Source: Anaerolineae bacterium
GTDB lineage: Bacteria; Chloroflexota; Anaerolineae; B4-G1; DUEL01
Reading direction: 5' to 3'
Assembly: GCA_041082215.1 (NCBI GenBank)
Contig: JBDOIF010000025.1
Coordinates: 1-33,119 of the forward strand
DNA: 33,119 nucleotides
Shown here: positions 1 through 33,119 of the stretch, one piece after another
How the letters are laid out: the number at the start of each line of letters is the position of its first letter
Position numbering within the stretch: position 1 is the stretch's first letter
The notes under the pieces: model-generated
What the model saw: the letters and a program-made list of their open reading frames with translations, nothing else
Told to the model about the DNA's origin: nothing
Database searches by the model: none
Program-made: the position numbers and the translations under genes

Positions 1-1040
1 ACCCGCGGCCGTCCCGTCCCCGCCACCCATCCCACAATCCCTACCTCCCCAACCTTCAGCCGGTGCCCACGCGCCAGCATCCGCTGACCACCCTCCGACG
101 ACGCCGCCCGCAGCACCGCGTACTCTTTCCCCTCATCCAGCAGAAACGCACCTGTATGGTAGAACCCAAACCGCTCCGAAATCAGCCGGACCACCCGGTC
201 CAGCAGTTTCCCCACATCCCGGATTGCCGCCGCCTCCCGCGCCACCTCCGCCGACGCCGCCAACTGAAGGGCACGCCGCTCCAGCGCCGTATTGGCCTCC
301 CTCAGTCGGGCGACCGCCTCTTCCAGCTCCCCTGTCCGCTCCGCCACCTTCCGCTCCAGCTCGACAGTCAGCTCCCGCAGGGGGTTCAGGAGCTGTCGGC
401 TGACGATGCCATACCCCAGGACAAGGACACTGACCGTGGTGGAGAAGGACATCACGGGGAAGGGGACGCGGAGCAGGCCGCCGATAACGAAGCCCATCAG
501 GAAGATGAACACGCTGGCCGCCATAAACGGCTCGCCGGTCCGGCGGCGTTCCCGCCAGAAGAGGATCAGCGCCCAGAAGGAGTAGAGGGCCGGCAGAACC
601 CCCGCCACGAATCCCCAGAAGGTGAGGTCGTGAGTGGTCACGCCGTTGGGTTCTATGCGGGGGCTGTAGATCAACTGATGGCGGAAGAGGAAAGGGGTGA
701 GCGCCAGGACCAGGAGGATGCCCATGCCTGCCGCGGTGTCCACCCCCCAGACAGGCCGCCCGACGTAGCGGACGGTGAACATCAGCAGGAGGGGGCCGGT
801 GAGCGCAAAGGCCAGGGTGGCCAGCTCCAGCAGGAGGGAAGGGTTGCCCACCGACGTCCACAGCGAGATGCGAAGCAGGAGGGCGAAGATCGCCCACGCC
901 GCCTCCGCCGAGACGAAGACGGCGAAACGGCGGTTGACCGAGTGGTAGACCCCGGCTGCCAGCACCATCATCGCCAGCGCCGTGGCGACCACCGTAGAGA
1001 CCCCATAAGCAGCTAAATCCAGCCAGAACACCCACGGCAT
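1..1040 (-). CDS. Membrane (7TM/HisKA_7TM-like) sensor with coiled coil and GAF domain; 3' end runs off the window; paralogue of 1044..2855
   Basis: Absent from the ORF track because it has no stop in the window. Translated by hand from ATG at 1040: MPWVFWLDLAAYGVSTVVATALAMMVL...RQLLNPLRELTVELERKVAERT...ERFGFYHTGAFLLDEGKEYAVLRAASSEGGQRMLARGHRLKVGEVGIVG. It aligns collinearly with the 603-aa neighbour, has a GAGGAG-type RBS upstream and starts 3 bp after that gene's stop. Confidence 0.9.
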   Translation of the reverse strand, partial: MPWVFWLDLAAYGVSTVVATALAMMVLAAGVYHSVNRRFAVFVSAEAAWAIFALLLRISLWTSVGNPSLLLELATLAFALTGPLLLMFTVRYVGRPVWGVDTAAGMGILLVLALTPFLFRHQLIYSPRIEPNGVTTHDLTFWGFVAGVLPALYSFWALILFWRERRRTGEPFMAASVFIFLMGFVIGGLLRVPFPVMSFSTTVSVLVLGYGIVSRQLLNPLRELTVELERKVAERTGELEEAVARLREANTALERRALQLAASAEVAREAAAIRDVGKLLDRVVRLISERFGFYHTGAFLLDEGKEYAVLRAASSEGGQRMLARGHRLKVGEVGIVGWVAGTGRPR

Positions 1041-1043
1041 CGC

Positions 1044-2855
1044 TTACTCCTCCTCACGTCCGGATGCCCCGTCCCCGCCTTCCGGCCCCGTCACCTCGAC
1101 CGCTGCCCAGCGGGCGCCCAGCGCCCGCCCCAGCTCCCGCACCGTCGTCCTGAGGACGGTATCGGGGTCCAGAGAGGCCCGCACCCGGCTGGCGATCTCC
1201 CCCACCGCCTGCTCGCGGGCGGCGCGCCGCTGGGCCTCTTCCCGGAGGCGGATGTTTTCCAGCGCCAGGGCCATTCGCTCCGCCACCCCCAGAGCCATCT
1301 CGACCTCCTCCGGCCGCCACTCCCCGGCCTCTGCCGGACGGTGGAACCCCAGCATGCCGATAGCTACACCCCGCAGCCGGACCGGTACGGCCAGGGCATA
1401 CCTCGCTTCCCCCCCTTCTCCCCACAGGGCGGTCGCCGCTCCCCCCCGGCTACGGGCTTCGGCGAAGAGGGCTTCCCAGGCCCCATCGGGGGCCGCCACG
1501 GGGCCGGCCTGGTACCGCTGCAGCTCCGGACGGGCCTCGACCAGCTCCCGCCAGGTCTTCTCCGCCATCACCTGATAGACGCGGCTGACCTCGTCCAGGC
1601 TGGACTGGACCTGGATAAAGAGCCGGGCATTCTCCAGACCCACCGCCAACTGGTCGGCCAGGGTCTGCAGCACCGCCACGTCCTCTTCGCTGAACGCTTC
1701 CGGCTCCTGCGACTGCACGTCCAGCACCCCGATCACCTCTCCCCGCACCTTCAGCGGCAACGCCATTTCGGAGCGGGTATCCGGCAGGTCCGGATTGGCG
1801 AAATGGACCGCATCCTCTCCGACATCGAGGGCAACGCGGGGCTCCCCCGTCCTGGCCACCCTTCCGACGATCCCCTCCTCTCCCACCCGCAGCCGGTGGC
1901 CGCGGGCCAGCAGCCGCTGCCCGCCTTCAGAGGAGGCGGCCCGGAGCACCGCGTACTCCCTCGCCTCGTCCAGCAGGAAGATGCCGACATGATAGAAGCC
2001 GAACCGCTCCGAGACCAGATGGACGGTGTCCTGGAGAAGCTGGGCCACGTCGCGGATGGCGGAGACGGAGCGGGCGACCTCAGCGGCGGTCTGAAGGTAC
2101 GTGACATGCCGTTGTAGCCTCCCCGCCGCCTCCTCCAGTTCCCGCGTCCGCTCTGCCACCTGTTCCTCCAGCCGCTCCGTCAATTCCCGCAGCGGATTGA
2201 AGAGCTGGCGGTTCACCACATCGTACCCCAGGAGGCCGATGACCAGGGTTATCGCCAGGCTGAGGGTGGGGAAGGGGAGCTGGACGAAGCTGAAGACCAC
2301 GCTGGAAGCCACCAGGAGGGTAAAGGCAAGCGGCAGGTAGAACCTTTCCACCTTCCTTCTCTCGGTCCAGAGAAGGAGCAGGACCAGCGCTGCGCTGACG
2401 AACAGCGGTACGGAGGTCAACCAGCCGAATCGAGTCCGATCCCAGATGACCGTGCCGCCGGGGCCGATCCGCACGTTGAACAGGACTTGGCCCTGGAAGA
2501 GGGGCACTCCGAAGGCCAGGACCAGTATCAGGCTGGTGACAGACACCCAGTAGGGCCAGTCCCGCTCCGGCCGGAGGTAGACGCCGGTGAAGAGGAGCAA
2601 CAGCGGCGCCAGGAGCATGAAGCCCATAGTGGAGAGCTCCATCCAGAACTGCTGGGTACCGGTGTTCAGCCAGAGGGCGATCCGGAGGATGACGGAGGAG
2701 CCCGCCCACAGCACCACACTGCCCATAACCAGGGCGAAGCTCAGGTTGACAACCCGGCGGATGCCCATCCCCAGGACGACCATCATCAGCGACACGGCGG
2801 CAATGGTCGTCAGGCCGTAGGCCCCGATGTCAATCCATAAAGTGGTGGTCGGCAT
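1044..2855 (-). CDS. 7TM membrane sensor + GAF + degenerate GAF + truncated C-terminal GAF-like module; no kinase or cyclase output domain
   Basis: About 7 hydrophobic helices in the first ~215 aa. GAF signature RSEMALPLKVRGEVIGVLDVQS...FSEEDVAVLQTLADQLAVGLENAR. GGAGG RBS upstream. Confidence 0.88.
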   Translation of the reverse strand: MPTTTLWIDIGAYGLTTIAAVSLMMVVLGMGIRRVVNLSFALVMGSVVLWAGSSVILRIALWLNTGTQQFWMELSTMGFMLLAPLLLLFTGVYLRPERDWPYWVSVTSLILVLAFGVPLFQGQVLFNVRIGPGGTVIWDRTRFGWLTSVPLFVSAALVLLLLWTERRKVERFYLPLAFTLLVASSVVFSFVQLPFPTLSLAITLVIGLLGYDVVNRQLFNPLRELTERLEEQVAERTRELEEAAGRLQRHVTYLQTAAEVARSVSAIRDVAQLLQDTVHLVSERFGFYHVGIFLLDEAREYAVLRAASSEGGQRLLARGHRLRVGEEGIVGRVARTGEPRVALDVGEDAVHFANPDLPDTRSEMALPLKVRGEVIGVLDVQSQEPEAFSEEDVAVLQTLADQLAVGLENARLFIQVQSSLDEVSRVYQVMAEKTWRELVEARPELQRYQAGPVAAPDGAWEALFAEARSRGGAATALWGEGGEARYALAVPVRLRGVAIGMLGFHRPAEAGEWRPEEVEMALGVAERMALALENIRLREEAQRRAAREQAVGEIASRVRASLDPDTVLRTTVRELGRALGARWAAVEVTGPEGGDGASGREEE

Positions 2856-2856
2856 C

Positions 2857-5199
2857 TCAACCTCCTCGTACCCGATCCCCGCCCGGCCCCAGCTCGACGT
2901 AGACGCCTGTCGCCCGCAACATGCGGGCCAGCTCTTCGGTCGAGCCGCGCAGCACCCCCTCCAGGTCCACTGCCCGCGCGATGCGGTCGCCGATGACCCG
3001 CACCGCGGCCTCCTGCTCGGCCCGCCGCCGCGCCAGCTCCAGCAGCCGCACCCGGTCCATAGCGACCGAAGCCTGATCGCTCAGCACTTCGTAGAGCCGG
3101 ACGGCGGACTCGGGGAAGCCGCCGGGCGTCACCCGATAGGCCGCGACAAAGCCCAGCAACCGGTCACCGATCCGGAGAGGGATGTTCGCAACCGCCTCAA
3201 CCCCTGCCCTTCGGAAGAAATCCCGCTCCTCTTCCGGGAGCGCGCCGGGTGCGGAGATGTCCGTCACCACCAGCATGTTCCGTATCCGTTCCATTCGCAT
3301 ATGGGCGGCGGAGACGGGCAGGCGGGTGCCCGGCCGGATAGGGGATTCCTGATCTCGTCGCCACGAGGCGACGAAGTGGAAAACCTCCGGTTCCCGGCTC
3401 CCGTACGGCTCGGTAAGGGCCACGATGCAGCCGTCCACGTCGGTCTCTTTCACCAGATCAACGATGACGTTGACCACCTCTTCCACCGCCATCGCCGTGG
3501 CCAGCCGACGGCTGGCCCGGTAGATGGGGCTGGTGGCCTCCAGCAGCAGCGCCTCGTCGGAGATACGCCAGGCGTTTTCCAGAGCTACGGCGATCTGGTC
3601 GGCCATGCTCTGCAAAGCCCGCACATCGTCTTCGTCGAAGGCGGCCTCCTCGGTGGATTGCACATCCAGCACCCCCAACAGCCGCGTACCGACCATCAGT
3701 GGGAGGGTCATTTCGGAGCGGGTGTAAGGGAGCAGGGGGTTGGCAAAGTGGACCGCGTCCGCTCCCACGTCCAGCGCGATGCGGGGCCGGCGGTGAAGGG
3801 CGGTCCAGCCAACCATACTGGTCTCTCCCACCGGCAGCCGGTGGCCCCGGGCCTTCATCATAGCCCCGGCCTCGCCCGTCGCTTCCCGCAATACGGCCCA
3901 CCGACCGGATTCGTCCATCAGGAAGATGCCGGCGTGATAGAAGCCGAACCGCTCGCGGATCAGGTCCACCGTCCGGCGCAGCAACTGGTCCACGTCGAAG
4001 ATGGAGGTGATCGCCCGACCGACCTCGGCGCTCGCCTCCAGTTGCATCGCCCGCCGCTGGAGGGCGTAGTTGGCTTCCTGGAGCGCGCGCGTCCGCTCCT
4101 GCACCCGCTCCTCCAGCTCGCTGTAGAGGGCCTGGAGGCTCGAGGCCATCCGGTTGAAAGCGACGGCCAGCTTGCCGAACTCGTCCGCCTGCTCCACCCG
4201 AACCCGCTCACCCAGGTGGCCAGCGGCCAGGCGGGAGGTGGCATGGGTGATCTGCTCCAGCGGCCAGGCGATGCTCCGCAGGGTGGCAACGGTTGTGATC
4301 ACCATCGTCGCTGTGATCAGCAGCCCCCAGACAACGGGAACCCTTCGGACCAGCTGACGGGCCTCGCTCAGCCGGGCAAGCTGATCCGCCTCCCGTTCCG
4401 CCGTCAGTTCCCTCACACGGGCCATGGAGGAACTCAGCCGTTGGTGATAAAAGGAGACCAGCCCCAACTGGGTATATCGCCGGACCACTCTCCAGTTTCC
4501 CGCCTCTGCGTACCGGAGCATCTGGCGCGTCAGGTTCTCCACGGGGCGCGTATAATCGTACAATCGGATGAGCGCCTGCCGAAGCGGGTCCCCCTGAGGG
4601 AGAGCCGATGCAGCAGAGATGAGCTCATCCGTCGCCTCCTGCAGCGCCTCCCAGGACCCCTCCACATCCTGCCGAAAGCGGGCCGCGTCCCGTTCCTGCC
4701 CCCTTTCGACCATAAGGGCGAGGAGGTTGATCGTCGCCCCTTCCACTTTCAGAGCAGCGTTTTCCTGGAGCTGGAGCTGCTGAAGTGCCACATTGGCTTC
4801 CTCCGCCTGTCGGAAAGAGCTGAAGATAAAGAGCGCGGAGGCGGCCAGCATGGTGAGAAGGATCGAGAGGGTCCCGATGAGCCGGTCGCGGACTGTTGTG
4901 ACCCGGGCGGCGATGATGGGCCGCGATACCTCCTCTTCTTTCTCCTCTTCCTCGGCCTCGCGGATGGGCTGCAGGATCACGACGCCACGGGGAGGAGCCT
5001 CCGGAACCTCCGGTGGGGCAACTGGCCCGGCCTCTACCTTCCGCACCGGAACCTCCTCGACTGTCGGCGGCGGGGCCGGTTGCGGACGGCCCTCCTCCGG
5101 GGTCGGCGGAGGAGGGGGTTCGGGCTTTCCCTCCGGTTCCGGCGGAGAGAAACCCGAGAACAGCTTTTCCAAAGAGTCCCTCAACTTATCATCGCTCAT
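2857..5199 (-). CDS. Membrane sensor: N-terminal helix + Pro/Glu-rich linker, TM-helical extracellular domain-TM, HAMP, two GAF domains, truncated GAF-like tail; no output domain
   Basis: HAMP motif (PLEQITHATSRLAAGHLGERV...DEFGKLAVAFNRMA) and GAF motifs. Start placed at ATG 5199 (MSDDKL) behind AGAGGA rather than at 5229. Confidence 0.87.
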   Translation of the reverse strand: MSDDKLRDSLEKLFSGFSPPEPEGKPEPPPPPTPEEGRPQPAPPPTVEEVPVRKVEAGPVAPPEVPEAPPRGVVILQPIREAEEEEKEEEVSRPIIAARVTTVRDRLIGTLSILLTMLAASALFIFSSFRQAEEANVALQQLQLQENAALKVEGATINLLALMVERGQERDAARFRQDVEGSWEALQEATDELISAASALPQGDPLRQALIRLYDYTRPVENLTRQMLRYAEAGNWRVVRRYTQLGLVSFYHQRLSSSMARVRELTAEREADQLARLSEARQLVRRVPVVWGLLITATMVITTVATLRSIAWPLEQITHATSRLAAGHLGERVRVEQADEFGKLAVAFNRMASSLQALYSELEERVQERTRALQEANYALQRRAMQLEASAEVGRAITSIFDVDQLLRRTVDLIRERFGFYHAGIFLMDESGRWAVLREATGEAGAMMKARGHRLPVGETSMVGWTALHRRPRIALDVGADAVHFANPLLPYTRSEMTLPLMVGTRLLGVLDVQSTEEAAFDEDDVRALQSMADQIAVALENAWRISDEALLLEATSPIYRASRRLATAMAVEEVVNVIVDLVKETDVDGCIVALTEPYGSREPEVFHFVASWRRDQESPIRPGTRLPVSAAHMRMERIRNMLVVTDISAPGALPEEERDFFRRAGVEAVANIPLRIGDRLLGFVAAYRVTPGGFPESAVRLYEVLSDQASVAMDRVRLLELARRRAEQEAAVRVIGDRIARAVDLEGVLRGSTEELARMLRATGVYVELGPGGDRVRGG

Positions 5200-6079
5200 G
5201 GCCCATCCTCTCTTTTCTTCCCCGCCCATCTGGTGGAGCTGCGGTCAGCGATGCCCCTGGCCGGTCGGCCAGGAGTGACTCCTCCCCGGAGAGGGGAGTG
5301 GGGAGGGAGCTCAGAGATGCGAGGAACGGACCCAGCTCCTGTGCCAGTGTCCGGTACTCCGCTGCTGCCCGCGTGTGGGGCGCATACTGAGTGACCGGCA
5401 ACCCGTAGGCCGGACTCTCCCGCAATTTGGTGTCGGTCTGGATCATAGTCTCCAGGAGGGCCTCCCGGAAGTGGCGCCGGAGGTATTCCAGCACCAGCCG
5501 GTGGACCTTGTTGCGGCCGTCGTACATCACGACGAGCAGCCGATAAGCCAGGCGGGGGTTGGTCTTGCGACGCACCAGCCGCACCATATCCAGCATCTGG
5601 CGGACCGAACGCACGGCGTAGAACTCGCACTGGGTGGGGATCAACAACAGATCGGCCGCTGTGAGGGCGTTGAGCGTCAGCGTGCCGAAGGAGGGGGGGC
5701 AATCCAGAAGGATCGCGTCGTAGAGCTGATCGCGCGCCCGATCGAGCGCCTCCTTCAGGCGGAACTCGTACCCCTGTCGCTGGTAGAGCACCTTATCCAG
5801 AACGACCAGCTCCCGATTGGACGGCACCAGGTCCAGCCCCTCCACCGGGGTTTCCCGGCTGGCGGCGACCAGGGAACTCTGCCCCAGCAGCACATCCCCA
5901 ACTGTACGGCGCAACGTTCCCATATCAATGCCCAGCGATGCAGTCAGGTGGGCCTGGGGGTCCATATCCACCAGCAACACCCACCGGCCCTGCTCGGCCA
6001 GGCTACCACCCAGCGAAAGGCAGGTCGTGGTCTTTGCCACTCCACCCTTACTGTTCGCGATGGCGATCACTGCGCTCAT
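5189..6079 (-). CDS. parA: ParA/Soj family ATPase (orphan; no parB in window)
   Basis: Deviant Walker A KGGVAKTTT, DMDPQ, DCPPS, IPTQCEFY, MYDGR and KLRESPAYGLP. Start ATG 6079 overlaps the kinase stop (ATGA). Confidence 0.93.
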   Translation of the reverse strand: MSAVIAIANSKGGVAKTTTCLSLGGSLAEQGRWVLLVDMDPQAHLTASLGIDMGTLRRTVGDVLLGQSSLVAASRETPVEGLDLVPSNRELVVLDKVLYQRQGYEFRLKEALDRARDQLYDAILLDCPPSFGTLTLNALTAADLLLIPTQCEFYAVRSVRQMLDMVRLVRRKTNPRLAYRLLVVMYDGRNKVHRLVLEYLRRHFREALLETMIQTDTKLRESPAYGLPVTQYAPHTRAAAEYRTLAQELGPFLASLSSLPTPLSGEESLLADRPGASLTAAPPDGRGRKERMGHER

Positions 6080-8448
6080 TCCGCCCCTCCCGTCCTTACC
6101 CCTCTCCGCCCGATGGGTTCCAGCGGCAGCGTAAACGTGAAGGTGGAGCCTTTCCCCACCTCGCTCTCCACCCAGATCTCCCCCCCATGCATCTCCACGA
6201 ACTCCTTGCTCAGGGCCAGCCCCAGGCCGGCCCCGTTGGGCCGACGACCATCCTCCAGCCTCCCCTGCTCGAACCGCTCGAAGATCCGCTCCATATCGGC
6301 CGGAGGGATGCCGATACCGGTGTCGCTCACACTGACGCAAACCCGGTCCCCCTCCGCCCAGGCCCGCACCTGAATCTCCCCCCGCTCGGTGAACTTGGCC
6401 GCGTTGGCCAGAAGGCGCAGCAGGACCTGGCGGACGCGGATCGGGTCCGCCCAGACAGCCGGGAGGCCCGGCGCGACCTCTTCTCGCAGCACCACGTCCT
6501 TATCCCGCACCAGTGCGCTGGCGGTCGCCATCACGCTGTGGATCAGGTCGGCCAGGTCCACCACCCGGAACTCCAGCTCCATCAGCCCCGCTTCGATCTG
6601 GGAGATGTCCAGCAGGTCGTTGATCAACCCCAGGAGGTGTCTGCCGTTGTGCCAGATGATCTCCAGGTCAACCCGCTGCTGCTCTGTGAGCGGGCCATCA
6701 ATTCCCTTCAACATCAACTGAGAGAAGCCGATGATATTGGTGAGGGGGGTCCGCAACTCATGGGACATATTGGCCAGGAACCGCCGCTTGGAGCGGTCCA
6801 GCTCCCGCAGCCGTTCCGCCGCTTCCCGCTCTACCGCATAGGCACGGGCGTTCTCCAGGGCGATGGTGATCTGATGGGCGACGTTCTGGAGGACGGAGAC
6901 GTCATCCTGATCGAAGCCGACCTGGTCGGTGCTCTGCACATCCAGCACACCCAGGGTGCGGTCCCCCAGCCGGAGCGGCAGCGCCACCTCCGAGCGGGTA
7001 TAGGAGACCGGCGGGCCTACCGTCAGCGGGAGGGACCGGCTTTCCACCACTGCCTCCCCTTCCCGGAAGGCCCGCCCCACCGGTCCGGGCGCGCCAAGGG
7101 GGATAGCGGAGCCGTGGAAGGGGTCCGGCTCCCCAACAGAAGCCCGCAGGAGGAGGTGCTCTTCTCCCTCATCGGCCGTATAGACCGCCACATAGGAATA
7201 CAGGAAACGGTCCCGCACCACCTGGACCACCTGCCTGAGCAGGCGGTCGGGGTCGAGGATGGAGGTGACCGCCTGCCCGACCTCCAGGCTGGCCTGCATC
7301 TGGATTGCGCGTCGCTGGATCTGGTAGTTGGCGAGTTGCAGAAGCTCCGTCCGCTCGGCGACCTTCGCCTCCAGGTCGTTGTAGAGCACCTCCAGATCGG
7401 CGGCCATCCGGTTAAAGACGGAGGCCAGGATGCCGATCTCGTCGCGGGAGGAGACCCTGACCCTTTGGGAGAGGTCCCCTCCGGCGATGCGGAGGGCCGA
7501 TTCGGTCAGATGGACCACAGGGCGGGTGATCTGGCGGGTGACGAAAGCAGCGATAACGGCGGTGGCGAGGGCGACGGCCAGGGTGGCGGCGATGACGGCG
7601 GTGGCGACAGCATCGTTGCCGGCGAAGGCTTCCTCCTGCGGCTGCTCGACGAAAAGGGCCACCCCCAGGTCCGGCAGCCAGCGGTAGACGCCGATGACCG
7701 GCTTCCCCTCGTAGTTCTCGTACAGCCCTTCCGACGAGCTGCCGGACAGGGCGGCCTGCACGGCATCACCACCCAGCCGCTGTCCCTGAGGAAGGGCCAT
7801 CCCTGCCCGATCCACCAGGTAAGCCTCTCCCTGCCTCCCCAGGCCGGCCGTCTCCTCCAGCAACCGGATCAACCCCTCCGGGGGGACCCGGACGGCCAGG
7901 TAGGGGCAGTCGGTGTCGTAGGGGAACGGTCCCACCACGACCAGCCCCCCCTGCCCTTCCAGGTCCAATGTCAGCTCCACCGCCGACGGCTCACCGGGCA
8001 GCGAGGGGTTACCGAAACCCATCCTCCTGCCCTCCCACGTCTCGTCGCCTGCCCATTCCACCCGCCCTTCGGAGTCCAGGAGCGCCACATCGGCCAATCC
8101 CCAATCGTGCGCTGCCGCCGCCAGGCGGGCGTGGACCTGGTGGGGATCGGGGTTTGCATCCCTCAAAGCCGCCTCTACCTGGGACATGAGGTCAGGCTCC
8201 CTCAAAACGGCGATCTGCTCTTCTACCCAGCGCCTGATCTGCGTTTCCTTCAATTCGGCAATTGAGCTCAACTTCTCGGTCACCTCTTGCTGGAGGTTGG
8301 CCCGGTTCCGGTTCGTCGCATACCAGCTGACGATGCTGAGCGGCAGGATGGCCAGGATCAGGAAGGCGGTCAGCAGCGTGCGGCCGAGGCCGCCCCGCAT
8401 CCCTACCTCTGGCACCTCCGGCCCTGCTCCCCGTTCCTCCAGCTCCAT
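6076..8448 (-). CDS. Sensor histidine kinase (TM, Cache-like extracellular domain, HAMP, GAF, HisKA, HATPase_c)
   Basis: H-box FLANMSHELRTPL, N-box LLANAAKFT, G1 DTGIGI, G2 GAGLGL. HAMP and GAF motifs lie upstream. Confidence 0.95.
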   Translation of the reverse strand: MELEERGAGPEVPEVGMRGGLGRTLLTAFLILAILPLSIVSWYATNRNRANLQQEVTEKLSSIAELKETQIRRWVEEQIAVLREPDLMSQVEAALRDANPDPHQVHARLAAAAHDWGLADVALLDSEGRVEWAGDETWEGRRMGFGNPSLPGEPSAVELTLDLEGQGGLVVVGPFPYDTDCPYLAVRVPPEGLIRLLEETAGLGRQGEAYLVDRAGMALPQGQRLGGDAVQAALSGSSSEGLYENYEGKPVIGVYRWLPDLGVALFVEQPQEEAFAGNDAVATAVIAATLAVALATAVIAAFVTRQITRPVVHLTESALRIAGGDLSQRVRVSSRDEIGILASVFNRMAADLEVLYNDLEAKVAERTELLQLANYQIQRRAIQMQASLEVGQAVTSILDPDRLLRQVVQVVRDRFLYSYVAVYTADEGEEHLLLRASVGEPDPFHGSAIPLGAPGPVGRAFREGEAVVESRSLPLTVGPPVSYTRSEVALPLRLGDRTLGVLDVQSTDQVGFDQDDVSVLQNVAHQITIALENARAYAVEREAAERLRELDRSKRRFLANMSHELRTPLTNIIGFSQLMLKGIDGPLTEQQRVDLEIIWHNGRHLLGLINDLLDISQIEAGLMELEFRVVDLADLIHSVMATASALVRDKDVVLREEVAPGLPAVWADPIRVRQVLLRLLANAAKFTERGEIQVRAWAEGDRVCVSVSDTGIGIPPADMERIFERFEQGRLEDGRRPNGAGLGLALSKEFVEMHGGEIWVESEVGKGSTFTFTLPLEPIGRRGVRTGGAE

Positions 8449-8576
8449 ACCGCCCTCACATCCCCCTGTGACACACCGGGCGGGTCTCCAAAATATGCCT
8501 ATGGCCTCAACATGAGCCCATCAGGCAAAGAGACCCGCCCTTCTGTTCTTGAGTCTGGCCGGTCGTCCAGCCTATC

Positions 8577-8987
8577 TCAGGAAAGCTCCCAGACCGACTC
8601 CCCTCGCAGGACGCGGCGGATCTGCTCAGGGAACCGGTCCGGGTCCAACGGCTTACCGATAAACCCATCAAAGCCGGCCTGACGAGCCCGCTCCATATTT
8701 TCCTGGCTGGCGTCGGCGGTGACGGCGACGATGAGGGTGTTCTGGAAACGGGGCTCAGACCGAAGCAAACCCAGCGCTTCATACCCATCCCGCTCCGGCA
8801 GCATAATGTCCATCAGGATCAGGTCAATGTGGGGAAGGGATTCGGCAAACTCCAGAACCTGCCAGCCGGAGGCCTTCCACTCACATCGCTGGACCCCAAG
8901 ATAGGCCAGGAGACGGGCGATAAGCAGGAAGTTGTTCAGGTTATCTTCGACCACGAGAACGGTGGCATCCTGTGGATTGATGGCCAT
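8577..8987 (-). CDS. Single-domain response regulator (CheY/DivK-like receiver)
   Basis: VLVVEDN, LILMDIMLP (phospho-Asp), VAVTA, FIGKP; no output domain. Confidence 0.93.
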   Translation of the reverse strand: MAINPQDATVLVVEDNLNNFLLIARLLAYLGVQRCEWKASGWQVLEFAESLPHIDLILMDIMLPERDGYEALGLLRSEPRFQNTLIVAVTADASQENMERARQAGFDGFIGKPLDPDRFPEQIRRVLRGESVWELS

Positions 8988-9020
8988 GCCTGCTCCGTCT
9001 CATCCGTCGGGTTGCTTCCT

Positions 9021-9401
9021 CTAGCCTTTCCGCGGGCGGAGGAAGCCAGCGATCTGTGCCGGCAGGGTATCCACATCGACCGGCTTCTGGATATACCCGT
9101 CACAGCCAGCAGCTAAGGTCCTCTCTCGATCCCCCTTCATCACATTCGCAGTCAGGGCAATGATCGGCACACCTCCCAACCCCGGCAGGCTGCGCAACCG
9201 TCCGACCATCTGATACCCATCCACCTCCGGGAGGTTGATATCCAGCAGGATCAGATCGGGCAGGGACTGGCGCGCCATTTCCAGGCCGGTCGGGCCATCG
9301 GTAGCCTCGACGACGGTGTACCCCTCCGCTTCCAGGATCCGCCGCACGAGAAGGCGGTTTTCAGGGTTGTCTTCGATGTAAAGAATGGTGGGTTGGTCCA
9401 T
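9021..9401 (-). CDS. Single-domain response regulator (DivK-like receiver)
   Basis: ILYIEDN, LILLDINLP, IALTANVMKGDRE, YIQKP. Confidence 0.95.
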   Translation of the reverse strand: MDQPTILYIEDNPENRLLVRRILEAEGYTVVEATDGPTGLEMARQSLPDLILLDINLPEVDGYQMVGRLRSLPGLGGVPIIALTANVMKGDRERTLAAGCDGYIQKPVDVDTLPAQIAGFLRPRKG

Positions 9402-9436
9402 CCATCTACCTCGGTCGGAATTGAGAGTCGCTTCCT

Positions 9437-9493
9437 ATTATAACACAATTTCTACGGTAAGCATCACTGCGTTAACGTTACAGAAAAGTTACA
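9437..9493 (-). promoter_or_regulatory. Extended -10 promoter (TGtTATAAT) for the signalling cluster, plus an upstream GTTACA-N5-GTTACA direct repeat
   Basis: Minus strand reads TGTGT-TATAAT (TATAAT at 9437-9442), 35 bp before the ATG. GTTACA occurs at 9477 and 9488 (11-bp period) in an AT-rich gap. Confidence 0.6.
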
Positions 9494-9513
9494 AGAATAA
9501 CACGGCTGCCGGA

Positions 9514-10341
9514 TCACGGAGCAGGGCCCAAATAGCGCCTCACCCTCTCCTGTCCCTCTGGCCCCAGGACCCACTGGATGAAATCCCGCGCCTCCCCTTC
9601 CGGCTCGGAACGGGCTGCCAGGTAGAGGGCGTATCTCAGGGGATAGCCGTCGGCCCCGGGCGGGACCCCCTCGATGGAAAGCGCCCGGACGGTGTCCTTC
9701 GGCCAGCTCCAGGAGATGTAGCCGATGGCCCCAGGGGTCGTCGCCACCGCCTTCAGCACCCCCCCGGTATCGGGCGCTACCAGCGCCGTCAACGTCACGT
9801 CATACCCCCCCATCACCAGCGACTCAAAGACGGCCCGCACCCCCGCCCCCTCCTCCCGGCTGACCACCTGGATCGGGGTGCCATTGCTCCACTCCCCGAT
9901 GCGCCCCCGGAAGACCTCCCGCAGTTCGGCCAGGCTCAGCTCCTCCACGGGAACGGCAGGATGGACGACGACTGCCACATCGTCGGCGGCGAAGGGGACC
10001 GACCAGAGCTCCTCTCCTCCCTCCCCCAGCCAGGAAAGGACCGCCAGGTGGGCCGAACCGGCCTGCAGCCGCTCGCCGACGACGGCGTCGTTGAACACCT
10101 CCACCCGCACGGTCACCCACGGCCGCTCTTCGTGATAGGCCGCCGCCAGCTCTTCTATCAGCGGCCCACAGGTGTCCGTTGCCGCCAGCCGCAGGGTGAC
10201 CGGCTCGTGGGTGACGGTGAGGGGCTGAGAAGCACAGGCGGTCAGGAGGACGATGGTCAATGATACAATGAACAGTAAGCAATGAAAGGCCGGGACCGGG
10301 CCTTTGAAACTCTGTGTCCTCCACACCTCTGGGGTAAACAT
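9514..10341 (-). CDS. PstS-like phosphate-binding (PBP2) lipoprotein
   Basis: Lipobox LTAC; VAVVVHPAVPVEELSLAELREVFRGRIGEW, VVSREEGAG, PGAIGYIS, YPL. Start position uncertain. Confidence 0.8.
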   Translation of the reverse strand: MFTPEVWRTQSFKGPVPAFHCLLFIVSLTIVLLTACASQPLTVTHEPVTLRLAATDTCGPLIEELAAAYHEERPWVTVRVEVFNDAVVGERLQAGSAHLAVLSWLGEGGEELWSVPFAADDVAVVVHPAVPVEELSLAELREVFRGRIGEWSNGTPIQVVSREEGAGVRAVFESLVMGGYDVTLTALVAPDTGGVLKAVATTPGAIGYISWSWPKDTVRALSIEGVPPGADGYPLRYALYLAARSEPEGEARDFIQWVLGPEGQERVRRYLGPAP

Positions 10342-10344
10342 GTT

Positions 10345-11172
10345 TCATCGGAAAAGGGCAACGAGCAGACCGGCCATTCCGAAGAGGACGCAGTAGAGAG
10401 CAAAAGGGTAGAGGGGACGGCGCTGAAGGTAGCGAAGCAGGAAATGGATGCAGGCCAGTCCGGCGGCGAGGGCGGACAGGAAACCCAGGATCAGCGTCGG
10501 GGCCTGGGCCGCCAACCCACCCGTCCCTGCCAGGTCCATGAGCTGTAACAGCCCCGCGCCGAGGATAACAGGGGTGGAGAGGAGGAAGCTGAACCGGGCG
10601 GCGGATTCTCGCGTCAACCCCTGGCCCATCCCGGCGGCGATGGTCGCTCCGGAGCGGGAGATACCCGGCAGGATGGCCACGGCCTGGGCCAGGCCGATCA
10701 GCAGAGCGTCCACCCACGAAAGGGCCGGCCGCCTCCCTGTCTCACTCCCAGCACCGCTCCGGCCAGCGACCGCCTCCGCCAGGGTGAGGAACGTCGCTGT
10801 CACCAGGAGGAAACCCGCCGCAGCGACCGGACGGGCGAACATCCCCTCGAAGAAGTCCTCCAGAAGCCAGCCGACCAGCGCCCCCGGCAGGGTCCCCAGG
10901 AGGATCAGCCCCATCAGACGGGCGTCGGGGTCGGCCAGGGAGCGGGCACGGACCGCCCGCCATCCTCCCCTGAGCAGCGCCACCCAATCCCGCCAGAAGT
11001 AGCCCACCACCGCCACCGCCGTCCCCCAATGGACCAACGTGTCGAAGGCCAGGCCCGGGGCGGACCAGCCCAACAGCCAGGGGACGAGCACCAGGTGGCC
11101 GGAGCTGCTCACGGGAAGGAATTCAGTCGCCCCCTGGAGGAGGCCCAGAAGCAGGGCATGAATCAGGGACAT
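10345..11172 (-). CDS. uppP: Undecaprenyl-diphosphate phosphatase (BacA)
   Basis: QGATEFLPVSSSGHL and AILPGISRSGATI motifs. True start is ATG 11172 (MSLIHALLLG); the longer ORF start reads through heptamer repeats. Confidence 0.95.
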   Translation of the reverse strand: MSLIHALLLGLLQGATEFLPVSSSGHLVLVPWLLGWSAPGLAFDTLVHWGTAVAVVGYFWRDWVALLRGGWRAVRARSLADPDARLMGLILLGTLPGALVGWLLEDFFEGMFARPVAAAGFLLVTATFLTLAEAVAGRSGAGSETGRRPALSWVDALLIGLAQAVAILPGISRSGATIAAGMGQGLTRESAARFSFLLSTPVILGAGLLQLMDLAGTGGLAAQAPTLILGFLSALAAGLACIHFLLRYLQRRPLYPFALYCVLFGMAGLLVALFR

Positions 11173-11197
11173 GGGGTAACTCCTTATGTGAAGAGAC

Positions 11198-11262
11198 GAA
11201 TTGCGGATTACAGATTGCAAGTTGCAAGTTGCACAACGTATGACGCTTGACGCATGACGCTT
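11198..11262. repeat. Intergenic degenerate heptamer tandem repeats (RTTGCAR x5 followed by GACGCWT x4)
   Basis: ATTGCGG ATTACAG ATTGCAA GTTGCAA GTTGCAC AACGTAT GACGCTT GACGCAT GACGCTT. Confidence 0.8.
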
Positions 11263-11270
11263 TATGGAAC

Positions 11271-12302
11271 TCAGCAAATGCGCGGCAGCAGCTCTCCCAG
11301 CGGCATGTCCACCACGCGCCGGCCGCCGATGGGGGTGCGGGCCAGCACCATCCCGGGGTGCTCTCCGGTGACGACGCCGATGCGGACCGCCTCTCTCCCC
11401 AGTGGGTGGGCCTGCATCGCCGCCAGTGCTTTCTCCGCTTCCTCCGGCGGCACAATGGCGACCAGCTTCCCCTCGTTGGCGACGGTCAGCGGGTCGAACC
11501 CCAGCATCTCGCAGGCGGCCGCCACCGCCGGACGGACCGGCACTGCCCTCTCCTCGATCTCGATCCCCACCCCCGAGGACCCGGCCAGTTCGTTCAACGC
11601 AGCCGCCAGCCCGCCCCGGGTGGGATCGCGCAGGCAGTGGGTATGGGGGGCAGCCTCCAGCAGCACCTCCACCAGCCCGTTCAGCGGCGCGCTATCCGAA
11701 ACCAGCCGGGTCTCAAAAGCCAGCCCCTCCCGCTGGCTGAGGACGGCAATGCCGTGGTCGCCGACGGTGCCGCTGAGAAGCACCACGTCCCCTGGCCGCG
11801 CCTGATCCGGCCCCACCTCCACCCCGTCCATCACCACGCCGACGCCGGTGGTATTGATGTAGATGCCATCCCCATGCCCCCGCTCCACCACTTTCGTATC
11901 TCCGGCTATCACCTGCACCCCGGCCCGCCGGGCCGCCGCCGCCATCGAGCGCACCACCCGCTCCAGCACCTCCATCTCCAGTCCCTCCTCCAGGATAAAG
12001 GCAGCGGTGAGCCAGAGGGGCCGCGCTCCGGCCATCGCCACGTCGTTGACGGTGCCGTGGACGGCCAGCGAGCCAATGTCGCCGCCGGGGAAGAAAAGGG
12101 GGCGAACGGTGAAGGAATCGGTGGAGATGGCGAGTCTCAGCCCGGTCGCTGGTTGCTGGTTGCTGGTTGCTGGTTGAATGATGGTAGCGTCGGCCATCTG
12201 GCGCAGGAACTCGTTGTCCAGCGGGGGGGCGAAGAGTTCCCGGATCAGGTCGTTCATCATCCTGCCGCCAGCGCCGTGGGCCAGGCGAATTACGTTCTCC
12301 AT
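11271..12302 (-). CDS. hypE: Hydrogenase maturation carbamoyl dehydratase HypE
   Basis: LAHGAGG, STDSFTVRPLFFPGGDIG, GTVNDVAM, DPTRGG, NEGK, C-terminal PRIC. Confidence 0.97.
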   Translation of the reverse strand: MENVIRLAHGAGGRMMNDLIRELFAPPLDNEFLRQMADATIIQPATSNQQPATGLRLAISTDSFTVRPLFFPGGDIGSLAVHGTVNDVAMAGARPLWLTAAFILEEGLEMEVLERVVRSMAAAARRAGVQVIAGDTKVVERGHGDGIYINTTGVGVVMDGVEVGPDQARPGDVVLLSGTVGDHGIAVLSQREGLAFETRLVSDSAPLNGLVEVLLEAAPHTHCLRDPTRGGLAAALNELAGSSGVGIEIEERAVPVRPAVAAACEMLGFDPLTVANEGKLVAIVPPEEAEKALAAMQAHPLGREAVRIGVVTGEHPGMVLARTPIGGRRVVDMPLGELLPRIC

Positions 12303-12331
12303 AACTACTCCCTCTTGTAACTACCTGCTGC

Positions 12332-12420
12332 CATCACGAATGACACGAACGCGCGAATTCACACGAATAAAAAACACTCTACAATTTGTGGGATTCGGCC
12401 CATTCGTGCCATTTGTGATG
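12332..12420. repeat. Palindromic array of ~9-bp (C)ACGAAT-type repeats
   Basis: The left arm CATCACGAATGACACGAACGCGCGAATTCACACGAAT is an imperfect inverse of the right arm ATTTGTGGGATTCGGCCCATTCGTGCCATTTGTGATG. Confidence 0.8.
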
Positions 12421-12500
12421 AAGTCGGCGTTTCGGGTTGGTCCAGAGTGGGCAGGTAAGTAGATACTCCGTCTTACAGAATATGGATCGCTTATTGCGTG

Positions 12501-13613
12501 TCACGTGTTACGTGTTGTGTACTGGTAGTACGCCGCGCACGCCCCCTCGGCGCTCACCATACAGGGGCCGACGGGGTTCTGAGGGGTACAGGCGCGGGCA
12601 AAGAGGGGGCATTCGGGGGGGCGAAGTACCCCCCGCAGGACCTCTCCACATCGGCAGCCCGGCGGCTCGCGGGCAGGAGCGACCTCCACAGGAAAGGCGC
12701 GGGCGGCATCGAAACGGGCATACGCCTCTTGGATCCCCAGACCGCTGGCCGGGATGGTCCCGAAGCCCCGCCACTCAGCGTCAACGACCTCGAAGACCTG
12801 CGCCATCACCCCCTGAGCGGCGGGGTTCCCCTCAGGGCGGACGCTGCGGGCATAGGTGTTGGAGATGCCCGGCCGCCCTTCCTCGACCATCTCCACCAGC
12901 GCCAGCACCGCCCGCAGGATGTCCAGCGGTTCGAAGCCAGCGATGGAGATAGGGATGGCGTACTCTTCCGGCAGGAAGCGCCACGCCTCCAGGCCGATAA
13001 CGGTGGTGACGTGGCCCGGGCCGATGATGCCGTCCAGCGCCACTTCTCCGGCATCTAGGATAGCACGGGTAGCAGGCGGAGTCAGTTTGTGGGTGCTGAA
13101 GACGTAGAAGTTCTCCAAACCCTCCGCCTCCGCCGCCGTCACCGCCGAGGCCACCATCGGCGCGGTGGTCTCAAACCCCACCCCCAGGAAGATCACCGGC
13201 CGCTCCGGGTTCTGTCGGGCGATCTCCAGCGCATCCAGGGGCGAGTAGACCACCCGTACATCCGCCCCTTCGGCCCTGGCCTGGGCCAGATTTGCAGGGG
13301 CGCGATGGGCGGCGTCCCTGCTGACCGGCACGCGGATCATATCCCCGAACGTGGTCAGGATGACGCCCGGCACCTGCGCCAGCGCGATAGCCCGCTCCAG
13401 ATCCGCCGCAGAGGTGACGCAGACCGGGCAGCCCGGCCCGGAACGGAGCTCCACTGTAGACGGCAGGAGGTCAGGGATACCGTAGCGGAGGATGGCATGG
13501 GTGTGCCCACCGCAGAACTCCATCAGCCGCACAGGGCGAGTGGAGCGGGCGCGGATGGCGTCGGCCAGTGCGCGGGCCATAGCGGGATCTCGAAATGAAG
13601 CAAAGAGATTCAC
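12501..13613 (-). CDS. hypD: Hydrogenase maturation protein HypD
   Basis: MEFCGGHTH, GPGCPVC, GFETT, GPGHV, CRCGEVLRG...ECPLF...CTP...GPCMVSAEGACAA. GTG start. Confidence 0.97.
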   Translation of the reverse strand: MNLFASFRDPAMARALADAIRARSTRPVRLMEFCGGHTHAILRYGIPDLLPSTVELRSGPGCPVCVTSAADLERAIALAQVPGVILTTFGDMIRVPVSRDAAHRAPANLAQARAEGADVRVVYSPLDALEIARQNPERPVIFLGVGFETTAPMVASAVTAAEAEGLENFYVFSTHKLTPPATRAILDAGEVALDGIIGPGHVTTVIGLEAWRFLPEEYAIPISIAGFEPLDILRAVLALVEMVEEGRPGISNTYARSVRPEGNPAAQGVMAQVFEVVDAEWRGFGTIPASGLGIQEAYARFDAARAFPVEVAPAREPPGCRCGEVLRGVLRPPECPLFARACTPQNPVGPCMVSAEGACAAYYQYTTRNT

Positions 13614-13675
13614 GGGTCAATCTGTGCGCTCATGTATCTGTGGTTCTCCGTCCGCTAAAGGCGCGTGACTTTTCA

Positions 13676-13805
13676 ATTTAACAGCTGGCTGCTCACCCGC
13701 CGCGCGGCTCATGCTCAGGGCCTCCCGCCTAAAACCCCAATGGTTAGCTCAACCACCCCCACAAACCGCCGCGATAGCGCGGTCGGGTGAAGCCGCTTGT
13801 TAGGC
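13676..13805 (-). mobile_element. Integron attC recombination site (130 bp)
   Basis: Minus strand: R'' GCCTAAC (contains the higA TAA), 5-bp spacer, L'' GCTTCACC, CGACCGCGC ... GCGCGG, CG, L' GGTGAGC, spacer, R' GTTAAAT. Two unpaired extra bases fall at the usual extrahelical positions. Confidence 0.88.
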
Positions 13806-14114
13806 CCGCTCTACCTCCGCTGCCCAAACACGCACCTCTCGCACCAACCTCTCCCCTAGCTCCTCCTTCTCCCGCTCTAAATCGTACCGCACCTGTAAGT
13901 TCATCCAAAACCGCTCCGATACCCCAAAATACCGCGCCAGCCGCAGCGCCGTGTCCGCAGTGATCGAACGCTTCCCCTGAACAATCTCGTTGATCCGTCG
14001 CGGCGACACTCCTATGTCCTTCGCCAGCCGGTACTGACTGATCCCCATCGGCTTTAGAAACTCCTCTAATAACACCTCTCCAGGATGAATCGGCGGATAC
14101 TCCCTCTCGCTCAT
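13800..14114 (-). CDS. higA: HigA family antitoxin (HTH-XRE)
   Basis: PPIHPGEVLLEEFLKPMGISQYRLAKDIGV...RRINEIVQGKRSITADTALRLARYFG...FWMNLQ. Start ATG 14114. Confidence 0.95.
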   Translation of the reverse strand: MSEREYPPIHPGEVLLEEFLKPMGISQYRLAKDIGVSPRRINEIVQGKRSITADTALRLARYFGVSERFWMNLQVRYDLEREKEELGERLVREVRVWAAEVERA

Positions 14115-14116
14115 TC

Positions 14117-14404
14117 CTACCCCCTGTGGTAACCCACTATCTCCACCTCGTAGGCATCCCCCTCTGCCCACTCAAAACACACCCGCCAGCGCTCACTGAT
14201 CCGTATACTATACTGGCCCGCCCGATCTCCCGATAACTTCTCCAGCCGATTGCCCGGTGGAACCATCAGATCATCCAGCCGCTCCGCTGCATCCAGCATC
14301 GCAAGCTTCCGTTGAGCTACCCGCTGCAGCTCAGGAGGAAGACGACGCGAAAACTGACGCAGGAATACCTTCTCCGTCTCTTTGTCCCGGAAGCTCTTGA
14401 TCAT
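14117..14404 (-). CDS. higB: HigB/RelE family toxin (plasmid maintenance killer type)
   Basis: MIKSFRDKETEKVF...PPGNRLEKLSGDRAGQYSIRI...WRVCF...EIVGYH. Toxin gene precedes antitoxin. Confidence 0.95.
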   Translation of the reverse strand: MIKSFRDKETEKVFLRQFSRRLPPELQRVAQRKLAMLDAAERLDDLMVPPGNRLEKLSGDRAGQYSIRISERWRVCFEWAEGDAYEVEIVGYHRG

Positions 14405-14412
14405 ATATACCC

Positions 14413-14441
14413 ATAATAACGCGATGCGATAATATTGTCAA
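14413..14441 (-). promoter_or_regulatory. Sigma70 promoter of higBA with overlapping imperfect palindrome (probable HigA operator)
   Basis: TTGACA-17 bp-TATTAT, ending 8 nt before the higB ATG. Palindrome ATAATAACGC-GAT-GCGATAATAT (8/10 match). Confidence 0.85.
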
Positions 14442-14694
14442 GCGTTATTGCCAACCCCTCACCGCTGCTCCTACAAGCGGGCCTAAAACAATCAACAACG
14501 AAAAGAACACCGGTACCCTTCCCCGACCGCACGCTGGCGCACACCCCGCTTCCAATCCTCCCGGAGCGCCATTCGAAGCCCCAGGTCAGGTAGTTGTCGG
14601 CAAGCCGGGGGCGGAGAGGGATGGAAAGGGGGTAAATCCTTGCTATACTGACACAAGACAAATAGACGCAGGGGGCCCGAAAATGGGGAAGGGC

Positions 14695-14880
14695 ATGACA
14701 GAAAATCATAGATTGCGCCGCCAAAACGGGATCGTGGCCGGTGTCTGTGGAGGGCTGGGGGCCTTCTTTGGCCTTAGCCCATGGTGGTTCCGCCTCCTTT
14801 TCCTGATCCTGCTACTGCCAGGCGGCCTGCCCGGCCTTCTGCCCTACCTGGTCCTCTGGATCGTCATCCCTCGAAAATAA
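14695..14880 (+). CDS. PspC domain-containing small membrane protein
   Basis: RLRRQNGIVAGVCGGLGAFFGLSPWWFRLLF...YLVLWIVIP. Extended -10 TGcTATACT at ~14641-14649. Start is 14683 or 14695. Confidence 0.88.
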   Translation: MTENHRLRRQNGIVAGVCGGLGAFFGLSPWWFRLLFLILLLPGGLPGLLPYLVLWIVIPRK

Positions 14881-17301
14881 TGAGGAGACCCCCGCAATCA
14901 CCGCCTGCCCCAGGGAGATGCCCGCATCGTTGGGAGGCACCAGCCGGTGAGTGCAGACTGTGAAGCCGGACGCCTCCAGGAGTGGCACGACCCTTCCCAG
15001 CAGAGTCACGTTCTGGAAGACCCCGCCGGAAAGGGCCACCACCTCCAGCCCTGTCTCCTCCCGCAGCCGTAGACACACATCCCGAACCATCCGCGCCAGG
15101 CCGTTGTGGAAGCGGGCAGCGATCACACCCGCCGGAACTCCCGCACGGACATCGGCGACAACAGCGCGGATGACAGGGGCGGGGTTGATGCCGGTTGCGG
15201 TTTGCTCGTTGCCCGTTGCTGGTCGCTGATGGCTGGTTGGGTGGGTTGTCAGCTCGAAGGCGTAGGCACCAGCCTCGTCTTCCTGAACCAGCATCTCCAA
15301 TTCGATCGCCGCCTGAGCCTCGTAGTTGATCTCCTGCCGCACACCAGCCAGGGCGGCCACGGCATCGAAAAGACGGCCCACGCTGGAGGTGGGCGTAGTG
15401 TTCAGCCCCTGCTCCAATTGCCGGATCAGCACCGCCCGTTCAACAGGAGAGGCAGCCGCCACCGGGGGCAGGTCCTCTTCCCACGGCACCCCCGCCGCCC
15501 ACAGGTAGGCCAGCGCGGTGCGGTAAGGGCGACGGATGGCTGCGTCGCCACCGGGCAGCGGGATGTACTTGAGGTGGGCCGACCGCCAGAAGGAGCGGTA
15601 GTCGGCGACCAGGAACTCCCCACCCCAGATCGCCCCGTCGGCCCCATAGCCTGTGCCGTCGAAGGCAACCCCGATGACTGGCTGCTCCCCGCTCAGCCCG
15701 TTCTCCGCCATACAGGAAGCGATGTGAGCGTGATGGTGCTGGACAGGATGCAGGACGCAAGAAGCAGGAGGCAGGATGCAGAGGACCTCCTGCCCTCTGC
15801 TTTTTGCCTCTCGCACCCTTTGCACGTAACGAGTCGTGAGATAGCCAGGGTGCAGATCACAGGCGATGACCTCCGGCTGCACACGGAACGTGCGGGCCAG
15901 TTGCTCCACCATCTGCTCGAAGAAGCGGAGGGTCTCGTAGTTTTCCATATCGCCAATGTGCTGGCTCAGAAAAGCATAGCGCCCCCGGGTCAGGCAGAAG
16001 GTGTTCTTCAGTTCTGCCCCCACCGCCAACACCTGCCGCACAGGGAAGGGGAGATGGACGGGATACGGGGCGTAGCCACGGGAACGGCGGATGGGCAGCT
16101 CCACGCCGCGAAAGACACGGGTCACGCTGTCGTCACATCGGGCATGGATATCCCGGTCGTGCAACAGGAACGCATCGGCCAGACCCGCCAGCCGTTCCAG
16201 CGCCTCGTCGTTGTCGGTGACGATGGGCTCCTCGGAGTAGTTGCCGGAGGTCATCACCAGGGCGAGGGGCCAGGGGCTGGTGGCTCGTTGCTCGTTGCTG
16301 GCAGGCTCGAGGAGCAGGTAGTGGAGGGGGGTGTAGGGGAGCATCACGCCCAGATAGCGGTTGCCCGGAGCGACAAGGGGAGAGATGGGACAGTCGGCTC
16401 GCCTGCGCAGGAGCACGATGGGCCGCTGGCGGGAGATGAGCAGCTTCTCTTCCGCCTCGCCGACCTCACAATACTGCCGCACCGCTTCGAGATCAAACGA
16501 CATAATGGCAAAGGGCTTGTCCACCCGCCCCTTCCGCTCCCGCAGCCGGGCCACCGCCTCGCTGCTGGTGGCGTCGCAGGCCAGATGAAAGCCGCCCAGC
16601 CCCTTGATCGCCACAACGGCTCCCTCCAGGAGGAGCTGCCGGACCGCCTGGATGGCCGCATCTGGAGAGGCCCCGGACCGGAGTCCTGAAATCCGGAACC
16701 CGGAACCGGGGACTTCCAACCAGACCCTGGGTCCGCATACAGGACAGGCGTTAGGCTGGGCGTGGAAGCGACGGTTGGTGGGATCGTCGTATTCGGCCTG
16801 GCAGTCAGGACACATCCGGAAGGGAGCCATTGTCGTTCTGGGCCGGTCGTAGGGAATGTCTCTGATAATGGTGAAGCGGGGACCACAGTTGGTGCAGTTG
16901 ATAAACGGGTAACGGTAACGGCGGTCGTGGGGGTCGAAAAGCTCCCGGAGGCAATCGTCGCAGATAGCAATGTCGGGCGAGATGGGCTGGAACTCGCCGG
17001 GACGGGCTTCTGAATGACGAATGACAAAGCCCGGTCCCCCGTCGTGGGACAGGGACGGGAGGTCGGTAACGGTGATAGATTCGATGCGGGCCAGCGGTGG
17101 GGCATCGGCCCGGAGCCGCTCGACGAACTCATCCAGAACAGAGATCGGACCCGCGGCCTCGATCTCAACTCCAGAGGAGCTGTTCAACACCCATCCGGAG
17201 ACTCCCAGCCGGGTAGCCAGGTTATAGACAAAGGGGCGAAACCCCACCCCCTGGACGACACCTGTGATATGGATACGGCGAACCAGCAGCTCTTTTTTCA
17301 T
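14812..17301 (-). CDS. hypF: Carbamoyltransferase HypF
   Basis: Acylphosphatase GVVQGVGFRPF, zinc fingers CDDC/CTNC/CPDC/CPVC, KGLGGFHL, QHHHAH, DGTGYG, PPNDAGISLGQ. Confidence 0.97.
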   Translation of the reverse strand: MKKELLVRRIHITGVVQGVGFRPFVYNLATRLGVSGWVLNSSSGVEIEAAGPISVLDEFVERLRADAPPLARIESITVTDLPSLSHDGGPGFVIRHSEARPGEFQPISPDIAICDDCLRELFDPHDRRYRYPFINCTNCGPRFTIIRDIPYDRPRTTMAPFRMCPDCQAEYDDPTNRRFHAQPNACPVCGPRVWLEVPGSGFRISGLRSGASPDAAIQAVRQLLLEGAVVAIKGLGGFHLACDATSSEAVARLRERKGRVDKPFAIMSFDLEAVRQYCEVGEAEEKLLISRQRPIVLLRRRADCPISPLVAPGNRYLGVMLPYTPLHYLLLEPASNEQRATSPWPLALVMTSGNYSEEPIVTDNDEALERLAGLADAFLLHDRDIHARCDDSVTRVFRGVELPIRRSRGYAPYPVHLPFPVRQVLAVGAELKNTFCLTRGRYAFLSQHIGDMENYETLRFFEQMVEQLARTFRVQPEVIACDLHPGYLTTRYVQRVREAKSRGQEVLCILPPASCVLHPVQHHHAHIASCMAENGLSGEQPVIGVAFDGTGYGADGAIWGGEFLVADYRSFWRSAHLKYIPLPGGDAAIRRPYRTALAYLWAAGVPWEEDLPPVAAASPVERAVLIRQLEQGLNTTPTSSVGRLFDAVAALAGVRQEINYEAQAAIELEMLVQEDEAGAYAFELTTHPTSHQRPATGNEQTATGINPAPVIRAVVADVRAGVPAGVIAARFHNGLARMVRDVCLRLREETGLEVVALSGGVFQNVTLLGRVVPLLEASGFTVCTHRLVPPNDAGISLGQAVIAGVSSLFSRDDDPEDQVGQKAGQAAWQ

Positions 17302-17313
17302 AAAGGTATCGCT

Positions 17314-17342
17314 ATTTTACCACTGGTCCGCCCCGCTGTCCA
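17314..17342 (-). promoter_or_regulatory. Sigma70-type promoter of hypF
   Basis: TGGACA-17 bp-TAAAAT with TGn extension, 12 bp before the ATG. Confidence 0.65.
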
Positions 17343-17357
17343 CTTCCCGGCTTACTC

Positions 17358-17549
17358 AGGTGTATTTCAGTCTGGGGGCGAGATATCCCTGGCCCGGGCC
17401 GGACCTGGGGAAACACGAATAGCGGGAATGGAAACGAATACCGCGAATGGAGCAGGGATCCCTCCCGTTCGCGGTATTCGGGCCATTCGTGGGATTCGTG
17501 ATCCACCGGCGGGCGAGAGGACCCCTCGCCCCGAAATTGAAATACGCCC
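17358..17549. mobile_element. MITE copy A1 (192 bp)
   Basis: 25-bp terminal IRs AGGTGTATTTCAGTCTGGGGGCGAG / GGGCGTATTTCAATTTCGGGGCGAG. 9-bp flanking repeat GGCTTACTC / GGCTTGCTC. A closely similar inverted copy lies at 31782-31973. Confidence 0.92.
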
Positions 17550-17568
17550 GGCTTGCTCCCTGCGCCTC

Positions 17569-18777
17569 CTACGCTCCGAACTTGGTCAGCCGCCCAGCGT
17601 GGGCCAACGCCAGCGCCATCAGGTCCACATGGTGGATATGGCCCAGCCCTCCGGCCATGCACGCCCGCTCGCCGAATGTCTTCACCCCGTCGGGGCGACA
17701 ATACCTCGACCAGAGAAGGACCGGCAGCTCGTGCCAGGAGTGGGCCTTCCACTTGGCGGGGGTGGAGTGGTCGCCGGTGATCACCACTACATCCGGCCCC
17801 AGGGCAAGGATCTGCGGCAACAGCCGGTCAAAATGCTCGATGACCTCCACCTTCCGGTCGAAATCCCCGTCCTCCCCGGCGCTGTCGGTCTTCTTTACAT
17901 GGAAAAAGAAGTAATCGTACTCTGCCCAATGGGTTTTAAGGGTCTGTACCTCATCCTCGACCGTATCGCCGGTGGGGAGGACCTCCATCCCGGCCAGTTT
18001 GGCCACCCCCCGGTACATCGGGTAGGTGGCAATGGCGGCACAACGGAGCTTGTAAATCTCCGGCATCTTGGGCAACCCCGGATCCCTGGCGATGCCGCGC
18101 AGGTTACATCCGTTGGCAGGGTGCTCGTCGGCCAGGAGCTGGCGGGCCTCCGCCAGCCACCGGTTGAGGAGGTCAGCGGTGGGGGCTGCCTCTGGCCGTA
18201 GCGGCTCTACCGGCAACGGCGGTACGCCCGTCCGCTGCGGGTCCGTCTCCGTCAGGCCGTCCTCCAGCCCCTCGCCGCGCAGCACCAGGACGAAGCGGTA
18301 ATCCTTCACCGGCTCGACGAAAACTTCCACACCGGGCAGACGGATGGCCCGCAGCTTTTCACACAGCCGGGCGCATACCTCGGTGGGAATACGGCCCGCC
18401 CGCCGGTCGGTGATCACCCCACTTTCGGGGTCCAGCGTGCAGAAATTCCCCCGCGCGGCGATGTCCTGAGGTTGCAGGTCGAACCCGATACCCAGCGCCT
18501 CCAGCACGCCACGGCCGATCTCGTACCGGAGCGGGTCGTAGCCGAACAGGGCCAGATGGCCGGGGCCACTGCCAGGGGCGATGCCGGGCGCAATCGGGGT
18601 GCTCATCCCACAGATGGAGCCAGCCGCCAGGGCATCCATGTTGGGCGTGTGAGCTGCCTCCAGCTCGGTCGGGCCATCAGGGGTCAGCGGCAGCCCTCCC
18701 AGACCGTCCAGCACCACCAAGAGAATCTTGCTCTCTGCCTGGACAACCAGTTCGCGCAGCAACTCTAATCGGTCCAT
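17569..18777 (-). CDS. apgM: 2,3-bisphosphoglycerate-independent phosphoglycerate mutase (ApgM/archaeal type)
   Basis: LLVVLDGLGG, TELEAAHTPNMD, PGSGPGHLALFGYDP, GRGVLEALG, AARGNF, DRRAGRI, ITGDHSTP, HSW. Start ATG 18777 behind GAGGAG. Confidence 0.93.
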   Translation of the reverse strand: MDRLELLRELVVQAESKILLVVLDGLGGLPLTPDGPTELEAAHTPNMDALAAGSICGMSTPIAPGIAPGSGPGHLALFGYDPLRYEIGRGVLEALGIGFDLQPQDIAARGNFCTLDPESGVITDRRAGRIPTEVCARLCEKLRAIRLPGVEVFVEPVKDYRFVLVLRGEGLEDGLTETDPQRTGVPPLPVEPLRPEAAPTADLLNRWLAEARQLLADEHPANGCNLRGIARDPGLPKMPEIYKLRCAAIATYPMYRGVAKLAGMEVLPTGDTVEDEVQTLKTHWAEYDYFFFHVKKTDSAGEDGDFDRKVEVIEHFDRLLPQILALGPDVVVITGDHSTPAKWKAHSWHELPVLLWSRYCRPDGVKTFGERACMAGGLGHIHHVDLMALALAHAGRLTKFGA

Positions 18778-18809
18778 GCTTTTCCTCCTCTGAATCCTCC
18801 AGGTGCTCC

Positions 18810-18838
18810 ATACTACTTCCATTTTGCCCAGGCGTCAA
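18810..18838 (-). promoter_or_regulatory. Sigma70-type promoter of apgM
   Basis: TTGACG-17 bp-TAGTAT. Confidence 0.7.
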
Positions 18839-18852
18839 GGGGGAAAACCACC

Positions 18853-19019
18853 GGGTGCATTTCAGTTTTTTGGAAAATGTGGTAACTGCCGGCGCTGGAG
18901 GTTAATTGCTCTGCCTGGCCCTCACCCCACGGGAGGGGGTAGGGGGAGGGGTGAGGGATCAAACCACCATCAGGTGGGCGAAATTAAGGTGTAACTCGCC
19001 ACCAAACTGAAATGCACCC
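18853..19019. mobile_element. MITE type B (167 bp): termini related to MITE A, different interior
   Basis: Perfect 16-bp IR GGGTGCATTTCAGTTT. 7-bp direct repeat AACCACC on both flanks. Internal CCCTCACCCC...GGGGTGAGGG palindrome. Confidence 0.9.
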
Positions 19020-19034
19020 AACCACCTGGTCCAT

Positions 19035-19063
19035 TTGCCCCTTCCGCCGGTTTCTGGTATCAT
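19035..19063 (+). promoter_or_regulatory. Sigma70-type promoter of the metallophosphoesterase operon
   Basis: TTGCCC-17 bp-TATCAT with TGn extension, 11 bp before ATG 19075. Confidence 0.6.
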
Positions 19064-19074
19064 CCCCTGGTGCG

Positions 19075-19566
19075 ATGAGGATCGGGATACTTTCAGATAC
19101 CCACGACAATCTGGCGAACACCCGAAAGGTGGTCGAGTTTTTCGCCCGGGAGGGAATCGCCACCCTCCTCCACTGCGGGGATGTCTGTGGCCCGACCGTC
19201 GTGGAGGCGCTGGAGGGCTTCACCGTCTATTTCGCCCAGGGGAACATGGACCGTATGCCAGCCCTGGGCCTGGCGGTGGAGGCGATCCACGGGCCAGGCC
19301 GGCTGGCCCGTCTGCATGAGCTGGTGCTGGACGGTTTTCTTGTGGCGTTGATCCACGGCGACGACGAGCCGCTGCTACACCACCTGATCCAGAAGGGCGG
19401 GTACGCCTACATTTTCCACGGCCACACCCACCGGCGGGCCGTCCGACAGGCAGGCCCCACCCGTATCATCAACCCCGGTGCGCTGGGGGGAATCCGGTGG
19501 GAATCTCGCTCGGCCTGTTCCGTTGACCTGGAGACGGGGGAAGTCCGTCTCATTGAGTTAAAATAA
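19075..19566 (+). CDS. Metallophosphoesterase, YfcE/MJ0936 family
   Basis: SDTHDN, HCGD, GNMD, HG, GHTH, INPG. Confidence 0.92.
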   Translation: MRIGILSDTHDNLANTRKVVEFFAREGIATLLHCGDVCGPTVVEALEGFTVYFAQGNMDRMPALGLAVEAIHGPGRLARLHELVLDGFLVALIHGDDEPLLHHLIQKGGYAYIFHGHTHRRAVRQAGPTRIINPGALGGIRWESRSACSVDLETGEVRLIELK

Positions 19567-19589
19567 CTGCTGGAGGCAAGGGCAATACG

Positions 19590-20021
19590 ATGAAGGACGA
19601 CCTCTTTCGTTTCTCCACCACCCTGGAGGTGCGCTGGCGCGATCTGGACGCCCTGGGGCACGTCAACAACGCTGTCTATCTCACTTATCTGGAGCAGGCC
19701 CGCATCCACTACATGCAGGAAATGGGCCTGGGTTTCCGGAGTCTGGAGGACGTGGGGATGATCCTGGCCGAGGTGAACTGCACCTACCATTCCCCCCTCT
19801 CACTGGGAGAACGGGTGACCATCTGGGTGCGCATCAGCGAGCTGCGCAACTCCAGCTTCATCTTCGAGTATCGGCTGGAGGGAGAGGACGGCCGCCTGGC
19901 AGCCACCGCCCGCAGCGTGCAGGTCTGCTACGATTACCGGGCCGGCCGGTCGGTGCCGATCCCGGACCCATGGCGGGCGGCCATCACCGCCTACGAACCG
20001 GGACTTGGGGGAGGGGTATGA
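19590..20021 (+). CDS. Acyl-CoA thioesterase (4HBT/YbgC hot-dog fold)
   Basis: VRWRDLDALGHVNNAVYLTYLEQAR. Confidence 0.93.
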   Translation: MKDDLFRFSTTLEVRWRDLDALGHVNNAVYLTYLEQARIHYMQEMGLGFRSLEDVGMILAEVNCTYHSPLSLGERVTIWVRISELRNSSFIFEYRLEGEDGRLAATARSVQVCYDYRAGRSVPIPDPWRAAITAYEPGLGGGV

Positions 20022-20644
20022 CGACGATCCTGTTGATCCGTCATGCGGCTAACGACCTGCTGAGGGAAAAACGGTTGGGGGGGAGGCTGCCGGGAATCCA
20101 CCTTAACGAGGAGGGACAGGCACAGGCCCTGGCGCTGGCGGAGCGACTGGCGGGAATCGGGCTGACGGCGATCTACTCCAGTCCGATGGAACGGACGCTG
20201 GAGACGGCAGAGCCGGTCGCGGCCCGCCTGGGTCTGGAGGTGCGGGTCCATCCTGGGCTGCACGAGGTGGATTGCGGCCGGTGGAGTGGCCAGCCAGTGG
20301 AAAAGGTGCGCCGCCGCCGACACTGGCAGGTGATGGCCCTCTACCCTTCCGGCACTCCCTTCCCCGGCGGGGAGAGCGCCTGGGAGGTGCAGAAGCGGAT
20401 CGTGGCCGCCATCGAGGAGATCCGCGCTGCCCATCCTGAGGAGACCGTGGCTGCCTTTTCCCACGCCGATCCGATACGGGTAGCGGTTGCCTACTACGTG
20501 GGCCTCCCCCTCGACCTCTTCCGCCGGTTGAGCGTTGCGCCGGCTTCCCTCACCGTTCTTTCTTTCAAGGGGCCGGTCCCCCAACTGGTGTGCCTGAACG
20601 ACACCAGCCATCTGCCCCGCCTGGAGGGCGGGAAGGGAGGATAG
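20018..20644 (+). CDS. Histidine phosphatase family protein (MSMEG_4193-like phosphomutase)
   Basis: LIRHA, YSSPMERTLETA, EVDCGRW, FPGGES, SHADPI, NDTSHL. ATGA overlap with the thioesterase gene. Confidence 0.9.
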   Translation: MTTILLIRHAANDLLREKRLGGRLPGIHLNEEGQAQALALAERLAGIGLTAIYSSPMERTLETAEPVAARLGLEVRVHPGLHEVDCGRWSGQPVEKVRRRRHWQVMALYPSGTPFPGGESAWEVQKRIVAAIEEIRAAHPEETVAAFSHADPIRVAVAYYVGLPLDLFRRLSVAPASLTVLSFKGPVPQLVCLNDTSHLPRLEGGKGG

Positions 20645-20645
20645 A

Positions 20646-21167
20646 GTGTCACCAGAGTTTCTCGGCCTGAGTCGTGTGGACTTCATCACAGTGGGGACGG
20701 TCGGCCCGCCGGGCCAGCGCACCTTTTACCTGCAGGCCGGGCAGGGGGACCTGGTGGTCAGTCTGATCATCGAAAAGGAACATGCCGCCGCCCTCTCTCT
20801 GGGGGTCCAGCAGCTTCTGGAACAACTGGGGGGCGTCCCTGAAGGCACCCCTATCCCCACCGAGCTGGAACTGCGGGAACCCCTGCGCCCCCTCTTCCGG
20901 GTCGGCAGCCTGGGGCTGGGATACGATCCCGACGAGGACGCGCTCGTCCTGGTCGCCCGGGCGCTGGTCCAGGAAGGAGCAGAAGCCCCCGAGGTCCATT
21001 TCTGGTGCTCCCGGGCGCAGATGTACGCGCTGGCCGAACACGCTGCCGAGGTTGTGGCAGCGGGCCGGCCCCAATGCCCCCTCTGCGGCGAGCCGCTTGA
21101 ACCGGGCGAGCGCCACGTCTGCGTGCGGGGCAACGGGCGCAGGCTGCTTTTCCACGCCGACGAATGA
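20646..21167 (+). CDS. DUF3090 family protein
   Basis: VGTVGPPGQRTFYLQA, EKE, FRVGSLGLGYD, VVAAGRPQCPLCGEPL...HVC...NG. Confidence 0.88.
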   Translation: MSPEFLGLSRVDFITVGTVGPPGQRTFYLQAGQGDLVVSLIIEKEHAAALSLGVQQLLEQLGGVPEGTPIPTELELREPLRPLFRVGSLGLGYDPDEDALVLVARALVQEGAEAPEVHFWCSRAQMYALAEHAAEVVAAGRPQCPLCGEPLEPGERHVCVRGNGRRLLFHADE

Positions 21168-21237
21168 GGACCGCAAATACTACAGAAAAAGCATGAAGAG
21201 CACAGAGGAAAAAAATTCCATGAGGAGGGAAAAATAC

Positions 21238-22806
21238 ATGCGACGCTGTCTCTTTCTTCTGCTGGTATCCGCCATTGTCCTTCTGGTCAGTTGTGCACCG
21301 AAGCCTGAAGGCCGCATCGTCTACGGCCTGACCCTGGCCCCGTCGGGGATTGACCCCCACGTCAACGCGTCTTCCGAGCTGGGGATCCCCCTCACCTCGG
21401 TCTACGACACGCTGGTCTATCAGGACCCCGCGACCGGGGAGTTCGTCCCCGGCCTGGCCGAGCGGTGGGAGGTCTCCGAAGATGGCCTCATCTACACCTT
21501 CTACCTCAAGAAAGGGGTGAAGTTCCACGACGGCACCCCCTTCAACGCCGAGGCGGTCCGCTTCAACCTGGATCGGATCACCAGCCCCGACCTGGCCTCC
21601 CAGAAGGCCCGCTTCATGCTCGGCCCCTATGAACGGACCGAGGTGGTGGACAAGTATACGGTCCGCATCGTCCTGAGCGAGCCGTTCGCCCCGCTGCTGG
21701 GTTCGCTGAGCCAGGTCTATCTGGGAATGGCCTCCCCGACAGCGGTGGAGGAGTGGGGGGGCGACTACCAGCTCCACCAGGTGGGCACCGGCCCGTTCAG
21801 CTTCGTCGAGTACATCCCTGGGGATCATCTCCTGTTGCGATACAACCCGGATTACGCCTGGGGGCCGCCGGTCTACCAGCACAGGACGGCCCAACTGGCC
21901 GAGGTGGAGTTCCGCTTCTTCACAGACCCGGCCACCCGCTCTCCCGCCCTGGAGACGGGGGAGGCGGATGTGATGGGGGAGATCCCGCCACAGGACGCCG
22001 TCCGACTGACAGAGAGCGCCGACTTCCGCATCGAGGCGGTGGCCCTGCCCGGCGCTTCCTTGATGATGTTTATGAACACCACCCGCCCCCCGCTGGACGA
22101 CATCCGGGTGCGGCAGGCCCTCCTCTACGCCACCGACCGACAGACAATCGTCTCCACCATCTTCCGGGACACTTCCCCGGCAGCCTATGGCCCGCTGACA
22201 GCGGTGACCTTCGGTTATGACCCGGCCGTACAGAGATATTACCCCTATGATCCGGAGAAAGCGGCAGCACTGCTGGCAGAGGCCGGATGGGCTGATTCCG
22301 ACGGCGACGGGGTCCTCGATCGGGATGGGGAGCCACTGGTGCTGGATATGGTGCTGATGGGATGGGGGTATATGCCGGAGATCGGCCAGCTCCTGGCCGC
22401 CCAATGGGCAGGGCTGGGAGTGGCCGTGGAGAGCCGGGTAGTGAGCTACCCGGAGGCGCTGGAGATCGGCGGCAGCGGCAGCCACCATCTGCTCCCTTTC
22501 ACCCTCTCCGACAGCGACCCCGACATCCTGCGCAAGTTCTTCCACTCCCAGGCCCTCTTCAACTGGTCGCTGGTGGAGGATGCGGAGCTGGATGGCTGGC
22601 TGGAGGAGGCAGCCCGCACGTCCGATCCGGCCCGACGGCTTGCCCTCTACAGCCAGGTCCAGCAACGGGTGATGGATCAGGCCCTGGTCATCCCCATCCG
22701 CGATTACGTCAACCTGAACGGCATAAACAACCGGGTGCAGGGGCTCCGCTTTGACGCGCGGGGGTGGTTTCCCTGGCTGATTGATGTGACGGTCGGCGGG
22801 CAGTGA
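21238..22806 (+). CDS. ABC transporter substrate-binding lipoprotein, family 5 (peptide/nickel)
   Basis: Lipobox LVSC; PGLAERWEVSEDGLIYTFYLKKGVKFHDGTPFNAEAV; GTGPF. GAGGAGG RBS before ATG 21238. Confidence 0.93.
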   Translation: MRRCLFLLLVSAIVLLVSCAPKPEGRIVYGLTLAPSGIDPHVNASSELGIPLTSVYDTLVYQDPATGEFVPGLAERWEVSEDGLIYTFYLKKGVKFHDGTPFNAEAVRFNLDRITSPDLASQKARFMLGPYERTEVVDKYTVRIVLSEPFAPLLGSLSQVYLGMASPTAVEEWGGDYQLHQVGTGPFSFVEYIPGDHLLLRYNPDYAWGPPVYQHRTAQLAEVEFRFFTDPATRSPALETGEADVMGEIPPQDAVRLTESADFRIEAVALPGASLMMFMNTTRPPLDDIRVRQALLYATDRQTIVSTIFRDTSPAAYGPLTAVTFGYDPAVQRYYPYDPEKAAALLAEAGWADSDGDGVLDRDGEPLVLDMVLMGWGYMPEIGQLLAAQWAGLGVAVESRVVSYPEALEIGGSGSHHLLPFTLSDSDPDILRKFFHSQALFNWSLVEDAELDGWLEEAARTSDPARRLALYSQVQQRVMDQALVIPIRDYVNLNGINNRVQGLRFDARGWFPWLIDVTVGGQ

Positions 22807-22900
22807 GTGGATCGGTGACCGGGTGGCTTGGTGAACGGGTGATTGGGGGTCAGGTGACTGGGTGATTGGGGGATTGGGGGATTGGGGGATGGGGATGGGG
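22807..22900. repeat. G-rich degenerate 8-mer tandem repeats (GGKGATTG)
   Basis: GGTGACCG GGTGGCTT GGTGAACG GGTGATTG ... GGTGACTG GGTGATTG GGGGATTG GGGGATTG. Confidence 0.8.
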
Positions 22901-23827
22901 GTGGGATATGCGGGACGAAGGCTGCTGGGAGCGGTCTTCGTCCTCTGGCTTTCTGCCACGCTGGCTTTCTTTGCCCTGAAGCTGACGCCAGGCGACCCAG
23001 CCCAGGCACTGCTGGCTGCCTCAGGGGCGACCGCCGAGGAGGTAGCAGAGCGACGGGCACAGTTGGGGCTGGACGACCCGCTCCTGCTCCAGTACATCCG
23101 CTATATCCTCGCCATCGGCCAGGGCGACCTGGGCCGCTCGTGGCTGCACGGCCGGCCGGTGGGCCGGATGATCCTGGAGCAGCTCGGGCCGACGGCCGAG
23201 CTGGCCGCTGCGGCGATGGTGGTGGGAGTGGTGCTGGGAACAGCCCTGGGGGTACTGGCCGCTGTCCGTCGGCGGACATGGGTGGATACCCTTGCGACGG
23301 CGCTGGCCGTGGTGGGCCTCTCCACTCCCACCTACTGGTCCGGCCTCCTGGCCATCCTCCTCTTCTCCCTCCGCCTCCGCTGGCTGCCCGCTACCGGCGA
23401 GGGGGGAGCACGCCACCTGGTGCTGCCGGCACTGGTGCTGGGTTTCTCCCTTTCCGGCTCCATCGCCCGGATGGTGCGGGCGCAGGTAGCAGAGGTGCTG
23501 GGCTCCGCCTTCGTGCTGGCCGCACGGGCACGGGGGTTGCCCAACCGACGGGTCCTCTTCGTCCACGTCCTCCGCGCCGCCGCGGGACCGGCCCTGGCAG
23601 TCACCGCCCTCCAGTTCGGCTTCCTCCTGGGCGGCGCCGTGGTCACCGAGTCGGTCTTCGCCCGACGGGGCCTGGGGAAGCTGGCAGTGGAGGCCATTCT
23701 CTGGCGGGACCTGCCAGTGGTGCGGGGAGTGGTGGTGGTGGGAGCACTGGCCTACGTCCTGGTTAACCTGATGGCGGACCTCCTCCACGCCTGGCTCGAT
23801 CCCCGGCTGCGGGAGGAGACGGGATGA
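22901..23827 (+). CDS. ABC transporter permease (DppB/OppB/NikB-like)
   Basis: PGDPA, LGLDDPL..QY, GDLGRS, ARARGL (EAA-like loop), GGAVVTESVF, RDLPVV, LDPR. Start is 22895 or 22901. Confidence 0.92.
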   Translation: MGYAGRRLLGAVFVLWLSATLAFFALKLTPGDPAQALLAASGATAEEVAERRAQLGLDDPLLLQYIRYILAIGQGDLGRSWLHGRPVGRMILEQLGPTAELAAAAMVVGVVLGTALGVLAAVRRRTWVDTLATALAVVGLSTPTYWSGLLAILLFSLRLRWLPATGEGGARHLVLPALVLGFSLSGSIARMVRAQVAEVLGSAFVLAARARGLPNRRVLFVHVLRAAAGPALAVTALQFGFLLGGAVVTESVFARRGLGKLAVEAILWRDLPVVRGVVVVGALAYVLVNLMADLLHAWLDPRLREETG

Positions 23828-24654
23828 TCGAATGGACCGCCCCTCCCCGTCGCCCCCTCCTGCGGCAGCCAGCAGCCCTGGCCGCGCTGATCTGGCTAAC
23901 GCTGGCGGGGGGCGCTGCCATCGCGGCCCCCGTGCTGGCCCCCGCCGGCCCCCTGGCCGCGGCTCCGGAGCGCTCCCTCCTCCCGCCAGGTCCGGAAGCG
24001 GTGCTGGGGACAGACCTCCTGGGCCGGGACATCCTCACCCGACTCCTCTGGGGAGGGCGGTGGACCCTGCAAATGGGGTTGATAGGAATGGCTGTGGCGG
24101 TGGGGCTGGGGCTTCCGCTGGGACTGACAGCGGGGAGCCTGGGGGACCGGGTGGACGTGCTGCTGATGCGGCTGGTGGACGGTCTGCTGGCCTTCCCCGG
24201 CCTCCTTCTGGCGATGGCCGCGGTGGCGGTGCTGGGAACGGGGTTGACACCGGTGGCTGTGGCGGTAGGACTGGCCGCAGCCCCACCCTACGCACGGGTG
24301 GCCCGATCTGTAGCCCTGGAGGTGCGGGCGCAGCCCTATATCGAGGCTGCGCGGGCCACAGGGGTGCCCCCGTTCCGTATCGCCCTTCGCCACATCCTGC
24401 CCAACGCCGCCCCCGCCCTTATCGCCTTCGCCACCACACAACTGGGCTGGGTCCTTCTCAACGGGGCCGCCCTCAACTTCCTGGGGCTGGGTGTGCCGCC
24501 AGGCACGCCGGAGTGGGGAGCGATGCTGGCCGAGGGCCGGGCCTACCTGCGGGAAGCTCCCTGGGCAGGAGGGTTTCCCGGCCTGGCCCTTACCCTCACC
24601 GTCCTGGCAGCCAACCTCCTGGGGGACGGGCTGCAGGAGGCGTTAGGGGTATAA
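23824..24654 (+). CDS. ABC transporter permease (DppC/OppC/NikC-like)
   Basis: LGTDLLGRDILTRL, YIEAARATG, HILPN, FLGLG..P.TPEWGAML, NLLGDGL. Confidence 0.93.
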   Translation: MIEWTAPPRRPLLRQPAALAALIWLTLAGGAAIAAPVLAPAGPLAAAPERSLLPPGPEAVLGTDLLGRDILTRLLWGGRWTLQMGLIGMAVAVGLGLPLGLTAGSLGDRVDVLLMRLVDGLLAFPGLLLAMAAVAVLGTGLTPVAVAVGLAAAPPYARVARSVALEVRAQPYIEAARATGVPPFRIALRHILPNAAPALIAFATTQLGWVLLNGAALNFLGLGVPPGTPEWGAMLAEGRAYLREAPWAGGFPGLALTLTVLAANLLGDGLQEALGV

Positions 24655-24689
24655 ACTCCAGGAGCTGCGTGCGCGGATTTCATCCCCAA

Positions 24690-24763
24690 GCAGGCCTGGC
24701 GGCCTGCCCCACGTAACGCAGGCTGTCAGCCTGCGGATAAACAGGCCTGGCGGCCTGCGCTAC
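24690..24763. repeat. Cluster of three GTAG-type REP-like palindromes
   Basis: GTGGGGCAGGCCGCCAGGCCTGC (minus, 24690-24712), GTAACGCAGGCTGTCAGCCTGCG (plus, 24713-24735), GTAGCGCAGGCCGCCAGGCCTGT (minus, 24741-24763). Confidence 0.8.
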
Positions 24764-24795
24764 GCGGATAAGTATTACCTGCAGGCCGGAAAACA

Positions 24796-24824
24796 GTGCG
24801 ACGCTCCTTCGGGGAGCGTCGCAC
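24796..24824. terminator. Perfect 12-bp hairpin between convergent genes (terminator or REP-like)
   Basis: GTGCGACGCTCC-TTCGG-GGAGCGTCGCAC, followed on the minus strand by TGTTTT. Confidence 0.6.
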
Positions 24825-24842
24825 CGTTGTTCCCTCCGCCGA

Positions 24843-27584
24843 TTATGGGGAGTAGTTGCGCAGGACGAGGGGCAGGTAGATGTAGTAGGTGTGCTCATCA
24901 TCGTCCAGCCAGGCCGGCAGGCCATCCCCATCGGCATCCCTTGTCCCCTCCTGAGCATCGGGCAGGCCATCCCCGTCGGCGTCCTCGTCCAGATAGTTGG
25001 GAATCCCGTCCCCATCCACGTCGTTATCCTCACAGTTGGGAATCGAGTCGTTGTCGGTGTCGGCGGTGCAGTTGGTGGCCAGCTTGTCGTCGCTCCCGCC
25101 ACTGTAGTACTCGTCGTCGTCCGGGATCCGGTCGTTATCGGAGTCAGCGTCCAGATAGTCCGGGGTATGATCCCCATCGGCATCACCCGCTCCTTCGACG
25201 TTGTCGGGGATGCCGTCCCCGTCCGAATCGGTGTCCAGGTAGTTGGGGGTGGAGTCGCCGTCGGCGTCGCCCGTCCCCTCGACGCTGTCGGGGATGCCGT
25301 CCCCATCGGCGTCGGTGTCCAGGTAGTTGGGCGTTCCGTCGCCATCGGCATCGCCGGCCCCCTCCACCTCATCGGGGATGCCGTCCCCATCGGCATCGGT
25401 ATCCTGGAAGTTGGGCGTGCCATCCCCATCGGCGTCGCCAGCCCCCTCCACGTCGTCGGGGATGCCGTCCCCGTCGGCGTCGCCGCCGGGTGGCTGGACA
25501 ACCACCTCAGCGATCTGATAGCGGCAGAGGGAGTGAGCAGGGTCGGAAAGGATGCCGGTCATCTCGCAGAAGGGAAGCTGATGGTCCGGGTCCACCGGAT
25601 CGGTGGTGCTGATGCCGTCGTAGCTGAACACCGCCGATCCGATGCGCTCCCCATCAACGGTGACCAGCATTCTGGAGTAGGTGATCACGTTGCCGCTCTG
25701 GTCCACCTCGTACTCCCGCAGCTCAAACCAGGTGGTCGTGCCGGTGGACAGGTTTTCGATGTCCGTGTAGTTGATCCCCGGAGGCCCCCAGATTCCCTGT
25801 TCAGGGCTGGCGCTGGCCTGGGCGTAGGCGGTGCCCTGGCAGGACCCGTCAGGGCAGGGGACGCGGGAGGTGGCGTAGGTGGTGATGGAGACAGTAAGGT
25901 GGGCGCTGCTGGTGACCGTCGTCGTGCCGCTGAGGACCTCGACAGCGCCGAACCAGCGCTGGGAGACACGGGCGTCGCCGGGCGCGGTGCCGAAGTCGTT
26001 ATCCTGATGGACGGTTGCCTTGTTCAGCGGAGCGGTATCCCGGGAGAAGATGTCGTCGTTGCCGTTGGCATCCAGGAGGTTGCCGGCGATGTAGGGCATG
26101 GAGAGCAGGTCGGCGGCGTGGTTGGCCTCGCTGAAGTAGACACGGTTGGCGATGCCGAAGTCCCTGTTATAGGTGATGGTGTTGGTCAGGATGAAGGGGG
26201 AGGCCCCCCAGTTGTAGATGCCGGTGAGGGTGTTGCCGGAGATAACGTTATAGGCGATCAGGTTGTCGCCAGTAGCGGGGGTGGTGGAGACAGTGTTGCG
26301 GTGGGTGAGCTGGTTGACGATGCCGTAGAGGTCGTTGCCGACGATGGTGTTGCTGATCACCCGGTTGCCCTGGGGCGGGTCGTTGAAGCCGGAGAGCCGG
26401 ACCCCGTGGTAGTTGTACCGGATGATATTGGCCCGGCCGGTGGCGGCATCGGTGTTGGTGAAACCGATGAAGTTATCGTGGGCTCCGTCCTCGATCTCGA
26501 TCCCGCCGTCCCCGGCGTCGGGGTAGGCCCCGTTGCCCAGGTCGGCGCCGGCGGGGTTGGTGCCGATATAGTTGCCAAAGATGCGGTTGGCGTAGCAGTT
26601 GGGGCCATCGAAGAAGATGCCGGCGCGGGTGTTGCCGCCGATGATATTGGCATCGTCATCGCTCAGGCCGCCGATGAGGTTGTCGTGCCCGCCGAAGCCG
26701 GAGCACTGGATGCCGTCGCGGCCGTCGGAGTAGCCGGTGCCGTTGGGGATGGCGGCGGTCCCGGCGGCGTTGGTGCCGATCCGGTTGCCGGCGATCACGT
26801 TCCCAAAGGCCCCTCCCTCGATCAGGACGCCGTTGCGCCGGTTGCCTGAGATGGTGTTGCCCCGGATGGTGGCGGTCATCGCTCCGTACAGATAGAGGCC
26901 GTCCCGATCGTTGGGCTGGGCAGCGCTTCCATCGGCAGTCACCCCGATCAGGTTGCCCACAATCTGGACACTGGCGGCACTGTTCACCCCGATGCCGCTG
27001 TAGGCGTTACCGGAAGCACGGCTGTTGATAACCCTGGTGCCATTGGCGTTCTCGACGTAGACCCCGTAGTAGCCGTTGGAGAGGACGGTGGTATGGCTGA
27101 TCAGGCAGTCGTTGACAGTGTACGATGCCCCCTGGAGATAGATGCCGTGGCCGGTGAATTGCTGGATGACGAGGTTCTGGATCACGTTGCCGGAGGAGCG
27201 GACGCGGATGCCGCTGATCCCGGAAGTGCTGCCGCCATAGGAGAGGGTAACGTCGGGCGTGTCATCGCCGTCCACATCCCCGTTGATGGTGGTGCTGACG
27301 CTACCGGATCCCTCAATGGTCAAAACGGAACCGGTAATAACGATGGTCTGACCGGCCAGGGAGGGATCGAATGAGATCGTGTCGGGGCCGGGATTGGCAT
27401 TGGCGGCAGTGATCGCCTCCCGTAATGAGCAGTGGGTCGCGTTGCAGGTGCCGTCGTTGACGTCGTCGGTGCTGTTGACCGTGTAGCTGCCAGCGCGGGT
27501 AGGCGACGCCAGCAAGAGCACAAAGCCCAGGGCCAGGGCCATGGCGATAAAGAAGGGAACAAAAGCCTGTCTCATCCTCTGCAT
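24843..27584 (-). CDS. Secreted/surface protein: CSLREA domain, right-handed parallel beta-helix, thrombospondin-type-3-like Ca-binding repeats, C-terminal YIYLPLVLR motif
   Basis: Signal peptide; VNSTDD...CNATHCSLREAITAAN; repeated 'I.GN.IG.N..G' beta-helix turns; DADGDG repeats. ATG 27584 behind GGAGG. Confidence 0.9.
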   Translation of the reverse strand: MQRMRQAFVPFFIAMALALGFVLLLASPTRAGSYTVNSTDDVNDGTCNATHCSLREAITAANANPGPDTISFDPSLAGQTIVITGSVLTIEGSGSVSTTINGDVDGDDTPDVTLSYGGSTSGISGIRVRSSGNVIQNLVIQQFTGHGIYLQGASYTVNDCLISHTTVLSNGYYGVYVENANGTRVINSRASGNAYSGIGVNSAASVQIVGNLIGVTADGSAAQPNDRDGLYLYGAMTATIRGNTISGNRRNGVLIEGGAFGNVIAGNRIGTNAAGTAAIPNGTGYSDGRDGIQCSGFGGHDNLIGGLSDDDANIIGGNTRAGIFFDGPNCYANRIFGNYIGTNPAGADLGNGAYPDAGDGGIEIEDGAHDNFIGFTNTDAATGRANIIRYNYHGVRLSGFNDPPQGNRVISNTIVGNDLYGIVNQLTHRNTVSTTPATGDNLIAYNVISGNTLTGIYNWGASPFILTNTITYNRDFGIANRVYFSEANHAADLLSMPYIAGNLLDANGNDDIFSRDTAPLNKATVHQDNDFGTAPGDARVSQRWFGAVEVLSGTTTVTSSAHLTVSITTYATSRVPCPDGSCQGTAYAQASASPEQGIWGPPGINYTDIENLSTGTTTWFELREYEVDQSGNVITYSRMLVTVDGERIGSAVFSYDGISTTDPVDPDHQLPFCEMTGILSDPAHSLCRYQIAEVVVQPPGGDADGDGIPDDVEGAGDADGDGTPNFQDTDADGDGIPDEVEGAGDADGDGTPNYLDTDADGDGIPDSVEGTGDADGDSTPNYLDTDSDGDGIPDNVEGAGDADGDHTPDYLDADSDNDRIPDDDEYYSGGSDDKLATNCTADTDNDSIPNCEDNDVDGDGIPNYLDEDADGDGLPDAQEGTRDADGDGLPAWLDDDEHTYYIYLPLVLRNYSP
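24900..25482 (-). repeat. Coding tandem repeats (84-bp/28-aa DxDGDG units)
   Basis: [32 protein letters not shown] unit repeated. Confidence 0.85.
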
Positions 27585-27718
27585 ACCAACCTCCTTATAA
27601 TTCCTGCCACGGAGTACAGAAAACACGGATTCCTACACATCAGCCCGGAGCCAGAAGCCCCGGGCTGATGGCTCAAACCCCTTTACAAAGGTCGAACCAT
27701 CCTCCGGACTCCCATCCT

Positions 27719-30700
27719 CTAGTTCCTGTTGGCCAGGATGACGGGGAGGAAGATGCGGTAGGTGTAGGCGGTCGTGCCCCCCTCGTCGTCTGGATCGAGG
27801 AAATCGGGGATCCCGTCGCCGTCCGAATCGCAGGTGCCCTCTTCGGCGTCCGGCTTCCCATCGCCATCTGAATCCAGGTCCAGGTAGTTGGGCGTGCCAT
27901 CGCCGTCGGCATCCCGGTCCCGCTCGTCCACGGCCCCGTCCCCATTGGCGTCGGTGTTCCACTCCACCCGGTCGAGGATTCCATCCCCATCGGAGTCGGA
28001 GTCCAGGAAGTTGGGGGTGCCGTCCCCGTCAGCGTCGCCCGCCCCCTCAACCGCATCGGGGATCGTGTCGCCGTCGGAGTCCAGGTCCAGGAAGTTGGGG
28101 GTGCCGTCGCCGTCAGCGTCGTCCGCCCCCTCAACCGCATCAGGGATCATGTCGCCGTCGGAGTCCAGGTCCAGGAAGTTGGGGGTGCCGTCCCCGTCGG
28201 CGTCGTCCGCCCCCTCAACCGCATCGGGGATCGTGTCGCCGTCGGAGTCGGAGTCCAGGTAGTTGGGGGTGCCATCCCCATCGGCGTCGCCGGTCCCCTC
28301 GACAAGGTCCGGGATATTGTCGTTGTCGGAGTCGGAATCCAGATAATCGGGGGTGCCATCCCCGTCGGCGTCGGAGTCATCCGGTACGACGGAGACGGTC
28401 TCTTCGTCCTCATCCCCCGCCGTCCTGCCCAGGCCATCCCGCCCGGTCGCGGAGGCGGCATAGGTGGTGCTCTCCTCCGGGACCACGGTCTCATCGCAGG
28501 AGAAGCTCTCGCCCGGTTCCAGTTCGGCCAGGATGCAGAGGGTGTAATCGTCGGCCGGGTCGGTCGGGGTGCCATTGTCGAAGGCGATGGAGACGTTGTA
28601 GAGAGAGGTGTCGCCGATGTTGGTCGCCACGAAGGTGAGGACCACCGCATCTCCGGCACGGACTTCGCCGACGGAGGGGGTAAGGGAGAGCCGCAGGGCC
28701 GGATGGAGGACGTCGGTGGAGACGGCAGCGTCGTCGGTCACTTCAGCCCCCAGCGCGTCGGTGCCGGCGGCGGTGAAGGCGGCGACGAAGGGATCGCCGT
28801 TCGTCGGGACAACGGCTGTGGGGCTCAGATGGACAACCCCACCCGCCGGGATCGTCCCCTCCCACAGCCCTCCGTCGGGCAGGGGCAGGGCGACCTGGAG
28901 GGGGGTGTTGCCGGTGTTGTGGAGGGTGAGCTGGTAGGCGACCGTATCCCCCTCGTGGGCCATCGCAGGGCCGGTGGCGGAAAGCTCCAGGCCGGGCCGA
29001 AGGATCGCCAGGGTGTGGGTGTCTTCTGCGTGGGCCTCACCCCCCAGGTAGGGTTCGGTGCCGGAGGCGGAGGCGGTGCTTTCCACCACGTCGGCAAGCC
29101 CCGCCGGGACCCGATAGGTCGCCTCGCAGTTTCGGGTCTCTCCCGGCTCCAGGGTGCCGAGGAGGCAGACCTGCCCACCCAGTTGGGGATCGCTCACTGC
29201 GACCCCATCGAGGGGGACGTTGCCGGTGTTGGTGACGGTGTAGAGGAAGGTGAGGTTGTCCCCCTCGTGGGCCATCGCGGGGCCGCTCTTATCCAGGGCC
29301 AGTGAGGGCGCGGGGTGGATGTTGCCCAGCCAGGCGTGGCCGATGCCGCCGGAGCCGACGGTGACCGCCTGGGAGATGCCGGTGGTGGCGTACCAGCCCT
29401 GCTGGAGGACCTCCTGAACGAAATAGCCGCCGGGCTGGATGTCGGGTGGGTTCCGGTCGGGGTGGGAGCTGAAGACGACGGTGCCGTCCTCGCCGGTGGT
29501 CCCTTGCATACCGACGACAATGGAGCCATCCTCCCGGTAGAGCTGGAGCTCCCAACCGCTCAGGGGAGGCTCCCCGGCGTCGGGTGAGCCGTCCCGGTCG
29601 CTGTCCTGGAAGACGTGGCCGACGATCACCGGCAGCTTGATCTGGCCGAAATGGAAGGAGCGGCTCTCGTTGGCGCCGAGGGTGAACTCCACATCCAGTG
29701 GCGTGGTGGCATACCAGCCGGAGAGAAGGGCCTGTTCGATGCGGTAGGTGCCGGCGCTCAGGCCGGTGAACCGGGCAGTGCCGGAGCCGTCGGTGGTCCG
29801 GGTGGCGTGGAGCACCCAGGACAAGCCGACCTGCCGGTACAGTCGGACCGTCCATCCCTCCAGCAGAGGCTCGCCCGCGTCATAGGCCCCGTTCATGTTG
29901 TAATCGTCGAAACTGAGGCTGGAGACGCTCCCGGTGCCGGTCCAGCTAGCGATGGCGTAGGCCTGTACAGGGCCGAGAGTCTGCTGCCCAAGGACCAGCT
30001 TCTGCTTGTTGGCCTCGGTGCCCACAAAGACAGTGCCCACCGGCAGGAGCATCTGGGCAGTGGCGGTGATGTTGGAGGTGACGTCGGGGGTGTCGTAAGT
30101 GAGGGTGAAGGTAGCCTGACCGTTCTCGTCGGTGGTGACGGTGGAGGGGACAGGAGCGCCCAGGTTGGCCTCCAGTGTGACCTCCTGGCCGCTCACCGGT
30201 TCGCCGCCCCGGGTCACCGTCACGGTGAAGAGCTGGGTGGCGTTGACCGGATTGACGGCGCTGGCAGGAGTGATGGAGAGCGCGGGCTGGTCAGCAGTGC
30301 AGGGGTCCTGGGGGACGGCGTTGATGATCTGCCAGGCGCGGGCGCCGACGGTGGTCGAAGCATCGGGGTCAAAGCCGTCGGAGAAATGCCAGACCGCCGC
30401 CTGGCGGGCGGCCATCTCCTGTCCGATGTTGCTCAGCGCATCGGGCCGGTCCGGCCAGGGGGTGTATCCGCTCAGACGGGGTGGGTAGTGGAGGAGGAGC
30501 CAGCGGATCTCACAGGCCATCACCTCATCGCTGGTGATGAACGTGTCCCCTGACCTGACATGATGGCGCAGGTCGGTACAGAAGCTGGCGACCAGGGCTC
30601 CGCCTGTGATCTGGAACTTCATCGTGCCGCCTGTATAGGTAGCAGTGCTCCCGTCGAGCGTGCCCCGGATCTGGCTGTATGGCCCCAGGCCAGTGAACGT

Positions 30701-30790
30701 GCCGGTCTCTCCAGCCGCGAGGGCGAGGGGAACCGATACGATCAGCCAGCCGACAACGCCAACCATCAGGAGAGATCGTAACTTTTTCAT
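27719..30790 (-). CDS. Surface adhesin: thioester (TQXA/TED) domain, two SdrD-B-like domains, three DUF11-like Ig domains, TSP3-like repeats, C-terminal YRIFLPVIL motif
   Basis: Signal peptide; SFCTDL...[12 protein letters not shown]...PVGTVFV...[31 protein letters not shown] and [24 protein letters not shown]; three (T/H)N(T/I)G(N/D) Ig repeats. Start is 30790 or 30811, because ATG 30835 overlaps a TATAAT box. Confidence 0.88.
27790..28380 (-). repeat. Coding tandem repeats (84-bp/28-aa DxDGDG units), central copies nearly identical
   Basis: [18 protein letters not shown](M/T)IPDAVEGA(D/G) repeated. Confidence 0.88.
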
Positions 30791-30997
30791 CCTACCCGAA
30801 CTCCTTCCCATCAATCCGCCTTTCTTCAAGCCCATTATAACTCACCTTACCACTTTCTGCAAGATTAAAAGCAAAATTAATTCTAACCGTATTCTAACTT
30901 TGCTTACCTTCGGGGCAGCCCTGTGACGCCCGTCATTGGCGGGAGGAGGTGTGGAAGGTATACTTAAGGTTAGTTCAGAGAAGAACAGGTTTGGGAG

Positions 30998-31708
30998 ATG
31001 ACGTACTGGATGCTGCTGGCTCATCTGATCGGGGATTATGCCCTTCAGTGGGACGCGATCGCCCGCTGGAAGGCCCGTTCGGTAGTGGGGGTGCTGGCCC
31101 ACGGCGGGATCGTCGCCGCTGTCACCCTGGCAGGCGTGGTGTTGGTGGCTCCCTCCTGGTGGCCCTTTGCGTTGCTGATCGGCGCCATCCACACCGGGGT
31201 TGACCTCTTCCGGGCCCGCTTCCTGCAGACGACGGATCCTTTCCGGGAGTGGGTATGGTTCCTGGCAGACCAGGCCGCCCATTTAGGGACGATCCTGTTG
31301 GTGGTGGCCTGGGCCGGCCAGCTTGCTGGAGGTGGGCAGACCCCGGCGGCGAACAGCCCGGTTGCCCGCCGCTGGCTGGCTGTAGCGATTGGCTACCTCC
31401 TTCTGGCCCAGCCAGCCTGGGTTTTCCTCCGGCTGACGGTGCGGGCGCTGGGAGGGGGGCAGGCCGCCCCCCCCCTGGGGGAAGGGGAGAAGTATGGCCC
31501 AATGGTGGAGCGGCTCCTGATCGCCAGCGGAGTGCTCCTGGGCCACGTCTATCTGGTTCCCCTGGCGATCCTGCCTCGATACCTGGCCTCTTACCGCACA
31601 GGGGAGCAGGGATCATACGCCTGTGCAACGGTAGCCGGCCGCGTGGCCGAAACTGCTCTCAGCATCCTCCTGGCGCTGGCCGTCGGGCTGACCCTCCGCC
31701 TGTTCTAA
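30998..31708 (+). CDS. DUF3307 family membrane protein
   Basis: LLAHLIGDYALQ...K...LAHG...IHTGVD...FLADQAAH, and a later 'YGPMVER' motif. Confidence 0.82.
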   Translation: MTYWMLLAHLIGDYALQWDAIARWKARSVVGVLAHGGIVAAVTLAGVVLVAPSWWPFALLIGAIHTGVDLFRARFLQTTDPFREWVWFLADQAAHLGTILLVVAWAGQLAGGGQTPAANSPVARRWLAVAIGYLLLAQPAWVFLRLTVRALGGGQAAPPLGEGEKYGPMVERLLIASGVLLGHVYLVPLAILPRYLASYRTGEQGSYACATVAGRVAETALSILLALAVGLTLRLF

Positions 31709-31781
31709 ATGTAAGTTGACCGTCGGGACGCGGAAGATGCATCCGTGTTCTCTGTGTCCCTATAGTGAAACCCAAAACAGG

Positions 31782-31973
31782 GAGCGTATTTCAACTTCGG
31801 GGCGAGGGGTCCTCTCGCTCGCCGGTGGATCGCGAATCCCACGAATGGCCCGAATGCCGCGAACAGGAGGGATCCCTGCCCCATTCGCGGTATTCGTTTC
31901 CATTCGCGCCATTCGTGTTTCCCCAGGTCCGGCCCGGACCAGGGGCATCTCGCCCCCAGACTGAAACACGCCT
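31782..31973. mobile_element. MITE copy A2 (192 bp), inverted relative to A1
   Basis: IRs GAGCGTATTTCAACTTCGGGGCGAG / AGGCGTGTTTCAGTCTGGGGGCGAG. 9-bp flanking repeat CAAAACAGG / CGAAACAGG. Confidence 0.92.
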
Positions 31974-31989
31974 CGAAACAGGGGGCGGA

Positions 31990-32018
31990 TTGACGGGAGG
32001 GGCAGGGCAGGTTACAAT
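31990..32018 (+). promoter_or_regulatory. Sigma70-type promoter of the Crp/Fnr gene
   Basis: TTGACG-17 bp-TACAAT, 21 bp before ATG 32040. Confidence 0.75.
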
Positions 32019-32039
32019 AGGAACGGTCAGAGGAAGCCG

Positions 32040-32771
32040 ATGGATGCCGAGCTTTTTCTTCAATCGCTCCCCCTCTTTCAGGGAGTGAAAGAGGGGGCAC
32101 TGGCCCGCCTGGCCGCCGAATCCCGCTTCCGCCTCTTCCCGGCCGGCGCTCTCCTCTTCCGCCAGGGGGAGGCGGGCGCGACCTGCCATATCATCGCCCG
32201 CGGCCGGGTGCGGGTGTTCGTCGCCACTGAGGACGGACGGGAGCTATCGGTGCGCATCCTCGGGCCAGGGGAGATCGTGGGGGAGATGGCCGTCTTTGAG
32301 GACCTGCCCCGCTCGGCCAGCGTGGAGGCGCTGGAGGAGACCGAGGCGCTGGAGCTACACCGGGACGCACTGCTTCGGGCTGTGCGGGAAGACTCCACCC
32401 TCGCCCTCCGGCTGCTCCAATCCCTCAGCGCCCGATTACGGCACGCCACTGCCGAGGCGGAGGGGCTGGCTTCCCTTACCGTGGCGGAGCGTTTGATGCG
32501 CAGCCTGGAACAACTGGCCCAGTGGGCCGGCCGGTCGGTGGCGGGGGGTGTGCAGATCGCGCTCCCGCTGACTCAGCAGGAACTGGCTTCCCTCATCGGC
32601 ACAAGCCGGGAGAGCGTCAACCGCGCGCTGGCCCGCCTCCGCCGCCAGGGAAGGGTCCGGCTTGACGAAGGATGGGTGATCCTGCTGACTCCCCCAGCTC
32701 CCGCCGCAACCGCGCCACCTCGGTCGCCAGGTCCGGCTCCTCGGGATGGCGACGGGCCTGATGTTTCTTGA
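32040..32771 (+). CDS. Crp/Fnr family transcriptional regulator
   Basis: cNMP-binding motifs LFRQGE, GEIVGEMA, PRSASV; HTH LTQQELASLIGTSRESVNRAL. Confidence 0.93.
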   Translation: MDAELFLQSLPLFQGVKEGALARLAAESRFRLFPAGALLFRQGEAGATCHIIARGRVRVFVATEDGRELSVRILGPGEIVGEMAVFEDLPRSASVEALEETEALELHRDALLRAVREDSTLALRLLQSLSARLRHATAEAEGLASLTVAERLMRSLEQLAQWAGRSVAGGVQIALPLTQQELASLIGTSRESVNRALARLRRQGRVRLDEGWVILLTPPAPAATAPPRSPGPAPRDGDGPDVS

Positions 32772-33119
32772 AGGCCAGCTCGGCACAGAGCTGGTGTATC
32801 TGCCGCACGCGGCGTAGCCCCGCGATCCCTCCGCTCCGCAGCGCCTGCCACCGAGCCCGCCCCCGCCCGCCGGGGGCCGTCATCTGACGGTAGAGGGGTT
32901 CCGGCACTTCCCCCCTCAACTCAGTTACCAGGATGCGATGCTGGCGGGCCAGCACCCAGACCACCACACCCGCCATCGCCAGAACGCCGGCCAGGGTCCC
33001 CACTACGGTGAGGGGACTCAGCCCCAGCGCGTGCCGCACCGCCGTGTTGTGGAGGCCGTGGACGAGCATCGCCAGAAGAAGCCCGCTCAGGCCGACCGCC
33101 CAGCGGGGCCGACCCGTCT
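32617..33119 (-). CDS. PrsW-family intramembrane metalloprotease, C-terminal part (5' end outside window)
   Basis: TM helices with LLAMLVHGLHN (HxxxN motif) and a basic tail ELAFKK. The frame is open to the window edge. Confidence 0.7.
   Translation of the reverse strand, partial: TGRPRWAVGLSGLLLAMLVHGLHNTAVRHALGLSPLTVVGTLAGVLAMAGVVVWVLARQHRILVTELRGEVPEPLYRQMTAPGGRGRARWQALRSGGIAGLRRVRQIHQLCAELAFKKHQARRHPEEPDLATEVARLRRELGESAGSPILRQAGPFPGGGGGPARG

Follow-up and report, generated by a model that had tools for sequence, protein, structure and literature searches.

Introduction

Chemosensory arrays (MCP-CheW-CheA-CheY) and stressosomes are the closest described many-receptor signalling assemblies. 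The stressosome is soluble, has a STAS core and frees a Ser/Thr kinase by partner switching. Its co-assembled paralogous sensors (RsbR paralogues, with RsbS) control that one kinase, RsbT. Plant ethylene receptors of the ETR1 family are TM-GAF proteins that assemble into heteromers of higher order, in part by GAF contacts (PMC3485614). ParC-ParP of Vibrio and PpfA-TlpT of Rhodobacter sphaeroides, which position chemosensory arrays, each match an orphan ParA with a partner bearing an N-terminal interaction peptide (PMC5706961, PMC9178275, PMC10241942).

Here we describe an operon that very probably represents a conserved many-receptor system. Its receptors end in the N-terminal half of a GAF domain (the plug) and its constant kinase carries the complementary half (the socket). 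This division suggests plug-and-socket wiring of many sensors into one kinase. A literature search of mainly open-access full texts returned no description of the operon or of a split GAF.

Results

The operon begins in a 33,119-nucleotide stretch (the window) from an uncultured Anaerolineae bacterium (GTDB B4-G1; DUEL01; GCA_041082215.1, contig JBDOIF010000025.1; genome 96% complete). An original prediction had placed seven co-oriented genes here, the last five tightly coupled. All seven lie on the minus strand (Table 1); HK1 and ParA overlap by 4 bp and ParA and R1 by 11 bp, followed by 1- and 3-bp gaps. Upstream, the Rec1-Rec2 and Rec2-HK1 gaps measure 33 and 128 bp. Pfam calls give two single receiver domains, a weak dCache-HAMP-GAF-HisKA-HATPase, ParA (AAA_31), HAMP-GAF-GAF and GAF-GAF. 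The window holds only the beginning of a larger operon, with the rest on three further contigs (putative order C94-C17-C108-C16), and the far end encodes HK2, a second, hybrid kinase, and a PLP-enzyme-receiver fusion. The HK2 socket is encoded at 138-509 of C16. An RNA run (X7) yielded near-identical contigs at low depth on several genes, which is no proof of transcription, and a promoter and terminator scan gave nothing useful.

Table 1. Features of the operon within the window
Feature	Position	Strand	Basis
GAF1-coding stretch, 2 copies in genome, assembly break	1..288		98.6% identity to C108 end; depth about double
R3: 7TM-coiled coil-GAF1, cut by contig end	1..1040	-	ORF, TM prediction
R2: 7TM-coiled coil-GAF1-socket-plug; commonest receptor module	1044..2855	-	Pfam, TM prediction
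R2 plug: GAF a1-a2-b1 fragment	1074..1235	-	Profile
R2 socket: GAF without a2 and b1	1236..1619	-	Profile; homologous HK2 socket modelled
R2 GAF1, most conserved array domain	1620..2099	-	Domain comparison
R1: tag-Pro-rich linker-TM-helical sensor-TM-HAMP-GAF1-GAF-plug; plug, no socket	2857..5199	-	Pfam, profiles, TM prediction
R1 plug: C-terminal GAF a1-a2-b1 fragment	2878..3033	-	Profile
ParA-cognate tag, R1 residues 4-17 (14 residues)	5149..5190	-	Tag profile
Orphan ParA, Chloroflexota-only clade	5189..6079	-	Pfam (AAA_31), tree
HK1: TM-dCache-TM-HAMP-GAF1-HisKA-HATPase, no socket half-GAF	6076..8448	-	Pfam and profiles
Rec2, single-domain receiver, 136 aa	8577..8987	-	PF00072; orthologues 59-87% identical
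Rec1, DivK-like single-domain receiver, 126 aa	9021..9401	-	PF00072; orthologues 52-79% identical in array loci

The layout is conserved. It recurs in 27 of 32 loci of related ParAs, where the number of output-less receptors ranges from 5 to 16; broken kinases would not give this picture. Against the possibility that they are truncated kinases or cyclases, orthologous receptors lack output domains too. Frameshifted kinases are ruled out as well, because contigs of other runs reproduce positions 259-7297 with substitutions and no indels. Plugs occur in 78 of the 301 genomes of the class sampled. All ten loci from further genomes chosen by plug matches hold a kinase with a socket, as does every locus traced to its end, and the loci showed no further partner gene that is conserved. 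Little was gained from the best 150 representatives, which proved to be long multi-GAF proteins. As predicted, the system does without MCP, CheA and CheW: the source genome has no match to the MCP signalling domain (PF00015), which the receptors also lack, or to CheW and the CheW-like domain of CheA (PF01584), and both kinases are HisKA-HATPase proteins. Neither the proteins of the window nor the input regions of 60 receptors gave a STAS match.

Receptors combine variable inputs with a conserved module. R2 and R3 each have seven predicted TM helices and R1 has two, in line with the different inputs predicted; across arrays the input types are dCache, 4HB, MASE11, 7TM, PAS and periplasmic-binding fold. 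The closely related GAF (GAF1) that had been noticed is 54-60% identical among the three receptors, with the kinase at 37-43%. Across paralogues, inputs share 17-20% identity, GAF1 47-90% and the plug 33-51%, and the module is 330-361 aa long in 69 of 72 cases. As a domain GAF1 is complete, and it resembles GAFs that bind ligands. Fold searches gave GAF-type matches only and none to the whole GAF1-socket-plug rod; an Atlas search returned only GAF clusters, mostly from Chloroflexota. Overlooked at first reading were a second GAF in each complete receptor, whole in R1 but only half in R2, and a further GAF fragment at the C-terminus of each. R3 stops inside the 288-bp repeat at the contig end. 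By sequence it probably continues on contig C17 as socket-GAF-plug, and all five relatives matching its 7TM region end in a plug.

Plug and socket are complementary halves of one domain. The receptor C-terminus is the N-half of a GAF (a1-a2-b1), and all 33 complete HK2 copies carry the other half, from b2 or b4 onward: 28 by profile, while the remaining five start with a C-terminal half-GAF. On one GAF profile the plug covers positions 1-42 and the socket about 100-166 without overlap. Neither holds the complete a1-a2-b1...b5-a5 fold in one stretch. The genome has 34 GAF ORFs beyond the four contigs of the array, and the profiles detected plug or socket in none of them. Two points count against the split-GAF reading here: these profiles were derived from array proteins, and any GAF is best conserved in its C-terminal half. 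A model of the HK2 socket (pLDDT 90) matches solved GAFs from b2 on: residues 31-123, for instance, superpose on 67-167 of 3mmh, where b1 is 51-57 (Z 7.1-7.3, rmsd 2.1-2.2 A, 85 residues). Modelled as a monomer, R2 leaves its plug strand without a pairing partner, and a 46-residue helix keeps it at a distance.

Plug sequence and protein architecture are consistent with pairing in trans. Plugs keep the GAF hydrophobic pattern (Spearman 0.86); buried b1 positions are 0.88-1.0 hydrophobic. Against pairing, one pocket-side b1 position is polar (0.16 hydrophobic vs 0.74). Nearly all plug proteins (299/317) terminate 48-80 residues past the plug start. Among the soluble kinases listed, 24 of 25 begin with a tag, a low-complexity linker and a bare half-GAF, and in the minimal loci G085, G118 and G299 the sole plug protein lacks a socket. 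An adjacent socket of their own is present in 205 of 265 complete plug proteins, so a split-GAF model needs receptor-receptor chaining.

Coevolution argues against self-pairing. With contacts learned from 1076 intact GAFs, plug-socket pairs within one chain gave a mean z of 0.08 over the top 15, where intact GAFs sampled to the same depth reach 1.9-2.5; a control within the socket likewise showed little signal, at 0.69. Plain DCA, run on 293 sequences, gave noisy couplings. A Tyr in the first socket strand is coupled with the last socket strand (z 4.2) and the socket alone has a confident predicted fold, so the socket may fill the missing place by itself. A complex prediction for HK2 socket and R1 plug scored 0.30 (mark 0.32) with its controls unfolded and counts neither way.

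HK2, outside the window, is the constant kinase of the operon. Its N-terminus varies from genome to genome; many HK2 share the HAMP-GAF1-socket body of the receptors, and those of several lineages have no sensor at all. The proposal that receptors feed the window kinase through GAF-GAF contacts finds no support as it stands in HK1, which lacks the socket half-GAF in all 15 complete copies by the array profile and is absent from six arrays, where ParA or a receptor directly follows the receiver pair. HK1 is probably not the docking partner, judging by sequence. It has two predicted TM helices, and its HisKA is 74% identical to that of HK2.

Both receivers are single-domain proteins, with one PF00072 domain each as predicted. 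Of the proposed CheY analogy the free receivers stand, though they are more like DivK than CheY: the best PDB match of Rec1 is DivK, the Caulobacter single-domain response regulator (E 4e-25), and Rec2 matches the Sln1 receiver, then DivK. Likeness to DivK by itself implies no cell-cycle role. We rejected a CheY-type output to a motor in the source genome, given this match and the lack of MCP and CheW.

A tag links ParA and the array. ParA is a deviant Walker A ATPase outside a parAB locus, as cargo-positioning ParAs are. It is not the chromosomal ParA: it is 43% identical to the copy adjoining parB on C160 and stands apart from it in the tree. Its basic residues coincide in alignment with those of a Soj-like ParA from the same genome, at positions associated with DNA binding, and may serve to bind the nucleoid. 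In the first 33 loci, on which scoring was done, the gene after ParA carries the N-terminal tag in 30 (at least 12 bits, leave-one-out), and none of 135 other array proteins reaches 8 bits; later loci were judged by eye. R1 is the carrier here and HK2 itself in other lineages; overall, tags occur on receptors, kinases, LCP proteins, MinC, PilM-like and CheW proteins.

In sister ParAs the tag sits on ParP-like CheW proteins; beyond the array clade, the closest ParA genes are followed by one for a tag-bearing CheW, in one case beside an MCP. The sister rows (L097, L126) are ParA-CheW pairs with SH-aLRT 90 in a quick tree that includes a long-branch row and was built without ParC or PpfA. The predicted tie between ParA and the array is borne out by tag and tree, but ParA is an optional member, because 36 of the 78 plug-bearing genomes have no match at E<=1e-65.

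Discussion

We propose a modular system in which many sensors share one kinase. Each receptor would join a variable input, through a HAMP or coiled coil, to a conserved GAF1 and a C-terminal plug, with sockets on HK2 and most receptors. A plug would enter the socket of another chain and rebuild one GAF in trans, so that receptors dock onto HK2 directly or via other receptors, and a helical signal would pass from the docked receptor to the HK2 HisKA. HK2 and the accessory HK1 would pass phosphate to the DivK-like receivers and to the fusion of PLP enzyme and receiver, and ParA, binding the tag on one member, would position the complex. From sequence and models, we put the probability that a split GAF links receptors to HK2 at about 0.55.

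Receptors might instead control the kinases as in-register heterodimers or lateral clusters held by coiled coil and GAF1, in keeping with the GAF-GAF contacts of the original prediction, with the stub a helical dimer cap. We find this doubtful but worth keeping in view: GAF1 is the best-conserved part of the paralogues and occurs in HK1, HK2 and receptors, many HK2 have the receptors' body, plug-socket coevolution is absent, and ethylene receptors cluster via GAF (PMC3485614). It leaves unexplained the bare half-GAF that opens soluble HK2, the constant b1 of the stub, and minimal loci with a plug-only sensor and a socket-only kinase. Alternatively, receptors may never touch a kinase and signal through another partner or a small molecule bound by GAF1, or act as a ParA-positioned scaffold. 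That docking is a prediction from sequence and models, that GAF1 is complete and resembles ligand-binding GAFs, and that methyltransferase and small helical genes lie inside some arrays would fit, yet the regular socket kinase and the lack of another conserved partner gene make it improbable.

Two readings would leave the free receptors little or no role. Were the genes a reservoir of sensor cassettes, swapped onto the kinase by recombination between GAF1 repeats, the 98.6% identical pair of GAF1-coding stretches and the changing HK2 N-terminus would follow; but the cassettes are all intact, tightly coupled ORFs, a conserved plug is useless to a silent cassette, the GAF1 DNA of most paralogues shares only about 68-78% identity, and several HK2 are sensorless, so we consider nearly idle receptors quite improbable. 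Decaying tandem kinase duplicates that lost their outputs would have the appearance of an HK2 truncated where a GAF ends or begins, as receptors do; the constant end point, the spread through the class, the uniform module length and the absence of indels largely refute this very improbable origin.

If the split-GAF reading is right, many-receptor signal integration evolved a further time in bacteria, with class I kinases supplying the parts. The lineage (over a quarter of the class genomes sampled) is one whose cell biology is little studied. A natural sensor-kinase split GAF would add a new principle for joining proteins and could be used at once to build modular sensor kinases, and the tag would serve as a natural, portable address that one ParA clade reads. 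We give even odds to the view that, next to chemosensory arrays and stressosomes, this is a third type of signalling assembly with many receptors, joined by split GAFs and placed by ParA and tag. It would amount to interchangeable sensor kinases, or to receptor chains ending in one kinase, and its ParA and tag would be kin to the pair that places chemotaxis arrays.

The operon draws together features of several known systems. HK1 is one of the ordinary Anaerolineae multi-GAF hybrid histidine kinases, which share the sensor-HAMP-GAF stalk and differ from the array in that, by profile, the GAF ORFs off the array contigs have neither plug nor socket. Ethylene receptors keep kinase-like domains and whole GAFs, and have no split GAF or ParA. 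Where stressosomes are soluble STAS assemblies, the operon has membrane receptors, GAF halves and His kinases. As in ParC and PpfA systems, the putative ParA partner bears a conserved N-terminal peptide. With chemosensory arrays the operon, known from its genes, shares many output-less receptors of variable input, a conserved cytoplasmic module and signalling tip, one shared kinase and free receivers; it differs from them in having class I HisKA kinases in place of CheA, with no MCP or CheW found in the genome, and in its DivK-like receivers and a GAF fragment as the linking module.

An array operon of output-less receptors

The window opens an operon of membrane receptors that lack outputs of their own and may share a kinase. 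Gene calls, a Pfam scan and a junction check bore out the original prediction of its seven co-oriented genes and their junctions, and homologues of the proteins are named as Anaerolineae GAF proteins. The window is the entire contig C94 of a 3.5 Mb genome (completeness 96%). Contigs from other runs cover positions 259-7297 with no indels, and six DNA runs from two hot-spring studies contain more than half of the sampled words; one of the six may be the source.

The operon extends onto three further contigs. Window bases 1-288 match the end of C108 at 98.6% identity, the first 170 bases of C16 and C17 are 94.7% alike, and one protein in four relatives matches both C17, at its end, and C108, at its start. 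The contigs most likely run in the order C94-C17-C108-C16, in which we infer two joins at a repeat. The added contigs encode further receptors, a family-5 solute-binding protein, a receiver-kinase, a PLP-enzyme-receiver (PALP-receiver) fusion and HK2, a hybrid kinase with multiple GAFs, HisKA, HATPase and two receivers.

Features of the array operon and its surroundings (window positions unless a fetched locus, L, is named)
Position	Feature	Observation
1-9401, minus strand	Seven genes	Start of the array operon
1620-2099	GAF1, first GAF of receptor R2, and its counterparts in all array members	Unusually conserved; matches fRMsr and PtsP GAFs
9514-10341	PstS-like binding-protein gene	Upstream of receivers; genes of like size at this position in G001 and G010
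11271-17301	Genes resembling hypE, hypD, hypF	Presumably hydrogenase maturation
13800-14171	Small gene among the hyp-like genes	Presumably HTH antitoxin-like
24843-30835	Two large proteins	Secreted-looking; long Asp-Gly-rich repeats close to C-terminus; similar short hydrophobic motif at tail
L231:5113-6801	PALP-receiver gene of this genome (C16)	After HK2; threonine-synthase-like enzyme; Cys-rich stretch at N-terminus
L052:9618-10412	SAM methyltransferase gene (PF04672)	Within array

The array is a conserved neighbourhood, as the original prediction required of its ParA. The array ParA has a distinct orthologue in relatives (54-70% identity; about 43% to chromosomal ParA), and arrays recur at 27 of 32 fetched loci around such ParAs (10/12 in a first batch, 17/20 in a second). 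Among 80 named ParA loci, arrays occur only in records named Chloroflexota. In 301 sampled genomes of the class, 43 carry the ParA (E<=1e-65), 78 the receptors' C-terminal GAF stub described below, the plug, and 42 of the 43 ParA-bearing genomes carry both; a phylum sample yielded the plug in 31 of 301, seven of them outside the class. These counts describe distributions rather than tests, because kin are not independent.

Array composition is variable. Nineteen arrays traced across several stretches hold 5-16 plug-ended proteins each, a lower bound where the fetched stretch ended early; this genome has six. The PALP-receiver gene is present in 15 of the 19 and HK1, the kinase inside the window, in 10. 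Inputs of 60 sampled receptors include dCache and other Cache types, MASE11, HisKA_7TM, PAS and LacI-type binding folds, among others, and 17 are without a Pfam match. In three loci (G004, G012, G027) an unrelated gene of 210-340 codons sits between HK1 and ParA, and in two (G085, G299; L257, L259) the HK1 position is taken by a HAMP-GAF-HisKA protein that lacks an ATPase domain. Some arrays (also G004, G016, G027, G105) carry PF04672 methyltransferase genes and small helical proteins directly ahead of soluble members, and adaptation through methylation is conceivable.

GAF halves as a proposed plug and socket

Receptors commonly end in two complementary pieces of a GAF. The commonest C-terminus consists of GAF1 followed by a partial GAF and a stub, spanning 330-361 residues in 69 of 72. 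By profile comparison the stub, or plug (a1-a2-b1), maps onto positions 4-45 of GAF1 (probability 54%), and its partner piece, the partial GAF or socket, onto 102-160; on a general GAF profile they do not overlap. The plug still shows the hydrophobic pattern of buried GAF positions, and its end point is fixed. In a model of receptor R2 (pLDDT 90.6) its strand is unpaired, ending a continuous helix. The HK2 socket modelled alone (pLDDT 89.9) has five strands, and its residues 31-123 and 23-124 align to 3mmh 67-167 and 3trc 46-164, both starting after b1, as judged by alignment ranges with b1 placed through a separate GAF1 structure comparison.

Sockets recur on HK2. Profile searches found one in 28 of 33 complete HK2 copies (two copies truncated at the 5' end left out) and in none of 15 complete HK1 copies; the other five HK2 copies begin with a C-terminal half-GAF. 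Loci of the Anaerolineales type place HK2 after ParA; this kinase lacks a TM helix ahead of its first domain, and its N-terminus consists of a tag, a linker of low complexity and a lone b4-b5-a5 half (in 24 of the 25 rows listed, with one further, late-starting row dropped). Setting aside 51 cut proteins, 205 plug proteins have an adjacent socket, 23 a distant one and 37 none. Out of sample, all ten loci of further genomes chosen by plug matches, nine without a ParA match at E<=1e-65 in the class sample and one from the phylum sample, encode a socket-bearing kinase. In G085, G118 and G299 a single membrane plug protein without a socket adjoins a single soluble socket kinase. Outside the array contigs of this genome, a profile search found neither piece in any of 34 GAF ORFs, two of which gave partial GAF matches with an earlier profile set.

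Docking of plugs into sockets is the best reading of these data, at a probability of roughly 0.55. Contacts that bridge the two halves of an intact GAF gave no coupling signal between plug and socket within one receptor (mean z 0.08, against 1.9-2.5 in the power control and about -0.3 after shuffling), a result that fits promiscuous cross-pairing and, equally, absence of pairing. The socket's first strand coevolves with its last; this coupling and the confident fold of the socket alone allow a socket closed on itself. Since most receptors carry both halves, plug-socket docking would require receptors to chain.

A probable address tag for ParA

The operon and its ParA tag are well supported. 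The gene after ParA begins with an amphipathic motif of 14 residues that includes three Leu, one acidic residue and Phe-Ser. In leave-one-out scoring the tag reaches at least 12 bits in 30 of 33 such genes, and none of 135 other array proteins reaches 8 bits. Tagged cargo differs, comprising a receptor, kinase, LCP protein, MinC or PilM-like protein. At loci without a detected ParA gene, the first plug protein lacks the tag by eye in nine of ten; G203 has a look-alike. Array-ParA paralogues at L043, L045, L069, L070 and L074 precede PilM-like, two LCP-family, MinC and WD40-like proteins, the first four of which are tagged.

A quick tree puts the array ParAs into a group made up of Chloroflexota alone (63 rows, SH-aLRT 96, 50 adjoining arrays), apart from chromosomal ParA. 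In the rows nearest to this group, L097 and L126, ParA is followed by a CheW protein with the same motif by eye; one of these genes adjoins an MCP, the other lies close to flagellar motor genes. This layout is that of ParC-ParP (PMC5706961), and partner peptides at the N-terminus are presented as a general rule for ParA/MinD ATPases (PMC10241942). We infer that array ParA binds the tag.

Output and relation to known systems

The kinases appear to converge on common outputs. HK1 and HK2 share 74% identity in HisKA, and the last receiver of HK2 and that of the PALP fusion are each other's closest match (46%); these sequence similarities suggest that the kinases have shared targets and that a phosphorylation-controlled PLP enzyme is one output. 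Among solved structures, DivK is the best match for Rec1, a single-domain receiver. A domain search of the 96% complete genome found no CheW or MCP domain, in keeping with the predicted system free of both, and a full-text literature search found no published description of this operon. The array system is alike in working logic to both the chemosensory array and the stressosome, yet belongs to neither.

What the first reader, a model, noticed from the sequence alone, without database searches (positions are those of the whole stretch)
17314..32018. MITE family that inserts 14-16 bp upstream of sigma70 -35 boxes
Seen: three elements share a ~25-bp terminal IR (consensus GGGYGYATTTCARTTTNGKGGCGAG) and have target duplications (9 bp with one mismatch for A1 and A2; 7 bp perfect for B). 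Each abuts a -35/17-bp/-10 promoter pointing away from it: A1 is 15 bp from the hypF -35, A2 is 16 bp from the crp -35 (same element end facing the promoter), and B is 14 bp from the apgM -35 and 15 bp from the phosphoesterase -35. Established: Mutator-like prokaryotic transposases of the TnGBS/ISLre2 group insert about 15-17 bp upstream of sigmaA -35 boxes with 8-9 bp duplications, and similar targeting was reported for some related groups. Inference: these are non-autonomous, promoter-targeting derivatives in a Chloroflexota-like genome. They would mark active promoters genome-wide and replace UP elements.
Basis: partly seen in the sequence, partly recalled or inferred. Interest (0 to 1): 0.8.

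Follow-up and report, generated by a model that had tools for sequence, protein, structure and literature searches.

The report
Promoter-seeking miniature transposon family
A 192-base non-coding hitch-hiker transposon, present about 86 times in this hot-spring Chloroflexota genome, lands 14-17 bases upstream of gene promoters, as is already known for the transposase family whose ends it carries, so it is a well-supported new example of a known behaviour.

Summary
A1 (17358-17549), A2 (31782-31973, inverted) and B (18853-19019) have the stated inverted repeats, target duplications and promoter distances.

The pattern is genome-wide. Of 76 paired copies, 54 have a sigma70-type promoter whose -35 box starts 14-17 bp from an element end. 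Random genome positions give 16 of 5000. Duplications are 8-9 bp. The 14 target bases before the -35 box show no motif, and an unscored extended -10 G appears in 34 of 46 promoters.

A related strain's contig lacks A1, leaving an empty site with the hypF promoter intact.

The ends match ISKra4-family (Mutator-like, p-MULT4) insertion sequences in this genome (contigs C82, C169, and a remnant on C150) and in other Chloroflexota. They do not match TnGBS/ISLre2.

Promoter targeting by the ISKra4 group is published (PMC3942029). A MITE form was not found in three literature searches.

This scan reached the same reading three times on other pieces of this genome.

The parts
17358..17549 (+). MITE copy A1 (192 bp; L end at 17358, R end at 17549)
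   Evidence: IR hits. 100% query in the genome-wide BLAST, which found 85 full-length copies. Folds as a long imperfect palindrome, z = -7.5. Absent from a related strain's contig.
17349..17357 (.). A1 target-site duplication, left copy (GGCTTACTC)
   Evidence: Pairs with 17550-17558.
17550..17558 (.). A1 target-site duplication, right copy (GGCTTGCTC)
   Evidence: One mismatch to the left copy.
17314..17342 (-). hypF promoter: -35 TGGACA (17342-17337), 17-bp spacer, -10 TAAAAT (17319-17314). It lies 15 bp from the A1 L end.
   Evidence: The downstream ORF 14812-17301 (-) is HypF by Pfam.
18853..19019 (+). MITE copy B (167 bp), a second sub-family with asymmetric ends. Both ends share GGGTGCATTTCAGTTT, but only the right end has the full 25-bp IR.
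   Evidence: Eight full-length copies in the genome.
18846..18852 (.). B target-site duplication, left copy (AACCACC)
19020..19026 (.). B target-site duplication, right copy (AACCACC)
18810..18838 (-). apgM promoter: -35 TTGACG (18838-18833), 17-bp spacer, -10 TAGTAT (18815-18810). It lies 14 bp from B's left end.
   Evidence: The gene 17569-18822 (-) is a cofactor-independent phosphoglycerate mutase by Pfam.
19035..19063 (+). Metallophosphoesterase promoter: -35 TTGCCC, 17-bp spacer, -10 TATCAT. It lies 15 bp from B's right end.
   Evidence: Pfam Metallophos_2 matches from residue 22 of ORF 19012-19566. ATG at 19075.
31782..31973 (-). MITE copy A2 (192 bp; inverted relative to A1, L end at 31973)
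31773..31781 (.). A2 target-site duplication, left copy (CAAAACAGG)
31974..31982 (.). A2 target-site duplication, right copy (CGAAACAGG)
31990..32018 (+). Promoter of the Crp-family regulator gene: -35 TTGACG, 17-bp spacer, -10 TACAAT. It lies 16 bp from the A2 L end.
   Evidence: ORF 32040-32771 has cNMP_binding and HTH_Crp_2 domains.

Best explanation
These are miniature inverted-repeat transposable elements (MITEs). They are non-coding internal-deletion-type derivatives that keep only the ~25-bp terminal inverted repeats of Chloroflexota insertion sequences of the ISKra4 family (Mutator-like DDE transposases, p-MULT4).

A transposase supplied in trans binds the two IRs. It integrates the element with a staggered 8-9 bp cut placed so that the element end lies 14-17 bp (mode 16) upstream of the -35 hexamer of a sigma70/sigmaA-type promoter. 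Either end can face the promoter, with a bias towards the end that resembles the transposase-proximal IR.

Shown here:
- the family and its copy number;
- the target duplications;
- the fixed spacing to pre-existing promoters;
- an empty site for A1;
- IR identity with ISKra4-type insertion sequences.

Inferred:
- mobilisation in trans;
- how the transposase finds promoters. The published proposal for this transposase group is an interaction with promoter-bound transcription machinery.

The burst is not recent. Copies are about 95% identical to their consensus, and the best-matching parent IS survives only as a remnant.
For: Family size.
- The IR pattern has 190 hits genome-wide, forming 76 paired elements, of which 49 are exactly 192 bp.
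- BLAST with the consensus gives 86 full-length and 34 partial matches.

Target duplications.
- A duplication with at most 1 mismatch is present in 54 of 76 copies: 33 of 9 bp, 17 of 8 bp, 2 of 10 bp and 2 of 7 bp.
- Mismatched flank pairs give 0.2%.

Spacing to promoters.
- The best promoter match (at least 9 bits) starts 14-17 bp from the L end in 39 of 76 copies, from the R end in 22 of 76, from either end in 54 of 76 and from both in 7 of 76.
- Random genome positions give 16 of 5000.
- Of the 53 L flanks with any promoter match within 50 bp, 39 fall in those 4 offsets.

Evidence that the promoters are real and lie outside the element.
- They lie beyond the duplication and differ in sequence between copies.
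- The 14 target bases before the -35 box carry at most 0.3 bit per position.
- The extended -10 G, which was not part of the scoring, is present in 34 of 46 promoters.
- A rough codon-position GC heuristic called the coding strand beyond each flank. Genes read away from the element in 46 promoter-bearing flanks and towards it in 5, with 10 unclear. Other flanks give 42, 37 and 11.

Empty site.
- A contig of a 96-98% identical strain in run X8 joins 17343 to 17568 with 24 letters in between.
- That is the flanks with one copy of the target (GGCTTCCCC), to within 1 nt.
- The hypF promoter is retained.

Cognate family.
- Contig C82 holds two complete ~1.4-kb insertion sequences. IS-1 scores 211 bits for NF033572 (ISKra4), above the cut-off of 205.
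- The IS-1 IR matches the MITE L IR at 20 of 25 positions.
- A remnant on contig C150 matches at 24 of 25 and still encodes the transposase C-terminus running into the IR.
- Contig C169 matches at 19 of 25.

Other genomes.
- A complete IS with this IR type is in another Anaerolineales genome (L052).
- In other Chloroflexota genomes, 34 of 65 non-redundant ends of this IR type have a promoter at 14-17 bp.

B family.
- The promoter is at the full-IR end in 6 of 8 copies and at the other end in 1 of 8.
- This fits the published idea that IR asymmetry sets orientation.

Literature (PMC3942029: abstract, section 12, passages of 11, 15, 16).
- p-MULT elements have 18-39 bp IRs and 8-9 bp duplications.
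- ISKra4-group insertion sequences insert upstream of sigmaA promoters on both sides. [quoted passage not shown]
Against: - 22 of 76 copies show no promoter at 14-17 bp on either side, and 22 of 76 have no recognisable duplication.
- No transposase gene in this assembly has IRs identical to the MITE. The nearest complete IS (C82 IS-1) matches only 20 of 25 positions, C169 is frame-broken, and the 24-of-25 match is a remnant. Current mobility is therefore doubtful.
- The promoter model uses recalled E. coli-like frequencies, and no transcription start was mapped.
- The coding-direction heuristic miscalled 1 of 5 known genes.
- The 24 letters at the empty site differ from the window's flanks at about 8 positions and by 1 nt in length.
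- The L end begins with A in most copies. The terminal base reported as conserved for p-MULT elements is C (G on this strand).
- Assignment to the ISKra4 group in the strict sense, as against ISMich2 or ISAzba1, was not tested.
Confidence: 0.9

Rival explanations
1. Insertion is not targeted. Elements land anywhere, or anywhere intergenic, and selection removes harmful copies, leaving those just upstream of promoters.
For: Copies are old, about 95% identical to their consensus, and many duplications have decayed by one base. Selection has therefore had time to act. 22 of 76 copies are not next to a recognisable promoter.
Against: Selection cannot give a 4-bp-wide peak. 39 of the 53 L flanks with any promoter within 50 bp have it at offsets 14-17, where about 4 are expected if offsets were uniform. 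The same peak is seen in 34 of 38 promoter-bearing ends in unrelated Chloroflexota genomes. It is published for the transposase group (PMC3942029, section 12).
Confidence: 0.03
2. The elements are, or have become, host regulatory modules. The A/T-rich IR tip would act as an UP-like element or an insulator or terminator placed in front of promoters, and copies would be kept for that function rather than as selfish DNA.
For: The element is a strong 192-nt hairpin, -59.7 kcal/mol with z = -7.5. A1 lies between the 3' end of apgM and the hypF promoter, where a terminator or insulator would make sense. The IR tip AAACTGAAATAC is A/T-rich in a 65% GC genome and would sit near -55 to -65 (inference).
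Against: Conservation is uniform across IR and interior (0.95, 0.96, 0.95), with no sign of selected sub-regions. Both orientations occur. A related strain works without A1 at hypF. No Rfam family matches. Nothing here measures expression.
Confidence: 0.06
3. The cognate transposase is of the TnGBS/ISLre2 group (p-MULT3), not ISKra4.
For: The genome has one ISLre2-like gene on contig C132, scoring 192-193 bits against a cut-off of 200. p-MULT3 elements share the same targeting (PMC3942029).
Against: No IR-like motif occurs on C132. Every transposase gene found next to this IR type scores far better as ISKra4 than as ISLre2: 162-211 bits against 54-75 bits. The C150 remnant and L052 carry the ISKra4-type C-terminus running into the IR.
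Confidence: 0.01

Closest known systems
ISKra4-group insertion sequences (p-MULT4 Mutator-like DDE transposases; e.g. ISKra2/4/5/6; Guerillot et al. 2014, PMC3942029)
   Same: IRs within the 18-39 bp range and 8-9 bp duplications. Insertion upstream of a sigmaA -35 box at a spacing within the paper's 13-17 bp window, on either side of the element. Present in Chloroflexi. The IR-bearing transposase genes here match NF033572.
   Different: The elements in the window carry no transposase (192 bp and 167 bp) and reach about 86 copies in 3.5 Mb. The paper does not mention MITEs or non-autonomous forms: the terms occur 0 times in its main text. Its supplementary tables could not be read. The Chloroflexota insertion sequences here have the transposase in two frames joined at a T/C run. 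The passages I read do not describe that feature for the ISKra4 group.
TnGBS ICEs and ISLre2-family IS (p-MULT3)
   Same: Insertion 15-17 bp upstream of sigmaA -35 boxes. Orientation is linked to IR asymmetry (PMC3942029, introduction and section 12). The asymmetric B sub-family here is likewise oriented, with 6 of 8 copies against 1 of 8.
   Different: A different transposase family, with ISLre2 scores of only 54-75 bits for the IR-bearing genes. TnGBS elements are large conjugative elements of streptococci. By the literature read here, ISLre2 is almost confined to Firmicutes (PMC9208149, passages).
Bacterial MITEs in general (non-autonomous derivatives of DDE insertion sequences)
   Same: Small, non-coding, terminal IRs, target duplication, multi-copy, palindromic fold, intergenic location.
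   Different: As far as I recall, most described bacterial MITEs have a short sequence target or none. This family has a positional target defined by a promoter. That comparison is from my own knowledge, not from a call.

Membership tests
MITE (non-autonomous DDE transposon) | Terminal inverted repeats | tested here: met
   25-bp IRs. The L and R consensus agree at 21 of 25 positions.
MITE (non-autonomous DDE transposon) | Target-site duplication | tested here: met
   54 of 76 copies have a 7-10 bp duplication with at most 1 mismatch (33 are 9 bp, 17 are 8 bp). The control gives 0.2%.
MITE (non-autonomous DDE transposon) | Small, non-coding, multi-copy | tested here: met
   192 bp. 86 full-length and 34 partial BLAST matches in 3.53 Mb. 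No Rfam match.
MITE (non-autonomous DDE transposon) | Ends shared with an autonomous IS | tested here: met
   C150 remnant matches at 24 of 25, L052 IS at 21 of 25, C82 IS-1 at 20 of 25 and C169 at 19 of 25 positions against the L IR. No identical full-length parent is in this assembly.
MITE (non-autonomous DDE transposon) | Presence/absence polymorphism (empty site) | tested here: met
   For A1 only. A contig in run X8 skips 17344-17567 with 24 letters in between.
ISKra4 family / p-MULT4 (cognate IS) | Transposase matches the family model above its cut-off | tested here: met
   C82 IS-1 ORF: 211.1 bits against 205 for NF033572. C82 IS-2 and C169 score 162 bits, below the cut-off but their best family.
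ISKra4 family / p-MULT4 (cognate IS) | 18-39 bp IRs with a conserved terminal C, and 8-9 bp direct repeats (PMC3942029, section 11 passage) | tested here: inconclusive
   IR length and duplication length are met. A terminal C (G on the top strand) is present at the R end and at both B ends, but the L end of most A copies starts with A.
ISKra4 family / p-MULT4 (cognate IS) | Insertion with a sigmaA -35 box 13-17 bp from the IR-genome junction, on either side | tested here: met
   54 of 76 copies at 14-17 bp, with the L end in 39 and the R end in 22.
ISKra4 family / p-MULT4 (cognate IS) | Placement in the ISKra4 lineage rather than ISMich2 or ISAzba1 by transposase phylogeny, and presence of the published targeting signature motif | not tested
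   No reference sequences of the named insertion sequences were on hand. The paper's tables are old .xls files. No Ktedonobacter record was among the 80 loci.
ISKra4 family / p-MULT4 (cognate IS) | The transposase actually moves the MITE in trans | not testable with these tools
   Needs a transposition assay.
TnGBS/ISLre2 (p-MULT3) | Transposase matches the ISLre2 model, and that gene is bounded by the MITE's IRs | tested here: not met
   IR-bearing genes score 54-75 bits against a cut-off of 200. The ISLre2-like gene on C132 (192-193 bits) has no such IR on its contig.

The most novel reading that the evidence does not exclude
The MITE burst placed the same 192-bp palindrome immediately upstream of at least 50 promoters. 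This would have cut them off from older upstream control and given them a shared upstream module: an A/T-rich IR tip near -55 to -65 plus a strong hairpin that stops read-through. The family would then act as a genome-wide promoter insulator or booster as well as a selfish element. Its copies would also provide a ready-made promoter map for uncultured thermophilic Anaerolineae. Because a bare IR pair is enough to be targeted, the system could be turned into a promoter-seeking insertion tool.
Probability: 0.1. Interest if true: 0.6.

Novelty: new member of a known kind. Interest (0 to 1): 0.4.

Why it matters
Promoter-targeted transposition is rare in bacteria, and its mechanism is unsolved.

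This family shows that a bare pair of ISKra4-type ends is enough to be delivered to the promoter-upstream position. It also shows that such an element can reach about 86 copies in a 3.5-Mb genome without disrupting genes.

In practice the copies point to about 60 promoters in an uncultured hot-spring Chloroflexota. From them a consensus can be read without any transcript data: TTGACA, a 17-bp spacer with G at -14, then TATAAT.

It does not change what is known about the transposase group. The behaviour was published in 2014.

Tried and rejected
- **IS256-type transposase** (PF00872): no match in the genome.
- **Rfam, whole window:** no family at gathering score.
- **Empty sites in relatives' genomes:** the MITE was searched for in 40 relatives. 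None has a full-length copy. Only one genome (G006) has 5 weak partial matches, the best 75% over 87 nt. G000 is the only genome of its genus in the set. Orthologous empty sites could therefore not be sought this way, and public runs were used instead.
- **Large composite transposons:** distant solo L and R ends on C112, C100, C7 and C135 share no flanking duplication. They are truncated or solo copies.
- **Selected sub-regions of the element:** IR and interior are equally conserved.
- **Group-level placement of the transposase:** the 80 loci returned by the search for related loci held no named reference IS host. The supplementary tables of PMC3942029 are old .xls or PDF files and could not be read. 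They may list IR sequences, direct repeats and frameshifts that bear on this.
- **Read laying:** runs X1, X2 and X6 only gave contigs that break at the repeats. Nothing is claimed from them.
- (wrong frame) was redone, and (search term too short).
Full report
**Observation**

The window is contig C94 of a 3.53-Mb, 65% GC assembly in 174 contigs.

None of 100 shuffles gave a hit.

- A1 (17358-17549) and A2 (31782-31973) are 192-bp copies in opposite orientation, 93% complementary over 190 nt.
- B (18853-19019) is a 167-bp relative. Its left end shares only the first 16 bases of the IR.
- The duplications are as reported: GGCTTACTC/GGCTTGCTC for A1, CAAAACAGG/CGAAACAGG for A2, and AACCACC/AACCACC for B.
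- The four promoters and their distances (15, 16, 14 and 15 bp) are also as reported.
- Pfam confirms the genes: HypF, a cofactor-independent phosphoglycerate mutase, a metallophosphoesterase and a Crp-family regulator.

**Genome-wide test**

- The IR pattern, allowing up to 4 mismatches, occurs 190 times. It forms 76 paired elements, of which 49 are exactly 192 bp and 64 are 190-193 bp.
- BLAST with the consensus finds 86 full-length and 34 partial matches.
- I scored every outward flank with a simple -35/16-18/-10 matrix. Its frequencies are recalled E. coli-like values.

| Measure (at least 9 bits) | Result |
|---|---|
| L end, promoter at 14-17 bp | 39 of 76 (offsets 14: 3, 15: 12, 16: 23, 17: 1) |
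| R end, promoter at 14-17 bp | 22 of 76 (offsets 14: 3, 15: 4, 16: 12, 17: 3) |
| Either end | 54 of 76 |
| Both ends | 7 of 76 |
| Random genome positions, either flank | 16 of 5000 |
| L flanks with any promoter match within 50 bp | 53, of which 39 fall in those four offsets |

The promoters lie outside the duplication and differ from copy to copy, so they are targets and not part of the element.

I aligned 46 of them, those with a 17-bp spacer, on the -35 box.

- The 14 target bases upstream carry at most 0.3 bit per position, so there is no sequence target in the duplicated DNA.
- A feature that was not scored, G at -14 of the extended -10, is present in 34 of 46.

A rough codon-position GC test called 4 of 5 known genes correctly. 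It finds genes reading away from the element in 46 promoter-bearing flanks and towards it in 5, with 10 unclear. Other flanks give 42, 37 and 11.

Duplications with at most 1 mismatch are present in 54 of 76 copies: 33 of 9 bp, 17 of 8 bp, 2 of 10 bp and 2 of 7 bp. Mismatched flank pairs give 0.2%.

**Mobility**

Public hot-spring metagenome runs hold this locus.

In run X8, from a different study, a 1376-nt contig of a 96-98% identical strain joins 17343 to 17568 with 24 letters in between. That equals the two flanks with a single copy of the target (GGCTTCCCC), to within 1 nt, and it retains the hypF promoter. A1 is therefore an insertion next to a promoter that already existed.

The 24 letters differ from the window's flanks at about 8 positions. 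This is more than in the neighbouring genes.

**Age**

- The 64 full-length copies are about 95% identical to their consensus, equally in the IRs and the interior.
- 20 of the 33 nine-base duplications have one mismatch.
- The burst is therefore old and shows no selected sub-region.

**Cognate transposase**

The genome has no IS256-type gene. It has several p-MULT genes on short contigs.

- **Contig C82** holds two complete ~1.4-kb insertion sequences in tandem.
  - IS-1 (about 265-1711) scores 211 bits for NF033572 (ISKra4, cut-off 205) and 75 bits for ISLre2.
  - Its IR, GGGTGTGTCTTAATTTGGGGGCGAG, matches the MITE L IR at 20 of 25 positions.
- **Contig C169** holds a frame-broken copy matching at 19 of 25.
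- **C150:110149-110173** is a remnant matching at 24 of 25. It is still preceded by the transposase C-terminal coding sequence that runs into the IR.
- **The ISLre2-like gene on C132** has no such IR on its contig.

Reading the sequence, both C82 insertion sequences also sit next to promoters.

- IS-1: 15 bp from TTGACA-17-TAAGAT.
- IS-2: 16 bp from TTGAAA-17-TACAAT.

An exact-pattern scan of species-representative genomes returned 67 loci, almost all Chloroflexota.

- L052 is a complete 1.44-kb IS with both IRs of this type.
- Of 65 non-redundant ends, 38 have a promoter match and 34 of those are at 14-17 bp.

The targeting is thus a property of this IR/transposase lineage across genomes.

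**Orientation**

- The L IR resembles the transposase-proximal IR of the C150 remnant more than the R IR does (24 against 20 of 25).
- The L end faces the promoter more often (39 against 22).
- The B sub-family, whose ends are very asymmetric, has the promoter at its full-IR end in 6 of 8 copies and at the other end in 1 of 8.
- This fits the published proposal that IR asymmetry sets orientation (PMC3942029, section 12 and discussion passage).

**Comparison with what is known**

I read Guerillot et al. 2014 (PMC3942029): the abstract, section 12, and passages of sections 3, 7, 10, 11, 15 and 16. The paper states the following.

- p-MULT elements have 18-39 bp IRs and 8-9 bp direct repeats.
- TnGBS/ISLre2 (p-MULT3) and 13 insertion sequences of the ISKra4 group (p-MULT4, a family that includes Chloroflexi) insert upstream of sigmaA promoters.
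  - For p-MULT3 the promoter signal peaks 16 bp from the right IR.
- The ISKra4 group does so on both sides.

The terms 'MITE' and 'non-autonomous' occur 0 times in its main text.

Three full-text searches returned 2, 6 and 5 papers. They combined ISLre2, TnGBS and promoter, ISKra4 and MITE, and 'miniature inverted-repeat' with these family names. Judged from listings, and for PMC9208149 from passages, none describes such a MITE.

So the behaviour is known, and the non-autonomous high-copy form appears undescribed in what I could search.

Three earlier follow-ups of this scan, on other pieces of the same genome, reached the same reading. My tests agree with them.

**Limits**

- No transcription start was mapped.
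- Trans-mobilisation is inferred.
- The strict lineage of the transposase (ISKra4 against ISMich2 or ISAzba1) and the published signature motif were not tested. The paper's tables could not be read, and no named reference turned up.
- 22 of 76 copies have no promoter at the expected place.

**Verdict**

This is a new member of a known kind.

Noticed in passing
G000 contig C82:650-700 and 2090-2110 (L002); also L049, L052, L075, L084 and L091-L131: In all 6 complete insertion sequences of this lineage that I examined, the transposase is split into an N-terminal ORF (~120 codons, CxxC...CxxC) and a C-terminal ORF in the +1 frame. The two are joined at a T(4-7)C(4-6) run that encodes GFFPLD. Of 58 related loci, 31 have such a run at this spot, mostly Chloroflexota. 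The other 27 (Acidobacteriota, Nitrospirota and others) lack the run, and most of them are open in the C-terminal ORF's frame for more than 100 codons upstream, as a single ORF would be. An inverted repeat lies just 5' of the run in several copies (read by eye). This matches the hairpin-dependent transcriptional slippage at T5C5 described for a Roseiflexus IS, which yields an mRNA lacking one C (PMC5009743, passages).
   Followed up: partly
G000 contig C82:265-3113: Two different ISKra4-type insertion sequences lie head to tail, 9 bp apart. The outer end of each is 15-16 bp from a sigma70-like promoter (read from the sequence).
   Followed up: partly
window 17415-17500 (A1 interior); consensus positions 59-91 and 119-141: The MITE interior carries CGAAT/GGAAT units phased at 9-10 bp (positions 59, 68, 78, 87) and their complements ATTCG (119, 128, 137) on the other arm. 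They are no better conserved than the rest. An earlier report of this scan also left them unexplained.
   Followed up: partly
window 18931-18957 (inside B): A 27-nt G-rich palindromic unit nested in B recurs with 100% identity at 8 other places in the genome, and in longer or near-identical matches at several more. Three of the exact copies lie within 200 nt of a contig start (C23, C24, C77). It looks like a separate small repeat family.
   Followed up: no
window 18777-18822: The first ATG of the apgM ORF (18822, minus strand) lies upstream of the predicted -10 box (18815-18810). The likely true start is the ATG at 18777, preceded by GGAGGA. Pfam matches begin only at residue 32 of the long ORF.
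   Followed up: partly
window 24900-25590 and 27800-28440: 84-bp tandem repeats (9-12 copies, 60-80% alike) lie within two very long minus-strand ORFs (24843-27626 and 27719-30835). The units are rich in GAT/GGC codons, suggesting aspartate- and glycine-rich repeats of large secreted proteins.
   Followed up: no
window 12129-12174 and 22798-22888: Short 7-8-base tandem units (GGTTGCT-type at 12150-12174, GGTGAYTGGG-type at 22800-22888) appear in the repeat list (families D9 and D11).
   Followed up: no
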